Virus record (IMG/VR): IMGVR_UViG_2558860472_000005 | Coordinates: 1-34,628 of that record | Source: a virus | Taxonomy: Duplodnaviria > Heunggongvirae > Uroviricota > Caudoviricetes | Direction: 5' to 3' (one strand) | Length of the DNA: 34,628 nucleotides | Program-made: the position numbers and the translations under genes | Shown here: positions 1-34,628 of the stretch, piece by piece | How positions within the stretch are numbered: the first letter of the stretch is position 1 | Layout: the number at the start of each line of letters is the position of its first letter | The notes under the pieces: model-generated | What the model saw: the letters and a program-made list of their open reading frames with translations, nothing else | Databases searched by the model: none | Told to the model about the DNA's origin: nothing

Positions 1-720
1 TTATAATTTAGCAAGCTCGTCAATCAATTGTGGGTTCTTTGACATAAAAGCTACATATGAGCTTCCTATCGTAGTGAGTTTGTAACCAGCATCACTTTCA
101 TAAATGAGTTTATTGCTTACTGGATACGAAATATATTTGATCCAATCCCAATCTGCGAAAGCTTCTTTATTATGATTTTTTGTTTTTTCAAAGAACTGAA
201 TAGCATCTTCTTTGCGGATATAACCACCATTGCTAGCAATTGTATAAAATAAGTCATATTGTGAGCGGAATAATACCTTGTTTATTTCAAAGTATCTTAC
301 AGCACTTTGCAAAAGAGATATTTCTCGTGCCAATAAATCAATTTTAATTTCATTGTCAGTATCTAGATCAGATGCTTGTTTCAATATGATTTGATATAAT
401 TCTTCACTGAATTCAGTTTTAAATTGTTCATGGTGTATTCTTATAGCTTCAATGCTCGTATTCTTTTGTAAGCTCGCCAAATTAGAATTTGAAGATTCTA
501 ATACTTCTGCTGTTTGTTTCTCTGCTATGAATTTTGCCGATATACCCGATAAAGTCGCGGATATTTCTGATAGCGTATTTTTAGAAAAAAAAGAACTGAC
601 AACTTCAAAAATTCGAGTTCGGAATCTGAATCCGATGATAAGAACAACAACTGGCCATGCAATGCTTTTTATCAGTTCAACGATTAGTTTCGGTGACCAA
701 CTACATACTAAATCTTCCAT
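1..720 (-). CDS. Hypothetical N-terminally membrane-anchored protein; integrase-proximal cargo gene
   Basis: Complete 239-aa ORF. It has a hydrophobic segment IAWPVVVLIIGF near the N-terminus and a helical middle region. G+C is lower than the phage backbone. No family recognised. Confidence 0.5.
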   Translation of the reverse strand: MEDLVCSWSPKLIVELIKSIAWPVVVLIIGFRFRTRIFEVVSSFFSKNTLSEISATLSGISAKFIAEKQTAEVLESSNSNLASLQKNTSIEAIRIHHEQFKTEFSEELYQIILKQASDLDTDNEIKIDLLAREISLLQSAVRYFEINKVLFRSQYDLFYTIASNGGYIRKEDAIQFFEKTKNHNKEAFADWDWIKYISYPVSNKLIYESDAGYKLTTIGSSYVAFMSKNPQLIDELAKL

Positions 721-919
721 TATCGCTCCTTTTACCTTAACTCTTATTGTGAAGTATCGCGTTTAAAAGCATGGCATTTCTGTTTGTTGCCTCACTTTCG
801 GTTATGCAAAATATAATACCTGAAAGATGTGAGTATCCCTACAATAGCCTGTTTTTGGCACATGCCTGTTTAGGTCTGTACCATAGCAATGCAAGGATAA
901 AATCTGAATTAATGCAATT

Positions 920-2104
920 TTAACCAGTTTTGATTTCCCCGTGTGGAACGACAATCCAATTAATGTGGTTTTGAGTGTAAATCTTAGTCGACTGAGCGTC
1001 GCTATGTGCCATTCGTCCTTGGGGATCGATACCCTGCTGATCGAAAAGATGCGCTGCCAGAGCTCTGATTTCATGAAAGGTTGGTCTTTCATCCATCGGT
1101 AGATTGTCGCATAAACCTAGCTTGTCTCGCGTTGCTGAAAACGATCGACTCAAATAGTCTGGTGCAACTTGTGTCGGATGTGAAACCTCTTTGCTTCGTT
1201 TAACTTGGCGTTCTGGGATTCTGTGAACGACAAACGGACTAGCCACATTATCTCGGCTATCGTCAATTATCCGTTTCAACTCTTCACCAATTGGTATTGC
1301 AACGTGTGACGCCTCTTTTTTTTGCACTTTTTGCCTGTGGATGTAAAGCGTCCCATATATGCCATTTTGTGGTTGTTCGAACCAGACACATCCACATATA
1401 CCGTCTTTAGGTTCGCGAATTGAGTAACGGATTCGCGATACTTCGAGTCGTGCATGTGTAGTTTGCAATGCTAGGTCCATTGCTGTTCTTAACCATGGTG
1501 CAGCGGCCTGCCTGATAGCTATAAAATGCTCGAGTGACAGGCGCCGTCTTTTCTTCTCATCAGTCCTACGCATTTTTTTTCTGATGGCCGGGTTATCCAG
1601 CATTAGTGATTCATCGACCGCATAAGAGAACAACTTTTTAAGAAAGCTGACCTTTCTGTTCTGCACATTTGCGGATGCGCTGGCATGATATTTGTTGATG
1701 TAGGTATTAACGTGTTCAAGTTCGATATCGCATGCCGGAACATTTACGAAAAACGCTTTTACGCGTAGAGCGTCATTTTTCCAGTCATCTAAGGTGCTCT
1801 GGGAAGGACGTTCGTCTTCGATAATCCGGGTCATTATGTGATCAACATGTTCAGCAAATGGTTTTGCTTCTCCGATAACACCGCCAGATTCTCTAATAAG
1901 ATTTTCTACTGATGGAGATAATTCTGCTCTCATCCTCAGGTTGTACTCTCTGGCGATTGCAATGGCTATTGCCCTATCCTTACCTATATTTTTCTTCTTT
2001 CCAGTAATAAGTGTGAATTTATAAACACCTCGATCTTTATCAAAAATCAGATAATCAGGAAGATGTCTGTATTCTTTTTTACGTGGCCTTGCCGCCATGG
2101 TCAC
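920..2104 (-). CDS. int: Tyrosine recombinase / phage integrase
   Basis: 394 aa. C-terminal catalytic-region pattern (HEIRALAAHL ... MAHSD ... TKIYTQ). The 4-nt overlap with a downstream xis-like gene is the typical int-xis arrangement. Confidence 0.9.
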   Translation of the reverse strand: MTMAARPRKKEYRHLPDYLIFDKDRGVYKFTLITGKKKNIGKDRAIAIAIAREYNLRMRAELSPSVENLIRESGGVIGEAKPFAEHVDHIMTRIIEDERPSQSTLDDWKNDALRVKAFFVNVPACDIELEHVNTYINKYHASASANVQNRKVSFLKKLFSYAVDESLMLDNPAIRKKMRRTDEKKRRRLSLEHFIAIRQAAAPWLRTAMDLALQTTHARLEVSRIRYSIREPKDGICGCVWFEQPQNGIYGTLYIHRQKVQKKEASHVAIPIGEELKRIIDDSRDNVASPFVVHRIPERQVKRSKEVSHPTQVAPDYLSRSFSATRDKLGLCDNLPMDERPTFHEIRALAAHLFDQQGIDPQGRMAHSDAQSTKIYTQNHINWIVVPHGEIKTG

Positions 2105-2310
2105 CCCTCGTTTATTAACTTGCGAACAGCTTGACTAACCATTGAGTCGACTCCCCATTTTTCTGTTTCGCAGACAAAAACAGAACCGTCCACGATGCGT
2201 CCCATGAGTAGACCGTTCTCGACCCAACGTTTTATCGTTCGGTTGTCAGGAATTGAGCCATTAGAGAATTCACGGCGTCCCCATTGGCTCGCTTTCATTA
2301 GTTTTGCCAT
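2101..2310 (-). CDS. xis: Excisionase-like small DNA-binding protein
   Basis: The likely start is ATG at 2310, preceded by GGAG; the track ORF extends to 2355. The segment QWGRREF..IPDNRTIKRWVENG..GRIVDG resembles lambda Xis-type proteins. It overlaps the int start. Confidence 0.6.
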   Translation of the reverse strand: MAKLMKASQWGRREFSNGSIPDNRTIKRWVENGLLMGRIVDGSVFVCETEKWGVDSMVSQAVRKLINEG

Positions 2311-2371
2311 GGCTGTTTCTCCACTTAGCCCGCTGCACTCGGGCAGTAATATCAAATTCCAGTCCTGATAA

Positions 2372-2587
2372 TTAATTTTGTTCTCTGGTTGCTACCTGTT
2401 TTATTGGCCTGATGCTGTCCAGGATCAGACGGCGACGCATGTTTGGCGCACCCCAACGGTAACCAGTCTTTTTGTCGTAGGATTCACAACGTCCGGCAAC
2501 CCAGGACGTTTCAGTGGAATGTAATTTCATCCGCTTTTCACCGTCTCGGGTGATAACAATTCCTGTATGAGTTTTTATCACGCTCAT
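2372..2587 (-). CDS. Hypothetical small early-left protein
   Basis: 71-aa ORF in the early-left operon with a 4-nt overlap to the upstream ORF. No family recognised. Confidence 0.45.
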   Translation of the reverse strand: MSVIKTHTGIVITRDGEKRMKLHSTETSWVAGRCESYDKKTGYRWGAPNMRRRLILDSIRPIKQVATREQN

Positions 2588-2946
2588 TTCTTAGTCTCCG
2601 GTGCTTTCGGCATTACTGCCCAGTGAGTGATATTGACATTTTCAAGGTCCCCGACCTGAAATGTCCGCTGCCATTCTCCGGTTTCTTTTTGCCCCCATGT
2701 GTACCAGAGAGAACGCCAGCCAATCAGCCAGCCTTCTCCACTAGCATCAAATAACAGAACACTTTCATTTGCTGGTGGCAGTTCAGCTGACACTGGTATT
2801 ATTTTGTTTTCCAGTGCCGCACATTTAGCTTCAAGCGCGTTGAATTTACGTACTAGGTACTCAGCATTTGTTTCGTTCACTTTCAGATCTCGCGGTACAC
2901 ATTTCCCGCGAAGAAACCCTTCCATTTCGAAAACATTCATGCGCAT
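2584..2946 (-). CDS. DUF551-like prophage protein (YfdS-like)
   Basis: 120 aa. The Trp-rich C-terminal part (GWLIGWRSLWYTWGQ ... ITHWAVMP) recalls DUF551 proteins of enterobacterial prophages. This is from memory, not a search. Confidence 0.55.
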   Translation of the reverse strand: MRMNVFEMEGFLRGKCVPRDLKVNETNAEYLVRKFNALEAKCAALENKIIPVSAELPPANESVLLFDASGEGWLIGWRSLWYTWGQKETGEWQRTFQVGDLENVNITHWAVMPKAPETKK

Positions 2947-3473
2947 TTGCGTAACTCCGATAACTCGTTAAAACGTTCCATAAACATCCCGTAGGCCTGG
3001 CCCGGTGCCAGTGGAATCACGTTGAACATCTCTGTTGCCGGGATGCCTTCCAGTACAGGCCAGAAAGAGCCATCATCAAGCCCGAGATCGCGGCGTTCGG
3101 TTGCCAGCATGATGAGATCGGCATATTTCACAGGCGTGCTCATAACCGGGGGTAACCCGTATTTTTCACGGATTACGGCGTCTATTTTTTCTTCCATCCG
3201 TTTATAGTCAGGAAGAAGGCGTTTCAGTGGAGCCGGGATGTCCTGGCAATACGCTTCTGTTGCATCATGCATTAACGCTTCAAAAGCAAATTCCTGCGGT
3301 ACCAGCTGGCTGCAAAGCACCGCATGTTGGGCGACGCTGTAGAAGTGTGAAAGATGTCCTGCAAAGCGACAGATATTTGAAAGGGAAACCGCGATATCGT
3401 TAATAACGATGTCGTCTTTATTTATCCTGTCATAATAAAAATGCTTCCCGGAAAAAGTTTTAATAAATGACAT
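2937..3473 (-). CDS. HD-domain phosphohydrolase (YfdR-like 5'-nucleotidase)
   Basis: The likely start is ATG at 3473 (MSFIKTFSG...), preceded by GGAGAA. It carries the H...HD metal-binding pattern (HLSHFYSVAQHAV ... ALMHDATEAY). Confidence 0.75.
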   Translation of the reverse strand: MSFIKTFSGKHFYYDRINKDDIVINDIAVSLSNICRFAGHLSHFYSVAQHAVLCSQLVPQEFAFEALMHDATEAYCQDIPAPLKRLLPDYKRMEEKIDAVIREKYGLPPVMSTPVKYADLIMLATERRDLGLDDGSFWPVLEGIPATEMFNVIPLAPGQAYGMFMERFNELSELRKCA

Positions 3474-4017
3474 TTTGTTCTCCACGTATATGCGCTGCAC
3501 CGCGCTGAATTCGGGTAAAAGGAAGCCCTCACCGTCCGGCGATTATTGAGTCAATTACATTTCCATAAATGCCCCCGTAGGGGCGGTTAGTTTCTCCACA
3601 AAACAGAGAAGAACACCTGTGGTGGCAGCCGCCCGGATGGATTGGGTTATGAGCCCGTCGTCCGATGATGCTCTTCTCTGTTTTGTAAAAAGGACGGTAC
3701 CAGCCGGAAGCAAGGGTACAAGCTGGTACCGCCAAGACAACACACAGCATAAAGTTGTGGTGCCGGGTGCCTCCCGGTGCCTGGCGAAGGTTGTACACCA
3801 GACGGGTGGGTATCCACAGAAGGTCGACTGTCAGCCTCAACCTTAACCCGCGTGCGCTGAGCCGCATTCACCACAACGCTAAGGATTCTCTCTGGTTGAA
3901 AATACTTAGCTGTTATGTGCCTGCTTTTAGCCACATCAGGCGAGGTGGACCTGGTTATTCCCCAACAACAAGGATTCGGTATAATCTGGATATCCCAACA
4001 ACAGGTAGGAAGGAAAT
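3474..4017. other. ORF-free, GC-rich, stem-rich intergenic element (candidate structured RNA or cis-regulatory leader; strand unknown)
   Basis: Only mutually overlapping, Cys/Trp/Arg/Pro-rich ORFs occur, on both strands. Perfect long-range complementarities: 3600-3612/3672-3684 (13 bp), 3695-3704/3722-3731 (10 bp) and 3787-3793/3838-3844 (7 bp). Hairpins at 3571-3584, 3763-3777 and 3806-3817. Confidence 0.35.
3980..3985 (+). promoter_or_regulatory. Candidate -10 element (TATAAT) for the plus-strand accessory operon
   Basis: Perfect TATAAT lies 33 nt upstream of the mini-ORF A start. The -35 is weak. It is bracketed by direct repeats CCCAACAACA(A)GG at 3961-3973 and 3994-4005. Confidence 0.4.
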
Positions 4018-4101
4018 ATGTACGTAGATAGCAATGAAAAATTTCATGTTCCGGTAAATCAGAGACCAGCACCGATCCCTGAGCCGAAACCTGAAATGTA
4101 A
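4018..4101 (+). CDS. Proline-rich mini-ORF A (27 aa: MYVDSNEKFHVPVNQRPAPIPEPKPEM)
   Basis: Strong SD AGGAAGGA (4007-4014). The stop lies 10 nt before the next ATG. It shares H-[VI]-P-x-[KN]-x-R-P motif with mini-ORFs B and C, encoded with different synonymous codons. Confidence 0.45.
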   Translation: MYVDSNEKFHVPVNQRPAPIPEPKPEM

Positions 4102-4111
4102 GGGAATAGAG

Positions 4112-4591
4112 ATGACTCGAGACGATCTAGCATTCGATATTCATTATTCTTTCTTTCTTGAGAAAATGAATTACACCCTTTTAAATCGGATAGACAAGAG
4201 CATAACTCTTGTTCTCATTGTCTTGGGCTTTTCTGTTTTTGCGCCATATAGCAATATGTTTATTTTTGGCGCATCTGTAGCTATTTTGTCGGTGCTTCAA
4301 TTGGTATACCAATTTGGGCAGGAAGCTGGCTTATCAAAGGAACAGATGCGACAGTATAAAAGGTTGATTGTTGAGTTTTCCTCCCTTTCTGATGACGAAC
4401 TACGCACTCGGTTTTTAAAGGTTCAAGACGCTGATAGTAATCCATGGAGATCTTTACAAGATGCTGCGTTCAAACGGACCTGTATTGCGCTGGGACGTGT
4501 TGATGAGTCAGAAATATCATTCATGCATAGCGTTATCGCATGGTTTGCTGGAGATTTGCCTCGGTCAAAAAGGTGTAATAATGACAAATAG
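4112..4591 (+). CDS. Hypothetical 2-TM membrane protein (SLATT-like or superinfection-exclusion-like architecture)
   Basis: 159 aa. A central hydrophobic hairpin (ITLVLIVLGFSVFAPY / MFIFGASVAILSVLQLVYQF) is followed by a helical soluble tail. Low G+C. It lies on the strand opposite PL. Confidence 0.7.
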   Translation: MTRDDLAFDIHYSFFLEKMNYTLLNRIDKSITLVLIVLGFSVFAPYSNMFIFGASVAILSVLQLVYQFGQEAGLSKEQMRQYKRLIVEFSSLSDDELRTRFLKVQDADSNPWRSLQDAAFKRTCIALGRVDESEISFMHSVIAWFAGDLPRSKRCNNDK

Positions 4592-4697
4592 AATTCCCAT
4601 AATCCCTAACCATGTACCTCCAAAGCCCAGACCACCATCACCAAAGTCACACAGGCTTTATGAGTATGAATTAATAATGGATTCTATATTGAGATGA
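4581..4697 (+). CDS. Proline-rich mini-ORF B (38 aa: MTNRIPIIPNHVPPKPRPPSPKSHRLYEYELIMDSILR)
   Basis: The ATG overlaps the end of the 2-TM gene by 11 nt, with SD AAGGTG 5 nt upstream. It carries the shared motif HVPPKPRPPSP. Confidence 0.45.
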   Translation: MTNRIPIIPNHVPPKPRPPSPKSHRLYEYELIMDSILR

Positions 4698-4701
4698 CCA
4701 A

Positions 4702-4791
4702 ATGAATGCATTTATATATACATGGAAAGAGGATCATATACCCTTAAAACCTCGTCCTTCACCGCCAGAACCGAAGCCAAAATCCCGTTAA
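4702..4791 (+). CDS. Proline-rich mini-ORF C (29 aa: MNAFIYTWKEDHIPLKPRPSPPEPKPKSR)
   Basis: Starts 4 nt after the stop of B, with a weak SD. It carries the shared motif HIPLKPRPSPPEPKP. A terminator follows. Confidence 0.4.
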   Translation: MNAFIYTWKEDHIPLKPRPSPPEPKPKSR

Positions 4792-4809
4792 GTGTTGGGG
4801 ATCTCCAGA

Positions 4810-4822
4810 TTGTTAAAGAGCG
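4810..4822 (-). promoter_or_regulatory. boxA-like antitermination element (CGCTCTTTAACAA) in the PL leader
   Basis: The minus-strand sequence CGCUCUUUAACAA matches rrn boxA UGCUCUUUAACAA at 12 of 13 positions and contains the lambda boxA core CGCUCUU. It lies about 100 nt downstream of the predicted PL start, directly 3' of a hairpin (4824-4841). Confidence 0.5.
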
Positions 4823-4823
4823 A

Positions 4824-4850
4824 AGCGTCCTATAGGGCGCTTTTTTGTTG
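4824..4850 (+). terminator. Rho-independent terminator of the plus-strand accessory operon
   Basis: 7-bp stem AGCGUCC/GGGCGCU (one G-U pair), UAUA loop, then a U6 tract. Confidence 0.75.
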
Positions 4851-4931
4851 CTAACGAATCATCCTGGACTTCATATGCCCCAGGCGGCTACTTCGTGGGC
4901 GTCCTGCCTGTTCGTTGTTTCGCTTGGGTAC

Positions 4932-4959
4932 ATTATGTATCTCAAAGGTACATTGTCAA
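4932..4959 (-). promoter_or_regulatory. PL-like early-left promoter
   Basis: Minus strand: TTGACA (4959-4954), 16-nt spacer, CATAAT (4937-4932). The spacer is occupied by an operator-like palindrome. Confidence 0.6.
4935..4953. promoter_or_regulatory. Operator OL (ATGTACC-N5-GATACAT)
   Basis: Same 7-5-7 architecture and half-site (TGTACC/GGTACA) as the two palindromes beside cro. Confidence 0.55.
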
Positions 4960-4961
4960 GT

Positions 4962-4986
4962 ATAAAAAAACCTGCCGAAGCAGGTT
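4962..4986 (-). terminator. Rho-independent terminator downstream of cI
   Basis: Minus strand: AACCUGC-UUCG-GCAGGUU followed by U7, beginning 13 nt after the cI stop. Confidence 0.8.
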
Positions 4987-4998
4987 CATAAACATTGA

Positions 4999-5673
4999 TT
5001 AGGCTTTGATTTTGTATCTTCTTGGTTTTCCTGAGAAAATCACTGTACCAATTATAGAGCAATTACCGTTGATCTTAATGTAAGGCTCAGGCCAGTTTGG
5101 GTTTAACGCTTTGAGATAACGCTGTGTCCCATCTTCTATCAACCTTTTGAAGGTGGTTTCACCTGTATCGTGCATCAATGCAATAACGTCGTCACCGTGG
5201 CAGGCAGGTACTTCAGGATCGACAAAAATCATGTCTCCCGGGCGGTACTCATCAATCATTGAATCACCTATCACCCGCAAGATATAAGTCATTTCCCCAC
5301 AGGGTACAGGGCAGGGATACGTTTCTGCTGTGCTCAAATCAACCTCAGAATATCCAACTTCTTTCCATGCTCCGGCCTGTACCCATGATATGACAGGGAC
5401 TAATGTGATTTGTTTATTAGTGATTGAAACATCAGGTTTTTTTGTGATGTTCGTTGTCTGGTGTTCTTGATCGAGCCATCCGACAGGCAGGTCGAAACAT
5501 CTTTCGATGTGTCGTGCCATGCTGTCACCGATATTTTTAGTAGCACCATCTCCCATAAACCTGCTGGTCTGGGTTGGCTCGCGATCAATCATAGTGGCAA
5601 AGGAAGAATTCCCGCCAACACCATCTCTCAGTTTTCTGGCGTTAGACCGCCGGATGTCATGGATTGTTTTCAT
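4999..5673 (-). CDS. CI-type repressor, LexA-like S24 peptidase family (e14 CohE/YmfK-like)
   Basis: 224 aa with an N-terminal HTH region. The C-terminal part has self-cleavage motifs (VISWVQAGAW, RVIGDSM, ..FKRL..). It is divergent from the cro-like gene. Confidence 0.9.
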   Translation of the reverse strand: MKTIHDIRRSNARKLRDGVGGNSSFATMIDREPTQTSRFMGDGATKNIGDSMARHIERCFDLPVGWLDQEHQTTNITKKPDVSITNKQITLVPVISWVQAGAWKEVGYSEVDLSTAETYPCPVPCGEMTYILRVIGDSMIDEYRPGDMIFVDPEVPACHGDDVIALMHDTGETTFKRLIEDGTQRYLKALNPNWPEPYIKINGNCSIIGTVIFSGKPRRYKIKA

Positions 5674-5688
5674 AACGAAATTAAAACC

Positions 5689-5709
5689 CTTGTACCGTTA
5701 AGGTACAAG
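5689..5709. promoter_or_regulatory. Operator OR-a (CTTGTACC-GTTAA-GGTACAAG, perfect 8-bp arms)
   Basis: Perfect inverted repeat between the cI start and the PR -35. Confidence 0.65.
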
Positions 5710-5713
5710 TATC

Positions 5714-5741
5714 TTGAAGGTTCATTTTAATCATGTAATAT
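5714..5741 (+). promoter_or_regulatory. PR-like early-right promoter
   Basis: TTGAAG (5714-5719), 16-nt spacer, TAATAT (5736-5741). Operator OR-b overlaps the -10 and the start site. Confidence 0.55.
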
Positions 5742-5758
5742 GTACACCGGAGGTACAT
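5740..5758. promoter_or_regulatory. Operator OR-b (ATGTACA-CCGGA-GGTACAT)
   Basis: A 7-5-7 imperfect palindrome with the same half-site, overlapping the PR -10 and the cro SD. Confidence 0.6.
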
Positions 5759-5763
5759 ATTGT

Positions 5764-5964
5764 ATGAAAGCGTATTGGGACTCTTTAACCAAAGAACAGC
5801 AGGGCGAGTTGGCCGGAAAAGTTGGCTCAACACCTGGCTACTTACGGCTGGTTTTCAATGGCTATAAAAAAGCCAGTTTTGTGCTGGCTAAAAAACTTGA
5901 GCAATGCACGTCAGGTGCAATTACGAAATCTGACTTAAGACCGGATATCTATCCGAAAGATTAG
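5764..5964 (+). CDS. Cro-like / YdaS-type HTH regulator
   Basis: The likely start is ATG at 5764, 9 nt after GGAGG; the track start 5740 lies inside the operator. The 66-aa product MKAYWDSLTKEQQGELAGKVGSTPGYLRLV.. is divergent from cI. Confidence 0.8.
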   Translation: MKAYWDSLTKEQQGELAGKVGSTPGYLRLVFNGYKKASFVLAKKLEQCTSGAITKSDLRPDIYPKD

Positions 5965-5995
5965 CAGAACACTTTCAATTTTTAACCACAGAACG

Positions 5996-6565
5996 ATGAG
6001 GCTAATCGTGGGTAAGCATCACTGGAAAATAGAAAAACAGCCTGAGTGGTACGTGAAAGCTGTCAGAAAAACTATCGCGGCGTTGCCGGGTGGTTACGCT
6101 GAAGCGGCTGACTGGCTCGATGTAACAGAAAACGCTTTATTCAACCGCCTTCGTGCAGATGGCGATCAGATTTTCCCGCTGGGATGGGCAATGGTTTTAC
6201 AGCGTGCTGGTGGCACTCACTTCATTGCTGATGCTGTGGCGCAGTCTGCAAATGGCGTCTTTGTGTCTCTTTCTGACGTCGAGGATGTGGACAACGCCGA
6301 TATTAACCAGCGTCTGCTGGAAGTCATTGAACAGATCGGCAGTTATTCAAAACAGATTCGTTCAGCAATCGAAGACGGTGTAGTGGAACCGCATGAGAAG
6401 ACAGCAATTAACGACGAGCTGTATCTCTCAATTTCGAAGCTGCAGGAGCATGCAGCACTTGTCTACAAAATTTTTTGCATTTCAGAAAGTAATGACGCCC
6501 GCGAGTGTGCAGCTCCGGGCGTCGTGGCGTCGATTGCTTCTGGTTGTGGAGAAACTAACGCATGA
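5996..6565 (+). CDS. Early regulatory protein (YmfL-like / CII-like position)
   Basis: 189-aa ORF immediately downstream of cro. From memory it resembles e14 YmfL. Confidence 0.5.
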
Positions 6566-6900
6566 ACAGTTTAACAACACACTACCGTCGCTCGCAACTG
6601 ATTGCGCTTCCTGTACCGGGTGGAAAAGCGAAGGTGGAATATTGCTATGCAGTGAATGTACCAGGTGACAGGGAAATTGTAACCCACAGCTTTGCAGAGT
6701 GGGCTGTGGGTGATTTCAACCGGCAGAAGGAGACAGTCCTTTGCGACAAGTTAACCGCTGGTTCAAAGATCACTACGGAGTGCCCGTCAGAGTCATTCGT
6801 TGGGAGCCGGAAACACAACGGGTTATCTACCTCCGCGAAGGTTATGAGCATGAATGCTTCAGTCCGCTCGAACAGTTTCGTCGTAAATTCAGGGAAATAG
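6562..6900 (+). CDS. Hypothetical early protein (YmfM-like position)
   Basis: 112-aa ORF with a 4-nt overlap to the upstream gene. No family recognised. Confidence 0.45.
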
Positions 6901-6909
6901 AGGTCGGTC

Positions 6910-7851
6910 ATGAGCACTAAATTAACCGGCTATGTATGGGATGGTTGCGCTGCATCAGGCATGAAGTTATCCAGCGTGGCAATTATGGCCCGCCTGGCTG
7001 ATTTCAGTAATGACGAAGGTGTGTGCTGGCCATCAATTGAAACCATTGCCCGTCAGATTGGCGCGGGGATGAGTACCGTCAGAACGGCTATCGCACGGCT
7101 GGAAGCAGAAGGCTGGTTAACGCGTAAGGCGCGTCGCCAGGGTAACCGCAATGCGTCGAATGTTTATCAGCTTAACGTTGCGAAGCTTCAGGCAGCGGCA
7201 TTTTCTCAACTGTCAGATTCTGACCCGTCAAAATCTGACGCATCAAAATCTGACCCGTCAAAATTTGATGCGTCGAAATCTGGCAAAAAAGCGGGTTTTC
7301 ACCCGTCAGAATCTGGCGGGGATCCGTCAGTAAAATCAAAACATGATCCGTCAGATAAAAAACCTTCTCGTCCGGACGCTTCGCAACCGGACACGCAGAC
7401 GGCTGAACAGGATTTTTTAACTCGCCATCCTGATGCGGTTGTATTCAGCCCTAAAAAGCGCCAGTGGGGAACGCAGGATGATTTGACCTGCGCACAGTGG
7501 CTCTGGAAAAAAATCATCGCCCTGTACGAGCAGGCCGCCGAATGTGACGGCGAGGTGGTTCGTCCCAAAGAACCGAACTGGACAGCCTGGGCAAACGAAA
7601 TTCGCCTGATGTGTGTGCAGGATGGTCGTAATCATAAACAAATCTGCGAGATGTACAGCCGCGTCAGTCGCGATCCGTTCTGGTGCCGTAACGTGCTCAG
7701 CCCGTCGAAGCTGCGGGAAAAATGGGATGAGCTTTCCCTGCGCTTATCGCCGTCCGTCAGCACGTACACCGAAAAACGCGAAGACCCGTACTTCAAATCC
7801 AGTTACGACAACGTGGACTACAGCCAGATCCCGGCAGGATTCAGGGGGTGA
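6910..7851 (+). CDS. Replication initiator-like protein with N-terminal winged-helix domain
   Basis: N-terminal wHTH pattern (CWPSIETIARQIGAGMSTVRTAIARLEAEGWL). The central region carries tandem DNA iterons, like lambda O with its internal ori. Confidence 0.7.
   Translation: MSTKLTGYVWDGCAASGMKLSSVAIMARLADFSNDEGVCWPSIETIARQIGAGMSTVRTAIARLEAEGWLTRKARRQGNRNASNVYQLNVAKLQAAAFSQLSDSDPSKSDASKSDPSKFDASKSGKKAGFHPSESGGDPSVKSKHDPSDKKPSRPDASQPDTQTAEQDFLTRHPDAVVFSPKKRQWGTQDDLTCAQWLWKKIIALYEQAAECDGEVVRPKEPNWTAWANEIRLMCVQDGRNHKQICEMYSRVSRDPFWCRNVLSPSKLREKWDELSLRLSPSVSTYTEKREDPYFKSSYDNVDYSQIPAGFRG
7210..7362. repeat. Iteron array (candidate ori) inside the initiator gene
   Basis: Five tandem 15-bp units of type CCGTCAAAATCTGAC span 7210-7284. 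Three further CCGTCAG-type copies lie at about 7303, 7324 and 7348, followed by an A-rich stretch. They translate as SKSDx pentapeptide repeats. Confidence 0.6.
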
Positions 7852-7853
7852 TC

Positions 7854-8342
7854 ATGAGTCTGTTAAATGACGTTCAGAAATTCATTGAAGCCCATCCTGG
7901 GTGTACTTCCGGAGACATTGCGGATGCTTTTGCAGGTTACTCACGGCAGCGCGTTCTGCAGTCTGCAAGCAAGTTACGTCAGAGTGGGCGTGTGGCTCAC
8001 CGTTGTGAAGGAGATACACGCAGACATTTCCCGCGCCTGACTGAGAGAGCGCAGGAGCCGGAACCACAACCAGTTCGTGAAACCAGACCTGTGCGCAATT
8101 TCTATGTCGGCACTAACGATCCCCGGGTGATTTTGTGCCTGACCCGCCAGGCTGAAGAACTGGAGTCAAGGGGCTTATACCGTCGTGCTGCAACCGTGTG
8201 GATGGCGGCATTCCGTGAAAGCCACTCCCAGCCAGAACGAAACAATTTTCTGGCGCGTCGTGAGCAGTGCTTACAGAAAAGCAGCAAGCGCGCTGCATCG
8301 GGTGAAGAGTGGTATCTGTCAGGGAATTACGTGGGGGCGTAA
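7854..8342 (+). CDS. PerC-domain transcriptional regulator-like protein
   Basis: The C-terminal segment AEELESRGLYRRAATVWMAAF matches the A..LE..G.WRRAA..W signature remembered for the PerC/Pch family. The start is ambiguous: GTG at 7848 or ATG at 7854 after AGGGGG. Confidence 0.5.
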   Translation: MSLLNDVQKFIEAHPGCTSGDIADAFAGYSRQRVLQSASKLRQSGRVAHRCEGDTRRHFPRLTERAQEPEPQPVRETRPVRNFYVGTNDPRVILCLTRQAEELESRGLYRRAATVWMAAFRESHSQPERNNFLARREQCLQKSSKRAASGEEWYLSGNYVGA

Positions 8343-8668
8343 TGACGACGTTAACTCAATGCCAGCAGCAGGTGCTGGATATGCTGATTTCTTATCAGAA
8401 AGAGCGTGGCTTTCCGCCAACCAATCAGGAGGTGGCAACCATGGTGGGATACCGTTCGGTGAATGCAGCGGTGGAGCATCTTCGCGCACTGGAGAAAAAA
8501 GGCCTCATCACGATAAAGCGTGGCGTGGCACGGGGGATAACGCTTCATACCGCTGTGAAGGACGACGACAGCGAGGCGGTCGGGATTATCCGCGCACTGC
8601 TTGCCGGTGAGGAAAACGCCAGGCTGCGTGCAGCCCACTGGTTACATGAGAGGGGCCTGAAAGTATGA
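8342..8668 (+). CDS. LexA N-terminal DNA-binding-domain-only protein
   Basis: TAATG start/stop overlap at 8340-8344. MTTLTQCQQQVLDMLISYQKERGFPPTNQEVATMVGYRSVNAAVEHLRALEKKGLITIKRGVARGITL aligns along its length with the LexA wHTH (..LTARQQEVFDLI...[41 protein letters not shown]). There is no cleavage site and no S24 domain. Confidence 0.65.
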   Translation: MTTLTQCQQQVLDMLISYQKERGFPPTNQEVATMVGYRSVNAAVEHLRALEKKGLITIKRGVARGITLHTAVKDDDSEAVGIIRALLAGEENARLRAAHWLHERGLKV

Positions 8669-9054
8669 AGCTGATTCTGCCTTTTCCGCCCAGCGTGAAC
8701 ACGTACTGGCGACACCCCAACAAAGGGGCGTTTGCTGGTAAGAGCCTGATAAGCGCGGCGGGGCGCAAATTCCAGAGCGCGGCGTGTGCAGCAATAGTTG
8801 AGCAGTTACGTCGTCTGCCAAAACCAACGTCGGCACCTGCTTCAGTGGAGATCGTGTTGTTTCCACCGGATAACCGGATCCGCGATCTGGACAACTATAA
8901 CAAGGCGCTGTTTGACGCCCTGACCCACGCGGGTGTGTGGGAGGACGACAGTCAGGTGAAAAGAATGCTGGTGGAGTGGGGGCCGGTTATCCCGGAAGGG
9001 AAGGTCGAGATCACTATCAGTAAGTACGAGAAAACGGCGGGTGCAGCCGCCTGA
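8665..9054 (+). CDS. rusA: RusA-family Holliday junction resolvase
   Basis: LPFPPSVNTYWRH ... RDLDNYNKALFDALTHAGVWEDDSQV is the typical RusA signature. 129 aa. Confidence 0.9.
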   Translation: MKLILPFPPSVNTYWRHPNKGAFAGKSLISAAGRKFQSAACAAIVEQLRRLPKPTSAPASVEIVLFPPDNRIRDLDNYNKALFDALTHAGVWEDDSQVKRMLVEWGPVIPEGKVEITISKYEKTAGAAA

Positions 9055-9073
9055 TTAAGAGGAGAAACGAAGT

Positions 9074-9871
9074 ATGAATAATCTGATGGTCATTGATGGT
9101 ATTGAAGTTCGTCGTGATGCTTATGGGCGTTACAGCCTGAACGATCTGCACAGGGCTGCCGGTTCTCAGGATAAGCATAAGCCTGCATTTTGGCTCCGCA
9201 ATGAGCAAACCGAACGTTTAATAAGCGAGTTGCAGATTTGCAACTCGGTCAATATAGAGCCAGTTAACGTTAGTCGTGGCGGAAATAACCAGGGGACGTA
9301 TGTCTGCAAAGAACTGGTGTATGCCTATGCAATGTGGATCAGCCCGTCATTCCATCTGAAGGTGATCCGTACTTTCGATATGGTAACCAGCGCACCGGAA
9401 AAATTATCCGGGCAGGCTGCTGACAAGATGCAGGCTGGTGTAATTCTGCTGGACTTTATGCGTCGGGAGTTAAACCTGTCTAACTCATCTGTGCTTGGTG
9501 CCTGTCAGAAACTCCAGGAGGCTGTTGGCTTACCGAATCTGGCACCGCGCTATGCCATTGATGCTCCTGCTGACGCGCCTGATGGCTCAAGTCGCCCCAC
9601 GCTGTCGCTGAGTGCACTGCTGAAACAGTATGGTATCCGCCTTACGGCTAATCAGGCATATCACCAGATGGTGAAGCTGGGGATCGTCGAGCAGCGCGAA
9701 CGATACAGCCGTACCTCGATTAACAACATCAAAAAATTCTGGTCGCTGACAGCGAAAGGCTGCATGTTCGGCAAGAACATCACCAGTCCCGCAAATCCGC
9801 GCGAGACGCAGCCGCATTTCTTCGAATCCCGATTCCCTGAGCTGTTAAAGCTGCTCGATACCGTTCATTGA
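9074..9871 (+). CDS. KilA-N domain protein (antirepressor-like)
   Basis: N-terminal pattern YSLNDLHRAAG...KHKPAFWLRNEQT ... GTYVCKELVYAYAMWISPSFHLKVIRTFD is typical of KilA-N. Confidence 0.8.
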   Translation: MNNLMVIDGIEVRRDAYGRYSLNDLHRAAGSQDKHKPAFWLRNEQTERLISELQICNSVNIEPVNVSRGGNNQGTYVCKELVYAYAMWISPSFHLKVIRTFDMVTSAPEKLSGQAADKMQAGVILLDFMRRELNLSNSSVLGACQKLQEAVGLPNLAPRYAIDAPADAPDGSSRPTLSLSALLKQYGIRLTANQAYHQMVKLGIVEQRERYSRTSINNIKKFWSLTAKGCMFGKNITSPANPRETQPHFFESRFPELLKLLDTVH

Positions 9872-9872
9872 G

Positions 9873-10868
9873 GTGACTGTGAGAGCACTACTGACCCCTG
9901 AAATTGCCCCGCGTATGGGGATCGTATTGTTCAGACCAGGTTCAGAGCTGATGCCCCTGTTTATGCAGGGGCGTGTCCTGCTGGAGCCTGAGCCGGAACG
10001 TTATTCATCTTTCGCCAGTGGTGCCGTTCCGGCGGCATCACAACCGCTGGCGGATGATCCTGCCGTTCGGGCCGTGTTCCGCAATGAGGCAGTGATCCGT
10101 CGTGCTGGTGGCGTGGAATGTCTTGAAAGCTGGTTACTTCGTGAAAAAAGCTGTCAGTGGCCTCATTCCGACTGGCATAGCGAGAACATGACAACAATGC
10201 GACACGCGCCGGGCGCAATCCGTCTGTGCTGGCACTGTGATAATCAGCTGCGCGATCAGTTCACGGAACGGCTGGAATCAATGGCAACGGATAACTGTGC
10301 CCGCTGGGTGTTGTCTGTTGTGCGTCGGGATCTCGGTTTTGATGATAGTCACGTTGTGACAATGCCGGAACTGTGCTGGTGGCTGATTCGTAATGATCTG
10401 GCGGATGCCTTACCGGAAAGTGCAGCCCGTAAGGCACTGAGATTACCGAAGCCTGTTGTGCCGTCTGTTACCCGGGAAAGTGACCTTGTGCCTTCGGTTC
10501 CTGCCACCAGCATCATCCAGGATAAAGCGAAAAAGGTGCTGGCGCTGAAAGTGGATCCGGAGTCGCCGGAGTCTTTTATGTTACGCCCTAAACGTCGCCG
10601 CTGGGTTAACGAAAAGTACACGCGCTGGGTTAAGACGCAGCCGTGTGCATGTTGTGGAAAGCCTGCTGATGATCCCCACCACCTGATAGGTCACGGTCAG
10701 GGTGGAATGGGTACAAAAGCGCATGACCTCTTTGTGTTGCCTTTGTGCAGAAAGCATCACGACGAGCTGCATGCGGATACTGTGGCATTTGAAGATAAAT
10801 ATGGCTCTCAACTGGAGCTGATATTTCGTTTTATCGATCGTGCGCTGGCAACTGGCGTGCTGGCCTGA
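9873..10868 (+). CDS. DUF968-like (YdfU-like) protein with C-terminal HNH/zinc-type motif
   Basis: C-terminal [18 protein letters not shown] ... [10 protein letters not shown]. 331 aa, located in the Nin-region position. Confidence 0.65.
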
Positions 10869-10885
10869 TTTTGTGGAGAAAGTTG

Positions 10886-11257
10886 ATGCGTGATATTCAA
10901 ATGGTTCTTGAACGTTGGGGTGCATGGGTGGCAAATAATCACGAGGATGTCACTTGGTCGTCTATTGCTGCAGGATTTAAAGGACTAATCCCTTCAAAAG
11001 TAAAATCCCGCCCGCAATGTTGTGACGATGACGCGATGATCATTTGTGGGTGTATGGCTCGCCTGAAAAAGAACAACAGCGATTTGCACGATTTATTAGT
11101 GGATTACTATGTAGGAGGTATGACATTTATGGCGCTTGCCCGTAAACATGGGCGTTCTGATTGCTGGGTTGGGCGTTTATTGCAAAAAGCGGAAGGAGTA
11201 GTTGATGGTATGTTGATAATGCTAGATATTGAATTGGAAATGGAACGTAAAATTTAG
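10886..11257 (+). CDS. Late-gene antiterminator Q-like protein
   Basis: The likely start is ATG at 10886, 7 nt after [22 protein letters not shown].. with a Cys cluster ([14 protein letters not shown]), and the last gene before the lysis region. The family assignment is from memory. Confidence 0.6.
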
Positions 11258-11486
11258 TTATGTTATGAATAAATAAATGCTAATGATTTTTGTAAGATAG
11301 CTCATTTTATGTCCATAGGTGATGTATGCATTAATATGATTAATTTGTCTCCTTATAAAAATAAGATTATGTAAATAATAACAAAGGGTGACATTATTAA
11401 GTGTTGCTTTTTCTTAGTAAGTTGTTATCCTACTTAAGGTTGAATGATATTGTATCGAATAAAGTTGCTTATATAGAATTATTTTT

Positions 11487-12014
11487 ATGTTATGGCTTAT
11501 TGAGTTAGTTAATAGGATGATTGAATCAATGCTTTCAAATGTAATTTTAAGTGGAGCTATGTCCACGTTATTGGCTGCATTTCTAATTTTTGTGTTTAAG
11601 GAGTATATAAAAAGGCCACCTAATTTTTCAGGGGTGTTTGAGATCGAGTGTAAAACGCTAAAATCATCATATAATTCATATGTAAACCTAACTACATTCT
11701 ATACATTAGTGTTGATTTGTGATAATAACACTATAGAAGGACATATTGAAAAAATAAAAGATATCGAAAATGATGGGTATGAAAGAAAATATATTGGCGT
11801 GCATCGCAATATTGGCGATGTCAATGGTGTAATTAAAAGAAATTACTTAAGACCTAACCATGCTTCGTTGAATATAAAAATGCATGGTGATAAGAGGGAT
11901 TATACTATTATGCTATATTTTAAGAAGGTGAATACGAAAAATATGAAAGGAACTTTTTTATCTACTGCTGCAGATTCTTCTGGAGATGTTAAGTGGCAGC
12001 GAAAAAATTTTTAA
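11487..12014 (+). CDS. Hypothetical single-pass membrane protein (first gene of the AT-rich cassette)
   Basis: N-terminal hydrophobic helix (VILSGAMSTLLAAFLIFVF) followed by a soluble domain. Very low G+C. The start codon is uncertain (several Met, weak SDs). It overlaps the next gene by 22 nt. Confidence 0.5.
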   Translation: MLWLIELVNRMIESMLSNVILSGAMSTLLAAFLIFVFKEYIKRPPNFSGVFEIECKTLKSSYNSYVNLTTFYTLVLICDNNTIEGHIEKIKDIENDGYERKYIGVHRNIGDVNGVIKRNYLRPNHASLNIKMHGDKRDYTIMLYFKKVNTKNMKGTFLSTAADSSGDVKWQRKNF

Positions 12015-12637
12015 TTTATTTACTGTCGTTGCCATATTTAATAATGGCTTCGATTATCATAAAGCTTAAAGTTAAAAGTATAATTGATGATTATGAGAAA
12101 TGTACTACTTATATTTACTGTAACTCGAAGAAATATAATAACATTTCTCCTGTTATGATTGATATATTAAGGTTAGCAGAGGATCATCGACAATTATTGC
12201 ATAGAGGGATTGACCCCATTGCAATCATTAGAACTTTTTATCTGAGGATATTTAAAAATATACACCAAGGAGCGAGCACTATAGAACAGCAGTTTGTGAG
12301 AACTATAACTAAAAGATACGAAAAAACAATACGTAGAAAGATAAGAGAGCAGATATTGGCTATATTGATTAGAAATGTATCAACTCCAGATGATATATGT
12401 AAGTGTTATCTTTCTTGTTGTTACTATGGCTATGGAACTTATGGGATAGATAATCTTTTAAAAAAGAAACAAAATATCAGTGATTTTGATATTGTTGCAA
12501 TGATTAAATATCCATTCAGGGGAGAAGTTGTTTCAGTTACAGAGGAACGATTTAAACATAGGTCGCTCTATCTTTCCACTTTATATAAATTAAATGCACA
12601 AAGGGATATGATTTTTTTGCGAAAATATAGTGGGTGA
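11993..12637 (+). CDS. Membrane-anchored GT51-family peptidoglycan glycosyltransferase homologue (MtgA-like)
   Basis: GTG start 7 nt after GGAG, with an N-terminal TM helix (FLIYLLSLPYLIMASIII). The GT51 motifs occur in order: AEDHRQLLHRGID (EDxxFxxHxGxD), QGASTIEQQ (GGSTITQQ) and RRKIRE (RKxxE). Both catalytic Glu positions are present. Confidence 0.7.
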   Translation: MAAKKFLIYLLSLPYLIMASIIIKLKVKSIIDDYEKCTTYIYCNSKKYNNISPVMIDILRLAEDHRQLLHRGIDPIAIIRTFYLRIFKNIHQGASTIEQQFVRTITKRYEKTIRRKIREQILAILIRNVSTPDDICKCYLSCCYYGYGTYGIDNLLKKKQNISDFDIVAMIKYPFRGEVVSVTEERFKHRSLYLSTLYKLNAQRDMIFLRKYSG

Positions 12638-12834
12638 TTATGTTAAGTGTATTTTATTATGTGTCAAAAAGTTTAGTCATCTCTGCTTAATGTATAATCG
12701 TGAATGTTTTTATTCAGATTTTATGCATGTCAAGTTGATGAGTGCCGTCGACATAAGATATGGGGATAATGAATAGTTTACAATCGTAAATAATAGAATA
12801 TCCTGTTAAAAGTGGTTACTTCTCCACGCAGCTT

Positions 12835-12866
12835 AAACCCGCCGTCGAGCGGGTTTTGTCGTTTCT
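12835..12866 (+). terminator. Hairpin terminator upstream of the holin (tR'-like position)
   Basis: AAACCCGC-CGTCGA-GCGGGTTT followed by TGTCGTTTCT. It lies just right of the point where G+C returns to backbone level. Confidence 0.5.
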
Positions 12867-13008
12867 GGGTCTGGGGATTCCTTGGTCCTAGCCTATCCCG
12901 CAGTTATCCATTAACTCGGCTTCTTTGACGTTTCCGCTTCTGATTTGCGGTACATGATGTTTCCTCAATTTGCACCTGCTGTATCAGCGAGGTGAGAGAT
13001 AACTACAA

Positions 13009-13335
13009 ATGCCTCATAACCCAAATACCTGGCTGGAGTTGGTCCAGAGCTGGTGGCGTGGAGACACACCGCTGGGCGCAGTGATTATGTCGATCGTTAT
13101 GGCTGGTTTACGTATTGCCTATTTTGGCGGCGGTGGCGGATGGAAACGAAAAACACTCGAAATTTTGCTCTGTGGCGCTCTGACGCTGACATTTGCATCC
13201 GCTCTTGAGTATGTCGGATGGCCTAAATCACTTTCTGTTGCCATTGGTGGTGGTGTTGGGCTGATCGGTGTCGATGCTATTCGTGGGGCAGCAATGCGAG
13301 TAATCGGTAACAAATTTGGTAGCTCGAAGGAGTAA
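13009..13335 (+). CDS. S: Holin, lambda S family
   Basis: 108 aa with multiple TM segments and a charged C-terminus, located immediately upstream of the endolysin. The overall pattern resembles lambda S. Confidence 0.85.
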   Translation: MPHNPNTWLELVQSWWRGDTPLGAVIMSIVMAGLRIAYFGGGGGWKRKTLEILLCGALTLTFASALEYVGWPKSLSVAIGGGVGLIGVDAIRGAAMRVIGNKFGSSKE

Positions 13336-13338
13336 TTT

Positions 13339-13815
13339 ATGCAGGCACTAAATTCCCAGCGTAAAGCTTTCCTTGATATGGTGGCATGGTCAGAAGGAAC
13401 GGATAACGGGCGACAACCGACACGTAACCACGGTTATGACGTTATTGTTGGTGGTGAACTGTTTACTGATTACTCCGATCATCCTCGCAAACTTGTCACG
13501 CTAAACCCCAAACTCAAATCAACAGCCGCCGGACGTTACCAGCTTCTTTCACGTTGGTGGGATGCTTACCGTAAACAGCTTGGTTTGAAAGACTTCTCCC
13601 CCAAAAGCCAGGACGCTGTGGCATTGCAGCAGATTAAAGAACGTGGCGCTTTACCGATGATTGATCGTGGTGATATTCGTCAGGCTATCGACCGTTGCAG
13701 CAATATCTGGGCTTCGTTGCCGGGCGCTGGTTACGGTCAGTATGAACATAAAATTGGTGACCTGATTGCCAGGTTTAAAGAGGTTGGCGGGGTGGTAAAT
13801 GAAGTTGAGCTATAA
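13339..13815 (+). CDS. R: Endolysin, lambda R-type lytic transglycosylase
   Basis: NSQRKAFLDMVAWSEGTDNGRQPTRNHGYDVIVGGELFTDYSDHPRKLVTLNPKL... is near-identical in pattern to lambda R. Confidence 0.95.
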   Translation: MQALNSQRKAFLDMVAWSEGTDNGRQPTRNHGYDVIVGGELFTDYSDHPRKLVTLNPKLKSTAAGRYQLLSRWWDAYRKQLGLKDFSPKSQDAVALQQIKERGALPMIDRGDIRQAIDRCSNIWASLPGAGYGQYEHKIGDLIARFKEVGGVVNEVEL

Positions 13816-14260
13816 GCTAGTTATCGCTGCTTTCTTCGTTACTATTATTGGTTCTTTCATCTGGTCAGCGAATCATTACCACAATCAAGCCATTGAATAC
13901 AAAAAGCAGCGCGACGAAAACGCTATGGCATTACATTCGGCTATGGCGACGATCTCTGATATGCAGAAGCGTCAACGTGACGTAGCTGAACTTGACGCCA
14001 GATACACAAAGGAGCTTGCTGATGCTAACACGACTCTCGAAAGTCTCCGTACTGATGTCTCTGCTGGTCGTAAGCGCTTGCAATTCGCCGCCACCTGTGC
14101 AAAGTCAACGACCGGAGCCAGCGGCATGGGCTATGGAGAAAGTCCAAGACTTACAGCTGATGCTGAACTCAATTATTACCGCCTCCGAAGTGGGATCGAC
14201 AAGATAACTGCACAGGTTAACTACTTGCAGGAGTACATCAAGACACAGTGCCAGAAATGA
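13799..14260 (+). CDS. Rz: i-spanin Rz
   Basis: N-terminal TM anchor and a coiled-coil periplasmic domain. It overlaps the end of the endolysin gene and has Rz1 embedded in it. Confidence 0.9.
   Translation: MKLSYKLVIAAFFVTIIGSFIWSANHYHNQAIEYKKQRDENAMALHSAMATISDMQKRQRDVAELDARYTKELADANTTLESLRTDVSAGRKRLQFAATCAKSTTGASGMGYGESPRLTADAELNYYRLRSGIDKITAQVNYLQEYIKTQCQK
14022..14207 (+). CDS. Rz1: o-spanin Rz1 (embedded lipoprotein)
   Basis: Lies in the +1 frame inside Rz, with ATG at 14022, 7 nt after GGAG. It has a lipobox (LLVVSAC) followed by a Pro-rich mature peptide. Confidence 0.8.
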   Translation: MLTRLSKVSVLMSLLVVSACNSPPPVQSQRPEPAAWAMEKVQDLQLMLNSIITASEVGSTR

Positions 14261-14332
14261 ATCTATAGATGACACTCCACGTTCGTATAAGATAATGCTA
14301 AATTACTATTAGCTTAATCACAGGAGACGGAC

Positions 14333-15196
14333 ATGGAAAGAGGTGTGGTATTTAGTGCATGCGAATTACTTAAAACCGAGGATGGAAAAGGCATCCGTAC
14401 AGGTAAATGGATTAGTCAATTAGAAATAAACTATCTATGTCTTTATTGGGATAAACTAGTTTCACCCACTAATAATATTATACATACAGCATTAAATAAC
14501 GAGGATGAATTAGAAAAATGTGGATTGCTAACCAGACCGGTATATAGACATCATGGTTGTTTTGATGGCCAATATATGGCGGATTTTTATGCTGAAACTC
14601 ATGCCAAAACAATAGATATACTTAGGCATGCGGATTCTTCTGTCGATTGGCGCATGCATTTTTTAAGTGACCAAATAAACTTGGTGCCTGAATTATCTAG
14701 AACCTCAGAAGTGATACGTTTTGAGCTAGCAAATTTATTACCCGTTCCCACAGAAGATGTGCACCTACATGATATTCTTGATTTCAAGGAAAGAAGAAAA
14801 CCTGAATTAATCGCTTTACATGAATATCTTGATGAGCTTTACTTGGAAATAAAACGTTCTGGTGATATCAATCTTCAGAAAGCAAAAGCTCTTTCTAATC
14901 TTAAACAAGCAATAAAGGATATCGAACGCTTAAATTGTGAAGTGTGGAAAAGTCCAATAAAATTTAGCATCTCTACTTCTTTTGAGTTCGATTTTTCACA
15001 AATATTTAGTCTGGCGGGAACTGTTTTATCTATGTCAGTAGATTATCCTTATAATGTTATTGGAGGGGTAAGTAGTTTGGCTTGTTTTTTGGGAGGATGC
15101 ATAAAAATAAAGCCGCAATTTCAACAAGTGTTATCATTAGGTAATGATAAATTAGTTTACATAAGCAAAGGAAAATCGGAGGGTATTATTTCCTGA
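14333..15196 (+). CDS. Hypothetical 287-aa protein (post-lysis moron)
   Basis: Low-G+C ORF with SD AGGAG between Rz and HNH. The C-terminal part is hydrophobic (IFSLAGTVLSMSV ... VIGGVSSLACFLGGCI). No family recognised. Confidence 0.6.
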   Translation: MERGVVFSACELLKTEDGKGIRTGKWISQLEINYLCLYWDKLVSPTNNIIHTALNNEDELEKCGLLTRPVYRHHGCFDGQYMADFYAETHAKTIDILRHADSSVDWRMHFLSDQINLVPELSRTSEVIRFELANLLPVPTEDVHLHDILDFKERRKPELIALHEYLDELYLEIKRSGDINLQKAKALSNLKQAIKDIERLNCEVWKSPIKFSISTSFEFDFSQIFSLAGTVLSMSVDYPYNVIGGVSSLACFLGGCIKIKPQFQQVLSLGNDKLVYISKGKSEGIIS

Positions 15197-15272
15197 TTTT
15201 TGATTCTCATAATCAATGAATGTTTTTTGTGAATATACTTATTTTAACCCTATAAATAATCAAGGTAATAAA

Positions 15273-15623
15273 GTGCCTCCTCGTATCCCGAAAGCCTGCC
15301 GTGCTCGAGGTTGCCGTAATACCACCACAGACCCGTCAGGCTACTGCGAAAGCCACAAAAGCGAAGGCTGGAAGCAATACAAGCCAGGCCAGTCCCGACA
15401 CCAGCGCGGTTATGGTTCGAAATGGGATGTTATCCGTGAACGTGTGCTCAAGCGTGACAAAGGCCTGTGTCAGTTGTGTTTGCGTGCCGGTGTGGTGCGT
15501 GAGGCGAAAACCGTTGACCACATCATCCCTAAAGCACATGGCGGCACTGATGCCGACAGTAATCTGCAGAGTCTGTGCTGGCCGTGTCATAAGGCGAAGA
15601 CGGCCCGTGAACGGTTGAAGTAA
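15273..15623 (+). CDS. HNH endonuclease (terminase-associated)
   Basis: CxxC ... DHIIPKAHGGTDADSNLQSLCWPCHKAKT. The likely start is GTG at 15273 (MPPRIPKACRARGC); the track ORF starts at 15216. It sits immediately upstream of terS, as in HK97-like cos phages. Confidence 0.85.
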   Translation: MPPRIPKACRARGCRNTTTDPSGYCESHKSEGWKQYKPGQSRHQRGYGSKWDVIRERVLKRDKGLCQLCLRAGVVREAKTVDHIIPKAHGGTDADSNLQSLCWPCHKAKTARERLK

Positions 15624-15649
15624 GAACCAGTTCCCACTGCCAGAGGGGA

Positions 15650-15709
15650 GGGGCGGGTCAAATCCCTGTGACCTGACGTCTTCCGGACTGCCCGCCCCAT
15701 CGTTTTTTT
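15650..15709 (+). terminator. Large hairpin plus T7 tract between HNH and terS (terminator-like; candidate cos neighbourhood)
   Basis: GGGGCGGG (15650-15657) pairs with CCCGCCCC (15691-15698). A T7 run lies at 15703-15709. Confidence 0.4.
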
Positions 15710-15748
15710 ATACCCGCGAAAAATGAAATTTAACCAGGAGTGCCGCAT

Positions 15749-16243
15749 ATGGCTGGAACGGCGGGGCGTTCCGGGCGTCGCCCCAAGCCAACGGCGCGCA
15801 AGGCGCTGGCCGGAAACCCCGGCAAGCGAGCCCTGAACAAAGATGAACCTGTTTTTACGCCCATCAAAGGTGTTGAGCCACCGGAGTGGTTCGCTGAAGA
15901 AGATCTCCCTCTCGCCACGATCATGTGGCAACTGACAACCAAAGAACTCTGCGGTCAGGGCCTGCTGTGCGTGACTGACTTGGCGGTACTTGAGCGGTGG
16001 TGCGTGGCCTACGAGTTCTGGCGACGTGCCGTGAAAAATATTGCCAGACAGGGCAACACCATCACCGGTGCAATGGGTGGCATGGTCAAAAATCCGGAGC
16101 TGACCGCCAAGAAAGAACAGGAGTCCGAGATGAGCAGCACGGGGGCAATGCTCGGACTCGACCCCAGCAGCCGCCAGCGTCTGATTGGCCTGGCGGGGCA
16201 GAAGAAAGCCACTAACCCGTTTCTGAAAATCATCGAATCATGA
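15749..16243 (+). CDS. Terminase small subunit, P27 family
   Basis: [34 protein letters not shown] is the typical P27-family N-terminus. ATG at 15749 follows AGGAG. Confidence 0.85.
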
Positions 16244-17973
16244 GCCGGAAATCTTACCCCAACGTAAATGCTGCCAATCAGTATGCCCGTGATGTCGTGC
16301 GCGGAAAGATTGTGGCCTGCCAGTTTGTGATTCAGGCCTGCCAGCGCCATCTTGATGACCTGATGGCGGAAAAAAGTAAGTCGTTTCGTTACCGCTTCGA
16401 CAAGGACCTGGCTGAACGGGCCGCCAAATTTATTCAGCTGTTGCCGCACACCAAGGGTGAGTGGGCATTCAAGAGGATGCCCATCACGCTGGAGCCGTGG
16501 CAGCTCTTTGTGATCTGCTGTGCGTTTGGCTGGGTCAATAAAGGGTCCCGGCTGCGCCGCTTCCGGGAGGTGTATACCGAAATCCCCCGTAAGAACGGCA
16601 AATCGGCAATCTCTGCCGGTGTCGCCCTGTATTGTTTTGCCTGTGATAACGAGTTTGGCGCGGAAGTGTATTCCGGTGCCACGACAGAGAAACAGGCGTG
16701 GGAAGTCTTTCGTCCGGCGCGACTGATGTGTAAACGCACACCCATGCTTACGGAAGCGTTCGGGATTGAGGTTAACGCCTCAAACATGAATCGTCCGGAG
16801 GATGGCGCGCGGTTTGAACCGCTGATCGGTAACCCCGGTGATGGATCATCACCCCACTGTGCGGTGGTGGATGAATATCACGAGCACGCCACCGATGCGC
16901 TTTACACCACGATGCTTACCGGGATGGGGGCGCGACGTCAGCCACTGATGTGGGCCATTACTACTGCCGGGTACAACATTGAAGGGCCGTGCTACGACAA
17001 GCGGCGGGAAGTTATCGAGATGCTCAACGGCTCGGTACCCAACGATGAACTGTTCGGGATCATCTATACCGTTGACGAAGGTGACGAATGGACCGACCCG
17101 CAGGTGCTGGAAAAAGCCAATCCAAATATTGGGGTGTCGGTTTACCGTGAGTTTTTGTTAAGTCAGCAACAGCGTGCGAAAAATAACGCCCGTCTGGCAA
17201 ACGTCTTTAAAACAAAACACCTCAATATCTGGGTGTCGGCGCGTTCGGCGTATTTCAACCTGGTGAGCTGGCAGAGCTGCGAGGATAAATCACTTACCCT
17301 TGAGCAGTTCGAGGGGCAGCCGTGCATTCTGGCCTTTGACCTGGCGCGTAAGCTGGATATGAACAGCATGGCGCGACTTTATACCCGCGAGATTGACGGT
17401 AAAACGCATTACTACAGTGTGGCCCCGCGTTTCTGGGTACCGTATGACACGGTGTACAGCGTCGAGAAAAATGAAGATCGCCGGACCGCCGAACGCTTTC
17501 AGAAATGGGTGGAAATGGGCGTCCTGACCGTTACCGATGGTGCAGAGGTGGATTATCGCTACATCCTCGAAGAGGCCAAAGCGGCGAACAAAATCAGCCC
17601 GGTCAGCGAGTCACCCATCGACCCCTTCGGGGCGACCGGGCTCTCACATGACCTTGCTGATGAAGACCTGAATCCCGTCACTATCGTCCAGAACTTCACC
17701 AATATGTCCGATCCGATGAAAGAGCTGGAAGCAGCGATTGAATCGGGACGTTTTCATCATGACGGCAATCCCATCATGACCTGGTGTATCGGCAACGTGG
17801 TCGGCAAAAACATGCCGGGTAACGATGATGTGGTGAAACCCGTCAAAGAGCAGGCGGAAAACAAAATTGACGGTGCAGTTGCGCTGATTATGGCGGTTGG
17901 CAGAGCCATGCTGTACGAGAAAGAAGACACGCTGTCTGACCACATTGAGTCCTACGGGATCCGCTCGCTTTAA
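16240..17973 (+). CDS. Terminase large subunit
   Basis: 577 aa. P-loop-like [10 protein letters not shown], Walker-B-like AVVDEYHEH and a C-terminal nuclease-type region. It has a 4-nt overlap with terS. Confidence 0.95.
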
Positions 17974-17984
17974 CTGAGGTAATT

Positions 17985-18167
17985 ATGATCATGCTGATTC
18001 TCGCGCCTCTGGTGGGCGTGCTGGGTGCGCTTTTGCTGGCATATGGTGCCTGGCTGATTTATCCCCCGGCGGGTTTTGTTGTTGCCGGGGCGCTGTGCCT
18101 GTTCTGGTCGTGGCTGGTGGCGCGATATCTCGATCGTACACAGCTGTCTGTCGGCGGAGGTAAATAG
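17985..18167 (+). CDS. Small hydrophobic 2-TM protein
   Basis: 60 aa, almost entirely two hydrophobic helices. It is tightly packed between terL and the portal gene. Confidence 0.5.
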
Positions 18168-19408
18168 TGTTCTTTTCGGGATTATTTCAACGAAAAAGTG
18201 ACGCGCCGGTGACCACGCCAGCAGAGCTGGCGGATGCCATCGGGTTGTCATACGACACCTATACCGGAAAGCAGATCAGCAGCCAGCGGGCCATGCGACT
18301 GACGGCGGTTTTTTCCTGCGTCAGGGTGCTGGCAGAGTCGGTCGGGATGTTGCCCTGCAATCTGTATCACCTGAACGGCAGCCTGAAAGAGAGGGCCATC
18401 GGCGAACGTCTGCATAAGCTGATCTCCACGCATCCCAATGGCTATATGACGCCGCAGGAGTTCTGGGAGCTGGTGGTCACCTGTCTGTGCCTGCGGGGAA
18501 ACTTTTACGCCTACAAAGTGAAAGCATTTGGCGAAGTGGCTGAACTGCTGCCCGTCGATCCCGGCTGTGTGGTACCGAAGCTTAACAGTAGCTGGGAGCC
18601 GGTCTATCAGGTCACATTCCCGGATGGCTCCACGGATGTACTGAGCCAGGAGGATATCTGGCATGTGCGCACGCTGACGCTGGACGGACTGGTGGGGCTG
18701 AATCCCATCGCCTATGCCCGCGAGGCAATATCGCTGGCGGCAGCGACCGAAGAGCACGGGGCCAGACTGTTCAGCAATGGCGCGGTGACGTCGGGTGTGT
18801 TGCGTACAGAGCAGACGCTGTCAGATCAGGCTTATGAGCGCCTGAAGAAAGATTTTGAGGAGCGTCACACCGGGCTTGGCAATGCTCACCGCCCGATGAT
18901 CCTTGAGATGGGGCTGGATTGGAAGTCGATGGCGCTGAACGCCGAGGACAGCCAGTTCCTGGAAACCCGCAAGTTTCAGCTTGAAGAAATCTGTCGTCTG
19001 TTCCGGGTGCCGTTGCACATGGTGCAGAACACCGATCGCGCCACCTTCAACAATATCGAAGAGCTGGGGCTGGGATTTATCAACTATTCACTGGTGCCGT
19101 ATCTGACCCGCATCGAGCAGCGGATCAACACCGGACTGGTTCGAAAAAGTAAGCAGGGCGTTTATTACGCCAAATTTAACGCCGGGGCGTTACTGCGCGG
19201 GGATATGAAGTCCCGTTTTGAAGCCTACGCCACCGGGATCAACTGGGGAATTTACTCTCCCAATGACTGCCGCGACCTGGAAGATATGAATCCGCGTCCC
19301 GGTGGGGATGTCTATCTCACACCGATGAATATGACCACGAAACCCTCCGATGGCAGTAAAGCCGGTAAGCAGAAGGATAACGCCAATGCAGACGAAACAA
19401 CGTCTTGA
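18167..19408 (+). CDS. Portal protein, HK97 family
   Basis: 413 aa with a GTG start after GGAGG, positioned after terL. The sequence pattern is typical of HK97-type portals. Confidence 0.9.
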   Translation: MFFSGLFQRKSDAPVTTPAELADAIGLSYDTYTGKQISSQRAMRLTAVFSCVRVLAESVGMLPCNLYHLNGSLKERAIGERLHKLISTHPNGYMTPQEFWELVVTCLCLRGNFYAYKVKAFGEVAELLPVDPGCVVPKLNSSWEPVYQVTFPDGSTDVLSQEDIWHVRTLTLDGLVGLNPIAYAREAISLAAATEEHGARLFSNGAVTSGVLRTEQTLSDQAYERLKKDFEERHTGLGNAHRPMILEMGLDWKSMALNAEDSQFLETRKFQLEEICRLFRVPLHMVQNTDRATFNNIEELGLGFINYSLVPYLTRIEQRINTGLVRKSKQGVYYAKFNAGALLRGDMKSRFEAYATGINWGIYSPNDCRDLEDMNPRPGGDVYLTPMNMTTKPSDGSKAGKQKDNANADETTS

Positions 19409-20036
19409 TGTACCGCTGAGTCTGAAATCTGTCAGTGACTCCGGTGAGTTTGAAGGGTATGGCTCCGTCTTTGGTGTAAAGGACAGCCACGATGATGTGG
19501 TGATGTCCGGGGCATTTGCTGCTTCCCTGCGGGCGTGGAGTGACAGAAAAGCGTTACCTGCGCTGCTCTGGCAGCACCGCATGGATGAACCCATCGGTGT
19601 TTACACCGAAATGAAGGAAGACGATGTCGGGCTTTACGTCAGGGGACGGTTGCTTATTGATGATGATCCCCTCGCAAAACGCGCACATGCACACATGAAG
19701 GCCGGTTCGTTAACCGGCCTTTCTATTGGGTACGTCCTGAAAGACTGGGAATACGACCGGAGCAAAGAAGCCTTTCTGCTGAAAGAAATCGACCTCTGGG
19801 AAGTCAGCCTGGTGACGTTCCCGTCTAACGACGAGGCGCGGATCAGCGACGTCAAGAACGCACTGGCCCGCGGGGAAATCCCCGAACAGAAAAAAATCGA
19901 AAGAGTCCTGCGTGATGTCGGACTCTCCCGTACCCAGGCCAAAGCATTCATGGCCGGGGGCTATGGCGCACTGTCCCTGCGCGACGCTGAGGATGTGGGC
20001 TCTGCACTGAATGCACTGAAAAATCTGAACTTCTAA
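19386..20036 (+). CDS. Prohead maturation protease, HK97 (S78) family
   Basis: FEGYGSVFGVKDSHDDVV ... LSIGY ... EVSLVTFPSN. The likely start is ATG at 19386, overlapping the end of the portal gene. Confidence 0.9.
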   Translation: MQTKQRLDVPLSLKSVSDSGEFEGYGSVFGVKDSHDDVVMSGAFAASLRAWSDRKALPALLWQHRMDEPIGVYTEMKEDDVGLYVRGRLLIDDDPLAKRAHAHMKAGSLTGLSIGYVLKDWEYDRSKEAFLLKEIDLWEVSLVTFPSNDEARISDVKNALARGEIPEQKKIERVLRDVGLSRTQAKAFMAGGYGALSLRDAEDVGSALNALKNLNF

Positions 20037-20050
20037 TCAGGAGAAATACG

Positions 20051-21256
20051 ATGGCGGTTGATATTAAAGATGTCGAACAGGTCGCGCAGGAGCTGCAGCA
20101 GAAGTTTGACGACTTCAAAGCAAAGAACGACAAGCGCGTGGATGCGATTGAGCAGGAAAAAGGTAAACTTGCCGGGCAGGTGGAAACCCTGAACGGGAAA
20201 CTCAGCGAGCTGGAAAATCTCAAAAGCGACCTTGAAAAAGAGCTGCTTGAGCTGAAACGTCCGGCAGGTGGTGCGCAAAATAAACTGGCCACCGAGCATA
20301 AAGAAGCGTTTGTGGGCTTCCTGCGTAAAGGCCGTGAAGATGGTCTGCGCGATCTGGAGCGCAAGGCATTGCAGGTGGGCACCGATGAAGACGGTGGCTA
20401 TGCCGTGCCGGAAGCACTGGATCGCAACATTCTCACCCTGCTGAAAGATGAAGTGGTGATGCGCCAGGAAGCCACGGTGATCACTGTTGGCGGTTCCGAC
20501 TACAAAAAACTGGTGAATCTGGGCGGCACGGCTTCCGGATGGGTGGGCGAGACTGACGCGCGCTCCCAGACTGCCACCTCAAAACTGGGACTGATTGAAC
20601 CTTTCATGGGGGAAATCTACGGCAACCCGCAGGCCACCCAGAAAATGCTGGACGATGCCTTCTTCAACGTGGAGGCCTGGATCAACAGCGAGCTGGCAAC
20701 CGAATTTGCCGAACAGGAAGAAATTGCCTTTACCTCAGGCGATGGCACCAAGAAGCCGAAAGGGGTCCTGGCGTATGAATCCACTGATGAAACCGATAAG
20801 GTCCGGGCGTTCGGCAAACTTCAGCATATTGTATCCGGCGAAGCGACGGCGGTGACCGCAGACGCCATTATCAAACTGATTTACACGCTGCGTAAGGCAC
20901 ACCGCACTGGCGCGAAGTTCATGATGAACAACAACAGCCTGTTTGCCATCCGTCTGCTTAAAGACAGCGAGGGTAACTATCTGTGGCGTCCGGGGCTGGA
21001 ACTGGGGCAGCCGTCCTCTCTGGCGGGTTACGGTATCGCTGAAAACGAACAGATGCCGGATATCGCCGCTGATGCGAAAGCCATTGCATTTGGTAACTTC
21101 AAACGGGGTTACACCATCGTTGACCGTATCGGCACCCGCATTCTGCGTGACCCGTACACCAATAAACCGTTTGTCGGTTTTTATACCACCAAGCGCACCG
21201 GCGGGATGCTGGTCGATTCGCAGGCCATCAAACTGCTGAAGATTGCAGCGGCGTAA
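20051..21256 (+). CDS. Major capsid protein, HK97 family
   Basis: 401 aa. The N-terminal part is a coiled-coil delta domain, followed by HK97-fold-type sequence (..GGYAVPE.. ..KPKGVL..). It lies after the protease gene. Confidence 0.95.
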   Translation: MAVDIKDVEQVAQELQQKFDDFKAKNDKRVDAIEQEKGKLAGQVETLNGKLSELENLKSDLEKELLELKRPAGGAQNKLATEHKEAFVGFLRKGREDGLRDLERKALQVGTDEDGGYAVPEALDRNILTLLKDEVVMRQEATVITVGGSDYKKLVNLGGTASGWVGETDARSQTATSKLGLIEPFMGEIYGNPQATQKMLDDAFFNVEAWINSELATEFAEQEEIAFTSGDGTKKPKGVLAYESTDETDKVRAFGKLQHIVSGEATAVTADAIIKLIYTLRKAHRTGAKFMMNNNSLFAIRLLKDSEGNYLWRPGLELGQPSSLAGYGIAENEQMPDIAADAKAIAFGNFKRGYTIVDRIGTRILRDPYTNKPFVGFYTTKRTGGMLVDSQAIKLLKIAAA

Positions 21257-21305
21257 TCACTCAGGGGCGCGGAACCGCGCCCCCTGTTCTGACGGGTGAA
21301 GAATC

Positions 21306-21506
21306 ATGATCCTGAAACAAGATCTGAAATGGTCACCGGACGGTATGCGTGTTGAGGTCATTCGGGCCGGTGAGTATGACGACGGGGCGCTTCCTGCCCG
21401 GGTGCAGGAGATTGCACTTCAGGCCGGGTTAGCAGAGCGCGGAATCAGTGCAAAAAGCAGTAAAGCGGCAAAAGAGAAAAAAGCCACGACCAGTAAAGAG
21501 GGCTGA
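21306..21506 (+). CDS. Hypothetical small head-module protein
   Basis: 66-aa ORF between the capsid and connector genes, with a Lys-rich tail. Confidence 0.4.
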   Translation: MILKQDLKWSPDGMRVEVIRAGEYDDGALPARVQEIALQAGLAERGISAKSSKAAKEKKATTSKEG

Positions 21507-21508
21507 GT

Positions 21509-21832
21509 ATGCTTCTGACAATGGAAGAGATTAAAGCCCAACTCCGGCTGGATGAGGATTTCGATGCTGATGACCGCCATCTGCAACTGCTGGCCTGTGC
21601 GGCACAAAAGCGGACGGAAACGTATCTGAACCGGAAGCTCTATGCACCGGATGAAACCATTCCGGACAGCGATCCGGACGGGCTGCACCTGCCGGATGAT
21701 ATTCGTCTGGGGATGCTGATGCTTATCAGCCATTTTTACGAAAACCGCTCGTCGGTTACGGAAGTGGAGAAACTCGACATGCCGCAGAGTTTTGGCTGGC
21801 TTGTCGGCCCGTACAGGTACTTTCCGCAATGA
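21509..21832 (+). CDS. Head-tail connector (gp6-like)
   Basis: The N-terminus MEEIKAQLRLDEDFDADD..L is typical of gp6-like connector proteins. Confidence 0.8.
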   Translation: MLLTMEEIKAQLRLDEDFDADDRHLQLLACAAQKRTETYLNRKLYAPDETIPDSDPDGLHLPDDIRLGMLMLISHFYENRSSVTEVEKLDMPQSFGWLVGPYRYFPQ

Positions 21833-22239
21833 AAATTCGTCAGGCGCAGACCAGCGCAACCTACATTCTGCCGGACCCCGGTGAACTGAATAAACGCGTC
21901 CTGATCCGCCTGCGGGTGGATATGCCCGCGGATAACTTTGGCGTGGAGCCTCAATACCCGGTTACGTTCCGGACATGGGCGAAGGTTATCCAGACCAGTG
22001 CCACCACCTGGCAGGAAACCGCGCAGACCGGGGACGCCATCACCCATTACATCACCATTCGTTACCGCCGGGGGATCACCGCTGATTATGAGGTGGTCTG
22101 CGGTGACAGTGTGTACCGGGTGAAACGTCAGCGCGATCTGAACGGGGCGCGGCGCTTTCTGCTGCTGGAGTGTACGGAGCTGGGCGAATGTAGGCAGAGT
22201 CACGGAGGCAACAATGACGACTTCCTTTTTGCACGTTGA
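21829..22239 (+). CDS. Head closure / head-tail adaptor protein
   Basis: Assigned from position, size and the motif ITIRYRRGIT..Y.V. Confidence 0.7.
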   Translation: MKIRQAQTSATYILPDPGELNKRVLIRLRVDMPADNFGVEPQYPVTFRTWAKVIQTSATTWQETAQTGDAITHYITIRYRRGITADYEVVCGDSVYRVKRQRDLNGARRFLLLECTELGECRQSHGGNNDDFLFAR

Positions 22240-22720
22240 TTTTCAGCAGCCCGCGGAGATGCGCTTTAACCGCGCCCGTGTCCGGCGGGCGTTTGTCACG
22301 ATTGGTCAGCGTCATATGCGTGATGCCCGTCGGCTGGTGATGCGCCGTGCGCGGTCGGCACCGGGTGAAAACCCCGGTTATCAGACCGGACGCCTGGCTC
22401 GTTCAATTGGTTACATGGTACCCAGAGCCAGTAAACATCGCCCTGGTTTTATGGCACGTATAGCCCCTAACCAGCGTAATGGAGAGGGAAACCGCCGTAT
22501 CATCGGTGATTTTTATCCGGCTTTTTTGTTCTATGGCGTGAGGCGAGGGGCAAAGCGTCGTCGCAGCCATCATCGTGGTGCATCCGGTGGCAGCGGCTGG
22601 CGACTGGCTCCACGTAATAACTTCATGGTGGAAACGCTTGAAAAGAACCGCAGCTGGACACGCTATTTTCTGGCGCGGGAATTGCGTAAATCACTGAAGC
22701 CGGAGCGACGACACAGATGA
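22214..22720 (+). CDS. HK97 gp10-like neck protein
   Basis: Assigned from position and the motif FYPAFLFYGVRRG. Confidence 0.65.
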   Translation: MTTSFLHVDFQQPAEMRFNRARVRRAFVTIGQRHMRDARRLVMRRARSAPGENPGYQTGRLARSIGYMVPRASKHRPGFMARIAPNQRNGEGNRRIIGDFYPAFLFYGVRRGAKRRRSHHRGASGGSGWRLAPRNNFMVETLEKNRSWTRYFLARELRKSLKPERRHR

Positions 22721-23277
22721 AACTGACGCCTGTTATTGCTGCACTGCGTGCCCGCTGTCCGTATTTTGAAAACCGGGTTGCAGGCGCGGCCCAGTTCAAA
22801 AATCTGCCGGAGGTCGGAAAGCTGAAACTCCCGGCGGCATATGTTGTACCGGGTGATGATTCTCCGGGAGAAAACAAAAGCCAGACCGACTACTGGCAGG
22901 AGCTGAAAGAGGGTTTCTCCGTGGTTGTCATACTGAGTAACGGGCATGATGAGCGCGGTCAGTTTGCCTCGTATGATGTGGTGGACGATGTCCGGCAGAT
23001 GCTCTTTAAGGCTCTGCTGGGCTGGAACCCGGAGGCGTGCGGTAACCCGATTACCTATGACGGCGGCACGCTGCTGGATCTGAATCGTCATGAGCTGATT
23101 TATCAGTTCGATTTTTCGGTCATCAGCGAGCTGACCGAAGACGATACCCGCCAGCAGGATGATCTGAACAGTCTGGATGAACTGCAAACGCTGGCGATTG
23201 ATGTTGATTATCTCGAGCCCGGTAACGGGCCTGACGGCGATATCGAACATCACACCGAAATAACCCTTCCTTCCTGA
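22717..23277 (+). CDS. Tail completion / Mu gp37-like protein
   Basis: 186-aa ORF with a 4-nt overlap, located immediately before the sheath module. Confidence 0.55.
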   Translation: MKLTPVIAALRARCPYFENRVAGAAQFKNLPEVGKLKLPAAYVVPGDDSPGENKSQTDYWQELKEGFSVVVILSNGHDERGQFASYDVVDDVRQMLFKALLGWNPEACGNPITYDGGTLLDLNRHELIYQFDFSVISELTEDDTRQQDDLNSLDELQTLAIDVDYLEPGNGPDGDIEHHTEITLPS

Positions 23278-23285
23278 GGATCCTC

Positions 23286-23456
23286 ATGTTTGTCAAACCT
23301 GTTAAAGGGCGGTCAGTTCCTGACCCTACCCGCGGCGACCTTTTGCCCGCCGAAGGGCGAAATGTTGACGAGAACAACTACTGGCTGCGCCGTGAAGCAG
23401 CGGGTGATATCCGGCGCGTGAATAAAAAGGTGAATACCGATGACGATAAGCTTTAA
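23286..23456 (+). CDS. Small conserved pre-sheath protein (DUF2635-like)
   Basis: 56-aa ORF missing from the track (below its length cut-off). SD GAGGA lies 5 nt upstream. MFVKPVKGRSVPDPTRGDLLPAEGRNVDENNYWLRR.. It overlaps the sheath start. Confidence 0.5.
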   Translation: MFVKPVKGRSVPDPTRGDLLPAEGRNVDENNYWLRREAAGDIRRVNKKVNTDDDKL

Positions 23457-24936
23457 CACCATTCCGTCGAATACGCTGGTTCCGCTGTTTTATGCGGAAA
23501 TGGATAACCAGGCGGCGAATACTGCACAGGACAGCGGGGCATCGTTGCTGATTGGTCACGCCAATAACGGTGCAGAGATTGTTGCCAACAGTCTGGTGCT
23601 GATGCCGTCGGCAGACTATGCACGCCAGATTTGTGGTGCGGGAAGTCAGCTGGCGCGTATGGTTGAGGCTTATCGCCAGACCGACCCGTTTGGCGAGCTG
23701 TATGTGATTGCCGTTCCGGAAGCCACAGGCGCGGCGGCAACGGTTACGCTGACGGTGACCGGGGCGGCAACCGAAACCGGCACGGTGAATGTTTATGTGG
23801 GACGTACCCGCGTGCAGGCACCGGTGACCAACGGCGATAACGTCACGACGATTGCCAGCAGTATCCAGGATGCCATTAATGCCGTCCCGGCCCTGCCGTT
23901 TACGGCCTCATCTTCGGCAGGCGTGGTCACGCTGACCGCGCGTCATAAGGGGCTTTGCGGGAATGAAATTCCTGTCAGCCTCAATTACTACGGCTTTGGT
24001 GGGGGCGAAGTGCTGCCAGCGGGCGTACAGATTGCTGTGGCGACGGGGAGCGCCGGAACGGGCGCTCCGGTTCTCACCGGCGCGGTGGCTGCAATGGCGG
24101 ATGAGCCGTTTGATTATATTGGCCTGCCGTTCAACGACACGGCCTCCGTTAACACGCTGGTGACAGAGATGAACGATACCAGCGGTCGCTGGAGCTATGC
24201 GCGTCAGCTGTATGGTCATGTGTATACGGCAAAGATCGGCACGCTGTCAGAACTGGTGACCGCAGGTGACCAGTTTAACCAGCAGCACATTACCCTGGCG
24301 GGATACGAAAAAGAGACCCAGACGCCTGCCGACGAGCTGGCGGCAAGCCGTACCGCCCGCGCAGCGGTGTTTATTCGCAACGATCCGGCACGTCCCACGC
24401 AGACCGGTGAGCTGGTGGGTATGCTGCCTGCGCCGAAGGGGAAACGGTTCACGATGACCGAACAACAGACCCTGCTGTCTCATGGCGTGGCAACGGCGTA
24501 TGTCGAAAGCGGGGTGCTGCGCATTCAGCGTGATGTCACCACGTACAGGAAAAACGCTTACGGTGTTGCGGATAACAGCTACCTCGACAGCGAGACGCTG
24601 CATACCAGCGCGTATGTGCTGCGCAAACTGAAATCCGTCATTACCAGTAAGTACGGGCGTCACAAGCTTGCCAGCGACGGTACCCGCTTTGGTCCCGGTC
24701 AGGCGATTGTCACACCGGCGGTGATCAAAGGGGAACTGCTGGCAACCTACCGTCAGCTTGAGCGTGCGGGGATCGTGGAAAACTACGAACTGTTTAAGCA
24801 GTACCTGGTTGTGGAGCGTGATGCCAGCGATCCGAACCGCCTGAACACGCTGTTCCCGCCTGACTATGTTAACCAGTTGCGTGTCTTTGCCGTGGTTAAC
24901 CAGTTCCGTCTTCAGTATTCAGAGGAGTCTGCATAA
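23440..24936 (+). CDS. Contractile tail sheath protein (Mu gpL-like)
   Basis: 498 aa, the first large gene of the tail module, followed by the tube and chaperone genes. Confidence 0.85.
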   Translation: MTISFNTIPSNTLVPLFYAEMDNQAANTAQDSGASLLIGHANNGAEIVANSLVLMPSADYARQICGAGSQLARMVEAYRQTDPFGELYVIAVPEATGAAATVTLTVTGAATETGTVNVYVGRTRVQAPVTNGDNVTTIASSIQDAINAVPALPFTASSSAGVVTLTARHKGLCGNEIPVSLNYYGFGGGEVLPAGVQIAVATGSAGTGAPVLTGAVAAMADEPFDYIGLPFNDTASVNTLVTEMNDTSGRWSYARQLYGHVYTAKIGTLSELVTAGDQFNQQHITLAGYEKETQTPADELAASRTARAAVFIRNDPARPTQTGELVGMLPAPKGKRFTMTEQQTLLSHGVATAYVESGVLRIQRDVTTYRKNAYGVADNSYLDSETLHTSAYVLRKLKSVITSKYGRHKLASDGTRFGPGQAIVTPAVIKGELLATYRQLERAGIVENYELFKQYLVVERDASDPNRLNTLFPPDYVNQLRVFAVVNQFRLQYSEESA

Positions 24937-25292
24937 TGGCCCGTATCGGGGGAACCTGTTATTTCAAAATTGACGGTCAGCAGCTATCGCTGACCGGCGG
25001 CATTGAGGTGCCCATGAACAGGACGGTCAATGATGACATCATCGGCCTGGACGGTTCAGTGGACCGCAAGGAAACTCACCGTGCGCCTTATGTCAAAGGG
25101 ACCTTCAAGGTGCCGAAGAATTTTCCGGTGAGCAAAATCACCTCGTCTGATGAGATGACCATCACTGCCGAGCTGGCGAACGGTCAGGTCTATGTATTGT
25201 CGTCCGCCTGGCTGCACGGCGAAGCGAACCATAATGCCGAAGAAGGCACGGTTGATCTTGAGTTCCACGGTGAAGAAGGGGATTACCAGTAA
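24936..25292 (+). CDS. Tail tube protein (Mu gpM-like)
   Basis: 118 aa, with an ATG overlapping the sheath stop. Confidence 0.75.
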   Translation: MARIGGTCYFKIDGQQLSLTGGIEVPMNRTVNDDIIGLDGSVDRKETHRAPYVKGTFKVPKNFPVSKITSSDEMTITAELANGQVYVLSSAWLHGEANHNAEEGTVDLEFHGEEGDYQ

Positions 25293-25561
25293 TGAAAGAG
25301 CTTGAGTTAAAGAAACCGATTATCGCTCATGGTGAGACACTCTCCGTACTGGAGTTTGATGAACCCACCGGGAAGGATGTCCGCGAGCTGGGGTATCCCT
25401 ACCAGATGAATCAGGATGAGTCCGTCAGACTTCTGGCGCATGTGGTGTCGAAATACATTGTGCGGCTGGCGAAAGTGCCGCAAAGCTCTGTCGACCAGAT
25501 GTCTCCGGCAGACCTGAATGCAGCGGCGTGGCTTGTGGCTGGTTTTTTCCTCCAGGCCTGA
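25292..25561 (+). CDS. Tail assembly chaperone (short form)
   Basis: 89 aa, immediately upstream of the tape measure gene, with a slippery site near its 3' end. Confidence 0.7.
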   Translation: MKELELKKPIIAHGETLSVLEFDEPTGKDVRELGYPYQMNQDESVRLLAHVVSKYIVRLAKVPQSSVDQMSPADLNAAAWLVAGFFLQA

Positions 25562-25710
25562 CGGCTGAATACCTCACTGATCGCTTCTTTGACTGCGCCA
25601 GCTACTGGCGCATTAATCCCTTCGAATTGCTGAATATGCCGATCAGTGAAATTCCCTTGCTGGTCAGTCAGGCAAACAGGATAGAGCAGGAGAAACGCAC
25701 ACATGGCTGA
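25292..25710 (+). CDS. Tail assembly chaperone, frameshift-extended form
   Basis: The fusion ...WLVAGFF/PPGLTAEYLTDRFF...EKRTHG is predicted from the slippery site. Confidence 0.6.
25543..25549 (+). promoter_or_regulatory. Programmed -1 frameshift slippery heptamer T_TTT_TTC
   Basis: The heptamer is in the correct X_XXY_YYZ phase of the chaperone frame. The -1 frame stays open to 25710 and ends overlapping the tape-measure start. Confidence 0.7.
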
Positions 25711-27538
25711 ATTTGAGCTTAAGGCGTTGATCACCGGTGTCGACAGGCTTTCTCCCGCGCTGTCGAAAATGCAAAAGAAAATCCGGGGATTTAAACGCCA
25801 GGCGGAAGAAGCGTCACAGGGTGGGCTGGCGCTTGGTGGCGGACTGGCAGCGGGGCTGACGCTTTCCCTGAAATCTTATGCCGATCAGGAAAACGCCGCT
25901 ACCGGGCTGAAAGTCGCCATGATGGATGCGAACGGCGAGGTTGGAAAGAGCTTTCAGGACATCAATAAACTGGCTATTGGCCTGGGTAACCAGCTACCCG
26001 GTACAACGGCTGATTTCCAGAACATGATGCAGATGCTGGTGCGTCAGGGGATCCCGGCAGAAAACATTCTGGGTGGTGTGGGTAAAGCGACAGCTTATCT
26101 TGCGGTACAACTGAAAAAAACACCGGAAGCGGCTGCCGAGTTTGCCGCAAAGATGCAGGATGCTACCGGAACGGCCTCAGAAGACATGATGGGGCTGTTC
26201 GACACAATTCAGAAGGCGTTTTATCTGGGCGTTGACGACACCAACATGCTGTCATTCTTCACTAAAACCAGCTCTGTTCTGAAGATGGTGAATAAGGACG
26301 GTCTTCAGGCTGCACAGAGTCTTGCCCCCATCAGTGTCATGATGGATCAGATGGGGATGAACGGGGAGTCGGCAGGTAATGCCCTGCGAAAAGTTATCCA
26401 GTCCGGATTAAGCGTTAAGAAAATCAGGGACGTCAATAAAATCATGGCCCGCCAGAAACTCGGGGTACAGCTCGATTTTACTGATGGCAAAGGGAGTTTT
26501 GGTGGTCTTGATAACATGTTTAAGCAACTGGCAAAGTTGCGAAAACTGACCGACGTTAAGCGAACAGGCGTACTTAAGGCAATATTTGGTGATGATGCCG
26601 AAACCCTTCAGGTGGTCAATGCACTAATCGATAAAGGAAAGGATGGCTACGATCAGATCCAGCAGAAGATGAATAAACAGGCCAGCCTGAATAAACGTGT
26701 TCAGGCACAGCTTGGTACGCTGTCCAACCTGTGGGAGGCAATGACGGGGACCGCAACTAACGGCCTTGCGGCTATTGGCGGCGCATTTTCTGGTGACGCC
26801 AAAAATATCACGCAATGGCTGGGGGAGTTGGGGGAAAATTTCACGAAGTTTGCGGATGAAAATCCCCGGGTTATTCGCGGCGTCGTCGGGCTTGCTGCCG
26901 GTCTTGCGGTTCTGAAACTGGGATTGATGGGCGTGGGCAGTGCCATCAGTATTGTCAGCAGGATTATGTCGATGACGCCGATTGGCGTGATTGCGACGGC
27001 GATAGCCCTGGCTGCGGGATTAATTATCACTAACTGGGATGTTGTCGGACCTTATTTCAAGAAGCTCTGGGAAACCATTAGTCCTTATTTTGAGGCTGGC
27101 TGGGAACTTCTGAAGAAGGTTTTTGCCTGGTCGCCGCTGGGGATGGTGATCAATAACTGGGGACCGGTTGTTAAGTGGTTTCAGGATATGTGGGATAAGC
27201 TGAAGCCGATTATTGAATGGTTTACCGACAGTTCCGGTGACACGGTCGATGCCATTAACTCGGCGCAGTGGGGCGCGGGTGCTTATGATGCTTATGGGAC
27301 GGGAATACCGGCGCGGGGATACACACCTTATCCGGCGGTAGATCTGGCTCAGGCAAACAACGCCTCCGATGCCACAGGCCCGAATCCCTTCATGATTAAC
27401 AAAGCTTCTGCGCCAAAAGTTGACGGTGAGATCAAGGTCTCTTTTGTGAATTCGCCTCCGGGTATGCGGGTTATGGAAACGCGATCCAGCGGTTTTGATA
27501 TGAATCACGATGTTGGCTATACGCATATTGGCAGATGA
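25703..27538 (+). CDS. Tail tape measure protein
   Basis: 611 aa and helical, with a hydrophobic block (GVVGLAAGLAVLKLGLMGVGSAISIV ... IATAIALAAGLII). It lies after the chaperone pair. Confidence 0.9.
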   Translation: MAEFELKALITGVDRLSPALSKMQKKIRGFKRQAEEASQGGLALGGGLAAGLTLSLKSYADQENAATGLKVAMMDANGEVGKSFQDINKLAIGLGNQLPGTTADFQNMMQMLVRQGIPAENILGGVGKATAYLAVQLKKTPEAAAEFAAKMQDATGTASEDMMGLFDTIQKAFYLGVDDTNMLSFFTKTSSVLKMVNKDGLQAAQSLAPISVMMDQMGMNGESAGNALRKVIQSGLSVKKIRDVNKIMARQKLGVQLDFTDGKGSFGGLDNMFKQLAKLRKLTDVKRTGVLKAIFGDDAETLQVVNALIDKGKDGYDQIQQKMNKQASLNKRVQAQLGTLSNLWEAMTGTATNGLAAIGGAFSGDAKNITQWLGELGENFTKFADENPRVIRGVVGLAAGLAVLKLGLMGVGSAISIVSRIMSMTPIGVIATAIALAAGLIITNWDVVGPYFKKLWETISPYFEAGWELLKKVFAWSPLGMVINNWGPVVKWFQDMWDKLKPIIEWFTDSSGDTVDAINSAQWGAGAYDAYGTGIPARGYTPYPAVDLAQANNASDATGPNPFMINKASAPKVDGEIKVSFVNSPPGMRVMETRSSGFDMNHDVGYTHIGR

Positions 27539-27554
27539 CGGAACCAGATATAAT
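27528..27554 (+). promoter_or_regulatory. Candidate promoter of the PH-domain cassette
   Basis: TTGGCA (27528-27533), 15-nt spacer, perfect TATAAT (27549-27554). The spacer is short, so this is tentative. Confidence 0.35.
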
Positions 27555-27590
27555 TTGTCTTTAAGTTTGTTATCAACTGAAGGGAAATCT

Positions 27591-27968
27591 ATGGGTCTGT
27601 TACATGCCATTATAGGTAATGCCGGTGAAATTAATGCATCAGATGCACAACAGGAATTAGGGGCTGTTTTAGGTGAGGGAGAAAATGTCGAACTTGCCTA
27701 TAAACTCATTCGTGACCAAATTATTCTGACTAACAGAAGGTTAATTTTTATTGATAAGCAGGGTGTCACAGGGAAAAAAGTAGAGTATCGTTCGATTCCT
27801 TATAAATCTGTGACAAACTTTTCTATTGAAACCGCCGGGCATCTTGATCTTGATGCTGAAATGAAGATCTGGATTTCTGGTATTGCAGAACCGATAAAAA
27901 AACAGTTCAGTAAAGGAGCAAACATTTATAAATTGCAGGCTCATCTGGCTCAAAAAATAGCAGGGTAA
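27591..27968 (+). CDS. Bacterial PH-domain protein (bPH_1 / YokE-like)
   Basis: The likely start is ATG at 27591 after GAAGGGA. MGLLHAIIGNAGEINASDAQQELGAVLGEGENVELAYKLIRDQIILTNRRLIFIDKQGVTGKKVEYRSIPYKSVTNFSIETAG..DLDAEMKIWISG matches the remembered bPH_1 family pattern. G+C is lower than the flanking tail genes. Confidence 0.7.
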   Translation: MGLLHAIIGNAGEINASDAQQELGAVLGEGENVELAYKLIRDQIILTNRRLIFIDKQGVTGKKVEYRSIPYKSVTNFSIETAGHLDLDAEMKIWISGIAEPIKKQFSKGANIYKLQAHLAQKIAG

Positions 27969-27994
27969 ACCTTACATTAATTTATGTCTTTCAT

Positions 27995-28018
27995 GCCCAC
28001 TTCGGTGGGCTTTTTTAT
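27995..28018 (+). terminator. Rho-independent terminator after the PH-domain gene
   Basis: GCCCAC-TTCG-GTGGGC followed by a T6 tract. Confidence 0.75.
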
Positions 28019-28031
28019 ATCCGGAGTTTAT

Positions 28032-29360
28032 ATGACGTGGAAAGACAGGCTTCAGGACGCGTCATTTCGCGGTGTGCCGTTTAAGGTTGAAGAAGAAAGT
28101 GCGGGAACAGGTCGCCGTGTGGAAACACACGAATATCCGAACCGCGACAAACCCTATACCGAAGATCTGGGAAAAGTCACTTTCCGCCCGTCCATCACGG
28201 CTTATGTGGTGGGCGATGACTGCTTTGACCAGCGCGATCGCCTGATTGACGCGCTGAATAAACCCGGTCCCGGCACGCTTGTCCATCCGACTTACGGTGA
28301 GCTGAAAGTCTGTGTTGACGGGGAAGTTCGGGTCAGCACATCGAAGAGTGAAGGGCGTATTGTCCGCTTTGACCTGAAGTTTGTCGAAGCGGGAGAACTC
28401 TCTTACCCCACTTCAGGTGTGGCGACGGCGCAGACGCTGATGTCATCCTGTTCTGCACTGGATGACTGCATCAGTGACAGTTTCAGTGGTTTCAGTATCG
28501 ATGGCGTGGCGGATTTTGTGCAGAACGACGTCGTCGGTAATGCCAGCACAATGCTTGGGTATGTTTCTGATGCGATGAAAGTGGTGGATTCTGTCGTATC
28601 GGATGCCGCCAGACTGTTGCAGGGGGATATCTCGGTACTTCTGCCTCCGCCATCGTCAGGCAAAAACTTCGTTGAGCAGGTGCAGAAAATGTGGCGTACC
28701 GGGAAACGCCTTTATGGTAACGCCAGCGACCTGGTCACCATGATCAAGACGCTTTCCGGTGTCAGCCTTGGCAGCGATCTGCAACCGCGCGGCGTCTGGA
28801 AAACGGTCAGTAAAACCACCGCCAAGGCTACGCAGCAGCGTAACGTGGTTGCCAGCACCCTTCGTACGACCGCAATCAGCGAAGCGGCGTATGCCATCAC
28901 CCGATTGCCTGCGCCAACAACTTCCGCGGTGATGCAGAATGCCGCAGTGGGGCAGTCAACAACACCCGCGCAGAGCACCGGCTGGCCTTCCGTCACGCAT
29001 CCGGCACTGAACAATGCACCGGCGGTGAAAAACACGGTTGACCTGCCAACGTGGGAAGAACTGACTGACATTCGCGACACACTGAATACGGCAATTGATA
29101 AGGAGTTGTCCCGTACAACCAGTGATGCGCTGTTTCTGGCACTGCGCCGGGTGAAAGCAGATCTGAATGCGGATATCAACACGCGCCTTGAACAGTCTGC
29201 ACGGATCATTCAGCGCACGCCGGATGAGGTCTTACCCGCGCTGGTGCTGGCGGCGACCTGGTTTGATAACGCGGCGCGTGACGCGGACATTATCCGGCGT
29301 AATGCCATTACGCATCCCGGCTTTGTGCCGGTGATCCCTCTGAAGGTGCCAGTGCAATGA
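28032..29360 (+). CDS. DNA circulation protein (Mu gpN-like)
   Basis: The true start is probably ATG at 28032 after GGAG, because the track start 27984 would include the terminator. MTWKDRLQDASFRGVPFKVEEES..GRRVETHEYPNRDKPYTEDLG is the typical N-terminal domain. Confidence 0.8.
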   Translation: MTWKDRLQDASFRGVPFKVEEESAGTGRRVETHEYPNRDKPYTEDLGKVTFRPSITAYVVGDDCFDQRDRLIDALNKPGPGTLVHPTYGELKVCVDGEVRVSTSKSEGRIVRFDLKFVEAGELSYPTSGVATAQTLMSSCSALDDCISDSFSGFSIDGVADFVQNDVVGNASTMLGYVSDAMKVVDSVVSDAARLLQGDISVLLPPPSSGKNFVEQVQKMWRTGKRLYGNASDLVTMIKTLSGVSLGSDLQPRGVWKTVSKTTAKATQQRNVVASTLRTTAISEAAYAITRLPAPTTSAVMQNAAVGQSTTPAQSTGWPSVTHPALNNAPAVKNTVDLPTWEELTDIRDTLNTAIDKELSRTTSDALFLALRRVKADLNADINTRLEQSARIIQRTPDEVLPALVLAATWFDNAARDADIIRRNAITHPGFVPVIPLKVPVQ

Positions 29361-30436
29361 ACGATAACGTCACGCTACGGGTAAATGGCCGGGAGTGGAA
29401 TGGCTGGACATCGGTGCGCATCGGTGCCGGTATTGAACGGCTGGCGCGGGATTTCAGCGTGGAGATCACCCGCCAGTGGCCGGGAGATGAGGGTATCACC
29501 ACGCTTCAGCCGCGCATTAAAAATGGTTCAAAAGTGGAAGTGCTGATTGGTGATGAGCTGGTGATCACCGGCTGGGTGGAGGCGACCCCCGTTCGTTACG
29601 ATGCCCGTTCGGTCAGCACAGGTATTGCCGGACGTAGTCTGACTGCTGACCTGATTGACTGTGCAGCCGAACCGACACAGTTTAACGGACGATCGCTGGT
29701 ACAGATTGCGCAGGCGCTTGCTGCGCCTTTCGGCATTGAGGTGGTGAACAGCGATGCGCCGTCGGGTGTTATTCCGGATGTCCAGCCTGATCACGGTGAA
29801 ACGGTGATCGAGGTGATCAACAAAATACTCGGTCAGCAGCAGGCGCTGGCTTATGACGACCCGCACGGCAGGCTGGTGATTGGTGGTATTGGCTCAACGC
29901 GGGCACATACCGCGCTGGTACTTGGGGAAAACATCCTTTCCTGTGATACGGAGAAGAGTATCCGGGAGCGGTTTTCAGTTTACCAGGTGGCGGGGCAGCG
30001 TGCCGGAAACGACGATGATTTCGGTGAGGCCACCACCACCGCGCTGCGGGCCCGCACAGAGGACGCATTTATTGCCCGTTACCGTCCGATGTATATCAGG
30101 CAGACAGGGCAGGCTACGGGGGCAGGCTGTATTGCCCGTGCGGACTTTGAAGCCCGACAACGGGCGGCGCGGACGGATGAAACCACCTATGTGGTGCAGG
30201 GCTGGCGACAGGGTAACGGTACGCTGTGGCAGCCTAACCAGCGGGTGATTGTCTTTGATCCGGTCTGTGGTTTCGACAATACCGAACTGCTTGTTTCGGA
30301 AGTCACGTTTACTCAGGACCAGAACGGCACCCTGACGGAAATCCGTGTCGGCCCGCCTGATGCTTATCTGCCTGAACCCGAAGCCCCCGGCGCGCGGAAA
30401 AAGAAAAAAGCCAGAGTACAGGAGGACCCGTTCTGA
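29357..30436 (+). CDS. Baseplate hub / late control D-like protein (Mu gpP-like)
   Basis: 359 aa. Assigned from position and the Mu-like gene order. Confidence 0.75.
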   Translation: MNDNVTLRVNGREWNGWTSVRIGAGIERLARDFSVEITRQWPGDEGITTLQPRIKNGSKVEVLIGDELVITGWVEATPVRYDARSVSTGIAGRSLTADLIDCAAEPTQFNGRSLVQIAQALAAPFGIEVVNSDAPSGVIPDVQPDHGETVIEVINKILGQQQALAYDDPHGRLVIGGIGSTRAHTALVLGENILSCDTEKSIRERFSVYQVAGQRAGNDDDFGEATTTALRARTEDAFIARYRPMYIRQTGQATGAGCIARADFEARQRAARTDETTYVVQGWRQGNGTLWQPNQRVIVFDPVCGFDNTELLVSEVTFTQDQNGTLTEIRVGPPDAYLPEPEAPGARKKKKARVQEDPF

Positions 30437-30984
30437 TGAGGACGATTGAAGCCATGCAGCGACAACTCCTCGGCCTGATTGGGCGGGCCGTGGTGAAAAG
30501 CATCAGTGCCGCCACGAAATGTCAGACCGTGGATGTGTCCCTGATTGCCGGTGAACCCAAAGCCGGGGTTGAACATCTTGAACCCTACGGTTTTACCGCA
30601 AGGGCAAACAGCGGTGCGGAAGCGGTGGTGTTGTTTCCGGATGGCGACCGTTCTCATGCGGTGGTTGTTACGGTGTCGGACCGTCGCTACCGCCTGAAAG
30701 GGCTGCAGACTGGGGAGGTGGCTGTCTATGACGATCAGGGGCAGTCCGTGACGCTGACCCGGGAGGGGATCGTGGTGGACGGTGCAGGTAAAACGATCAC
30801 GTTTCGCAATGCGCCTAAGGCACGTTTTGAAATGGGCCTGGAAGTGACAGGACAGGTGAAAGACCTGTGCGACTCCGGCGGCACCACCATGTCAGCGATG
30901 CGGCTTGCCTATAACGGGCATCGTCACAGAGAGAACGGTCAGGGCAGTAACACCGACAAACCTGATAAAGCGATGGAGGCATGA
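30436..30984 (+). CDS. Baseplate assembly protein V / spike (Mu gp45-like)
   Basis: 182 aa. ..EHLEPYGFTARANSGAEAVVLFPDGDRSHAVVV.. is typical of gpV-type spikes. Confidence 0.8.
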   Translation: MRTIEAMQRQLLGLIGRAVVKSISAATKCQTVDVSLIAGEPKAGVEHLEPYGFTARANSGAEAVVLFPDGDRSHAVVVTVSDRRYRLKGLQTGEVAVYDDQGQSVTLTREGIVVDGAGKTITFRNAPKARFEMGLEVTGQVKDLCDSGGTTMSAMRLAYNGHRHRENGQGSNTDKPDKAMEA

Positions 30985-31409
30985 TGGAACTGTGGCTGAC
31001 GGTGAACGGTAAACGCACCTGCGCCAGCGCACCGCTGGATCCGCTGACCCGCGCCGTGGTGATTTCCCTGTTTACCTGGCGGCGGGCGGAGCCTGATGAC
31101 AACGCCGACGTCCCGATGGGATGGTGGGGGGATACCTGGCCTGCGGTACAGAATGACCGTTACGGCTCCCGACTGTGGCTGCTTCAGCGCAGCAAACTGA
31201 CCAATCAGCTGGTGCAGACGGTAAGGGGGTATATCCGCGAATGCCTGCAATGGATGATTGATGACGGCGTGGTGTCCCGTATTGATCTGGATATCCGCCG
31301 CACCGGGATTAATGAACTGGGTAACAGTATCACTCTCTGGCGTCGTGACGGACCGGTAATGATTTCTTTTGATGATCTGTGGAGTGCGATAACGCATGGC
31401 GGACAGTGA
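30981..31409 (+). CDS. Baseplate protein gp46-like
   Basis: 142 aa with a 4-nt overlap, located between the V-like and J-like genes. Confidence 0.7.
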   Translation: MMELWLTVNGKRTCASAPLDPLTRAVVISLFTWRRAEPDDNADVPMGWWGDTWPAVQNDRYGSRLWLLQRSKLTNQLVQTVRGYIRECLQWMIDDGVVSRIDLDIRRTGINELGNSITLWRRDGPVMISFDDLWSAITHGGQ

Positions 31410-32454
31410 ATTTCAGCGCCCGACGCTGGCAGAAAATATCAGTATGCTCCGTAACGATTTATTCGCCAGGCTGGACGTCAGCGACACGCTCCGGCGCATG
31501 GATGAAGACGTGCGGGCAAAGGTGTATGCGGCGGCGCTGCATACGGTTTACGGGTACATCGATTATCTGGCAATGAACATGCTGCCTGACCTGTGCGATG
31601 AGTCCTGGCTGGCGCGACATGCTGCGATGAAACGGTGTCCGCGCAAGGGGGCCACGACTGCCAGCGGGTATATGCGCTGGGAAGGCGTCAGCGATGGCCT
31701 GAAGGTGACCGCCGGGAGTGTTATTCAGCGCGATGACCTGGTTCAGTACACGGCAACTGCCGATGCAACCAGCGCCGGTGGTGTCTTGCGCGTGCCGATC
31801 GCCTGCTCAAGTGCAGGCGCGGTCGGTAACGCTGACGACGGTACGTCATTAATCCTGGTCACGCCGGTTAATGGTCTGCCGTCTTCCGGCGTGGCAGACA
31901 CTCTGACAGGTGGATTTGATACTGAAGATCTGGAAACGTGGCGCGCCCGCGTCATTGAGCGGTATTACTGGACGCCTCAGGGCGGGGCTGACGGGGACTA
32001 TGTTGTCTGGGCTAAAGAAGTGCCCGGCATTACCCGCGCATGGGCATACCGTCACTGGATGGGAACGGGGACTGTCGGTGTGATGATTGCCAGCAGTGAC
32101 CTGATTAATCCCATTCCGGAAGAATCAACGGAAACGGCGGCAAGACAACATATCGGGCCACTGGCCCCGGTGGCAGGCTCTGATTTGTATGTGTTCAGGC
32201 CGGTGGCGCATACGGTGGATTTTCATATCCGTGTGACGCCAGATACACCGGAAATACGGGCTGCCATCACCGCGGAGTTGCGTTCGTTCCTGTTGCGTGA
32301 TGGTTATCCGCAGGGAGAACTGAAGGTGTCGCGTATCAGTGAAGCGATTTCCGGTGCGAACGGGGAATACAGCCATCAATTGCTTGCACCGGCGGAAAAT
32401 ATCTCCATTGCAAAAAATGAACTGGCGGTTCTGGGGACGATTTCATGGACGTGA
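31396..32454 (+). CDS. Baseplate J-like protein (Mu gp47-like)
   Basis: 352 aa, in the position and with the pattern of the baseplate wedge J family. Confidence 0.8.
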
Positions 32455-33029
32455 CAAACGATGATTACATCCGTCTGTTGTCGGCACTGCTGCCGCCCGG
32501 TCCGGCGTGGTCAGCCAGCGATCCGGCGATTGCCGGTGCGGCACAGTCATTAACCCGCGTTCATCAGCGTGCGGATGCCCTGATGCGGGAGCTGGATCCG
32601 CGCACCACCACCGAACTGATAAATCGCTGGGAGCGTCTGTGCGGCCTGCCGGATGAATGTATTCCCGCAGGAACACAGACCCTTCGCCAGCGTCAGCAAC
32701 GACTGGATGCGAAGGTTAACCTGGCGGGCGGCATCAATGAGGATTTTTACCTTGCACAGCTTGCTGCCCTGGGCAGACCAGACGCCACCATCACGCGATA
32801 CGACAAAAGCACGTTCACCTGCTCATCGGCCTGTACTGACGCGGTGAATGCGCCGGAATGGCGGTATTACTGGCAGGTCAACATGCCAGCCGCCACCAAC
32901 AGCACCTGGATGACATGTGGCGATCCCTGTGATTCCGCGCTGCGTATCTGGGGCGACACCGTCGTCGAATGTGTGCTTAACAAACTCTGCCCTTCGCATA
33001 CCTACGTAATTTTTAAATATCCGGAGTAA
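32445..33029 (+). CDS. Baseplate/tail protein gp48-like (YmfQ-like, DUF2313)
   Basis: 194 aa. [16 protein letters not shown] pattern, located immediately before the tail fibre gene. Confidence 0.75.
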
Positions 33030-33032
33030 TCC

Positions 33033-33803
33033 ATGCATCGTATAGACACGAAAACCGCGCAGAAGGATAAGTTCGGCGCGGGTAAGAACGGTTTTACCCG
33101 TGGTAACCCCCAGACTGGCACGCCTGCCACCGATCTGGATGATGACTACTTTGACATGTTGCAGGAGGAGCTTTGCAGCGTGGTGGAGGCATCCGGTGCC
33201 AGCCTGGAGAAGGGGCGGCACGATCAGTTGCTTACCGCACTTCGCGCGCTGCTGTTAAGCCGCAAGAATCCGTTTGGCGATATCAAATCGGATGGCACGG
33301 TGAAAACGGCTCTCGAAAACCTTGGTTTGGGAGAAGGTTCGGCATTACCCGTTGGTGTGCCTGTTCCGTGGCCTTCCGCCACTCCGCCAACAGGCTGGCT
33401 GAAATGCAACGGTGCGGCATTTTCTGCTGAAGAATACCCGGAACTGGCAAAGGTTTACCCGACAAATAAATTGCCTGATTTACGCGGTGAGTTTATTCGT
33501 GGCTGGGATGACGGACGTGGTATTGATGCTGGACGAGCTTTATTGAGCATTCAGACAGGGATGCTGGAAAAGCACCGCCATATTGTTGTAGCCAATGATG
33601 GTTATGACACACAAGATGAATGGGAACTGGCTACGATTTTCAAAAAAACATACACACAAGGACGGGGGCTTGATGCCACAAATACAGGAGGGAGTCTGAT
33701 CCCATCACCGACACTTCATTCACGAGGGAGTATCGGTAATACTGGCGGGAGTGAAACCCGTCCACGAAATATTGCATTTAACTATATCGTGAGGGCTGCA
33801 TAA
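33033..33803 (+). CDS. Tail fibre protein with tail-collar domain; constant N-terminus plus invertible C-terminus
   Basis: Collar motif [38 protein letters not shown] Din-family crossover site lies inside the gene at 33310-33335. Confidence 0.8.
33310..33335. promoter_or_regulatory. Din-family (Pin/Gin/Hin/Cin-type) invertase crossover site
   Basis: The reverse complement TTCTCCCAAACCAAGGTTTTCGAGAG is a 12-2-12 imperfect palindrome. It closely resembles hixL TTCTTGAAAACCAAGGTTTTTGATAA and gix TTCCTGTAAACCGAGGTTTTGGATAA. Confidence 0.7.
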
Positions 33804-34405
33804 TGGATAACGCTGTATTAAATAGCGAGCTTATTGCCACGAAGGCGGGGAATATTACCGTCTATAACTATGATTGTGAAACTCGGGAATATATTTCCAC
33901 ATCAACTGAATATCTTGCTGTGGGTGTCGGTATTCCGGCATGTTCCTGTCTGGAGGCACCTGGCATATACAAGGCTGGTTATGCAATTTGTCGCTCTGTG
34001 GATTTAAATTCATGGGAATATATGCCAGACCATCGCGGTGAAATCGTCTATAACACCGAAACGGGAGACGCCAAAGAAATCACAGCTCCGGGTGATTACC
34101 CCGAAAATACAACCACTATCGCCCCGTTAACGCCATACGATAAATGGGATGGTGAGAAATGGGTGACCGATACTGAGGCACAGCATTGCGCCGCAGTAGA
34201 CGCGGCAGAAGCACAGCGTCAGTCACTGATTGATACTGCAATGGCTTCCATCAGTCTGATTCAACTGAAATTGCAGGCCGGGCGGAAGCTGACGCAGGCA
34301 GAAACCACCCGACTTAACGCTGTGCTGGATTACATTGACGCGGTGACGGCAACAGATACCAGCACCGCGCCGGATGTCATCTGGCCTGAACTGCCGGATG
34401 CGTAG
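33803..34405 (+). CDS. Tail fibre assembly chaperone (Tfa)
   Basis: 200 aa. Its ATG overlaps the fibre stop. The conserved C-terminus is LDYIDAVTATDTSTAPDVIWPELP. Confidence 0.8.
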   Translation: MDNAVLNSELIATKAGNITVYNYDCETREYISTSTEYLAVGVGIPACSCLEAPGIYKAGYAICRSVDLNSWEYMPDHRGEIVYNTETGDAKEITAPGDYPENTTTIAPLTPYDKWDGEKWVTDTEAQHCAAVDAAEAQRQSLIDTAMASISLIQLKLQAGRKLTQAETTRLNAVLDYIDAVTATDTSTAPDVIWPELPDA

Positions 34406-34628
34406 GCCATTCAATATCTGGCGCACCGGAAGTATCGACCAGTTCCAGTGCGTCCAGGTAATCCAGCCACAAATTATATTGCGCCAGTTCGTCACCTTTC
34501 AGACGACCAATAGCCGCTTTACCAGGCCATTGTTTACTGTTCATATAATCGTTGGCCTGATTAATCAATTGCTGCTTCTCCAATTCGGCTGCAGCAATTT
34601 GTTCCTCATGTGTTGGTGGTGGAATTTC
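34377..34628 (-). CDS. Alternative tail fibre assembly chaperone (Tfa'), partial, with its 5' end outside the window
   Basis: The minus-strand frame is open to the window edge. The C-terminus LDYLDALELVDTSGAPDIEWP is paralogous to the plus-strand Tfa, and the two are convergent with a 29-bp overlap. Confidence 0.7.
   Translation of the reverse strand, partial: EIPPPTHEEQIAAAELEKQQLINQANDYMNSKQWPGKAAIGRLKGDELAQYNLWLDYLDALELVDTSGAPDIEWPTHPAVQAR

Follow-up and report, generated by a model that had tools for sequence, protein, structure and literature searches.

A prophage cassette of proline-rich mini-ORFs and a two-transmembrane-helix protein, convergent with the early-left promoter

Organization of the cassette beside the repressor gene

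In an E. coli prophage, a cassette of about 0.9 kb adjoins the repressor gene; it is contained in the stretch of 34,628 nucleotides that was analysed in full and is hereafter called the window. Four ORFs follow one another on its plus strand. Mini-ORF A (4018-4101; 27 aa, MYVDSNEKFHVPVNQRPAPIPEPKPEM), the upstream partner type, is preceded by the Shine-Dalgarno sequence AGGAAGGA at 4007-4014, as read from the sequence, and 10 nt beyond its stop is the ATG of a gene (4112-4591) encoding a predicted inner-membrane protein of 159 aa with two transmembrane helices (WP_000196297.1, annotated as hypothetical), here called 2TM. Mini-ORF B (4581-4697; 38 aa, MTNRIPIIPNHVPPKPRPPSPKSHRLYEYELIMDSILR; Shine-Dalgarno AAGGTG) overlaps the 3' end and stop codon of the 2TM gene by 11 nt, in the +1 frame, and mini-ORF C (4702-4791; 29 aa, MNAFIYTWKEDHIPLKPRPSPPEPKPKSR) starts 4 nt after the stop of B. 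The four ORFs had been proposed in a first-pass annotation of this DNA, and we verified their positions and translations in the sequence, together with the different synonymous codons used for shared residues (cat gtt ccg, cat gta cct and cat ata ccc for His-Val/Ile-Pro; aga cca, aga cca and cgt cct for Arg-Pro). Comparison with relatives revealed that B and C of the window are a rearranged derivative of the ancestral arrangement: B has lost its usual stop and reads into the ancestral start of C (..MDSILR*), its long tail being found only in the lineage of the window, and C restarts at a new ATG, with an N-terminus remodelled by an insertion.

A promoter/leader block (3960-4003, plus strand) precedes mini-ORF A, with two CCCCAACAAC(A) repeats (3960-3970 and 3994-4003) placed around a -10 element. 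The perfect TATAAT promoter claimed in the first-pass annotation stood in part: the hexamer is present at 3980-3985, and among cassettes with 45-100% 2TM identity the block shows much stronger conservation than the coding region; however, no -35 element was recognisable, a consensus promoter scan did not call this promoter, and the perfect hexamer results from a 1-nt insertion in this lineage only, the relatives having GTTAAT or GATAAT at the -10 position. The same block also heads a different cargo, a gene of the ECs1072 family. At the other end, the strong terminator noticed previously was called by a scan as an intrinsic terminator (4822-4850, plus strand) made up of a 9-bp stem (stem-loop 4822-4843), a 4-nt loop and a T-run; relatives have kept both the terminator and the CCAGATTGTTAAAGAGC that precedes it.

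The left edge of the cassette is marked by a pseudoknot-like inverted-repeat element (3921-3948, plus strand), in which stem 1 (GCCTG..CAGGC) is interleaved with stem 2 (CCAC..GTGG). This element recurs, with compensatory changes, upstream of A in the cassettes of lambdoid, Fels-2, Yersinia and Providencia phages; stem 1 was 95.8% paired over 19 variants, including U-A to G-C swaps, a value reached by none of 500 shuffles. Rfam gave no match for the element, for the window at the gathering threshold or for seven related loci. A structured 5' leader was considered and rejected, the region being less stable than its shuffles (z = +1.05).

A PL-type early-left promoter with its operators lies at 4916-4959 on the minus strand (TTGACA-16-CATAAT at 4959-4932; 11/12 matches in the promoter scan) and is directed into the cassette from the opposite strand. 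Two operator-like TGTAY-N7-GTACA sites (4916-4932 and 4936-4952) overlap it and match the three operators located between cI and cro (5691-5707, 5708-5724 and 5741-5757). The earlier description of the locus as convergent with PL is thus borne out by a minus-strand promoter with cI-type operator-like sites facing the cassette, and its description as a self-contained unit opposed to PL by the promoter-like block, the conserved terminator and the PL of the opposite strand. The same antisense placement was found in Fels-2, Yersinia vB_YenM_42.18 and Providencia PSTNGR2lys, so that in all four unrelated phage backbones the cassette is antisense to an early lytic operon. Of 5,426 E. coli genomes, 2,809 share the flanks (3581-3948 and 4916-5000) and 52 contain the region in full; among complete E. 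coli genomes, the cassette occurs in about 2%. The slot can also hold different cargo, namely e14 ymfI/ymfJ, the ECs1072 family and SfV orf33. The cassette has what characterizes a phage moron: its own promoter block and terminator, a variable slot and an orientation independent of the flanking operons.

Conservation of the mini-ORFs and their linkage to the 2TM gene

Peptides A, B and C share the motif H-[VI]-P..[KR]-P.P. A search with the regular expression H[VILM]P.{1,4}[RK]P.{0,2}P returned three matches when the 34.6-kb window was translated in six frames, all of them in A, B or C, and at 70 related loci it returned 151 matches within the cassettes versus 0 in 309 kb of flanks. This distribution bears on whether the mini-ORFs are merely chance frames, untranslated, in a DNA repeat or RNA element rich in proline codons. 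Their omission by NCBI PGAP from all the E. coli genomes examined, whereby standard annotation misses all three peptides, would fit such an explanation. Against it, besides the empty flanks, the frames of the mini-ORFs relative to the 2TM gene differ between loci while the peptides are conserved, and dN/dS is far below 1 in the proposed frames only: it was 0.155 for B, versus 1.4-2.1 in its control frames, and 0.185 for C, so that B and C lie at about 0.15-0.19 and control frames above 1.2. For A, pN was 0.26 and pS 0.75. In addition, AGGA or GGAG stands 6-9 nt ahead of the A-type ATG in all relatives, both the Shine-Dalgarno and the ATG being conserved, and some depositors did annotate the mini-ORFs (QPB11296.1, UKL15127.1 and a 33-aa gene in locus L168). 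The chance-frame explanation is already contradicted by these comparative data and appears scarcely credible. Judged from the comparison of sequences, the mini-ORF peptides are real, conserved coding sequences, in agreement with the previous claim that they are translated paralogues under peptide-level selection; the checks that had been suggested on frame conservation and dN/dS both support it. The locus also offers a clean case in comparative genomics in which frame-independent conservation can validate very short ORFs.

Each peptide, 21-38 aa long, has an ATG of its own and no hydrophobic leader. In the lambdoid clade the B-type consensus is MS[KR]P..H[VI]PP[KRH]PRPP.P.., encoded by ORFs of 21-25 aa. 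The B type is cationic, with a net charge of about +4 (KPRPP); the C type is close to neutral and the A type is acidic or neutral, as exemplified by MSDDYEERHMPPFKRPEPPPKPDDSD. Fusions of B with C and duplications of the motif inside single peptides were also found among the relatives.

The comparative set comprised 124 distinct homologous cassettes. An A-like mini-ORF whose end lies 5-18 nt ahead of the 2TM start is present at nearly every locus, including those of lambdoid, Fels-2/P2-like, Yersinia and Providencia phages, at 2TM identities as low as about 30%. Within the clade of at least 40% identity, an A-type ORF held this position in 55 of 56 distinct cassettes, and it was also present in most of the P2-like and Providencia clades of 30-35% identity. 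The B and C types are confined to the lambdoid clade, the P2-like and Providencia clades having A-type peptides only; C-type ORFs occurred in 29 of the 56 distinct cassettes of the clade of at least 40% identity (two downstream motifs each). Hence the three mini-ORFs emphasized in the first-pass annotation are present in this window but are not a general feature; the sequence comparisons point to an ancient core formed by one upstream mini-ORF plus the 2TM gene, with the set of three as a feature of one clade.

That the mini-ORFs and the 2TM gene constitute one module, as previously suggested, was supported by their exclusive co-occurrence: when 2.9 million viral contigs were scanned with degenerate A- and B-type DNA patterns, true mini-ORFs were found beside the 2TM gene only, and of the 38 matches to the A-type pattern in IMG/VR, 37 adjoined a 2TM gene and one lay at a locus edge. 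Some distant 2TM relatives (L187-189, L249-250 and the E. coli P0250 type) are devoid of any proline-rich mini-ORF, and therefore the 2TM protein can exist alone. A scan of genome contigs gave only 3 loci, and a homologue search with a distant alignment added few proteins. Overall, the mini-proteins and their membrane partner make up a conserved family, carried by prophages whose hosts include E. coli, Salmonella, Klebsiella, Enterobacter, Pectobacterium, Yersinia and Providencia, among others.

The tight spacing of the ORFs could also be understood if the mini-ORFs were translational regulators in cis, the slowing of ribosomes at proline stretches (through EF-P, prolyl-tRNA or proline supply) setting the level of 2TM via coupling and the released peptides having no function. 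Leader ORFs with proline codons are an established device, as in mgtL and mgtP of Salmonella, and this precedent favours the idea, as do the short distance from A to the 2TM ATG, the overlap of B with the 2TM stop, the 4 nt separating C from B and the strong EF-P-dependent motifs of many A types (EPPPK, IPPPPPK, TPPPPPPA, APPE). The A peptides resemble arrest and leader peptides (SecM, ApdA/ApdP, mgtL/mgtP) in being encoded just upstream of a membrane-protein gene and, in many cases, in having R-P-P or A-P-P type motifs. However, the RAPP/RAGP arrest motif is absent from the mini-ORF peptides, and between 9 and 17 codons separate the motif from the stop. Consecutive prolines, expected in every member of a polyproline sensor dependent on EF-P, are lacking in A of the window (RPAPIPEPKPE) and of the Fels-2 clade (RPAPAPKPEP), so EF-P stalling, invoked in the first-pass annotation, fails as a conserved feature. 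Two of the three mini-ORFs, B and C, are downstream of the only long gene, where nothing is left to regulate, and the non-proline residues of the motif (His, the aliphatic residue and Lys/Arg) are conserved as strongly as the prolines in the mini-ORF alignments. A hairpin sequestering the ribosome-binding site of 2TM was rejected, the A/2TM junction being no more structured than shuffles (z = -0.22). Finally, motif units are fused not only to each other but also to 2TM: three Pectobacterium assemblies have a stable natural fusion in which B continues the C-terminus of 2TM in frame. The B-C fusions and the motif duplications suit a modular ligand better than a position-dependent cis element. 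On the whole, we regard regulation in cis as quite unlikely.

The 2TM protein and its resemblance to SLATT proteins

The 2TM family comprises 427 representatives at 50% clustering, all of about 150-170 aa, with a predicted layout consisting of an N-terminal helix, a transmembrane hairpin and a helical C-terminal cytoplasmic domain. The AF2 model of the protein (pLDDT 76.5) has long helices at residues 3-42 and 50-87 followed by short C-terminal helices, and both the sequence and the AF2 secondary structure place the two transmembrane helices at residues ~30-47 and 49-69 (codons 4199-4318, plus strand). The topology was inferred by means of the positive-inside rule; the helices are joined by a short loop devoid of charge, APYSNM, which predicts a cytoplasmic location for both termini.

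The best structural matches in BFVD of two independent AF2 models were dominated by SLATT proteins, at a similarity below significance (Foldseek E 0.03-0.8), and a few UniRef entries of the 2TM family are named SLATT. The Pfam models SLATT_1 to SLATT_6 did not match the 2TM protein of the window at E<=1, and the Pfam SLATT models matched none of 53 diverse members at E<=0.1 and none of 7 further members, including those named SLATT in UniRef, at E<=10; Pfam as a whole yielded only noise on 60 further members. The suspicion of a SLATT-type effector survives as a weak but reproducible structural resemblance, but not at the level of the Pfam SLATT models, unmatched in about 60 members.

Like the SLATT effectors of CBASS, reverse-transcriptase and other conflict systems, 2TM is small, is predicted to combine a transmembrane hairpin with cytoplasmic helices and resides in mobile elements. 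In contrast to them, it is encoded in a cassette without a nucleotide-generating or sensor partner: its neighbours are limited to early phage genes, cI and the mini-ORFs, none of them a nucleotide-signal generator or sensor (SMODS, SLOG, TIR, RT). To our knowledge, proline-rich mini-protein partners are unreported for SLATT proteins. The 2TM protein and the peptides had no match in Pfam; NCBIfam returned nothing for 2TM or the three peptides, SLATT included; PADLOC-DB v2 gave 0 families for the four products at E<=1; and in PHROGs they fell only into the unnamed families 6315 and 23697. A literature search retrieved no description of this module. The first-pass remark that no described system of this composition was recognised held across Pfam, NCBIfam, PADLOC, PDB sequences and the literature.

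Possible roles of the peptides and of the cassette

Peptides of this kind might be effectors themselves, as phage analogues of the proline-rich antimicrobial peptides that act on the ribosomal exit tunnel, release factors or DnaK, with 2TM as exporter, immunity factor or helper. Oncocin has Y-L-P-R-P-R-P-P and apidaecin has P-R-P-P-H-P-R-L, and the core of B (H-V-P-P-K-P-R-P-P-A-P-K-G) resembles these segments; B-type peptides are cationic, and many of them end 3-5 residues past PRPP, like apidaecin. The likeness to oncocin, apidaecin and Bac7 extends to the short length and to a PRPP core that follows an aromatic residue or His and then an aliphatic one. On the other hand, it is confined to a low-complexity segment, the near-universal and ancestral partner A is acidic or neutral, and the P2-like and Providencia clades have the A type only. 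Unlike those peptides, which come from secreted precursors and use the SbmA route, the products of the cassette would be made inside the bacterium, with no signal sequence or pro-region and no exporter, and are strictly linked, sometimes fused, to a membrane protein; the fusion of B to its C-terminus is easier to reconcile with a tethered ligand than with a free inhibitor of the ribosome. Of the antimicrobial likeness noticed originally, the cationic B type with its PRPP core remains and the rest is mostly compositional; an effector role for the peptides seems to us very unlikely.

A similarity to the (EP)n-(KP)n spacer of TonB had also been remarked upon, as A and C contain PEPKP and A contains PIPEPKPE. 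E. coli TonB has PIPEPPKE, to which the latter is close. Nevertheless, the TonB segment is a periplasmic spacer in an anchored protein of 239 aa, whereas the cassette peptides have no anchor, signal sequence or C-terminal domain and no Pfam match, so the similarity reduces to a low-complexity resemblance.

Some observations hint at contact between the peptides and 2TM, among them the natural fusion of B to 2TM in Pectobacterium. In an AF2 model of that fusion, built from an alignment that did not cover the tail, the pLDDT is 47 in the linker and climbs to 78 in the proline motif; by pLDDT only, docking of the tail on 2TM is suggested. Net charge in the A tail was anticorrelated with that in the C-terminal tail of 2TM (rho = -0.71, 51 distinct pairs, uncorrected for phylogeny), part of the 2TM tail being constrained by the overlapping Shine-Dalgarno and start of B.

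We tentatively propose, with somewhat less than even confidence, that the cassette is a lysogen-expressed moron in which a SLATT-like inner-membrane protein has proline-rich mini-protein partners and the bound peptides regulate the 2TM effector. Most plausibly, such a module would be an exclusion or suicide system expressed by the lysogen. The peptides would adopt extended polyproline-II conformations and bind the cytoplasmic C-terminal region of 2TM, which they would hold in check as a labile antitoxin does. A superinfecting phage that shuts off host expression, or otherwise removes the peptides, would free 2TM, which could then oligomerise and permeabilise the membrane, aborting the infection. 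During prophage induction, PL (Pe in P2-like phages) would transcribe across the cassette in antisense and silence it, and the phage would therefore spare its own lytic cycle from poisoning.

This proposed arrangement recalls P22 SieB/Esc and lambda RexA/RexB, which are likewise located in the immunity region of the lysogen next to cI and PL and combine a predicted membrane effector with a second small product thought to restrain it. However, we found no relationship in sequence or fold, Esc is made in frame from within sieB while the partners here are separate proline-rich ORFs, and the cassette is convergent with cI and PL instead of being co-transcribed with cI. It also resembles toxin-antitoxin operons in its association with mobile elements, the occasional fusion and, as in the translational coupling of type II-like systems, a small upstream gene ending 5-18 nt before the gene of a putative toxic protein, in nearly every cassette of the clade of at least 40% identity and in most distant clades. 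It differs in that the candidate antitoxins are proline-rich peptides of 21-35 aa without a DNA-binding domain, with up to three paralogues around the putative effector; toxin-antitoxin family models of Pfam, NCBIfam and PADLOC gave no match.

The same context (moron slot, own promoter and terminator, antisense to early operons) would equally accommodate a membrane function of lysogenic conversion that does not kill, either superinfection exclusion that blocks DNA entry or a factor of envelope physiology, with the peptides as cofactors for assembly or stability. Small inner-membrane exclusion proteins are common in phages, such as P22 SieA, T4 Imm and HK97 gp15, which speaks for this option. 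PADLOC found no known defence genes linked to the cassette, and therefore there is no guilt by association with defence, which is also consistent with it. We nonetheless consider it unlikely, as the consistent antisense placement in early lytic operons suggests a product harmful to the phage's own lytic growth, more in keeping with a suicide effector, and the fold is weakly similar to that of the SLATT pore-type effectors.

If the cassette is indeed an exclusion or suicide system, it would embody a new effector-regulator logic, the gating of a minimal 2TM protein by a proline-rich peptide. A bolder version of the regulated-effector proposal, possible but on the unlikely side, is that the family constitutes a new phage class of two-component membrane systems in which polyproline-II mini-proteins of 21-35 aa, with up to three paralogues, tether or gate a minimal SLATT-like pore as an abortive-infection or addiction switch turned off by PL/Pe antisense transcription; the cationic B and C peptides might also represent the first counterparts, encoded by bacteria or phages, of the eukaryotic proline-rich antimicrobial peptides.

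Regarding the junction between 2TM and B, programmed frameshifting was rejected as a general link between them, relatives such as L022 having the +1 frame closed shortly before the ATG of B. This window has a slippery AAA-AGG with an open +1 frame.

Conservation and coding of the proline-rich mini-ORFs

The window, a lambdoid E. coli prophage of the e14/SfV type, carries genes for an integrase (920-2104, minus strand), a YfdR-like HD phosphohydrolase (2937-3500, minus strand), the LexA-type repressor ymfK/cI (4999-5673, minus strand) and cro (ymfT, starting at 5740); MLI107 and other strains are 100% identical across the region. PGAP annotates one gene alone in the cassette region, WP_000196297.1, a 159-aa "hypothetical protein". 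The first-pass annotation had read four plus-strand ORFs here, namely the gene for this two-helix membrane protein (2TM, 4112-4591) and three proline-rich mini-ORFs, A (4018-4101), B (4581-4697) and C (4702-4791), whose peptides share the motif H-[VI]-P..[KR]-P.P. On re-reading the sequence, the existence, translations and spacing of all four were correct, as were the synonymous-codon differences listed among A, B and C. The finding stands, and its support is much greater than a reading of the sequence alone could show.

The six-frame translation of the 34.6-kb window contained three matches to H[VILM]P.{1,4}[RK]P.{0,2}P, exactly ORFs A, B and C, and in 70 related loci the same expression matched 151 times within the cassettes and not once in 309 kb of flanking sequence. 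These results imply that composition alone does not account for the motif. The mini-ORFs start with ATG, rarely with GTG or TTG, and each is preceded by an AGGA/GGAG-type SD. Co-occurrence, reading frame and dN/dS were compared among relatives, as the first-pass annotation had proposed. Pooled Nei-Gojobori estimates, with the remaining two frames of each stretch as controls, gave a dN/dS of 0.155 for B (pN 0.29, pS 0.72; other frames 1.4-2.1) and 0.185 for C (pN 0.29, pS 0.70; other frames 1.3-1.7); for A, pN was 0.26 and pS 0.75 (saturated), with a dN/dS that was not computable, and the other frames gave 1.2-1.4. Judged from this pN/pS and dN/dS signature, A, B and C are translated genes under purifying selection. 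The low dN/dS in the proposed frames, together with mini-ORF frames that vary relative to the 2TM gene between loci, upholds the earlier view of translated paralogues selected at the peptide level; the same data exclude an origin of A, B and C as chance ORFs.

Homologues of the 2TM protein formed 78 close clusters in Enterobacterales, and a full profile search yielded 427 representatives at 50% clustering, all of about 150-170 aa. From loci drawn from IMG/VR, GTDB genomes, GenBank phages and assemblies, 124 distinct cassettes were analysed, 56 of which fall in the clade whose 2TM proteins are at least 40% identical to that of the window. In this clade, an upstream A-type mini-ORF was found in 55 of the 56 cassettes, separated from the 2TM ATG by 6-18 nt, mostly 8; its peptide has the consensus ..YEE[KR]H[MLV]P..[QK][RK]P.{1,2}PP(K)P and then a charged tail that is acidic in most cases. 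At least one downstream ORF with the motif was present in 54/56. The B type (21-25 aa, MS[KR]P..H[VI]PP[KRH]PRPP.P..) either overlaps the 2TM stop codon, by 8-29 nt, or begins no more than 15 nt from it, and the C type, found in 29/56, lies 50-80 nt beyond B.

Subfamilies with 30-35% identity occur in quite different phages and carry a single mini-ORF upstream, separated from the 2TM start by 5-11 nt: MSDSDNFHVLPRPAPAPKPEPGQDKK in Fels-2 and many P2-like prophages, ..DDFHVLHKPAPPEEKDDEE in Yersinia vB_YenM_42.18 and ..NDHMPSRLIKTPPPPPPAKTGGNGKK in Providencia PSTNGR2lys and its relatives. Neither B nor C was found in these Fels-2/P2-like, Yersinia and Providencia loci. As only the upstream mini-ORF is kept, the ancestral unit comprises A and 2TM; on this distribution, B and C were added in the lambdoid clade. 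Retention of 2TM without any mini-ORF, part of the refuting condition set in the first-pass annotation, is seen in a few relatives of still greater divergence (the E. coli P0250 type at 21% identity, L187-189 and L249-250). A scan of 2.9 million viral contigs with a degenerate DNA pattern encoding H-[VI]-P-P-x-P-R-P-P gave 90 sites; 42 adjoin a 2TM homologue, and the remaining 48, in long or startless frames, are chance matches to high-GC DNA. The A-type DNA pattern had 38 sites: 37 adjoin such a homologue, and the remaining one falls at the edge of its locus. The peptides and the 2TM protein almost certainly constitute one conserved functional module.

Motif arrangement and the 2TM protein

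In three Pectobacterium assemblies B is fused in frame to the 2TM C-terminus (..GDLPTEKESKMAKPPVDGHIPPRPRPPAPPKAQN), with the upstream A kept. Elsewhere B and C are joined as a single ORF (L003, L056/57, L066), or the motif is duplicated inside A (L061/64/65) or inside B (L027). The B-C region of the window itself (4581-4791) is a rearranged derivative when compared with L022, L018 and L026, with an extra ~14 nt and ~22 nt: B has lost its usual stop and reads through the ancestral C start (MDSILR*), C has a new ATG restart after an insertion, and the motif-coding parts of both remain open. The motif therefore behaves across these sequences as a portable unit, one that accepts any arrangement so long as its translation takes place close to the 2TM protein or in fusion with it.

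At the 2TM/B overlap (4566-4583) the 2TM frame reads TCA AAA AGG, an A-run lysine codon followed by the rare AGG, and from 4461 on the window's +1 frame stays open into B; slippage by +1 would give a 2TM-B fusion comparable to the natural one in Pectobacterium. Since the open +1 frame is not conserved in relatives (it is closed in L022, for example), this slip site is probably incidental.

Pfam, NCBIfam, PADLOC and PDB-sequence searches with the 2TM protein and about 60 diverse relatives returned no match, in agreement with the earlier statement that no described system was recognised. In an AF2 model (pLDDT 76.5), a long N-terminal helix leads into TM1, which is followed by TM2 and a helical C-terminal domain; from the distribution of charges, both ends are predicted to be cytoplasmic. 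Giant-virus proteins annotated as SLATT were the top Foldseek matches in BFVD for this model and again for an independent model of the Pectobacterium 2TM-B fusion, with E-values of only 0.03-0.8. On the strength of these top matches we call the protein SLATT-like, in architecture only; the SLATT-type resemblance noticed earlier has weak backing from the modelled fold and none from Pfam.

Regarding the relation between peptides and protein, the pLDDT of the fusion model rises from 47 in the linker (151-160) through 60 to 78 over the proline motif (161-180), a tail covered in the alignment by its own row alone. In addition, the net charge of A over its eight C-terminal residues is anticorrelated with that of the 2TM tail beyond its GDLP motif (Spearman -0.71, 51 distinct pairs, phylogeny ignored), and this charge pairing has undergone at least three clade-level switches. 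Together with the natural fusion, these data hint that the peptides may bind the 2TM protein. Alternatively, the mini-proteins could mimic antimicrobial peptides; however, cationic character is limited to B, the near-universal A is acidic, and B can be covalently joined to a membrane protein. The mini-ORFs might also act in cis, through EF-P-dependent or arrest-type control, and the first-pass annotation had pointed to EF-P stalling motifs. This does not fit the A of the window and of the entire Fels-2 clade, which lack consecutive prolines; moreover, the spacing from motif to stop is not constant, no gene lies downstream of B and C, and the A/2TM junction is unstructured.

Transcription of the cassette and a proposed role

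The terminator closing the cassette was recovered by the scan (4822-4843 plus a T-run) and is kept in relatives. The proposed promoter fared less well: TATAAT is present at 3980-3985, but it has no -35 and the promoter scan made no call; relatives have GTTAAT or GATAAT at this position, the perfect hexamer being a 1-nt insertion of the window's own lineage. The block containing promoter and leader (3950-4010), ATTCCCCAACAACAAGGATTCGGT(A)TAATCTGGATATCCCCAACAAC, is near-identical before an ECs1072-family cargo gene in the same slot (L253, 1440-1520), and is therefore an exchangeable expression platform. Within this block, ACAAGGAT is similar to the CsrA-binding consensus.

On the minus strand, the scan called a strong promoter, TTGACA-16-CATAAT (4959-4932), overlapped by two operator-like TGTAY-N7-GTACA sites (4916-4932 and 4936-4952); three sites of the same type (5691-5707, 5708-5724 and 5741-5757) lie between cI and cro, as OR. 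This promoter is therefore the operator-controlled early-left promoter, PL/OL, and it points directly into the cassette from the opposite strand, as the first-pass annotation had claimed. The 2TM gene was opposite in strand to the surrounding early genes in all four backbones inspected (the e14/SfV type of the window, Fels-2, Yersinia and Providencia). Such placement suits expression in the lysogen and silencing by early lytic transcription, as expected of a product harmful to the phage's own growth. We tentatively propose, giving it somewhat under an even chance, a scheme drawn from this architecture: the lysogen would express a SLATT-like membrane effector, which the proline-rich mini-proteins, probably short-lived, would restrain by binding to it, and upon induction antisense transcription from PL, or from its P2-like counterpart Pe, would switch it off.

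The variable slot and its left edge

The cassette occupies a variable slot that is bounded on the left by a flank conserved in 2,809 of 5,426 complete E. coli genomes and on the right by the cI terminator. In other prophages this slot holds ymfI/ymfJ (e14), an ECs1072-family gene or SfV orf33; the cassette, or a variant with 67-72% identity, is present in about 106 complete E. coli genomes. Its left edge is marked by interleaved, pseudoknot-like inverted repeats (3921-3948), GCCTG..CCAC..CAGGC..GTGG, without a match in Rfam; they could be an RNA element, an insulator or a recombination site. Lambdoid, Fels-2, Yersinia and Providencia cassettes all have this element, with compensatory changes that leave stem 1 95.8% paired over 19 variants, and it also precedes e14 ymfI, ECs1072 and SfV cargo.

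Roughly half of complete E. coli genomes share the 370-bp flank, which the K-12 annotation names ymfH and other annotations a "frameshifted hypothetical protein"; inside it, the stretch 3684-3907 (minus strand) matches Rfam STnc100 (RF02076) over its full length, below the gathering score (39.6 bits vs 47, E = 9e-7). A 2026 preprint (10.64898/2026.05.13.724894) presents STnc100 and PasD as related prophage sRNAs.

In Fels-2 (L071, NC_010463.1, 2336-2935), STM2733.1 is annotated on the minus strand; the plus strand holds an unannotated 152-aa 2TM homologue (tblastn E = 5e-23) with its upstream mini-ORF, and the deposited call is probably on the wrong strand. Gene 008 of Yersinia phage vB_YenM_42.18 has the same annotation problem. 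In E. coli ET479 (L254, NZ_CP100950.1, 1501-2623), the IS5-family element ISKpn26 is inserted after the first 66 nt of A, disrupting the cassette.

Follow-up and report, generated by a model that had tools for sequence, protein, structure and literature searches.

The segment between positions 3474 and 4017 of the window (the whole stretch of 34,628 nucleotides that was analysed) is part of the leftward early (PL) unit of a lambdoid prophage and has yfdR on one side and the immunity region on the other. The PL promoter was located on the minus strand at 4916-4959, with a -35 TTGACA at 4959-4954, a -10 CATAAT at 4937-4932, a predicted start at about 4925 and a scan score of 11/12. Two operators with TGTAC-N7-GTACA-like sequence lie over it (4916-4932 and 4936-4952), and the same repeats occur in the cI-cro interval (5691-5757). 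About 100 nt downstream of the PL start, also on the minus strand, a hairpin (4842-4823) is followed by an rrn-type boxA, CGCUCUUUAACAAUCUGG (4822-4805), which includes an exact minus-strand match to GCTCTTTAACAA at 4810-4821, and the same boxA motif stands between PL and the accessory operon in four other locus clusters. At the left end of the segment, yfdR starts with an ATG at 3473 and encodes a 5'-deoxynucleotidase, as judged by the RefSeq annotation of an identical prophage and by a Pfam YfbR-like / HD match. Its 5' UTR and ribosome-binding site (3474-3570, minus strand) accompany the gene in mEp460 and Stx2c phages with 92-96% identity. Pfam and PHROGs scans of the early genes, and of the small ORFs of related leaders, found no N-family protein, and no boxB-like 15-mer was found, so the lambda-type nut site of boxA, boxB and N is incomplete here; Q is present (10871-11257), and the late region holds no copy of the element described below. 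The view of the first-pass annotation that the segment belongs to the leftward early leader of an N-less prophage was borne out, there being no recognisable N gene.

That annotation had treated the 544 bp as a single element. We found at least four modules on the minus strand, and the rightmost ~110 bp (3910-4017) turned out to be the promoter region and 5' UTR of an accessory operon transcribed from the plus strand, with a perfect -10 TATAAT at 3980-3985 and the left arm (3983-3996) of a ~20-nt inverted repeat that brackets the operon. Klebsiella phage Kp4884-1 and phiES15 have kept this part along with accessory operons of this kind. The stems that had been proposed are all present at their coordinates: a perfect 13-bp complement (3600-3612 with 3672-3684), which lies inside an 18-nt inverted repeat of 94% (3598-3615 with 3669-3686), a perfect 10-bp complement (3695-3704 with 3722-3731), which forms the arms of a terminator, a perfect 7-bp complement (3787-3793 with 3838-3844), which forms the strands of a pseudoknot, and hairpins at 3806-3817, 3571-3584 and 3763-3777. 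The longest perfect inverted repeat in 3474-4017 measures 15 nt, against a mean of 7.7 and a maximum of 11 in 200 mononucleotide shuffles. Moreover, the minimum free energy z-score of 3565-3900 was -5.2 for the minus and -3.6 for the plus strand, and on either strand none of 100 shuffles folded as well. The G+C counts of 36/60 (3721-3780) and 18/60 (4141-4200) could be reproduced, but the description of the segment as GC-rich holds only in relation to the neighbouring AT-rich accessory operon (41%), and not in relation to the window as a whole (52% in the segment vs an average of 50.4%).

At the centre of the segment we found a structured core of ~125 nt (3754-3877, minus strand). Its closing helix P1 (3877-3869 / 3762-3754) is joined by an AAU junction (3868-3866) to the hairpin P2 (3865-3850), and these are followed by P3 (3849-3846 / 3807-3804), a variable P4 region (3837-3808), P5 (3803-3798 / 3784-3779) and P6, CCGGG-AGGCA-CCCGG (3777-3763). 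A pseudoknot spanning 3787-3844 pairs AAGGUUG (3844-3838), directly 3' of P3, with CAACCUU in the P5 loop (3793-3787). The minimum free energy fold reproduces P1, P2, P5 and P6, and compensatory changes in 44 clusters of sequences from Enterobacterales prophages support P1, P2, P3, P5 and P6 as well as the loop-bulge pseudoknot. On alignment A6, 93.7% of the cells of these five helices were paired, compared with 77.7% in column shuffles (0/500 reached the observed value), changes had occurred on both sides in 23 of the 31 pairs, and sliding the partners along the alignment brought pairing down to 29-46%. Complementarity of the pseudoknot strands is kept by at least eight different sequence pairs at the same anchored positions. 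When only Watson-Crick pairs at anchored positions were counted, matched strands formed a mean of 6.8 bp and swapped strands 3.5 bp, with 5 of 90 swaps reaching the matched value; this was the only test that separated matched from swapped strands, whereas tests allowing G-U pairs and unanchored windows were not discriminating. Model R1, a model built only from 14 sequences of the leader clade, recognised the window with 73 bits (E = 2e-19) at 3751-3881. Its best other match in the window reached 11.6 bits (E = 0.62), and neither BLAST, nor a motif search with up to three mismatches, nor Rfam revealed a second copy of the element in the 34.6 kb. Across relatives, P1 ranges from 9 to 24 bp and is very stable; P2, P6 and the junction stay invariant from Escherichia to Klebsiella, Pantoea and Buttiauxella, and some leaders (L063, L056) carry tandem related domains. 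The helices contain G-U pairs only when read on the minus strand, the plus strand giving A-C mismatches at these places, and the minus strand is also the better fold; the functional strand is thus the minus strand, which agrees with one of the two options that had been put forward.

The 3' strand of P1 is followed by a GU-rich single-stranded linker, UUUAUGCUGUGUGUUGUCUU (3734-3753, minus strand), which is unpaired in the minimum free energy fold and constitutes a candidate seed or Hfq-contact region. The motif UGCUGUGUGUAGUC is kept in the terminator-bearing subfamilies although their 5' flanks differ, and TGCTGTGT is enriched ~25-fold in the 32 nt after P1 relative to sequence farther downstream. 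A search for sites complementary to the linker within the window returned chance-level matches only, and an extended helix P0, formed by the 5' flank and the GU-rich linker, was rejected because the linker is constant while the 5' flank varies. The linker leads into an intrinsic terminator (3687-3733, minus strand), in which the stem GGCGGUACCAGC / GCUGGUACCGUC pairs 10/12 bp at 3733-3693 and is followed by a U-tract at 3691-3687, which predicts a 3' end of the RNA at about 3688. This terminator is conserved, with a compensatory CGGCGUC / GACGCCG stem in ST64B and another stem followed by a run of seven U in phiES15. Next on the minus strand comes module 2, a hairpin of ~25 bp (3593-3691, minus strand) whose 5' arm begins in the terminator U-tract and whose apex, GACGGGCUCAUAACCCAAUCC, is conserved; a consensus fold of eight homologues shows compensatory pairs at columns 106-199, 121-145 and 99-206, and we regard this hairpin as a candidate for processing, by RNase III for instance. 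Module 2 and the terminator occur together in 2,768 of 5,426 complete E. coli genomes. A further hairpin, GCCCCUACGGGGGC (3584-3571, minus strand), lies at a module junction upstream of the first early-left gene. The first-pass annotation had let the RNA end there, but this hairpin lacks a U-tract and the conserved terminator is the one at 3733-3687. The same place is taken by a hairpin of other sequence in ST64B, phiNP and mEp460, and in mEp460 and Stx2c phages the junction hairpin is duplicated, flanking extra yfdQ and yfdP-like genes.

The surroundings of the element vary among its relatives. In nearly all loci a gene for a cI-like repressor precedes the element on the same strand, at a distance of 180-1,100 nt, and in the shortest leaders the element begins within ~50-100 nt of the PL start; the distance from the core to PL in the window is ~1,050 nt. 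The genes downstream differ between loci, and many subfamilies have no terminator. In these, small early-left genes follow within 40-60 nt of the core and code for membrane peptides, for 40-residue peptides (at the place of cIII, before kil) or for Kil itself. For these subfamilies a terminator-delimited small RNA is impossible. One subfamily (L067, L072, L108) is found downstream of tRNA genes, in late or accessory regions. Immediately 5' of P1, at a distance of 5-24 nt, relatives carry the motif RUGCUCUY, enriched ~20-fold, which is degenerate in the window (AAUCCUUAGCG). No conserved local promoter was found directly upstream of P1, and reading the 5' flank as a -10 element for a start at P1 found no support, positions -11 and -7 being conserved in only 47% and 29% of the sequences. 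Expression in a lysogen would consequently need a leaky PL, read-through or processing.

The first-pass annotation had matched the segment to no RNA family. We found no Rfam match at the gathering threshold in the whole window, but STnc100 (RF02076) aligned with its full model (1-206) to 3684-3907 on the minus strand with 39.6 bits (E = 6e-7), under its gathering score of 47, and five other subfamilies of the clade gave 30.5-35.1 bits with the same model, likewise under 47. In the opposite direction, model R1 finds the canonical STnc100 of phage 933W with 63.5 bits (E = 1.5e-16), an RNA which Rfam scores at 207.7 bits. Copies of STnc100 are expressed, one of them confirmed by Northern blot, and overlap the Hfq-bound EcOnc27, and RIL-seq data show PasD as an abundant RNA associated with Hfq. 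PasB was also considered as the identity of the element and rejected, as it lies in a structural-gene operon, and the literature on small RNAs of ST64B yielded nothing useful. A sister variant at the same locus is sRNA-17 of E. coli K1 strain RS218, an ArcA-modulated RNA of 193 nt defined by 5'/3' RACE and Northern blot (Front Microbiol 2020, PMC7719688). Its sequence, taken from the supplement of that paper, is identical to positions 3308 to 3116 of the mEp460 locus L003; its mapped 5' end is the first base of P1, and its mapped 3' end falls in the terminator U-tract homologous to 3691-3687. The equivalent stretch of the window is 3877-3688, with the same P1, junction and terminator. Over the whole alignment 117 of 203 columns are identical, the ends being near-identical and the core divergent. 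Model R1 gives sRNA-17 19.5 bits, and a search of sRNA-17 with the Rfam STnc100 model gave no match at E <= 0.01. The authors of that study defined its members by BLASTN and reported no Rfam homologue, an Mfold structure (their Supplementary Figure 1) and no comparative fold; the window would fall among the copies that they call 'degenerative' (<193 bp). What is reported of the mechanism is thin, with EMSA done at micromolar ArcA and no direct targets identified (PMC7719688).

Taken together, we think it reasonably likely that the minus strand from 3877 to about 3688 specifies a ~190-nt non-coding RNA of the STnc100/PasD/sRNA-17 kind, delimited by the terminator, which also attenuates transcription from PL; the two transcript ends are placed by analogy with sRNA-17. 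We hypothesise that leftward transcription, initiated at PL once this is derepressed, or possibly at a weak start site nearby, would fold the core, and that most polymerases would then stop at the 3733-3687 terminator and release a stable and discrete small RNA. Judging from its relatives, we infer that the released RNA would act in trans, using the exposed linker and the hairpin of the terminator and probably assisted by Hfq. At the same time, the terminator could work in cis as a tL-like attenuator ahead of yfdR, xis and int. By reading through, the remaining polymerases would transcribe the 25-bp hairpin of module 2 and the junction hairpin, which probably guide processing and make the 5' end of the mRNA that follows more stable. 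The invariant nucleotides of the core are paired or junction elements (P2, P6, AAU) and include no single-stranded seed, which fits an RNA that binds a protein or a machine better than a typical Hfq small RNA, and points to a shared structured partner rather than to seed pairing only.

Several other explanations of the locus were weighed against this small RNA. It is extremely improbable, in our judgement, that the segment is a decayed or unrecognised protein gene, even though three annotations say so: PGAP calls a frameshifted hypothetical protein at ~3555-3874 on the minus strand, SfII_35 is annotated here in phage SfII, and a plus-strand ORF (3619-3846) matches phrog_3651 with E = 1e-47. 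The segment is not literally ORF-free, as had been claimed, since stop-free frames reach 122 codons, yet the called ORFs bear no coding signature. Substitutions between the window and ST64B fall on the three codon positions as 16/22/16 and 16/23/18 in the two called ORFs, without an excess at the third position in either frame, and the indels measure 20, 1 and 1 nt; lacking codon periodicity and having indels that break the frame, the segment is non-coding. One 1-nt indel falls inside the most conserved block, right after the only conserved ATG, and length variation is concentrated in helices, where the changes are compensatory. Furthermore, the ORFs of the segment match no Pfam family, ST64B and several other phages annotate nothing at the locus, and conserved DNA that is repeatedly called as an ORF would by itself yield a PHROG family. 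The PGAP pseudogene, SfII_35 and phrog_3651 are thus probably not genes, and the earlier proposal of a structured RNA in place of a protein gene agrees with the fold, which beats shuffles, with the compensatory changes and with this lack of a coding signature. A transcript of the plus strand, antisense to the PL leader or regulating the neighbouring operon for a two-transmembrane protein and a peptide, seems to us highly improbable as well. That strand does fold better than shuffles, it has a terminator-like hairpin at 3570-3585, and the accessory operon begins ~100 bp to the right; against this, its helices would have A-C mismatches in place of G-U pairs, the conserved U-tract terminator and the equivalent of sRNA-17 are on the minus strand, the promoter of the accessory operon faces away from the element, and many phages, ST64B for example, have the element without the operon. 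Very unlikely, too, is a riboswitch-like or signal-sensing leader, in which the junction and pseudoknot would form a pocket for a ligand or protein that sets early-left termination or translation. Such a leader would account for the multi-helix junction with its invariant nucleotides, for the pseudoknot, for the tandem domains, and for the position of the core ahead of a terminator in some subfamilies and ahead of a ribosome-binding site and start codon in others. However, a helix of such length and stability as P1 is not a plausible switching helix, and no conserved alternative pairing of P1 or the core with the terminator or ribosome-binding site was seen: that of P5 with the terminator arms amounts to ~5 bp at most, and ST64B does not conserve it. 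No metabolic theme unites the downstream genes, there is no match to an Rfam riboswitch, and the relatives accumulate as free small RNAs.

A rather unlikely alternative is that the nascent pseudoknotted core, perhaps with the adjacent boxA-like motif, binds RNA polymerase or Nus factors and makes transcription from PL pass the terminator immediately downstream as well as later ones, replacing N and nutL in the manner of put or of an rrn leader. The setting invites this idea, with a cI-like repressor gene upstream in nearly all loci and PL close by in the shortest leaders, Q but no N-family protein found in the window, nor any N-family protein in related leaders, and an intrinsic terminator standing between the element and the early-left genes. 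The invariance of P2, P6 and the junction across genera makes a host partner plausible, RUGCUCUY is enriched 5' of P1, PL is followed after ~100 nt by a perfect rrn-type boxA, and the sister variant is carried by mEp460, a phage of a collection isolated as Nus-dependent. On the other hand, the element is present in a single copy, whereas HK022 has both putL and putR, it lies ~1,050 nt from PL in the window, and the adjacent boxA-like motif is degenerate here. STnc100 relatives and the L067/L072/L108 subfamily sit in late or accessory regions, and sRNA-17 is a discrete terminated RNA, which, if its 5' end is a true start, would put the domain outside the PL transcript. A match to HK022 putL / putR, CGGGUUNAGGNUGA, was dismissed as chance, because it falls in the P3 and pseudoknot strands, at positions that covary among subfamilies. 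The put-like role suggested by the first-pass annotation stays unproven, with neither sequence nor architectural homology to HK022 put and no copy in the rightward operon. We give a small chance also to a further possibility, in which the invariant core, in place of scaffolding a base-pairing small RNA, would be a binder of host machinery (RNA polymerase or Nus) that, together with the adjacent boxA-like motif, confers termination-resistant leftward transcription in N-less phages, the free small RNAs sRNA-17, STnc100 and PasD being its released or terminated form. If true, this would be a second RNA-based antitermination system, structurally unrelated to HK022 put, in a large group that includes SfV, SfII, ST64B, mEp460 and e14-like phages. 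The element is an obvious candidate for how N-less lambdoid phages pass early-left terminators.

The small RNA that we favour would belong to a common and unannotated element. The core is present at >=95% identity in 1,871 of 5,426 complete E. coli genomes, about a third, where RefSeq gives it no annotation or the label 'hypothetical protein', and members of the clade are found in Klebsiella, Citrobacter, Buttiauxella, Pantoea and Mixta as well. The CPS-53 prophage of E. coli K-12 has lost the element, so transcriptomics of K-12 cannot help. Recognising the element as an RNA would remove the spurious gene calls made at the locus (the PGAP pseudogene, SfII_35 and phrog_3651), and ties together three separately named RNAs, STnc100, PasD and sRNA-17, with a leader clade that has no name.

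Compared with known systems, the element resembles HK022 put in being a structured nascent RNA near PL of an N-less lambdoid phage, ahead of the early-left genes and terminators. However, put RNA has ~70 nt and two stems, with one copy in each early operon, while the element has ~125 nt, five helices and a pseudoknot, in a single copy, and model R1 found nothing in the HK022 loci. With lambda nutL/N and the rrn leader it has in common a boxA-like motif beside a structured RNA in the PL leader, the hairpin and boxA ~100 nt from PL, and a GU-rich, boxC-like stretch after the domain; unlike lambda nutL, it has neither an N protein nor the 15-nt boxB hairpin, and the boxA-like motif adjacent to it is degenerate in the window. 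The resemblance to sRNA-17 comprises the locus (in an SfV/mEp460-type prophage, with the immunity region to one side and the first early-left gene to the other), P1 (GUUGUGGUG / CACCACAAC), the AAU junction, and the terminator and hairpin module (93% identity, 3573-3735). The core interior differs, with a P2 of GCGCA-GGCUGA-UGCGC and a P6 of CCGG-AGAUCAGCA-CCGG in sRNA-17, and so does the linker. STnc100, which includes EcOnc27 / sRNA103, and the related PasD1 and PasD2 also have a closing helix ending in GGUG / CACC, the AAU junction and the P2 hairpin, then a P5 loop that pairs with the strand after P2/P3 (CUGGU / ACCAG in 933W), like the pseudoknot of the window, and an invariant P6, CACCGGGAGGCACCCGGCACC, followed by a linker and an intrinsic terminator. 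The window shows this architecture, including the invariant CCGGGAGGCACCCGG hairpin, which directly adjoins the 3' strand of P1, and the 3' intrinsic terminator at 3733-3687; the consensus structure that Rfam prints with its STnc100 alignments lacks the pseudoknot. The two groups differ in P2, which is GCGGC..GC(N)CGC in this clade and CCCCC..GGGGG in STnc100, and in location, canonical STnc100 being found in the late region, after Q and stx2B and before an esterase gene, whereas the clade is found mostly in the PL leader, as in the window, where the element lies between PL / cI and yfdR. Detection nevertheless works in both directions, and both groups are carried by lambdoid prophages of Enterobacteriaceae. 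Sequence comparison thus indicates that the window RNA, STnc100, PasD and sRNA-17 share one fold, with invariant hairpins and a covarying pseudoknot.

The ORF-poor 544 bp at 3474-4017 hold a structured, non-coding RNA on the minus strand. The first-pass annotation had proposed such an RNA on either strand, and the minus-strand half of this proposal was supported by the folding z-score of 3565-3900 (-5.2, versus -3.6 on the plus strand); the plus-strand half was discarded because the G-U pairs are compatible only with an RNA read from the minus strand. Its perfect complementarities of 13, 10 and 7 bp and its three hairpins were all recovered exactly where it had placed them, and its GC counts (36/60 and 18/60) were correct. 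The segment is GC-rich only relative to the adjacent accessory operon (41% GC), its own 52% GC being close to the window average. Perfect inverted repeats reach 15 nt in 3474-4017, whereas in 200 shuffles the longest one averages 7.7 nt, with a maximum of 11.

The core of the RNA is a domain of ~125 nt (3877-3754), in which P1 (3877-3869 / 3762-3754) is followed by an AAU junction (3868-3866), P2 (3865-3850), P3 (3849-3846 / 3807-3804), a variable P4 (3837-3808), P5 (3803-3798 / 3784-3779) and P6 (CCGGG-AGGCA-CCCGG, 3777-3763), all on the minus strand, with P6 directly abutting the 3' strand of P1. Covariation across related prophages, suggested as a check, was found: in a covariance-model alignment, which is fitted to the model's structure and thus biased towards it, the nested helices were paired in 93.7% of cells versus 77.7% in shuffles (0/500 shuffles as high), 23 of the 31 helix pairs had changed on both sides, and sliding the 3' partners left pairing at only 29-46%. 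Compensatory changes were also evident in unfitted MAFFT alignments, and P1 ranges from 4 to 24 bp among relatives, with many sequence variants. The 7-bp complementarity forms a pseudoknot between the strand following P3 (3844-3838) and the P5 loop (3793-3787), kept by at least 8 different sequence pairs at the same anchored positions. When only Watson-Crick pairs were counted, matched strands gave a mean of 6.8 bp versus 3.5 bp for swapped strands (5/90 swaps equalled the matched value); looser tests did not discriminate matched from swapped strands.

Several ORFs have been annotated over this region, namely a PGAP "frameshifted hypothetical protein" (a pseudogene in the public annotation, 3555-3874, minus strand), SfII_35 and phrog_3651, a whole PHROG family matching an ORF that lies across the RNA region (3619-3846, plus strand). 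The evidence speaks against each of these as a protein-coding gene, in agreement with the earlier claim that no credible coding frame exists here. When the window is compared with Salmonella phage ST64B (77% identical), substitutions split across codon positions as 16/22/16 and 16/23/18 in the two called frames, with no third-position excess; indels of 20, 1 and 1 nt break the frame, one 1-nt indel falling in the most conserved block, and no Pfam family matched the region.

Downstream of P1, still on the minus strand, a GU-rich linker (3753-3734), conserved in terminator-bearing subfamilies, leads directly into a terminator (3733-3687), whose stem is preserved by compensatory changes in ST64B; phiES15 carries a different terminator in the same place. 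Module 2, a hairpin of ~25 bp (3691-3593), starts in the U-tract and has a conserved apex and a few compensatory pairs; its length would suit an RNase III substrate. The hairpin at 3584-3571, at which the RNA had been proposed to end, has no U-tract, and the conserved terminator is instead the one at 3733-3687. This hairpin is kept with altered sequence in ST64B, phiNP and mEp460, and it marks a module junction, since in mEp460 a copy stands at either end of the additional yfdQ and yfdP-like genes. The remainder of the segment comprises the 5' untranslated region of yfdR (3570-3474, minus strand) and, on the plus strand, a part belonging to the accessory operon (3910-4017) with a perfect TATAAT (3980-3985) and one arm, the left, of a ~20-nt inverted repeat.

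The window is a lambdoid prophage with 100% identity to prophages of E. coli GE3, MLI107 and other strains. Rightward of int (920-2104, minus strand) come several small genes; yfdR, for a 5'-deoxynucleotidase (2937-3473, minus strand), lies directly left of the element, and the accessory operon (4019-4843, plus strand) lies to its right, followed by ymfK, a LexA-like repressor gene equivalent to cI (4999-5673, minus strand), a cro-like and a CII-like gene, and the Q antiterminator gene (10871-11257). Operator-like repeats TGTAC-N7-GTACA occur in the cI-cro interval (5691-5757) and again at 4916-4952, overlapping a minus-strand promoter with 11/12 consensus matches (-35 at 4959-4954, -10 at 4937-4932) that adjoins the cI terminator, just past it. 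This is PL, the leftward early promoter, so that the element sits ~1,050 nt into the leftward early transcript; PL transcription must cross the accessory operon antisense before reaching it. Neither the window nor related leaders yielded a recognisable N-like protein.

The accessory operon is bracketed by the ~20-nt inverted repeat (3983-3996 and 4798-4811, AATCTGGA(T/G)ATCCC(C)AACA), which might mark a mobile or invertible cassette or, alternatively, could form a long-range helix on the PL transcript, looping out ~800 nt of antisense RNA. Three short plus-strand ORFs of 26, 38 and 29 codons (4019-4099, 4581-4697 and 4702-4791) surround a 159-residue protein (4112-4591, phrog_6315) with two transmembrane segments according to the first-pass annotation. 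Each of the three has, within it or at its end, a proline-rich P-x-P-K-P-type motif (PAPIPEPKPE, PPKPRPPSPK and PLKPRPSPPEPKPK), a repetition that looks deliberate. On the minus strand, ~100 nt downstream of the PL start, 4805-4842 holds a hairpin followed by CGCUCUUUAACAAUCUGG, in which GCUCUUUAACAAU matches the E. coli rrn boxA; the hairpin doubles as the operon's plus-strand terminator, and the same motif recurs in 4 other locus clusters, again between PL and the accessory operon. Directly downstream of the predicted PL, loci L019, L111, L109, L013 and L071 share a conserved motif (AUCGA..., hairpin, (G)GUUAAACGUUC, GC hairpin, UAAGG), a different conserved leader block is common to ST64B and L013, and a third to L076 and L093. 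Long PL leaders such as these resemble stacked modules of conserved non-coding sequence. In L007-type loci the early-left genes begin, 50-170 nt beyond the element, with very small but conserved ORFs. Two of these encode membrane peptides of 35-36 residues with a single pass (MIREHEVPAW..., MSKNGIRSLVI...) and one encodes a peptide of 40 residues (M.DF.R.P...LCYLLAQKGNPE); a kil homologue is next. Adjacent Rfam matches to isrK and C4 antisense RNA are present in the rightward operons of ST64B (L002, 5732-5920) and mEp460 (L003, 5652-5840); the window lacks both.

Parts of the region turn up in 74 phage records, among them SfII, SfIV, SfV, ST64B, mEp460, cdtI, Stx2c phages, phiES15, phiNP and Klebsiella phages. 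The family was collected with a pattern joining two invariant blocks, which matched at least 120 viral contigs and, in representative genomes of 20 species, 22 stretches from Escherichia, Shigella, Citrobacter, Klebsiella, Lelliottia, Pseudescherichia, Buttiauxella, Pantoea and Mixta; the collected loci gave at least 109 unique cores in at least 44 clusters at 93% identity. Of 5,426 complete E. coli genomes, 1,871 carry the core, annotated as an RNA in none, and 2,768 carry the terminator with module 2. A covariance model built from 14 sequences of this clade (R1) also matched the rightward operon of the window (6642-6696, plus strand); at 11.6 bits (E = 0.62, 55 nt aligned) we regard this match as noise.

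Taken together, the element is probably a structured small RNA of ~190 nt, delimited by a terminator and of the same kind as STnc100, PasD and sRNA-17: transcription of the early-left leader would release it at the terminator (3733-3687), which would double as an attenuator of PL transcription. By analogy with its relatives, such an RNA may act in trans, with ends like theirs. Several features speak against a simple Hfq small RNA: the terminator is missing in many subfamilies, the invariant nucleotides sit in structured elements and not in a single-stranded seed, and P1 has no conserved promoter ahead of it.

The main alternative, though an unlikely one, is that the element acts in cis in antitermination, possibly assisted by boxA. 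A cis role in transcription elongation is favoured by the cI-like gene lying 180-1,100 nt upstream on the same strand at nearly all loci, by the element starting within ~50-100 nt of PL in the shortest leaders, and by the variety of downstream genes (yfdR, yfdP, yfdQ and kil, or genes for small membrane peptides and for peptides of 40 residues placed like cIII, before kil). Just 5' of P1, moreover, the boxA-like RUGCUCUY is enriched ~20-fold, a perfect rrn-type boxA lies ~100 nt from the PL start, and the mEp phages were isolated as Nus-dependent. Against a put-like role, however, the element is single copy, no second one having been found in the window, and shows no homology with put; the canonical STnc100 maps to the late region, sRNA-17 is discrete and terminated, and one subfamily (L067, L072, L108) follows tRNA genes (in L108 also a DNA methyltransferase-like ORF, identified by eye), outside the immunity region. 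This subfamily precedes membrane or lipoprotein genes, a context that resembles a late or accessory region more than a PL leader.

The small-RNA reading draws on comparison with known prophage RNAs. An Rfam scan had been proposed; it gave no match at gathering thresholds, and at relaxed thresholds the STnc100 model (RF02076) aligned with the element end to end (39.6 bits, E = 6e-7; gathering score 47) and scored 30.5-35.1 bits with other subfamilies; the clade is not captured by Rfam. R1 in turn recovers the canonical STnc100 of phage 933W (63.5 bits, E = 1.5e-16), which lies downstream of stx2B, scores 207.7 bits with Rfam, and has the helices of the clade plus a candidate pseudoknot of like type (CUGGU / ACCAG), whereas the Rfam consensus structure, as printed with the alignments, has none. 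Copies of STnc100 are expressed, as a Northern blot confirmed for one of them, and overlap with the Hfq-bound EcOnc27; PasD, an abundant Hfq-associated RNA, was tied to STnc100 in a 2026 preprint. At the same site, mEp460 and Stx2c phages have a weaker "type B" variant (P2 GCGCA-GGCUGA-UGCGC, P6 CCGG-AGAUCAGCA-CCGG), and its sequence is that of the published sRNA-17 of E. coli K1 RS218. Two loci carry tandem domains on the same strand, the sRNA-17 type 235-370 nt upstream of the main type (L063, 3172-3280 and 3549-3675; L056, 6677-6812 and 6306-6442). sRNA-17 is 193 nt long, RACE-mapped and seen by Northern blot, with no Rfam homologue reported (PMC7719688), and the literature examined held no link from it to STnc100 or PasD. 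Its 193 nt begin exactly at the first P1 base and end at the U-tract of a terminator that the window shares, and by analogy the window's RNA would span 3877 to ~3688, 190 nt.

Follow-up and report, generated by a model that had tools for sequence, protein, structure and literature searches.

A stand-alone LexA-type DNA-binding protein with a family-specific helical hairpin encoded in the early-right operon of lambdoid prophages

Five residues of helix 3 (S39, N41, A42, E44 and E45) make the base contacts of the E. coli LexA repressor (PMC3091678). The GIL01/Bam35 tectivirus protein gp6 is a truncated LexA homologue; it binds its own dyad, GaCACAnnTGTGaC, at -43.5 and activates the late genes from the late promoter P3 (PMC6182141). 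The lambda NinH protein, encoded in the nin region, is a mimic of the host factor Fis that forms a homodimer and binds a Fis-related sequence (PMC7166090). Here we analysed a prophage sequence of 34,628 nucleotides (IMG/VR record IMGVR_UViG_2558860472_000005; hereafter the window), and found a gene for a stand-alone LexA-type DNA-binding domain, located between the replication genes and the Q antiterminator gene (Table 1). The protein is a member of a large family (PHROG 362) of SfV/mEp460-type lambdoid prophages of Enterobacterales. We found no functional study of this family in the literature searched, and "repressor" in the family name denotes an annotated, putative function only.

Architecture of the LexA-type protein

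The 108-aa reading frame is a real and intact prophage gene. Pfam search matched its product to LexA_DNA_bind (PF01726) over the full domain model (1-65/65; E 4.5e-19), and the score of 68.4 bits exceeded the gathering cutoff of 23.7 bits. Using phmmer against the PDB, we found that residues 2-70 pair with residues 2-70 of E. coli LexA, the stretch RSVNAAVEHL included. The AF2 model (pLDDT 83.7) contains three helices (residues 6-22, 28-35 and 40-52) and two strands (56-58 and 66-68) in the winged-helix domain, and Foldseek superposed it on the LexA-DNA crystal structure 3jso_B with an rmsd of 0.9 A over 68 columns at 47% identity. The chain ends at residue 108, and no Peptidase_S24 domain was detected in it by Pfam search; the domain that carries the Ser119/Lys156 dyad of LexA, and that also forms the LexA dimer, is absent. 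The match to the TIGR00498 lexA model was confined to positions 1-91 of 203 and scored 70.3 bits, below the cutoff of 110.95, so that the protein is not a whole-protein LexA equivalog by this model. These results agree with the earlier note on this DNA, in which the first 70 or so residues were read as a LexA winged helix with its recognition helix, followed by a helical tail and lacking a Ser/Lys peptidase domain.

Table 1. Features of the LexA-type gene, its product and the surrounding prophage region (window positions)
Feature	Positions	Strand	Basis
CI-type repressor with S24 peptidase domain	4999..5673	-	Pfam Peptidase_S24, E 1.5e-26
Early-right operon	5996..11257	+	Pfam assignments, gene packing
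cII-like	5996..6565	+	early-right operon
ORF	6562..6900	+	early-right operon
O-like initiator with iterons	6910..7851	+	early-right operon
TAATG stop/start overlap with the upstream PerC/YfdN-like gene (7848..8342)	8340..8344	+	sequence
Stand-alone LexA-type DNA-binding protein gene, 108 aa, PHROG 362	8342..8668	+	ORF list, sequence, Pfam, PHROG
LexA winged-helix domain, residues 1-65	8342..8536	+	Pfam, AF2, Foldseek
Recognition helix VNAAVEHLRALEK, residues 40-52	8459..8497	+	alignment to E. coli LexA, family statistics
Acidic, low-confidence, length-variable linker, residues 69-75	8546..8566	+	AF2, family alignments
Conserved two-helix hairpin, residues 75-103 (helices 75-88 and 93-103)	8564..8650	+	AF2, family conservation
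Ala88-Gly89 codons	8603..8608	+	HMMER alignment to LexA Ala84-Gly85 scissile bond
ATGA start/stop overlap with downstream rusA (8665..9054)	8665..8668	+	sequence
KilA-N	9074..9871	+	early-right operon
DUF968/HNH	9873..10868	+	early-right operon
Q antiterminator	10871..11257	+	early-right operon

The protein thus consists of a LexA-type winged helix-turn-helix domain, a flexible linker and a family-specific two-helix hairpin, without a peptidase. The pLDDT of linker residues 71-75 is below 50, and the family alignments contain insertions and deletions there. The hairpin is modelled with a pLDDT of about 90, and its region has no match in Pfam or the PDB. Its conserved positions are V80, I82, I83, L86, L87 and A93, together with A97 (100%), an aromatic W/F/Y at position 100 (98%) and L101 (98%). 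We propose that the hairpin may serve as a dimerisation module; alternatively, it could dock on a partner protein.

The statement of the earlier note that the protein has no Ala-Gly dipeptide was wrong, as Ala88-Gly89 is present and HMMER pairs the phage stretch ALLAGEE with the LexA stretch RVAAGEP, which contains Ala84-Gly85. Over 121 family members, A88 occurs in 45% and G89 in 78%. In the AF2 model, the dipeptide is located at the end of a confidently predicted helix and not in an exposed strand-loop, and the alignment of the family profile with LexA ends at residue 74. We therefore rejected Ala88-Gly89 as a cleavage site, its position at a helix end and its lack of conservation in the family making this function very unlikely. 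Having neither a peptidase domain nor a conserved cleavage site, the protein contains nothing able to respond to RecA*, and its non-cleavable architecture, as proposed earlier, is upheld.

To compare the recognition surface with that of LexA, residue conservation was computed over 121 unique full-length family members. The phage protein keeps four of the five LexA base contacts, namely Ser39 just before the helix, Asn41, Ala42 and Glu45, and has Val at the position of Glu44. Across the family, Ser39 is found in 100%, Asn41 in 98%, Ala42 in 92% and Glu45 in 79% of members (Asp in a further 12%), whereas Glu at position 44 occurs in none of the 121, its place being taken by A, V, T, L or F. The wing residues R64-G65-I66 are conserved family-wide, and the invariant or near-invariant positions (S39, N41, K53, R64, G65, I66, A97 and L101) lie in both domain and tail. 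This pattern points to purifying selection on both parts, down to about 41% identity. By its homology to LexA, the protein probably binds DNA sequence-specifically.

Distribution of the family and organisation of the locus

The window protein matched PHROG 362 over its full length, tail included (E 1.1e-58, residues 1-108 on profile 1-106/106). Copies that are 95-99% identical were found in 2233 of 5426 complete E. coli genomes, and 61 phage records carry the gene, including SfV (orf42), SfII, SfIV, cdtI, mEp460 and Stx2a/2c phages; these phage copies are 95-97% identical to the window protein and are annotated as "LexA family transcriptional regulator". The gene family is widespread in E. coli prophages and has been annotated there before. 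RefSeq entries that name this gene "LexA repressor" or "SOS-response repressor and protease LexA" over-annotate it. Using a 6-sequence family alignment as the query, we searched for related loci. Family members occur in Citrobacter, Salmonella, Cronobacter, Leclercia, Enterobacter, Klebsiella, Kosakonia and Buttiauxella, and all family hosts found belong to Enterobacterales. The LexA-like protein diverges faster than its neighbours at the same locus: in one comparison it retained 67% identity while RusA retained 91% and DUF968 87%, and in a second the values were 47%, 75% and 64%, respectively. Such divergence could mean that the protein is shifting in specificity, or is engaged in an arms race with another protein, instead of reading a single DNA target that stays fixed.

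The genes of the early-right operon are tightly packed or overlapping, and their co-transcription from pR appears probable. A crude consensus scan of positions 4500-9055 flagged no promoter-like site on the + strand; as the scan also missed pR itself, an internal promoter giving expression in the lysogen is possible. The upstream neighbour was assigned to PerC by Pfam (E 6.7e-9) and the downstream one to RusA (E 6.1e-15). The TAATG overlap with the PerC-like gene, which the earlier note had presented as translational coupling, exists in the sequence, but it carries little functional weight, because many family loci lack the PerC-like gene or have Dam or other genes in between; we rejected the coupling as meaningful. 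Most PHROG 362 phages have a Dam methylase gene between the PerC-like and LexA-like genes, and the window copy has none. Downstream, 15 of 17 family loci have rusA immediately next to the LexA-like gene, the two frames overlapping, and the remaining 2 have a single 67-aa ORF in between. Even at loci with a different replication module, the genes keep the order LexA-like, RusA, Ant/KilA-N, DUF968 and Q. The RecA-responsive switch of this prophage is the CI-type repressor, which has operator-like dyads (TGTAC-N5/7-GTACA) at 5689-5709 and 5739-5759, and not the LexA-like protein. A pR'/tR'-like region is present, and late control appears to be Q-dependent. PADLOC gave one marginal, non-specific match only in the window.

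Search for DNA targets

We searched the 34.6-kb window for SOS boxes and found no exact CTGT-N8-ACAG. Boxes with one mismatch numbered 13 against 10.4 expected, which is chance level, and every one was intragenic. A position weight matrix was then derived from the sequences of 19 SOS boxes of E. coli. The best score of the window was 8.7, compared with 12.9-26.8 for the training boxes, and the matches were fewer than in shuffled sequences. The looser pattern CTG-N10-CAG, by which the earlier note had proposed to find boxes in the prophage, occurred 15 times against 7.3 expected; all of these were intragenic with G+C-rich spacers, none resembled an SOS box, and they were rejected as such. Since the prophage has no SOS box, the suggestion of the earlier note that the protein occupies phage sites is left without a candidate.

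Repeated or long dyads in the window were limited to CI-type operators, terminators, ori iterons and isolated dyads, and the non-coding control regions contained nothing beyond CI-type operators and terminators. A pair of ACAGC-N12-GCTGT dyads at 6401 and 6686 was shared only with a near-identical locus (L007). Comparison of 11 family loci recovered CTACCA-N14-TGGTAG at the 3' end of cII (absent from the window), the ori iterons and CAGT-N12-ACTG. The last was rejected as a coding coincidence, as it encodes the conserved QW..DW motif of DUF968, and none of these is credible as a target. The pR' and Q-proximal regions likewise yielded no target dyad, and the loci compared had none in common.

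Proposed role, alternatives and comparison with known systems

The explanation that we favour, and to which we would give an even chance as a whole, is that the protein acts as a hairpin-paired dimer on a CTGT-related site. The gene would be transcribed from pR with the delayed-early genes, between the replication genes and rusA-Q, so that the protein would be made after induction or infection and not in the lysogen. The hairpin would pair two subunits and substitute for the C-terminal dimer of LexA, because its conserved residues (V80, I82, I83, L86, L87, A93, A97, W100 and L101) seem too many for burial within a monomer. Such a dimer would recognise a two-fold symmetric DNA site whose half-site is akin to the CTGT of the SOS box and yet not identical, since the family retains four LexA contacts and invariably has a small hydrophobic residue in place of Glu44. 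The protein would then be a transcription or DNA-occupancy factor that RecA* is unable to remove. As the control regions of the phage itself yielded no candidate, a target in trans, on the host chromosome or on co-resident elements, is likelier than one in cis. GIL01 gp6 and lambda NinH are precedents for phage versions of host DNA-binding domains and support this explanation.

The idea of the earlier note was that the protein is a true LexA mimic, which would bind canonical host SOS boxes (CTGT-N8-ACAG) and, being uncleavable, would re-repress SOS genes, or the LexA-controlled antirepressors and colicins of competitors, after LexA has been destroyed. This is plausible but unproven, and we regard it as possible although rather doubtful. 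It is favoured by the DNA-binding domain, whose closest relative among solved structures is E. coli LexA, by the retention of S39, N41, A42, E45 and the wing across the family, and by the lack of a located target in cis. All family hosts found are Enterobacterales, and these hosts would be expected to share the E. coli SOS box. The gene is probably expressed with the lytic early genes, and its position in the early-right operon means that the protein would be made while host LexA undergoes cleavage. NinH shows that a nin-region mimic may have the sequence preference of its host factor. The isolated N-terminal fragment of LexA can bind operators cooperatively. However, the base-contact Glu44 is never kept in the 121 members, and positions 40, 44, 45 and 46 differ among subfamilies, which is unexpected for one fixed SOS box. 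Moreover, the phage protein lacks the LexA dimerisation domain, which sets the 16-bp/half-site spacing, and has in its stead an unrelated hairpin whose flexible linker varies in length; the prophage itself has no SOS box, and gp6, the sole characterised phage LexA-domain protein, reads a different site. If the protein were instead a gp6-type regulator, it would bind its own dyad in the phage genome and switch a phage promoter on or off, perhaps setting the timing of late or accessory genes. The gp6 precedent and the homology of the domains (hhalign probability 96%, 32% identity, 63 columns) speak for this, and the fast divergence relative to the neighbours would suit co-evolving pairs of protein and site. 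We nevertheless judge it quite unlikely, since the Q antiterminator and the pR'/tR'-like region make a late activator unnecessary, the control regions hold CI-type operators and terminators only, the 11 loci share only ori iterons, CI-/CII-associated dyads and coding-sequence coincidences, and the recognition helix is rather uniform in the family (S-x-N-A-A-[AVT]-[ED]).

The conserved gene order and the overlap with rusA could also point to an accessory DNA-binding or adaptor subunit of replication or of a recombination and nuclease module made up of RusA, KilA-N/Ant and DUF968-HNH, rather than to a transcription factor. In one natural fusion (P0163), a LexA-like domain is linked with the HNH portion of DUF968, and the lambda NinH gene likewise adjoins a nin-region resolvase gene. 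Tight packing and overlaps are typical of every gene in the operon, however, so adjacency to rusA carries little weight; the fusion is a single case from a decaying prophage with a split recA, RusA works alone, and the base-contact residues typical of a sequence-specific repressor are conserved. Taken together, such an adaptor role seems decidedly improbable. Finally, Ala88-Gly89 might be a relic site that is cut in trans by host LexA, by the S24 domain of the phage CI or under RecA*, making the protein SOS-responsive. Intermolecular LexA cleavage has been reported, the dipeptide aligns with that of LexA, and the TIGR00498 match reaches position 91. This reading is disfavoured and barely tenable, because A88 and G89 are often replaced in the family (by N, D, E, R or K), the model places it where a confidently predicted helix ends and not in an exposed strand-loop, and profile homology to LexA is lost before the dipeptide is reached.

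The importance of the protein would depend on the site that it reads. In the most far-reaching case, which we consider unlikely, the family would be an uncleavable replacement LexA whose dimer re-occupies all or some SOS boxes after induction, once host LexA has been destroyed. SOS functions harmful to the phage would then be shut off, and LexA-controlled antirepressors, colicins and defence systems of co-resident elements would be blocked, giving this prophage priority in polylysogens. About 40% of the E. coli genomes sequenced contain the gene, so that this would be a widespread and unrecognised modifier of the SOS response. More generally, binding to SOS-type boxes would mean a RecA-proof SOS modulator in a substantial fraction of E. 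coli, Shigella and STEC strains, acting exactly at prophage induction, including that of the Stx2-converting phages that carry the gene, with a bearing on toxin release, prophage competition and antibiotic-triggered SOS phenotypes. If the protein bound its own site instead, it would simply join the other accessory regulators encoded in the lambdoid nin region, and the main interest would be the capture of a host repressor domain and its fitting with a new dimerisation module.

Compared with the N-terminal domain of E. coli LexA (PDB 1LEA, 3JSO), the phage protein has the same fold (47% identity over residues 2-70, 0.9 A). It differs from LexA in lacking the S24 Ser/Lys peptidase/dimerisation domain and a conserved Ala-Gly site, in the family-wide substitution of Glu44 and in its C-terminus, which is the unrelated two-helix hairpin; its gene belongs to a phage early operon, whereas lexA is an autoregulated chromosomal gene. 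With gp6 it shares a phage-encoded, stand-alone and uncleavable LexA DNA-binding domain of homologous type (hhalign probability 96%) and a place in an early operon, although BLASTP gave no alignment between the two proteins. gp6 is tail-less with 66 aa, whereas the phage protein has 108 aa and the hairpin; the recognition helix of gp6 (SHKTAHRY, with the key Lys38) differs from that of the phage protein, and the late genes of the window prophage are served by the Q antiterminator. NinH is alike in being small, in belonging to the nin region and in imitating the DNA-binding portion of a global regulator of the host, and its gene also lies between replication and Q. The folds are unrelated (a Fis-type HTH versus a LexA winged helix), and DNA binding and dimerisation are experimental for NinH and inferred for the phage LexA-like protein. 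The other PHROG 362 members (SfV orf42, SfII, SfIV, cdtI, mEp460 and Stx2a/2c) show no material difference from the window protein.

LexA-type domain, hairpin tail and Ala-Gly dipeptide

The LexA-like feature is real. The ORF begins at the ATG of a TAATG in which the upstream gene stops, and it ends within an ATGA (8665-8668) that holds the downstream start codon. This ATG, not the upstream GTG at 8309, is the right start because homologues start at the same Met. PF01726 (LexA_DNA_bind) covered residues 1-65 with its whole model (E 4.5e-19; 68.4 bits, against a Pfam cutoff of 23.7 bits), and phmmer against all PDB sequences found LexA proteins only, aligning E. coli LexA with residues 2-70 at about 47% identity, the RSVNAAVEHL stretch included. 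An AlphaFold2 model made from 15 family sequences (mean pLDDT 83.7) predicted helices 6-22, 28-35 and 40-52 and strands 56-58 and 66-68 in the DNA-binding domain, and Foldseek matched it to the LexA-DNA complex 3JSO at 0.9 Å over 68 columns. By these results, the likeness to the LexA winged helix claimed in an earlier note is correct and far beyond chance.

Pfam found no match to Peptidase_S24 in the protein, and the NCBIfam LexA equivalog aligned only through model positions 1-91 of 203, scoring 70.3 against a cutoff of 110.95; the statement that the peptidase domain is missing therefore holds. The helical tail described earlier was also seen: after an acidic linker of low model confidence (residues ~69-75), AlphaFold2 predicted a pair of helices (75-88 and 93-103; pLDDT near 90). 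Residues V80, I82, I83, L86, L87, A93, A97 (100%), W/F/Y100 (98%) and L101 (98%) of this hairpin are conserved among 121 family members. The hairpin is family-specific, with no match in Pfam or the PDB and no description in the literature searched. Because its conserved hydrophobic and small-residue surface is too large for two short helices alone to bury, we infer that it pairs two subunits.

The claim that no Ala-Gly occurs was literally wrong, since HMMER aligned ALLAGEE of the protein, containing Ala88-Gly89, to LexA RVAAGEP, the site of the Ala84-Gly85 scissile bond. Of 121 unique full-length family members, 45% have A88 and 78% have G89, and the remainder carry N, D, E, R or K there; the dipeptide lies at the end of a predicted helix, and the alignment of the family profile to LexA ends at residue 74. 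This poor conservation, position and profile limit make a cleavage site very unlikely and indicate a subfamily-specific coincidence or relic. Together with the missing peptidase match, this leaves the view that the protein is not cleavable standing, and cleavage in trans at A88-G89 is very unlikely.

Family distribution and gene neighbourhood

Over its full length the protein belongs to PHROG 362 (E 1.1e-58), a group labelled 'transcriptional repressor'. Of 5426 complete E. coli genomes, 2233 have copies that are 95-99% identical, up to 4 in a single genome, and 61 phage records carry the gene, including SfV (orf42, annotated 'unknown'), SfII, SfIV, cdtI, mEp460, 1720a-02 and many Stx2a/Stx2c-converting phages. 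Tail-bearing members at 41-67% identity occur in Citrobacter, Salmonella, Cronobacter, Leclercia, Enterobacter, Klebsiella, Kosakonia and Buttiauxella. Database names range from 'LexA family transcriptional regulator' to 'LexA repressor' and 'SOS-response repressor and protease LexA', the latter two being over-annotated. Short peptidase-less LexA-domain proteins are common beyond the family: 97 of the best 121 distant cluster representatives, some of them possibly fragments, have at most 185 aa and no G-x-S-M motif. Many representative-library proteins (P0132, P0133, P0139, P0142 and others) carry a tandem pair of LexA DNA-binding domains and no peptidase domain, a single-chain 'dimer' architecture. 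No functional study of the enterobacterial family was found in the literature searched; the family is already catalogued, and a phage-borne stand-alone DNA-binding domain of a host regulator is an established concept.

The window is a lambdoid prophage, in which genes for CII-like, O-like initiator (with internal iterons), PerC/YfdN-like, LexA-like, RusA, KilA-N, DUF968/HNH and Q antiterminator proteins follow one another. The genes from cII to Q are tightly packed or overlapping, and a simple scan showed no + strand promoter-like sites before 9055. We infer that the LexA-like gene belongs to the delayed-early class, with transcription from pR, and that the RecA-responsive switch is CI rather than the LexA-like protein. 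The dyads flanking the CI gene probably represent OR and OL for this type of immunity, and the iteron-like repeats are presumably the phage origin.

Features of the window
Feature	Position	Strand	Remarks
Integrase	920-2104	-	
CI-type repressor with S24 domain	4999-5673	-	
TGTAC-N5/7-GTACA operator-like dyads	5689-5709, 5739-5759, about 4935-4960		flank S24 CI repressor gene
ACAGC-N12-GCTGT	6401-6422		
GACGCCCG-N14-CGGGCGTC dyad	6494-6531		3' end of cII-like gene
AACCCACAGC-N12-GCTGTGGGT dyad	6681-6711		9-bp arms; in ORF 6562-6900
Iteron-like repeats	7205-7300		tctgacccgtcaaaatctga and variants, inside O-like initiator gene
LexA-like ORF	8342-8668	+	108 aa; MTTLTQCQQQ... to ...HERGLKV
CAGTGG-N-GACTGG	10155-10180		in DUF968 gene
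A+T-rich insert	11258-12640		between Q and putative pR'/tR'; moron-like in look
Insert ORF	11487-12014		no Pfam match
Insert ORF	11993-12637		Transgly domain
Terminator-like hairpin	12835-12856		of putative pR'/tR'

Of 17 family loci drawn from different genera, 15 have rusA directly 3' in an overlapping frame and two have a single 67-aa ORF in between, and the order LexA-like, RusA, Ant/KilA-N, DUF968, Q is constant. What lies upstream differs between loci (PerC, Dam, another methylase, the initiator or a moron); therefore the PerC coupling highlighted in the earlier note, although present in the sequence as the TAATG overlap, is incidental. In most of phage records H1-H25 (SfV, SfII, mEp460, cdtI, Stx2 phages), a gene for a Dam-type methyltransferase separates the PerC-like from the LexA-like gene; the window lacks this methyltransferase gene. 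Dam-LexA-like and LexA-like-RusA fusion 'proteins' in databases (P0023, P0121, P0253) probably come from frameshifts at overlapping junctions. Comparison of 8342-10868 with loci L001-L018 showed that the LexA-like protein outpaces the adjacent RusA and DUF968 in divergence, with identities of 67%, 91% and 87%, respectively, for L009 and 47%, 75% and 64% for L002.

DNA-recognition residues and search for a target

The base-contacting residues of E. coli LexA are Ser39, Asn41, Ala42, Glu44 and Glu45 (PMC3091678), and these positions carry the same numbers in the phage protein. Across the 121 family members Ser39 is kept in 100%, Asn41 in 98%, Ala42 in 92% and Glu45 in 79% (Asp in 12%), and the wing residues R64-G65-I66 and K53-G54 are retained. 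At position 44 Glu never occurs; the residue there is Ala in 44%, Val in 36%, Thr in 11%, Leu in 5% and Phe in 2%. Judged from these alignments, the family holds most of the LexA reading head, with one base contact systematically gone. In place of the dimerisation domain by which LexA sets half-site spacing, the family has the hairpin on a linker of variable length.

No exact CTGT-N8-ACAG was found in the whole 34.6-kb window, and one-mismatch copies, all within genes, were at chance level (13 versus 10.4 expected). A position weight matrix built from 19 E. coli SOS boxes scored at best 8.7 in the window, against 12.9-26.8 for real boxes, and gave fewer matches than shuffles. The CTG-N10-CAG boxes that the earlier note suggested looking for did exceed expectation (15 versus 7.3), but all were intragenic with G+C-rich spacers. 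Non-coding control regions of the window held only CI-type operators, terminators and A+T-rich near-palindromes, and the dyads common to family loci (n=11) comprised ori iterons, the dyad at the 3' end of cII, one of immunity type that the window lacks and a coincidence in DUF968 coding sequence. This search, which assumed near-perfect dyads, found no candidate site in cis, so a target in trans is weakly favoured.

Seven of the 11 family loci retain the cII 3'-end dyad, which may form an oop-like structure or a terminator, or may just reflect conserved coding sequence. The 9-bp-arm dyad and the second ACAGC-N12-GCTGT, 285 bp upstream of it, occur elsewhere only in the near-identical Shigella locus L007. 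CAGTGG-N-GACTGG, seen as the dyad CAGT-N12-ACTG and conserved in at least six loci, encodes C-Q-W-P-H-x-D-W-H, a conserved motif in the N-terminal portion of DUF968.

Possible functions and known systems

We place roughly even confidence in a RecA-insensitive LexA-domain paralogue of lytic development. The protein would be produced during lytic development, would not respond to RecA and, probably as a dimer, would bind a two-fold symmetric site with a half-site related to, not identical with, CTGT. The leading concrete alternative, proposed in the earlier note, is that it occupies canonical SOS boxes; the conserved LexA contact residues and the timing of expression fit this, but Glu44 is lost throughout the family, positions 40 and 44-46 vary and the dimer geometry would be new, which makes it possible but doubtful. 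That functional reading seems reasonable, with mixed signals, and a widespread uncleavable replacement LexA acting on SOS boxes during induction is unlikely.

A phage-specific regulator of the gp6 type has a direct precedent in GIL01 but is improbable here, given that no candidate sites were found in the window and late control appears to be by Q. Synteny, with the DUF968 gene two genes downstream in the window, and one fusion protein, P0163, would suit an accessory part in the RusA/DUF968 module. P0163 (L057:6001-6723; 240 aa) is a fusion of a LexA-like family domain, with SSPNSATEH as its recognition helix, and the HNH part from the C-terminus of DUF968. However, it is a single instance in a decaying prophage with recA split into two ORFs, and is therefore probably a deletion product; the accessory role is quite improbable.

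In GIL01, the late promoter P3 is activated by gp6, a truncated homologue of LexA with 66 aa, which binds GaCACAnnTGTGaC (PMC6182141). Its homology to the LexA-like family is at the profile level only (hhalign 96%, 32% identity), and it has a different recognition helix and no tail. In genome position and logic, the nearest analogue is lambda NinH, a homodimeric Fis mimic from the nin region that prefers a Fis-related sequence (PMC7166090).

What the first reader, a model, noticed from the sequence alone, without database searches (positions are those of the whole stretch)
14261..15215. Orphan 287-aa low-G+C gene inserted between the spanins and HNH/terminase
Seen in sequence: a single ORF (14333-15196, SD AGGAG) with visibly lower G+C than the flanking lysis and packaging genes occupies a classical moron slot. 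The protein has a soluble N-terminal part with conserved-looking His/Cys/Asp residues (RPVYRHHGCFDGQYMADFY), a helical middle region and a hydrophobic C-terminal region (IFSLAGTVLSMSV...VIGGVSSLACFLGGCI). I recognise no family.
Inference: it is a candidate single-gene exclusion or abortive-infection determinant.
Basis: partly seen in the sequence, partly recalled or inferred. Interest (0 to 1): 0.5.

Follow-up and report, generated by a model that had tools for sequence, protein, structure and literature searches.

The report
DUF6236 moron in prophage late operon
A real, AT-rich accessory gene with its own conserved promoter sits between the lysis and DNA-packaging genes of an E. coli prophage; it belongs to a large catalogued family (DUF6236) that nobody has characterised, and a role in protecting the lysogen from other phages is plausible but untested.

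Summary
The ORF (14333-15196, 287 aa) is real. It is strongly AT-rich (GC 0.34, GC3 0.24) and lies in a replaceable cargo segment (about 14253-15272) between Rz/Rz1 and the HNH/terminase genes.

It is not an orphan. It matches Pfam DUF6236 (E=1.8e-31) and PHROG 23128, and RefSeq annotates it. The family has about 1,700 clusters at 50% identity, nearly all stand-alone proteins of 270-310 aa.

The gene is accessory: 32 of 5,426 complete E. coli genomes carry it, while the flanking genes occur in 3,571. In 31 of 50 viral contigs it follows a lysis cassette (four endolysin families). A conserved extended -10 element (TGnTAnnnT, about 40 nt before the ATG) travels with it in 20 of 30 non-redundant upstream regions.

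No conserved partner gene, defence-model hit, solved-structure relative or paper exists.

The model (pLDDT 85) shows an alpha/beta domain, a helical hairpin and a poorly modelled Gly/Ala/Ser-rich hydrophobic segment.

My best guess (about 0.3) is a lysogen-expressed, single-protein exclusion or abortive-infection factor that acts at the membrane. A late phage function or a phage-unrelated host function remain serious rivals.

The parts
14253..15272 (.). Replaceable cargo segment (about 1.0 kb, low G+C) between the end of Rz and the start of the HNH gene
   Evidence: blastn against relatives without the gene: homology ends at 14252 and resumes at 15268-15274. GC is 0.30-0.38 across it against 0.46-0.60 in the flanks. 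No flanking direct or inverted repeats.
14296..14304 (+). Predicted extended -10 promoter element TGCTAAATT (TG at 14296-14297, hexamer TAAATT at 14299-14304), 37 nt before the ATG
   Evidence: TGnTAnnnT lies 36-43 nt before the start codon in 20 of 30 non-redundant upstream regions whose sequence is otherwise diverged. Background is 0.0076 per sequence; binomial P about 1e-35, though the sequences are related. The consensus scan called an overlapping site, ATGACA-16-GATAAT, at 14269-14296. Transcription has not been measured.
14322..14326 (+). Shine-Dalgarno sequence AGGAG, 6 nt before the ATG
   Evidence: Read directly from the sequence.
14333..15196 (+). DUF6236-family gene, 287 aa
   Evidence: ORF list; Pfam PF19749 E=1.8e-31; PHROG 23128 E=4e-142; RefSeq 'DUF6236 family protein' WP_021556491.1 in a 99% identical prophage.
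14333..14752 (+). Residues 1-140: alpha/beta domain with the invariant LYWD...P motif (residues 37-45), D105-W106 and LPVP (residues 136-139); the hypervariable patch lies at residues 68-100
   Evidence: AlphaFold model 2, block pLDDT 87-98 over residues 1-140; conservation; entropy.
14765..14944 (+). Residues 145-204: long helical hairpin (DILEFKERR..EL.ALH.YLDELY...SGD...)
   Evidence: Helices 145-154, 156-175 and 179-204 in the models. This is the best-conserved block.
14996..15103 (+). Residues 222-257: Gly/Ala/Ser-rich, moderately hydrophobic segment. Its sequence varies but its composition is conserved. It is a candidate membrane-interacting hairpin.
   Evidence: Best 19-residue hydropathy is 1.50 at residues 241-259. 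Across the family the median is 1.52, and in 94% of members the maximum lies in the last 30% of the protein. G/A/S are 11/13/10% here against 5/5/7% elsewhere, and R/D/E are depleted. Block pLDDT is 46-63 over residues 221-250 (<50 at 232-235 and 240-251) while the flanking strands are confident.
15197..15272 (+). AT-rich 3' tail of the cargo with no canonical intrinsic terminator
   Evidence: No + strand terminator found. 8 of 29 relatives do have a terminator within 200 nt after the gene (also seen).
13799..14260 (+). Left flank: Rz i-spanin, with the Rz1 o-spanin embedded at 13992-14207 (lipobox LVVSAC)
   Evidence: Pfam Phage_lysis E=3.9e-38; ORF list.
15273..15623 (+). Right flank: HNH endonuclease of the HNH/P27-terminase packaging module. 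The true start is GTG 15273.
   Evidence: Pfam HNH E=3.1e-16. The RefSeq start in XH990 corresponds to 15273. Homology with relatives begins at 15268-15274.

Best explanation
What it is (shown). The gene is a self-contained accessory gene ('moron') of a temperate E. coli phage. The cargo is about 1 kb and AT-rich. It carries its own extended -10 promoter and one gene for a cytoplasmic 287-aa protein of the uncharacterised DUF6236 family. It sits in the variable interval between the lysis cassette and the packaging module.

How it most likely works (inferred).
1. The protein is made in the lysogen from its own promoter. It is also made late in lytic growth, by read-through of the late operon.
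2. It acts alone, because it has no conserved partner.
3. Its conserved alpha/beta domain and helical hairpin form a sensing or oligomerising body. The surface patch at residues 68-100 diversifies rapidly.
4. On a trigger from a superinfecting phage, the Gly/Ala/Ser-rich, marginally hydrophobic segment (residues 222-257) engages the inner membrane. This either blocks entry or collapses the membrane potential, giving superinfection exclusion or abortive infection that protects the lysogen population.
For: SHOWN
- Real gene and family membership.
- Accessory status: 32 of 5,426 genomes carry the gene, against 3,571 with the flanks. Relatives have other cargo or none in the same slot.
- Foreign composition in every enterobacterial host: gene GC 0.37-0.39 against about 0.49-0.54 in the flanks of the enterobacterial prophage loci.
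- Own promoter: an extended -10 element at a fixed distance in 20 of 30 diverged upstream regions. 8 of 29 relatives also have a terminator after the gene.
- Stand-alone: no recurrent neighbour in 37 chromosomal loci. Nearly all of the listed family members (the best 150 of about 1,700 clusters) are single-domain proteins of 270-310 aa.
- It is carried by temperate phages in accessory positions. It follows lysis cassettes with four endolysin families and precedes at least three terminase types: 31 of 50 IMG/VR loci have lysis genes upstream and 27 of 50 have packaging genes downstream. It lies next to the integrase in Klebsiella phage Mulock and at the end of a Vibrio prophage element.
- Precedent: the lysis-to-packaging interval of phi80 carries the validated, lysogen-expressed defence gene taiEcA (PMC11364771).
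- The hydrophobic character of the C-terminal segment is conserved in composition but not in sequence.
- The most variable stretches are residues 71-100 and 221-250.

INFERRED: expression in the lysogen, membrane action, and the anti-phage phenotype.
Against: - No hit to any PADLOC model for this protein, and only single-member, noise-level hits among 147 family members.
- Neighbours of chromosomal homologues show only a handful of defence-model hits (one type IIG restriction-modification enzyme, one PD-Lambda-1, some methyltransferases), so there is no clear enrichment.
- In Psychrobacter the gene sits in the same housekeeping-looking context (photolyase, DUF3429, NnrS, Rrf2) in loci from three genome assemblies. 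That looks vertically inherited rather than mobile.
- The hydrophobic segment is below the usual transmembrane threshold (1.50 against 1.6). AlphaFold places confident beta strands on either side of it, so it could simply be a flexible loop of a soluble protein.
- The gene is co-oriented with the late operon wherever flanks are recognisable. It is therefore also expressed during the phage's own lytic growth, which is awkward for a suicidal effector. taiEcA is antisense to the late operon (PMC11364771).
- No recognisable effector or catalytic domain, and no structural relative.
Confidence: 0.3

Rival explanations
1. A host-physiology (lysogenic-conversion or housekeeping-type) protein unrelated to phage defence. 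DUF6236 would be a cytoplasmic protein with a cellular role such as stress or envelope homeostasis. Temperate phages would have picked it up as a fitness cargo, as they did bor/iss.
For: - Most family diversity lies outside phages, in chromosomes of many phyla with unrelated, often housekeeping neighbours.
- The context is conserved in loci from three Psychrobacter genome assemblies.
- In low-GC marine hosts the gene's GC (0.37-0.39) is close to that of the host (0.40-0.42). This suggests it is native there and was exported to enterobacterial phages.
- There are no defence-model hits.
- In other E. coli prophages the same slot carries the serum-resistance gene iss/bor.
Against: - Distribution is sporadic: 0.6% of E. 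coli genomes, and different contexts among Pseudoalteromonas strains.
- There is repeated capture by unrelated temperate phages and rapid diversification of two segments. Both are more typical of conflict genes.
- No enzymatic motif or known fold points to a cellular pathway.
Confidence: 0.25
2. A phage-serving late function linked to lysis or release. It would be expressed with the late operon right after the spanins and would modulate lysis timing, membrane events at lysis or re-adsorption of progeny. Alternatively it would act as a counter-defence or self-immunity factor during the phage's own lytic growth.
For: - It lies immediately 3' of the lysis cassette and on the same strand in 31 of 50 viral loci, whatever the endolysin family (GH19, GH108, T4-type, GH24/104) or holin family.
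- In the window there is no terminator between Rz and the gene, or after it, so late transcripts must include it.
- In phi80 the co-oriented gene of this interval (atiEcA) is the late-expressed anti-defence partner (PMC11364771).
- It has a membrane-leaning C-terminal segment.
Against: - It is absent from the great majority of closely related prophages, which lyse without it.
- It carries its own conserved promoter, which a purely late gene does not need.
- Homologues occur in chromosomes with no lysis genes nearby, and at integrase-adjacent or terminal positions in other phages.
- It has no signal peptide, lipobox or true transmembrane helix as holins, antiholins and spanins have.
Confidence: 0.2
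3. A selfish or effectively neutral passenger: for example a mildly toxic addiction-type gene, or an H-NS-silenced xenogeneic gene with no current function in E. coli. It would persist because the lysis-packaging junction tolerates insertions.
For: - Very AT-rich DNA (GC 0.34) is typically silenced in Enterobacteriaceae (established knowledge of H-NS; composition).
- The slot tolerates many unrelated cargos.
- No function can be assigned.
Against: - The protein is conserved full-length across about 1,700 clusters, with near-invariant residues.
- All 32 listed E. coli copies are annotated as DUF6236 CDSs with no pseudogene note, 31 of them at 99% identity or more.
- The promoter element is conserved with the gene.
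- These are signs of selection on an expressed product.
Confidence: 0.1

Closest known systems
Pfam PF19749 (DUF6236) / PHROG 23128 / RefSeq 'DUF6236 family protein' (WP_021556491.1)
   Same: It is a direct member: 110 bits against a gathering score of 26.2, and a full-length match to PHROG 23128 (E=4e-142). It has the same length and single-domain architecture as the rest of the family.
   Different: Nothing differs. However, the family has no assigned function, no solved structure and no paper in the searched library. The Pfam model is longer at its N-terminus: the match covers model positions 74-268 of 324.
TaiEcA (orf63) of phage phi80, a lysogen-expressed tail-assembly-interference defence moron (PMC11364771)
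   Same: It occupies the same genomic interval, between Rz/Rz1 and the packaging module or cos. It is a single accessory protein of a temperate coliphage and is not needed for the lytic cycle (PMC11364771).
   Different: - No sequence relationship: hhalign probability 0.6%, and tblastn of the phage collection does not hit phi80.
- taiEcA is antisense to the late operon and has an adjacent anti-Tai gene.
- The DUF6236 gene is co-oriented with the late operon and has no adjacent small partner in the window.
Classical lambdoid morons: lambda bor / E. coli iss, and HK97 gp15 (named from established knowledge; iss is seen in this slot)
   Same: It is an extra gene between conserved late-region genes, with deviant base composition, its own promoter and a present/absent polymorphism among related phages.
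   Different: - Bor/Iss are small lipoproteins and gp15 is a small inner-membrane protein. This one is a 287-aa cytoplasmic alpha/beta plus helical protein with no signal peptide or lipobox.
- The window copy has no terminator.
Membrane-acting abortive-infection or exclusion proteins (lambda RexA/RexB; lactococcal AbiZ). These are functional analogies only.
   Same: The proposed logic is the same: a prophage- or mobile-element-encoded cytoplasmic sensing part coupled to a membrane-active part, which protects the population.
   Different: - No homology to RexA: hhalign probability 0.1%.
- It is one protein rather than two.
- The hydrophobic segment is sub-threshold for a transmembrane helix.

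Membership tests
Pfam DUF6236 (PF19749) | Score above the curated gathering threshold of the family HMM | tested here: met
   110 bits against a cut-off of 26.2, E=1.8e-31, residues 24-229. All 36 aligned homologues also match.
Pfam DUF6236 (PF19749) | Family-typical architecture: a stand-alone protein of about 280-300 aa with no fused domains | tested here: met
   Nearly all of the 150 best of 1,729 representative hits are 270-310 aa and align end to end. No second Pfam family is shared among members.
PHROG 23128 (phage protein family, unknown function) | Full-length match to the PHROG profile | tested here: met
   E=4.2e-142, residues 1-285 against profile positions 1-288 of 288.
Moron (extra transcription unit in a temperate phage genome) | Present in some closely related phages and absent from others, between conserved genes | tested here: met
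   32 of 5,426 genomes carry it. In relatives the slot is empty or holds other cargo. Homology breakpoints lie at 14252 and 15268-15274.
Moron (extra transcription unit in a temperate phage genome) | Base composition different from the surrounding phage genes | tested here: met
   GC 0.344 and GC3 0.24 against 0.47-0.59 and 0.43-0.67. The same contrast is seen in Klebsiella and Enterobacter prophages.
Moron (extra transcription unit in a temperate phage genome) | Own promoter upstream of the gene | tested here: inconclusive
   The sequence evidence is strong: an extended -10 element at -36 to -43 in 20 of 30 diverged relatives, and TGCTAAATT at 14296-14304 in the window. Transcription has not been measured, and the single-sequence scan is not above chance on its own.
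Moron (extra transcription unit in a temperate phage genome) | Own terminator downstream of the gene | tested here: not met
   There is no intrinsic terminator between 15197 and the HNH gene. 8 of 29 relatives do have one.
Known or candidate anti-phage defence systems (PADLOC-DB v2.0.0) | Match to any defence-protein HMM | tested here: not met
   0 families for this protein at E up to 1. Among 147 family members, 10 models are each hit by a single member, which is noise.
Known or candidate anti-phage defence systems (guilt by association) | Enrichment of defence genes in the neighbourhood of homologues | tested here: inconclusive
   Among 136 neighbouring ORFs at 37 chromosomal loci there are a few hits (one type IIG restriction-modification enzyme, one PD-Lambda-1, some methyltransferases) and no background model. 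Co-cargo in the phage slot hits nothing.
Tai (tail assembly interference) defence morons | Homology to TaiEcA (phi80 orf63) | tested here: not met
   hhalign probability 0.6%. There is no tblastn hit in phi80, which is in the collection.
Rex exclusion system | Homology to lambda RexA | tested here: not met
   hhalign probability 0.1%. RexB was not compared and the window was not screened for a RexB-like gene.
Phage lysis cassette component (holin, antiholin, spanin) | Conserved in related phages; true transmembrane helix, signal sequence or lipobox | tested here: not met
   It is absent from most relatives with the same lysis genes. Best hydropathy is 1.50, below 1.6, and the N-terminus MERGVVFSACELLK shows no evident signal peptide or lipobox by eye; no predictor was run.
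Abortive infection / superinfection exclusion determinant (functional class) | Reduces plating or burst of a superinfecting phage when expressed alone | not testable with these tools
   This requires plaque, liquid-infection and membrane-potential assays.

The most novel reading that the evidence does not exclude
DUF6236 is a previously unrecognised, very widespread family (about 1,700 clusters at 50% identity, across many bacterial phyla) of single-protein anti-phage determinants. Temperate phages of Enterobacteriaceae carry it with its own extended -10 promoter in the lysis-to-packaging hotspot. A conserved alpha/beta-plus-helical sensor body drives a Gly/Ala/Ser-rich hairpin into the membrane to exclude or abort superinfecting phages.
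Probability: 0.3. Interest if true: 0.6.

Novelty: new member of a known kind. Interest (0 to 1): 0.4.

Why it matters
- If DUF6236 is a defence or exclusion protein, it adds a new single-gene system that current defence finders miss. It would also explain a recurrent cargo of Klebsiella, Enterobacter, Citrobacter and E. coli prophages, which is relevant to phage-therapy host range.
- The comparative data give a ready-made experiment: a 1-kb cassette with its native promoter, natural controls with an empty slot, and two variable segments to swap.
- If it proves to be a host-physiology or late-lysis factor, it would still assign a function to a DUF with more than a thousand clusters.
- As it stands, it is a well-documented but ordinary case: an uncharacterised moron in a known hotspot.

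Tried and rejected
2. Sequence profiles against the PDB (36 and 147 sequences) gave only E of 0.08 or worse, to 14-3-3 helices.
3. NCBIfam gave no hit. Scanning 36 members against Pfam at E up to 5 found no second family.
4. RexA and TaiEcA homology were rejected.
5. An SD-sequestering hairpin in the 5' UTR looked plausible by eye in some relatives (CCCC/GGGG, CCTC/GAGG). Folding of the predicted UTRs is no more stable than shuffles (z mostly 0 to +1.7), and the anti-SD would lie at or before the predicted start site. The idea was dropped.
6. A transposon or integron-like insertion was ruled out: there are no flanking repeats. There is no Rfam element.
7. Partner gene. A 485-aa ORF follows the gene in 12 of 50 viral loci, but it is absent from the window and most loci and has no Pfam or PADLOC hit.
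8. A PD-(D/E)xK reading of D40...E150-x-K152 was rejected, because ExK lies in a helix in the model.
9. Literature. There are no papers with 'DUF6236' or 'PF19749'. The Listeria TerI paper is unrelated.
Full report
**The observation**

The window holds one long ORF at 14333-15196 on the + strand (287 aa). AGGAG lies six bases before the ATG. The region is sharply AT-rich. The gene has GC 0.344 and GC3 0.24. The holin, endolysin and Rz genes have GC 0.47-0.51, and the HNH, TerS and TerL genes have 0.51-0.59. At that composition about 7% of random codons are stops, so an open frame of 287 codons is not a chance event (about 4e-10, my arithmetic). The start codon is fixed by the family-wide N-terminus MxRG[VI].

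Upstream is Rz (Pfam Phage_lysis, E=3.9e-38) with Rz1 embedded at 13992-14207. Downstream are an HNH endonuclease and a P27-type small terminase plus TerL.

**Corrections to the observation**

The gene is not an orphan.
- It matches Pfam PF19749 (DUF6236) at 110 bits against a gathering score of 26.2.
- It matches PHROG 23128 end to end (E=4e-142).
- It is annotated 'DUF6236 family protein' in all 32 complete E. coli genomes that carry it (31 at 99% identity or more).
- A profile search of 1.84 billion representatives finds 1,729 clusters at 50% identity; nearly all of the 150 listed are 270-310 aa and align end to end.

Column entropy is 2.58 bits for residues 71-80 against a mean of 1.42. 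The residues conserved in at least 90% of 147 diverse members are G4, L37, Y38, W39, D40, P45, W106, P137, P139, L149, F151, K152, Y170, D178 and Y276.

The right border of the insert is about 15272, not 15215. Homology with relatives that lack the gene stops at 14252 and resumes at 15268-15274. The HNH gene starts at GTG 15273, as in RefSeq.

**Accessory status and the slot**

Pieces of the 2.9-kb interval from endolysin to TerS occur in 3,571 of 5,426 complete E. coli genomes. Only 32 carry the DUF6236 cargo. In close relatives the same slot is empty (27 nt between LysC and HNH), or holds two small hypothetical ORFs, or a DUF6979 gene, or iss/bor. There are no flanking repeats, so the cargo looks like a recombinational module swap rather than a transposition.

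Homologues at 33-52% identity sit in the same place in Klebsiella, Enterobacter and Providencia prophages. These have quite different lysis and head genes.

Among 50 non-identical IMG/VR loci, counted with Pfam-verified seeds:
- 31 have a lysis gene on the same strand within 3 kb upstream (GH19 14, GH108 9, T4-type lysozyme 5, GH24/104 1; several holin families).
- 27 have a packaging gene within 5 kb downstream (HNH/P27-type, lambda gpA-type and other TerL types).
- 20 have both.

Elsewhere the gene lies next to the integrase (Klebsiella phage Mulock) or at the end of a Vibrio prophage element. All of these are accessory positions of temperate phages.

The literature gives a direct precedent for the slot. 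In phi80 the interval between Rz/Rz1 and cos holds taiEcA (orf63), a lysogen-expressed defence gene. [quoted passage not shown]

**A promoter that travels with the gene**

Upstream regions of homologues are otherwise unalignable. They share an extended -10 element, TGnTAnnnT, 36-43 nt before the ATG in 20 of 30 non-redundant sequences. The background rate elsewhere upstream is 0.0076 per sequence (binomial P about 1e-35). The P value overstates independence, because the sequences are related.

In the window the element is TGCTAAATT at 14296-14304, which predicts a start near 14311. 8 of 29 relatives also have a canonical terminator within 200 nt after the gene. The window copy does not.

The gene is therefore very probably transcribed on its own. 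Because it is co-oriented with the late operon, with no terminator on either side, it is also transcribed late in lytic growth. Expression itself was not measured.

**The protein**

With a 147-sequence alignment AlphaFold gives pLDDT 85.1 and pTM 0.84. The model has these parts:
- an alpha/beta domain (residues 1-140, block pLDDT 87-98);
- a long helical hairpin (residues 145-204);
- confident strands at 210-218, 257-267 and 273-280;
- between those strands, a stretch whose 10-residue block means are 46-63 over residues 221-250 (pLDDT below 50 at 232-235 and 240-251).

Its best 19-residue Kyte-Doolittle mean is 1.50, just under the usual membrane cut-off. Across 216 family members the median is 1.52, and in 94% of them the maximum lies in the last 30% of the protein. 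The segment is enriched in Gly/Ala/Ser and depleted in Arg/Asp/Glu, while its sequence is not conserved. This is compatible with a conditionally membrane-inserting hairpin, and equally with a flexible loop.

No fold or sequence relative was found.
- Foldseek against PDB: best E 0.026, weak Rossmann-like and CARF-like hits.
- BFVD: none.
- PDB sequence profiles: none.

These fold searches used the first, poorer model. The better one could not be searched.

**Partner genes and defence association**

136 neighbouring ORFs (two on either side) at 37 chromosomal loci from many phyla hit 117 Pfam families, none more than twice. The protein therefore works alone, or with ubiquitous host factors.

PADLOC finds nothing for the protein, and only single-member noise among 147 relatives. 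Neighbours include one type IIG restriction-modification enzyme, one PD-Lambda-1 and a few methyltransferases. This is too little to call enrichment without a background model. Other cargo of the phage slot hits nothing.

In loci from three Psychrobacter genome assemblies the gene sits in the same context (photolyase, DUF3429, NnrS, Rrf2). That looks like stable chromosomal inheritance.

**Interpretation**

What is shown:
- It is a bona fide moron of the DUF6236 family.
- It is stand-alone, horizontally acquired and probably autonomously transcribed.
- It has been captured repeatedly by temperate phages in the lysis-to-packaging hotspot.

What is inferred is the mechanism. I commit to a lysogen-expressed, single-protein exclusion or abortive-infection factor that uses its C-terminal hairpin at the membrane. 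My confidence is only about 0.3.

The rivals are:
- a phage-unrelated host function carried as fitness cargo (0.25);
- a late, lysis-linked or counter-defence function for the phage itself (0.2), favoured by the constant position and orientation behind the lysis cassette;
- a silenced or selfish passenger (0.1).

Homology to RexA and TaiEcA was tested and rejected.

**Novelty and score**

The family is catalogued (Pfam, PHROG, RefSeq) but has no function, no structure and no paper in the searched library. The locus is a new, well-delimited example of a known kind of element, so I rate it 'new member of a known kind', with interest 0.4. It would rise to about 0.6 if the anti-phage reading were confirmed, because current defence finders miss the family and it is widespread.

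Noticed in passing
window 11260-12950 (ORFs 11487-12014 and 11993-12637, + strand): A second, even more AT-rich island (GC 0.25-0.32) lies between the Q antiterminator (10871-11257) and the holin (13009). It holds a 175-aa ORF with a hydrophobic N-terminal stretch and no family. It also holds a 214-aa protein with a hydrophobic N-terminal stretch and a GT51 peptidoglycan-glycosyltransferase domain (Pfam Transgly, E=1.6e-23). By eye, that protein's sequence carries stretches (AEDHRQLLHRGID, GASTIEQQ, RKIRE) resembling the GT51 motifs EDxxFxxHxG, GxSTITQQ and RKxxE as I recall them. Only 3 of 5,426 E. coli genomes carry the island. In the relative XH990 that slot holds a KAP NTPase on the opposite strand. 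A prophage-borne monofunctional transglycosylase is unusual and unexplained.
   Followed up: partly
window 15216-15272: The longest-ORF start of the HNH gene (ATG 15216) adds 19 AT-rich codons that belong to the cargo tail. Homology with relatives and the RefSeq annotation place the start at GTG 15273, giving 116 aa.
   Followed up: yes
window 13992-14207: The Rz1 o-spanin is embedded in the +1 frame of Rz. It has the lipobox LVVSAC and a Pro-rich mature part. This confirms the two-component spanin arrangement.
   Followed up: partly
L009:10309-11766 and 11 other IMG/VR loci (for example L092:6060-7514, L095:5948-7402): A 485-aa ORF with no Pfam or PADLOC family follows the DUF6236 gene, with its start about 0.1-1.4 kb after the DUF6236 stop, in 11 of the 50 viral loci; a twelfth locus (L082) has a partial, opposite-strand match about 3 kb away. 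These are Enterobacter-type prophages, where the slot has grown to about 5 kb of unknown cargo. The ORF is absent from the window.
   Followed up: partly
L013:8972-9976 (also L014, L015, L122, L123): In one Enterobacter prophage lineage a tyrosine integrase lies directly after the DUF6236 gene, between the lysis and packaging modules. This could be the phage's own integrase in an unusual place, or a small island nested in the prophage.
   Followed up: no
L016, L034 and L040, around position 8001 / 6001 / 4314: Loci from three Psychrobacter genome assemblies keep the DUF6236 gene in the same context (photolyase, DUF3429, DUF6236, NnrS, Rrf2-type regulator), an arrangement inferred for two of them from matching ORF sizes. 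This suggests stable chromosomal inheritance in that genus.
   Followed up: partly
upstream regions of L078, L081, L083 and L100 (about 30 nt before the ATG): Several relatives have a short complement of their Shine-Dalgarno sequence just after the -10 element (CCCC...GGGG, CCTC...GAGG, CCTG...CAGG). Folding gave no stability signal, and the element may lie before the transcription start.
   Followed up: partly
L001:18764-19926 (E. coli XH990 relative): In the 99% identical prophage of strain XH990 an IS3 element is inserted between the terminase large subunit and the portal gene. The window has no such insertion.
   Followed up: no

What the first reader, a model, noticed from the sequence alone, without database searches (positions are those of the whole stretch)
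27528..28018. Self-contained PH-domain cassette interrupting the tail operon
Seen in sequence: between the tape measure gene and the DNA-circulation gene lies a lower-G+C ORF (27591-27968). It has its own SD, a possible promoter (TTGGCA-15-TATAAT) and a strong terminator (GCCCAC-TTCG-GTGGGC-T6 at 27995-28018). The neighbouring genes otherwise overlap or abut. The sequence fits the bacterial PH domain family (bPH_1, YokE-like) as I remember it. The track ORF starts at 27510 and 27984 are artefacts that absorb non-coding DNA.
Inference: this is a moron expressed independently of late transcription. A terminator inside the tail operon also implies that Q-modified polymerase must read through it.
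Basis: partly seen in the sequence, partly recalled or inferred. Interest (0 to 1): 0.5.

Follow-up and report, generated by a model that had tools for sequence, protein, structure and literature searches.

The report
Bacterial PH-domain moron in prophage tail operon
A small, foreign-looking gene for a ring-forming bacterial PH-domain protein sits in a swappable cargo slot between two tail genes of an SfV-like E. coli prophage; it is an ordinary phage "moron" of unknown cellular role, though the slot itself has several alternative cargoes.

Summary
ORF 27591-27968 encodes a full-length PF08000 (bPH_1) protein, E 3e-48. It is about 60% identical to the crystallised PHb1 ring proteins 3HSA and 3DCX, and all 8 conserved-site residues are present.

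G+C is 0.375, against 0.554 for the tail operon. The gene has a Shine-Dalgarno site, a TTGGCA-15-TATAAT promoter-like site and a -11.8 kcal/mol hairpin followed by T6.

The phage is SfV/SfII-like, with lambdoid regulation and a Mu-like tail. A Q antiterminator gene lies at 10871-11257.

Only 28 of about 1099 E. coli genomes with this tail module carry the cassette. 532 have an empty junction. Others carry unrelated cargo at the same site: a 164-aa protein, a 225-aa lipoprotein-like protein, or a reverse-strand OB-fold gene.

- The terminator is not the cassette's own. A homologous hairpin sits in the empty junctions.
- The -35 hexamer lies inside the tape-measure gene.

The cassette is old at this site. 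Edwardsiella phages carry it there too, with pS of about 0.75 and pN/pS of about 0.09.

In other phages, bPH_1 genes mostly sit in lysogeny modules. The most likely reading is a lysogen-expressed accessory gene. Independent transcription and function remain untested.

The parts
25703..27538 (+). Tail tape-measure gene. It is the left anchor of the cargo slot, and its last codons contain the -35-like hexamer.
   Evidence: PF10145, E 1.5e-26. PHROG tape-measure families match. The 3' end ...GATGTTGGCTATAC..TTGGCAG is shared with SfII/SfV and with all cargo alleles.
27528..27554 (+). Sigma-70 promoter-like site: TTGGCA (27528-27533), 15-nt spacer, TATAAT (27549-27554). The -35 lies in resident tape-measure codons and the -10 lies in the insert.
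   Evidence: 11/12 match. 3 such sites in the window against 0.9 expected. The -35 is also present in the cassette-free SfII junction. Not conserved in the Edwardsiella copy. Function not shown.
27536..27972 (+). Approximate extent of the DNA present here but absent from SfII/SfI/SfV-type junctions (about 433 bp, low G+C).
   Evidence: The query spans 2901 bp here against 2468 bp in the empty relatives. Junction sequences were compared directly. G+C is 0.375.
27580..27585 (+). Shine-Dalgarno-like AAGGGA, 5-6 nt before the ATG.
   Evidence: Read from the sequence.
27591..27968 (+). Gene for a 125-aa PHb1-type bacterial PH-domain protein (PF08000 group 1). Soluble, with no transmembrane segment.
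   Evidence: PF08000, 163 bits, covering positions 2-121 of 122. phrog_7115. 3DCX and 3HSA match at E 1e-38 to 4e-39. 8/8 conserved-site residues; maximum Kyte-Doolittle 19-residue window 0.58. pN/pS 0.08-0.09 against the Edwardsiella copies.
27995..28016 (+). Intrinsic terminator: GCCCAC-TTCG-GTGGGC plus T6. It is a resident feature of the junction, homologous to the hairpin of cassette-free SfII/SfV, and it is read through by late transcription.
   Evidence: Found by the scan. Fold -11.8 kcal/mol, z -4.1. The homologous hairpin is annotated as a terminator in KC736978 and is present in 532 E. coli genomes. It is 100% conserved in the Edwardsiella cassettes.
28032..29360 (+). Mu gpN-like 'DNA circulation'/baseplate hub gene. 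It is the right anchor of the slot. Its GGAG (28023-28026) follows the T-run directly.
   Evidence: PF07157, E 3e-34, aligned from residue 7. phrog_184 baseplate hub. The PGAP start is the same in related genomes.
10871..11257 (+). Q-family late antiterminator gene, needed for the read-through inference.
   Evidence: PF06530, E 2.9e-51. Holin at 13009, then lysis, head and tail genes all on the + strand. Related prophage annotation.

Best explanation
This is a moron: an accessory cargo gene sitting in a recombination-prone slot between the tape-measure gene and the gpN-like baseplate gene of an SfV/SfII-like temperate phage (lambdoid regulation, HK97-type head, Mu-type tail).

Shown:
- The slot is bounded by the tape-measure stop codon on the left and by the T-run and Shine-Dalgarno site of gene N on the right.
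- In E. coli the slot exists in at least five states: empty with a hairpin terminator, the PH gene, two unrelated + strand genes, and a - strand OB-fold gene.
- The PH gene is a captured copy of a widespread, very conserved cellular gene (PHb1, PF08000).
- It keeps every residue of the acidic inter-subunit binding site.
- It has been under strong purifying selection at this site for as long as the E. coli and Edwardsiella phage tail genes have diverged.

Inferred:
- In the lysogen the gene is transcribed from the junction promoter (-35 in the tape-measure codons, -10 in the insert) and terminated at the resident hairpin.
- During lytic growth, Q-modified RNA polymerase reads through that hairpin, so the gene is also part of the late transcript.
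- The protein assembles into a dome-shaped oligomeric ring like its 60%-identical crystallised relatives. It binds a host or phage protein partner at the cytoplasmic face of the membrane.
- It acts for the lysogen and not for the virion. The most likely roles are a superinfection-exclusion or defence-like function, or an envelope-stress function.
For: - Family and structure.
- Patchy presence: 28 genomes with the cassette, against 1099 with the tail module and 532 with the empty junction.
- Alternative cargo at the same site, each with its own promoter-like site and its own hairpin plus T-run, including one gene on the opposite strand that cannot be a late-operon gene.
- Atypical composition.
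- Promoter-like site rarer than chance; stable terminator.
- Q gene upstream.
- Same slot occupied in Edwardsiella phage EPP-1 and a second contig. Synonymous sites are saturated (pS 0.73-0.76, like sheath at 0.67) while pN is only 0.06-0.07.
- Cellular homologs at 66-72% identity are stand-alone chromosomal genes.
- Among 68 other viral contigs with a bPH_1 gene, 45 place it on the same strand as an upstream HTH or ImmA-type repressor, a downstream integrase, or both. That is the operon expressed in lysogens. Examples are ul36 ORF124 and a Vibrio P2-like phage with cI-PH-SIR2-like-int.
- Literature: PHb1 was noted in phage lysogeny modules, and B. subtilis YozO is in the sigma-W envelope-stress regulon (PMC2817789). 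bIL285 orf2 ('sie285') carries a PHb domain and is constitutively expressed in lysogens (PMC6127208).
Against: - There are no expression data.
- The promoter has a suboptimal 15-nt spacer and is degraded in the Edwardsiella cassette (TATAAC; best 8/12). The gene may therefore depend on late read-through there.
- No hit to any PADLOC defence model or NCBIfam model.
- The protein has no membrane segment, unlike proven Sie proteins.
- The family is far more conserved (60-66% identity across phyla) than typical defence genes.
- sie285 itself was not among the Sie genes shown to protect.
- Four of the 28 E. coli copies are split by IS1, so the gene is dispensable.
Confidence: 0.7

Rival explanations
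1. Late-only accessory gene. The gene has no working promoter of its own. It is made only as part of the Q-antiterminated late transcript and acts during lytic growth, for example as a counter-defence factor, an assembly helper or a lysis helper.
For: The gene is co-oriented with and embedded in the late operon. The promoter has a 15-nt spacer and is not conserved in the Edwardsiella copy, yet the gene is under strong purifying selection there. The position is conserved next to the tape-measure gene in two host genera.
Against: Relatives without the gene are the majority, and they include the isolated, sequenced phages SfV, SfII and SfI. Homologs in other phages sit in lysogeny modules and not in late operons. 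The neighbouring cargo alleles include a reverse-strand gene and secreted or lipoprotein-like products typical of lysogen-expressed morons.
Confidence: 0.18
2. Functionless passenger. The cassette is a neutral hitch-hiker, or a decaying remnant of horizontal transfer, with no role for phage or host.
For: It is rare (2.5% of modules). Four copies are disrupted by IS1. No function is known for the family.
Against: pN/pS is 0.08-0.09 over saturated synonymous divergence, lower than for the sheath (0.13) and tube (0.17) genes. The reading frame is intact and 8/8 site residues are kept. The Shine-Dalgarno site and terminator are conserved between genera.
Confidence: 0.05
3. Virion or tail-assembly component specific to this phage subgroup, for example a cap or plug acting with the tape-measure protein.
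For: The gene is adjacent to the tape-measure gene. PHb1 rings were speculated to be end caps of larger assemblies.
Against: It is absent from about 97% of phages with 96-97% identical flanking tail genes. The C5 symmetry reported for the closest solved relatives (abstract of PMC2817789) does not obviously match a tail built on 3- or 6-fold symmetry (that tail symmetry is general knowledge, not tested here). The Edwardsiella phages keep the gene although their tape-measure protein is only 32% identical.
Confidence: 0.04

Closest known systems
PHb1 proteins of Shewanella (PDB 3HSA PHb1(sl), 3DCX PHb1(sa); Pfam PF08000 group 1; Xu et al. 2010, PMC2817789)
   Same: Same length. About 60% identity over the whole chain. 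All eight conserved acidic-site residues are present: D42, D55, Q57, K63, E80, D86, D88, E90. It is a single-domain soluble protein.
   Different: This copy is phage-borne and inserted in a tail operon, whereas the solved proteins are chromosomal stand-alone genes. Ring formation of this copy is not shown. No PF08000 member has a known function.
HK97 gp15 moron (Juhala et al. 2000; Cumby et al. 2012; cited; its position next to the tape-measure gene is from my own knowledge)
   Same: A small foreign gene with a promoter-like site and a terminator, lying inside the late tail operon next to the tape-measure gene, and absent from close relatives.
   Different: gp15 is an inner-membrane protein with shown superinfection-exclusion activity. 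The protein here has no membrane segment, an unrelated fold, and no tested phenotype.
PHb-domain genes of phage lysogeny modules: ul36 ORF124, Min1 ORF77, bIL285 orf2 (sie285)
   Same: Same protein family (33-41% identity). They are prophage accessory genes. sie285 is constitutively expressed in lysogens.
   Different: They lie between the repressor and the integrase and not in a tail operon. sie285 has an extra hydrophobic N-terminal part. No protective activity is reported for sie285 in the text read.
Tab of Pseudomonas phage JBD26 (PMC10884400)
   Same: [quoted passage not shown]
   Different: There is no sequence or fold relation. Tab lies between the terminase genes and has a paired anti-Tab. 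No such partner gene is seen here.

Membership tests
Pfam PF08000 bPH_1 / PHb1 group 1 | Profile match above the curated cut-off over the full domain | tested here: met
   163.2 bits against a cut-off of 27.7. Residues 3-122 match profile positions 2-121 of 122.
Pfam PF08000 bPH_1 / PHb1 group 1 | Single-domain protein of about 125 residues with no extra C-terminal domain or N-terminal extension | tested here: met
   125 aa. Group definitions are in PMC2817789.
Pfam PF08000 bPH_1 / PHb1 group 1 | Conserved inter-subunit acidic site: D42, D55, Q57, K63, E80, D86, D88, E90 | tested here: met
   8/8 present. Perimeter residues I40, R41, V59 and T60 are present; F85 is L here.
Pfam PF08000 bPH_1 / PHb1 group 1 | Dome-shaped oligomeric ring | not testable with these tools
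   Inferred only, from about 60% identity to 3HSA and 3DCX.
Phage moron (Juhala/Hendrix sense) | Present in one phage and absent from otherwise near-identical relatives | tested here: met
   Flanks are 96-97% identical in SfII, SfI and SfV, which lack the 433 bp. 28 genomes carry it against 532 with the empty junction.
Phage moron (Juhala/Hendrix sense) | Own promoter upstream | tested here: inconclusive
   11/12 consensus match, but with a 15-nt spacer and the -35 inside the tape-measure gene. Not conserved in the Edwardsiella copy. No transcript data.
Phage moron (Juhala/Hendrix sense) | Terminator directly downstream | tested here: met
   Hairpin plus T6, -11.8 kcal/mol. However, the hairpin is homologous to the one in empty junctions, so it is a resident feature and was not imported.
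Phage moron (Juhala/Hendrix sense) | Base composition unlike the surrounding genome | tested here: met
   G+C 0.375 against 0.554; GC3 0.30 against 0.57-0.61.
Phage moron (Juhala/Hendrix sense) | Expressed from the repressed prophage | not testable with these tools
   Needs RNA-seq or a reporter assay. Support is indirect only, from homologs located in lysogeny operons.
Superinfection-exclusion proteins (Sie2009-type, HK97 gp15) | Membrane-spanning or hydrophobic N-terminal segment | tested here: not met
   The maximum Kyte-Doolittle 19-residue window is 0.58, so there is no transmembrane segment.
Superinfection-exclusion proteins (Sie2009-type, HK97 gp15) | Blocks DNA entry of superinfecting phage | not testable with these tools
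   Requires phage challenge of lysogens or expression strains.
Catalogued anti-phage defence systems (PADLOC-DB 2.0) | Match to a defence-protein model | tested here: not met
   0 families at E <= 1.
Conserved virion/tail structural gene of SfV-like phages | Present in all members of the tail-module lineage | tested here: not met
   Absent from SfV, SfII, SfI and most of the 1099 E. coli modules.

The most novel reading that the evidence does not exclude
The PHb1 ring is a prophage-borne protective factor, acting by superinfection exclusion, abortive infection or tail/tape-measure interference. The tape-measure/gpN junction of SfV-like phages would then be a previously undescribed hotspot where such lysogen-protecting cargoes are exchanged. 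This would give the first function to the widespread, 60%-conserved PF08000 family. It would also link it to the lactococcal 'sie285' PHb protein and to the cI-PH-SIR2 arrangement seen in a Vibrio P2-like phage.
Probability: 0.2. Interest if true: 0.6.

Novelty: new member of a known kind. Interest (0 to 1): 0.3.

Why it matters
Morons in late operons are a well-known source of lysogenic conversion and prophage-encoded phage resistance. This one adds little in kind.

Two points may be useful. First, the junction between the tape-measure gene and gene N of the very common SfV/e14-like prophages of E. coli and Shigella behaves as a multi-allelic cargo slot with defined anchors. That makes it a convenient place to mine accessory genes. 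Second, the cargo here belongs to PF08000, a family conserved from Firmicutes to Proteobacteria. The family has solved structures but no known function, and it recurs in phage lysogeny modules.

E. coli lysogens with and without the cassette offer a simple natural system to look for a phenotype.

Tried and rejected
- PADLOC and NCBIfam scans of the PH protein found nothing. PADLOC scans of the four alternative cargo proteins scanned (the 46-aa ORF of the IS5-disrupted allele was not included) also found nothing.
- An Rfam scan of 27300-28200 gave only sub-threshold chance hits. There is no sign of a structured RNA other than the terminator.
- Antisense ORFs 27741-27953 and 27800-27925, and the long antisense ORF 27020-27610, were treated as mechanical. 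They overlap well-supported genes and have no support of their own.
- Literature searches for PF08000, DUF1696, YozO/YvbH/YjqA, PH-domain plus anti-phage, and tape-measure hotspots found no functional study of PHb1 and no description of this slot.
- The Tai system paper had no connection.
- I tested whether the empty SfII junction could be a simple microhomology deletion of the PH gene between GCAG in the tape-measure end and GCAGG at the PH end. The 3' spacer and hairpin do align. However, the joint would need an extra 1-nt change to restore the stop codon, so this stays a weak hint.
- I considered recent transfer between the E. coli and Edwardsiella phages. I rejected it because synonymous sites are as saturated as in the flanking sheath gene.
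- Structure prediction was not run, because solved structures at about 60% identity already exist.
Full report
**Observation**

Between the tape-measure gene (25703-27538, PF10145) and the Mu gpN-like DNA_circ_N gene lies a 125-codon ORF, 27591-27968. The true start of the gpN-like gene is 28032.

The region has G+C 0.375, against 0.554 for the rest of the tail operon. GC3 is 0.30 against 0.57-0.61.

The ORF has a Shine-Dalgarno-like AAGGGA. Upstream is a promoter-like TTGGCA-15-TATAAT at 27528-27554. Downstream is GCCCAC-TTCG-GTGGGC-T6 at 27995-28016.

- The hairpin folds at -11.8 kcal/mol (z -4.1) and was picked up by the terminator scan.
- The promoter-like site matches 11 of 12 consensus positions. 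Only three such sites exist in the 34.6-kb window, against 0.9 expected. The local chance is about 4%.
- Its 15-nt spacer is suboptimal, and the standard scan (16-18 nt) did not list it.

The longer ORF calls starting at 27510 and 27984 are mechanical artefacts. Profile and structure alignments begin at the short starts, and RefSeq annotation of related genomes uses them.

**What the gene encodes**

The product is a full-length PF08000 (bPH_1) protein, 163 bits, E 3e-48. It matches phrog_7115, whose function is unknown.

It is about 60% identical over its whole length to the crystallised PHb1 proteins 3HSA and 3DCX. These form dome-shaped oligomeric rings (PMC2817789). All eight residues of the conserved acidic inter-subunit site described there are present. 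There is no hydrophobic segment.

The family is unusually conserved, with 60-66% identity to proteins of Photobacterium, Clostridia and Bacilli. Homologs at 72% (Edaphovirga) and 66% (Photobacterium) are stand-alone chromosomal genes in non-phage surroundings. The phage gene therefore looks like a captured cellular gene.

**What the phage is**

The tail region is 96-97% identical to Shigella phages SfII, SfI and SfV and to prophages in 1099 of 5426 complete E. coli genomes.

The window carries the following:
- a lambda-type integrase and an S24 repressor;
- a Q-family antiterminator (PF06530, 10871-11257);
- a holin at 13009;
- HK97-type head genes and Mu-type tail genes, all on the + strand.

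The annotation of a related prophage at dusA gives the same layout. The SfIV paper describes the Q-dependent late operon of this group (PMC3851460).

**The site is a cargo slot**

SfII, SfI, SfV and most E. coli relatives are 433 bp shorter here. The table gives the census over complete E. coli genomes.

| Slot state | Genomes |
|---|---|
| Empty junction | 532 |
| 164-aa protein with a hydrophobic N-terminus | 85 |
| 225-aa lipoprotein-like protein | 55 |
| tRNA_anti-like OB-fold protein, opposite strand | 79 |
| PH cassette | 28 |
| IS5-disrupted variant | seen, not counted |

Four of the 28 PH copies are split by IS1. About 320 modules were not classified.

All alleles share the end of the tape-measure gene on the left. 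On the right, the + strand alleles share TTTTTT-ATATCCGGAGTTTATATG, which is the T-run, Shine-Dalgarno site and start of gene N; the - strand OB-fold allele shares only the start of gene N. Each + strand cargo has its own promoter-like site (9-11 of 12, some with an extended -10) and its own distinct hairpin before the shared T-run.

**Two corrections to the 'self-contained cassette'**

First, the -35 hexamer lies in the last codons of the tape-measure gene and is present in cassette-free SfII (TTTGGCAGGTAA).

Second, the empty SfII and SfV junctions also carry a terminator, TCCCAC-TCCG-GTGGGA-T6. It is annotated as such in KC736978. It is 13/16 identical to the window's hairpin, with a compensatory outer pair. 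The spacer before it aligns with the 3' untranslated spacer of the PH gene.

The terminator is therefore a resident feature of this junction type. It is either older than the cassette or left behind when a PH-type cassette was lost. The SfIV-type junction, which has a different tape-measure gene, has no hairpin. This fits the second possibility but does not prove it.

**Age and selection**

Edwardsiella phage EPP-1 and a second contig carry an 88-89% identical protein in the same slot, with the identical hairpin.

Between the E. coli and Edwardsiella copies, synonymous sites are saturated (pS 0.73-0.76). This is comparable to the sheath gene (0.67) and the tube gene (0.58). pN is only 0.06-0.07, giving a ratio of 0.08-0.09 against 0.13 for sheath and 0.17 for tube.

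The cassette has therefore been at this site for a long time under strong purifying selection. It is neither a recent insertion nor junk.

The Edwardsiella tape-measure protein is only 32% identical. However, a remnant of the E. coli-type tape-measure 3' end, including TTGGCA, survives in the intergenic region. This shows a tape-measure swap upstream of a retained cassette. The -10 hexamer there is TATAAC, and no good promoter is found. This weakens the case for independent transcription.

**Where the family sits in other phages**

A scan of IMG/VR returned 80 loci. Twelve are SfV-like with the same slot.

Of the other 68, which were not dereplicated, 45 have an upstream HTH, S24 or ImmA-type repressor pair, a downstream tyrosine or serine integrase, or both. 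These lie on the same strand and within a few genes of the PH gene. That is the lysogeny operon. ul36 ORF124 and a Vibrio P2-like phage (cI-PH-SIR2-like-int) are examples.

A few sit just upstream of the terminase genes. Some look like host genes flanking a prophage. None is in a tail operon.

Xu et al. already noted PHb1 genes in lysogeny modules. They also cited B. subtilis YozO as a sigma-W envelope-stress gene. The lactococcal bIL285 orf2 ('sie285') has a C-terminal PHb domain and is constitutively made in lysogens. Protection was shown only for other Sie genes (PMC6127208).

**Interpretation**

The best-supported reading is a moron that is expressed for the benefit of the lysogen and also carried on the late transcript. 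It encodes a PHb1 ring that binds a protein partner. I put about 0.7 on this general model. I put much less, about 0.2, on a specific anti-phage role. Against the anti-phage role: there is no PADLOC match, no membrane segment, and the family is very conserved.

Rivals:
- A late-only accessory gene, 0.18.
- A functionless passenger, 0.05, disfavoured by the selection signature.
- A virion component, 0.04, disfavoured by absence from about 97% of near-identical tail modules.

**Novelty**

The gene is already annotated as 'PH domain-containing protein' in RefSeq. Morons and phage-borne PHb1 genes are both known. I found no description of the multi-allelic slot between the tape-measure gene and gene N of SfV-like phages, or of the resident orphan-like terminator. 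I rate this a new member of a known kind, of modest interest.

Noticed in passing
Same slot in relatives: L003 1636-2130, L006 1567-2244, L004 1569-2015 (- strand), L005 1628-3030: At least four other cargo alleles occupy the tape-measure/gpN junction in E. coli: a 164-aa protein with a hydrophobic N-terminus (85 genomes), a 225-aa lipoprotein-like protein (55), a reverse-strand tRNA_anti-like OB-fold protein (79), and an IS5-disrupted gene. Only the OB-fold protein has a Pfam match, and the four proteins scanned against PADLOC have no match.
   Followed up: partly
window 11258-13008: Two ORFs lie between the Q gene and the holin gene: 11487-12014 (no family) and 11993-12637 (Transgly domain). 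A terminator-like hairpin follows at 12835-12856. The related HH107 prophage has a different Q and a DNA methyltransferase at this position, so this looks like a second variable slot, in the position where stx sits in Stx phages.
   Followed up: no
window 13869-15274: A DUF6236 ORF (14333-15196) sits between the lysis genes and the HNH/terminase genes. This stretch has no match in the HH107 prophage, so it is probably another moron.
   Followed up: no
L014 4073-5990 and L007 2065-3990 (Edwardsiella phages): The tape-measure protein is only 32% identical to the window's, while sheath, tube and gpP are 82-86% identical. A remnant of the E. coli-type tape-measure 3' end survives in the intergenic DNA. 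This indicates replacement of the tape-measure gene alone.
   Followed up: partly
L011 2136-3289 (E. coli EC_J_9 and three other genomes): The PH gene is split by an IS1 insertion in 4 of the 28 E. coli copies.
   Followed up: partly
L009 2740-6902 (Vibrio phage 10N.286.45.B12_PE001): A bPH_1 gene lies between the CI repressor and a 612-aa SIR2-like protein that matches PADLOC Aga_SIR2 and PDC-S65 models. The integrase follows. This is a possible two-gene arrangement in a P2-type defence hotspot.
   Followed up: no
L097 1100-1215 (SfIV): The SfIV-type module has a different tape-measure gene and a different N-terminus of gene N. It has no hairpin between them, unlike SfII, SfV and the window.
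   Followed up: partly
window 4959 (- strand): A strong promoter-like site (TTGACA-16-CATAAT, 11/12) points leftward, just downstream of the S24 repressor gene (4999-5673, - strand).
   Followed up: no
L099 (NZ_AP023208.1, 70-kb 'plasmid' pMTY18781-3): The same tail module with the PH cassette is found on a record deposited as a circular 70-kb plasmid.
   Followed up: no
window 27233-27337 vs L012: The tape-measure gene length varies among PH-carrying prophages: 611 aa here against 651 aa in HH107. BLAST segments overlap near the 3' end, which suggests a repeat-mediated indel.
   Followed up: no

Follow-up and report, generated by a model that had tools for sequence, protein, structure and literature searches.

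The question raised by this locus is whether a short palindrome inside a tail-fibre gene, followed by two converging chaperone genes, marks one end of a DNA segment that can be inverted. Invertible tail-fibre segments flipped by serine invertases of the Pin family are textbook knowledge, and a preliminary description of the stretch of viral DNA analysed here (34,628 nucleotides, hereafter the window) had likened its right end to the architecture of the Mu G, P1 C and e14 P segments. That likeness is borne out, with a left site that is identical to the left site of e14 at 26 of 26 positions. The region is very probably the left half of a Pin-type (Hin/Gin/Cin/Pin) invertible host-range segment in a complete prophage of the e14 family. 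The right end of the window carries the following features:

32445..33029, plus strand: baseplate gene of the YmfQ / Mu gp48 family, 194 aa (PF10076 Phage_Mu_Gp48, E 1.4e-26; 96% nucleotide identity to e14 ymfQ)
33033..33803, plus strand: tail-fibre gene as assembled, 256 aa (PF07484 Collar, aa 108-155, E 6e-15)
33033..33321, plus strand: constant part of the fibre, codons 1-96, outside the invertible segment (same-strand colinearity with e14 jayE-ymfQ-stfP to 33337)
33310..33335, no strand assigned: 26-bp crossover site at the left end, of the e14 pix type (CTCTCGAAAACC as outer half, GGTTTGGGAGAA as inner half, TT as core)
33324..33803, plus strand: variable C-terminal region of the fibre, occupying the expressed position at present (Collar domain and distal receptor-binding part)
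33803..34405, plus strand: TfaE-like tail-fibre assembly chaperone of 200 aa, serving the expressed tip (PF02413, Caudo_TAP, lambda gpK-type, E 5.7e-32)
34377..34628, minus strand: 3' part of a second, silent chaperone, TfaP-like Tfa' (PF02413, E 6.4e-24; 83 of 146 codons, the rest cut off by the window end)

The baseplate gene at 32445..33029 is a neighbour of the fibre gene and lies outside the switch. The N-terminal part of the fibre gene is 96% identical in nucleotide sequence to e14 stfP, and amino acids 96-256 of its product are 61% identical to K-12 StfE. By these alignments the gene at 33033..33803 is the counterpart of the stfP-stfE fusion that is formed when the K-12 P segment inverts. 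Downstream of the constant part, the similarity to K-12 runs on the opposite strand: window 33317-33554 aligns with stfE at 89.5% nucleotide identity, and window 33753-34554 aligns with the tfaE/tfaP region at 88%. The chaperone gene at 33803..34405 carries the tfaE annotation in relatives. A variable fibre C-terminus and a Tfa gene had been described downstream of the palindrome, and they correspond to the Collar tip at 33324..33803 and the PF02413 protein encoded at 33803..34405. The paralogous Tfa gene on the opposite strand, its 29-bp overlap and the shared protein tail are likewise all seen. The 3' ends of the convergent tfa genes overlap at 34377-34405, a 29-bp overlap also found in K-12 tfaP/tfaE, the two tails read LDYIDA..DTSTAPDVIWP and LDYLDA..DTSGAPDIEWP, and Tfa and Tfa' are 38% identical across their last 72 amino acids (E 1e-11). 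NCBIfam yielded no model naming the fibre, the Tfa proteins or the silent fibre tip described below, and tRNA and Rfam scans of the window gave no match.

The 26-bp crossover site CTCTCGAAAACCTTGGTTTGGGAGAA occupies window positions 33310-33335, inside the tail-fibre ORF 33033-33803, and is the element that the preliminary description had recognized as an imperfect palindrome within the fibre gene. Around its central TT (33322-33323), the two 12-bp halves show symmetry at nine of 12 positions. It was also correct to count about 93 constant residues ahead of the palindrome, because the site starts in codon 93 of the fibre ORF (..A93 L E N L97 G L G E101 G..), with the crossover dinucleotide in codon 97. 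The site is present as a single copy in the window at up to three mismatches, with none expected from 100 dinucleotide-preserving shuffles. A degenerate pattern for the site class, with two mismatches allowed, has its sole match in the window at 33310-33335, and 0.16 matches are expected. By either search, at up to three mismatches or with the degenerate pattern, there is no second crossover site in the window.

Short A/T-rich dyads can arise randomly (0.16 matches are expected for the degenerate pattern), and it could be argued that a chance palindrome lies beside two Tfa genes that converge by accident, without any recombination site. Comparison sites for e14, P1 cix and Mu gix were extracted directly from sequence records, and the window site agrees with the left site of K-12 e14 in 26 of 26 positions, with P1 cix in 20 of 26 and with Mu gix in 18 of 26. 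The breakpoints of the natural-inversion alignments described below coincide exactly with 33310-33335, and the homology to cassettes of P2-like phages starts at the site. A chance palindrome is refuted by the complete identity to e14 and by the inversion breakpoints at the site, and its probability is negligible.

Window 31667-33337 aligns with e14 jayE-ymfQ-stfP on the same strand at 96% identity. The same-strand and opposite-strand e14 alignments overlap in the site only, and the P segment in the window is therefore of the e14 type and inverted relative to that of MG1655. Further matches to K-12 e14 are found upstream. Window 5740-7143, 16837-18574 and 31667-33337 match e14 in order at 96-99.6%, and these matches include ymfT-ymfM and the aaaE-beeE region at 97-99.6%. 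The stretches between them, window 7144-16836 and 18575-31666 (about 9.7 kb and 13 kb), have no equivalent in K-12 e14 and encode replication, lysis, terminase, portal, HK97-type capsid, sheath, tube, tape measure and Mu-type baseplate functions. The window is apparently a complete member of the e14 family with a contractile tail of the Mu type; in relatives, the prophage is integrated beside yejO/yejM and not in icd. On these alignments the segment is not merely e14-like, it is the e14-family P segment in what looks to be an intact prophage, and this is the sole correction to the earlier reading, one of emphasis. The feature is already known as the e14 P segment, the sole departures being the sequences of the fibre tips and the right site's outer half. 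Plasterk and van de Putte reportedly described the P segment of e14 in 1985.

No invertase gene is present within the window. The preliminary description had placed the second site, the alternative tip and the invertase past the right edge, where an inspection of adjacent sequence should find them. An exact-protein look-up of the fibre led to six contigs. Contig L006 (GCA_000498255.1, AHHO01000004.1) is 100% identical to window 23033-34628, which is all that was compared, and since it stops 2 nt past the window end, the window end is almost certainly a contig end. Contig L003 (GCA_030202905.1) is 100% identical to window 26026-34628 (8.6 kb) and continues past the edge, and L004 and L005, with at least 99.97% identity to the window, likewise run on. 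All the missing parts were found there: past the edge, L003, L004 and L005 encode the remainder of Tfa', a gp53-like tip ORF, a right site TTCTCCCAAACCAACCTTTTAGAAAA and a 183-aa invertase, so that an inverted partner site and a serine invertase adjoin sequence that in L003 is identical to the window over 8.6 kb.

The complete Tfa' ORF comprises 146 aa (L003 8352-8792), and the silent alternative tip in the three contigs is encoded on the minus strand by an ORF of 115 aa, in which a Gp53-like_C domain (PF21882) is recognized. The right site lies at L003 9153-9178, equivalent to window positions 35178-35203 and 550 bp past the edge. It is 1868 bp from the left site and inverted relative to it, with a plus-strand core of AA (TT inverted) and an identical inner half, GGTTTGGGAGAA. 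The invertase gene starts 68 bp beyond the right site and encodes a 183-aa protein with Resolvase (PF00239) and HTH_7 (PF02796) domains, which is 88% identical to K-12 PinE, 79% to Gin and 81% to Cin and matches the Gin crystal structure 3UJ3 (E 9e-92). In the three relatives the motif with the conserved serine, MLIGYVRVSTNDQN, is kept, as are the residues that do not vary among Pin, Gin and Cin; NCBIfam gave sub-threshold matches only, to other serine-recombinase models. The right half, with partner site and invertase, was presumably present in the source strain as well, a view taken from the identical relatives because the window stops at a contig end.

The right site of the window's lineage has one peculiarity. 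Its outer half is TTTTCTAAAAGG, compared with TTTTCATAAACG in the e14 right site, and it departs from the other sites beside the core. With this outer half, an in-frame TAA comes shortly before the silent tip (TT TTC TAA AAG GTT GGT TTG), and the silent tip ORF is therefore without an upstream start, unlike K-12 stfE, and has only an internal TTG.

An in-silico flip of L003, inverting the 1868 bp between the cores, leaves the constant fibre part 33033..33321 unaltered and produces a fibre of about 214 aa that is in frame (..AAKRNVGTGANQ.. / AAKRNVGTGANQIPDMGSF..), followed by Tfa'. The flipped relatives match this prediction, having an annotated 213-aa gp53-like fibre and then a 146-aa Tfa. 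The reading frame is kept in both orientations because the inner half-sites encode ..GLGE.. in both tips.

Inversion has also left a trace in natural isolates. A sister prophage in E. coli ECONIH1 (97% identity to the window) and its equivalent in WP4-S18-ESBL-09 have flanks that are 100% identical over 3892 and 3032 bp, and the 1880-bp segment between them is inverted at 99.9% identity, with alignments that overlap in the two sites only. Apart from the fibre fusion, the annotated proteins of the two prophages share their accession numbers. The alignments identify the pair as a recent natural inversion of the sister prophage segment. When the L003 sequence from ymfQ to the invertase was used as query, as is and flipped in silico, and colinear matches covering at least 80% were counted, 50 complete E. 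coli genomes were colinear with the window orientation and 61 with the flipped one, and the top matches were equal in score. Both orientations of the e14 P segment co-exist in clonal cultures of K-12, as detected by sequencing and PCR (PMC4272514). PinE and PinQ both invert the 1797-bp e14 P segment, which is inverted in 33% of 562 deposited genomes (PMC12529663).

The right junction specific to the window's lineage had no match in an exact-pattern scan of genome contigs (one genome per species), and an exact scan of metagenome contigs found it at five loci. Two of the five are 99.6% relatives in the window orientation. In metagenome contig L019 the right flank is joined to the Collar-type tip, which is the flipped configuration. 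Metagenome contig L020 has the right flank at both segment ends and a 55-nt perfect terminal inverted repeat, the structure that is the expected outcome of a k=55 assembly graph when the reads hold both junctions. Support for the proficiency of a right site with outer half TTTTCTAAAAGG is only indirect.

The segment may have an invertible architecture and yet be locked in the source strain, with the invertase or the right site lost or inactive and the Collar-tip fibre fixed. The window ends ahead of the invertase, and the right outer half-site TTTTCTAAAAGG is atypical beside the core. Recombinase genes that are frameshifted or truncated occur in the relatives PSUO2 and 1332KP, and individual copies can therefore be locked; phage vB_EcoM-689R6 has kept the left site, without a second site and with a truncated fibre. 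We nevertheless regard a locked segment as very unlikely. The 183-aa invertase is intact in three relatives at 99.97-100% identity, with the residues invariant in Pin, Gin and Cin kept, and a metagenome contig contains both junction types with the right half-site of this lineage. Furthermore, the e14 P segment can be flipped in trans by other Pin paralogues (PMC12529663). An invertase that is active in the source strain is the reading that we infer from the relatives.

The proposed mechanism is as follows. A constant fibre N-terminus of ~97 codons ends at the 26-bp site, and the ~1.87-kb segment that follows would consist of two convergent cassettes, a Collar-type tip with Tfa and a gp53-like tip with Tfa', with the second site and the serine invertase gene located ~0.55-1.2 kb beyond the window edge. 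A dimer of the serine invertase would bind to each 26-bp site and the two sites would synapse. All four strands would then be cut at the central 2-bp TT/AA core, the subunits would rotate and the ends would be rejoined, flipping the segment. The flip would fuse the constant N-terminus in frame to the other tip, and the matching chaperone would enter the transcribed position. In the state captured in the window, the Collar-tip/TfaE-like cassette occupies the expressed position, opposite to the MG1655 reference e14. The Collar (PF07484) and gp53-like (PF21882) tips fall into separate domain families and probably recognize different receptors.

In characterized members of the family, synapsis involves an enhancer that is bound by Fis and lies within the invertase gene, at its 5' end, and Fis and an enhancer presumably assist inversion here. 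The L003 invertase gene is identical at 60 of 72 positions to the annotated P1 enhancer stretch (cin nt 19-90), an identity that proves nothing by itself because the stretch also codes for conserved protein. Scanning the L003 segment for promoters and terminators gave no excess over shuffles, and nothing between the convergent tfa genes. This result agrees with a switch that works by gene fusion, and a promoter-flip mechanism of the Hin type, which was considered, is without support, there being no promoter- or terminator-like excess in the segment.

A further possibility concerns what the switch is for. According to Kirigo et al. 2025, the K-12 e14 P segment, once inverted, gives rise to StfE2, in which the gp53-like tip is joined to a short stfE leader, and adsorption of T2 is blocked by this protein (PMC12529663). 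By analogy, the main output of the present segment would be anti-phage defence and not host-range switching, with a short StfE2-like tip protein blocking the adsorption of other phages, and the window orientation does put the gp53-like tip beside the invertase. We consider this very unlikely. Since genes for head, sheath, tube, baseplate and fibre are all present, the prophage appears to be complete, and the fibre switch would therefore keep its ordinary virion role. The silent tip is just 25% identical to the K-12 StfP tip, and the in-frame TAA above it leaves an ORF without an upstream start, with the internal TTG only, which weighs against a conserved role of the StfE2 type. It is likewise very doubtful that, in the window orientation, the silent gp53-like tip is expressed alone, for example from the internal TTG, and blocks the adsorption of unrelated phages as StfE2 does. 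If this were true, the host-range switch of an intact prophage would double as a phase-variable switch for superinfection defence.

Taken as a host-range switch, the segment has little weight as a discovery: its left site matches e14 base for base, and the system has long been known. A megablast match to at least part of the region is found in 3364 of 5426 complete E. coli genomes. The invertible segment accounts for the assembly break at the window end, and it warns annotators to expect two valid forms of the fibre gene. Here the e14 P segment is seen where it originally belongs, in a prophage of the myovirus type that is apparently complete. This intact setting is useful for the recent claim that P inversion in the defective K-12 e14 is anti-phage defence (PMC12529663).

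The closest known system is the P segment of K-12 e14 (stfP-tfaP / tfaE-stfE, pinE), which has the same gene order and the same 29-bp convergent tfa overlap. The left sites agree in 26 of 26 positions, the inner half and core of the right site are identical to those of the window's lineage, and ymfQ with the constant fibre part is 96% identical in nucleotides. The two systems differ in the length of the segment, which is 1797 bp in K-12 e14 (PMC12529663) and 1868 bp in the window's lineage, and in the tips. The expressed tip is 61% identical to K-12 StfE, with the Collar part and the last 15 residues near-identical and approximately residues 183-241 replaced, whereas between the silent tip and the K-12 StfP tip, which are in one domain family, identity is no more than 25%. 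K-12 e14 sits in icd, in contrast to the position of the window-type prophage beside yejO/yejM in relatives.

The G segment of Mu (Sc / Sv-U / U'-S'v, gin) is like the present segment in having a constant fibre N-terminus, a 26-bp site and two cassettes that each combine a tip with a chaperone. Its invertase gene lies just outside the right site, as in the relatives of the window, and the baseplate genes upstream, gp45-gp48 in Mu, are of the same type as those upstream of the window fibre. The Mu constant part is, however, longer (~170 codons, compared with ~97 here), as is the G segment (~3 kb, compared with 1.87 kb). The gix core is TC instead of TT, with 18 of 26 site positions in common, and U and U' do not overlap, unlike the tfa genes with their 29-bp overlap. 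The fibre tips of Mu are unrelated in domain content to the Collar and gp53-like tips. The C segment of P1 (cin, cixL/cixR) resembles the present one in mechanism and type of site, with a TT core and 20 of 26 positions in common. In P1, by contrast, the invertase gene and the constant fibre part flank the segment on opposite sides. The P1 segment is 4.2 kb in length, and the P1 S fibre has ~1000 aa.

The same cassette is also found outside the e14 family. A megablast search of a phage collection gave matches that start at window 33311-33322, that is, at the crossover site, and these include cassettes of P2-like phages. In the P2-like Peduovirus magyaro (NC_041848), the whole cassette is present at ~90% nucleotide identity (Collar tip, Tfa, convergent Tfa', silent tip and invertase), fused to a 499-aa fibre of the P2 H type in a P2-type tail module. 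The inner half-sites and core of NC_041848 are those of the window's lineage, but its outer half-sites are different (TTCTCGCATACC), and the inner half-sites therefore travel with the cassette while the outer half-sites belong to the host phage. Sandmeier, Iida and Arber are said to have described, in the early 1990s, a mosaicism of fibre genes at these sites, in line with the modularity of the cassette.

One metagenome contig (L020 1-1940; ERZ1034915 NODE-4680) carries the invertase-side flank at each end of an invertible segment, and its terminal inverted repeat is perfect over 55 nt. The doubled flank together with the terminal repeat is the assembly signature of two orientations within one sample. 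The invertase ORF on this contig is just 162 aa long with a divergent C-terminus, and it may be frameshifted.

In three independent short-read assemblies, the contig breaks within the tfa genes or where they join (L006 11598, the probable source contig of the window; L007 11366; and L008 1505), and the window itself ends at 34628. The tfa-like DNA of an E. coli genome occupies a median of 2 places and a maximum of 10. The contig end that truncates the window at 34628 was probably caused by repeats, by mixed orientation or by both. Within the same genes, an 18-nt inverted repeat (34324-34341/34450-34467; 89% complementary, spacing 108 nt) is present because the LDY(I/L)DA motif is encoded by both convergent Tfa genes, one on each strand. 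The repeat is thus a by-product of their paralogy, and it could also serve as a substrate for homologous inversion or pose a problem for assembly.

The right crossover site of the window's lineage, seen in the overlapping contig L003 at 9153-9178 (window-equivalent 35178-35203), has an unusual outer half, TTTTCTAAAAGG, in which GG adjoins the core, whereas other sites have CC or CG at this position. Because of this outer half, the silent tip ORF is preceded by an in-frame TAA.

Some of the relatives appear to be locked or degraded (L002 7794-7909; L017 4319-4875; L015 4089-6370). The recombinase genes of PSUO2 and 1332KP are truncated or frameshifted. In phage vB_EcoM-689R6, the fibre is truncated shortly past the left site and there is no second crossover site; downstream are mcrA and an invertase, an arrangement shared with the right end of K-12 e14.

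The cassette is also found in a P2-like phage. Peduovirus magyaro NC_041848 (L014 3500-5952) encodes the same tip/Tfa/Tfa'/tip arrangement with about 90% nucleotide identity, together with an invertase, but here the cassette is joined to a P2 H-type fibre. The crossover site is where homology with the window begins, and TTCTCGCATACC is the outer half-site at both sites of this phage.

Positions 1-34628 apparently comprise a complete e14-family prophage, encoding an HK97-type head, a Mu-type contractile tail and the following gene:

920-2104, minus strand, integrase

Three blocks of K-12 e14 match the window; approximately 9.7 kb and 13 kb (window 7144-16836 and 18575-31666) are absent from K-12 e14, and the missing stretches fall at the K-12-annotated oweE/aaaE junction and the jayE pseudogene. 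K-12 e14 is integrated in icd, whereas relatives of the window prophage are inserted between yejO/narP and yejM-yejL-yejK-rplY (L003 10219-17778; L016 1-11000). Compared with K-12 StfE, the expressed tip has a nearly identical Collar domain and nearly identical last 15 residues, but the distal part between them, fibre residues 183-241 approximately (window 33579-33755), is unrelated and looks like a swapped receptor-binding insert.
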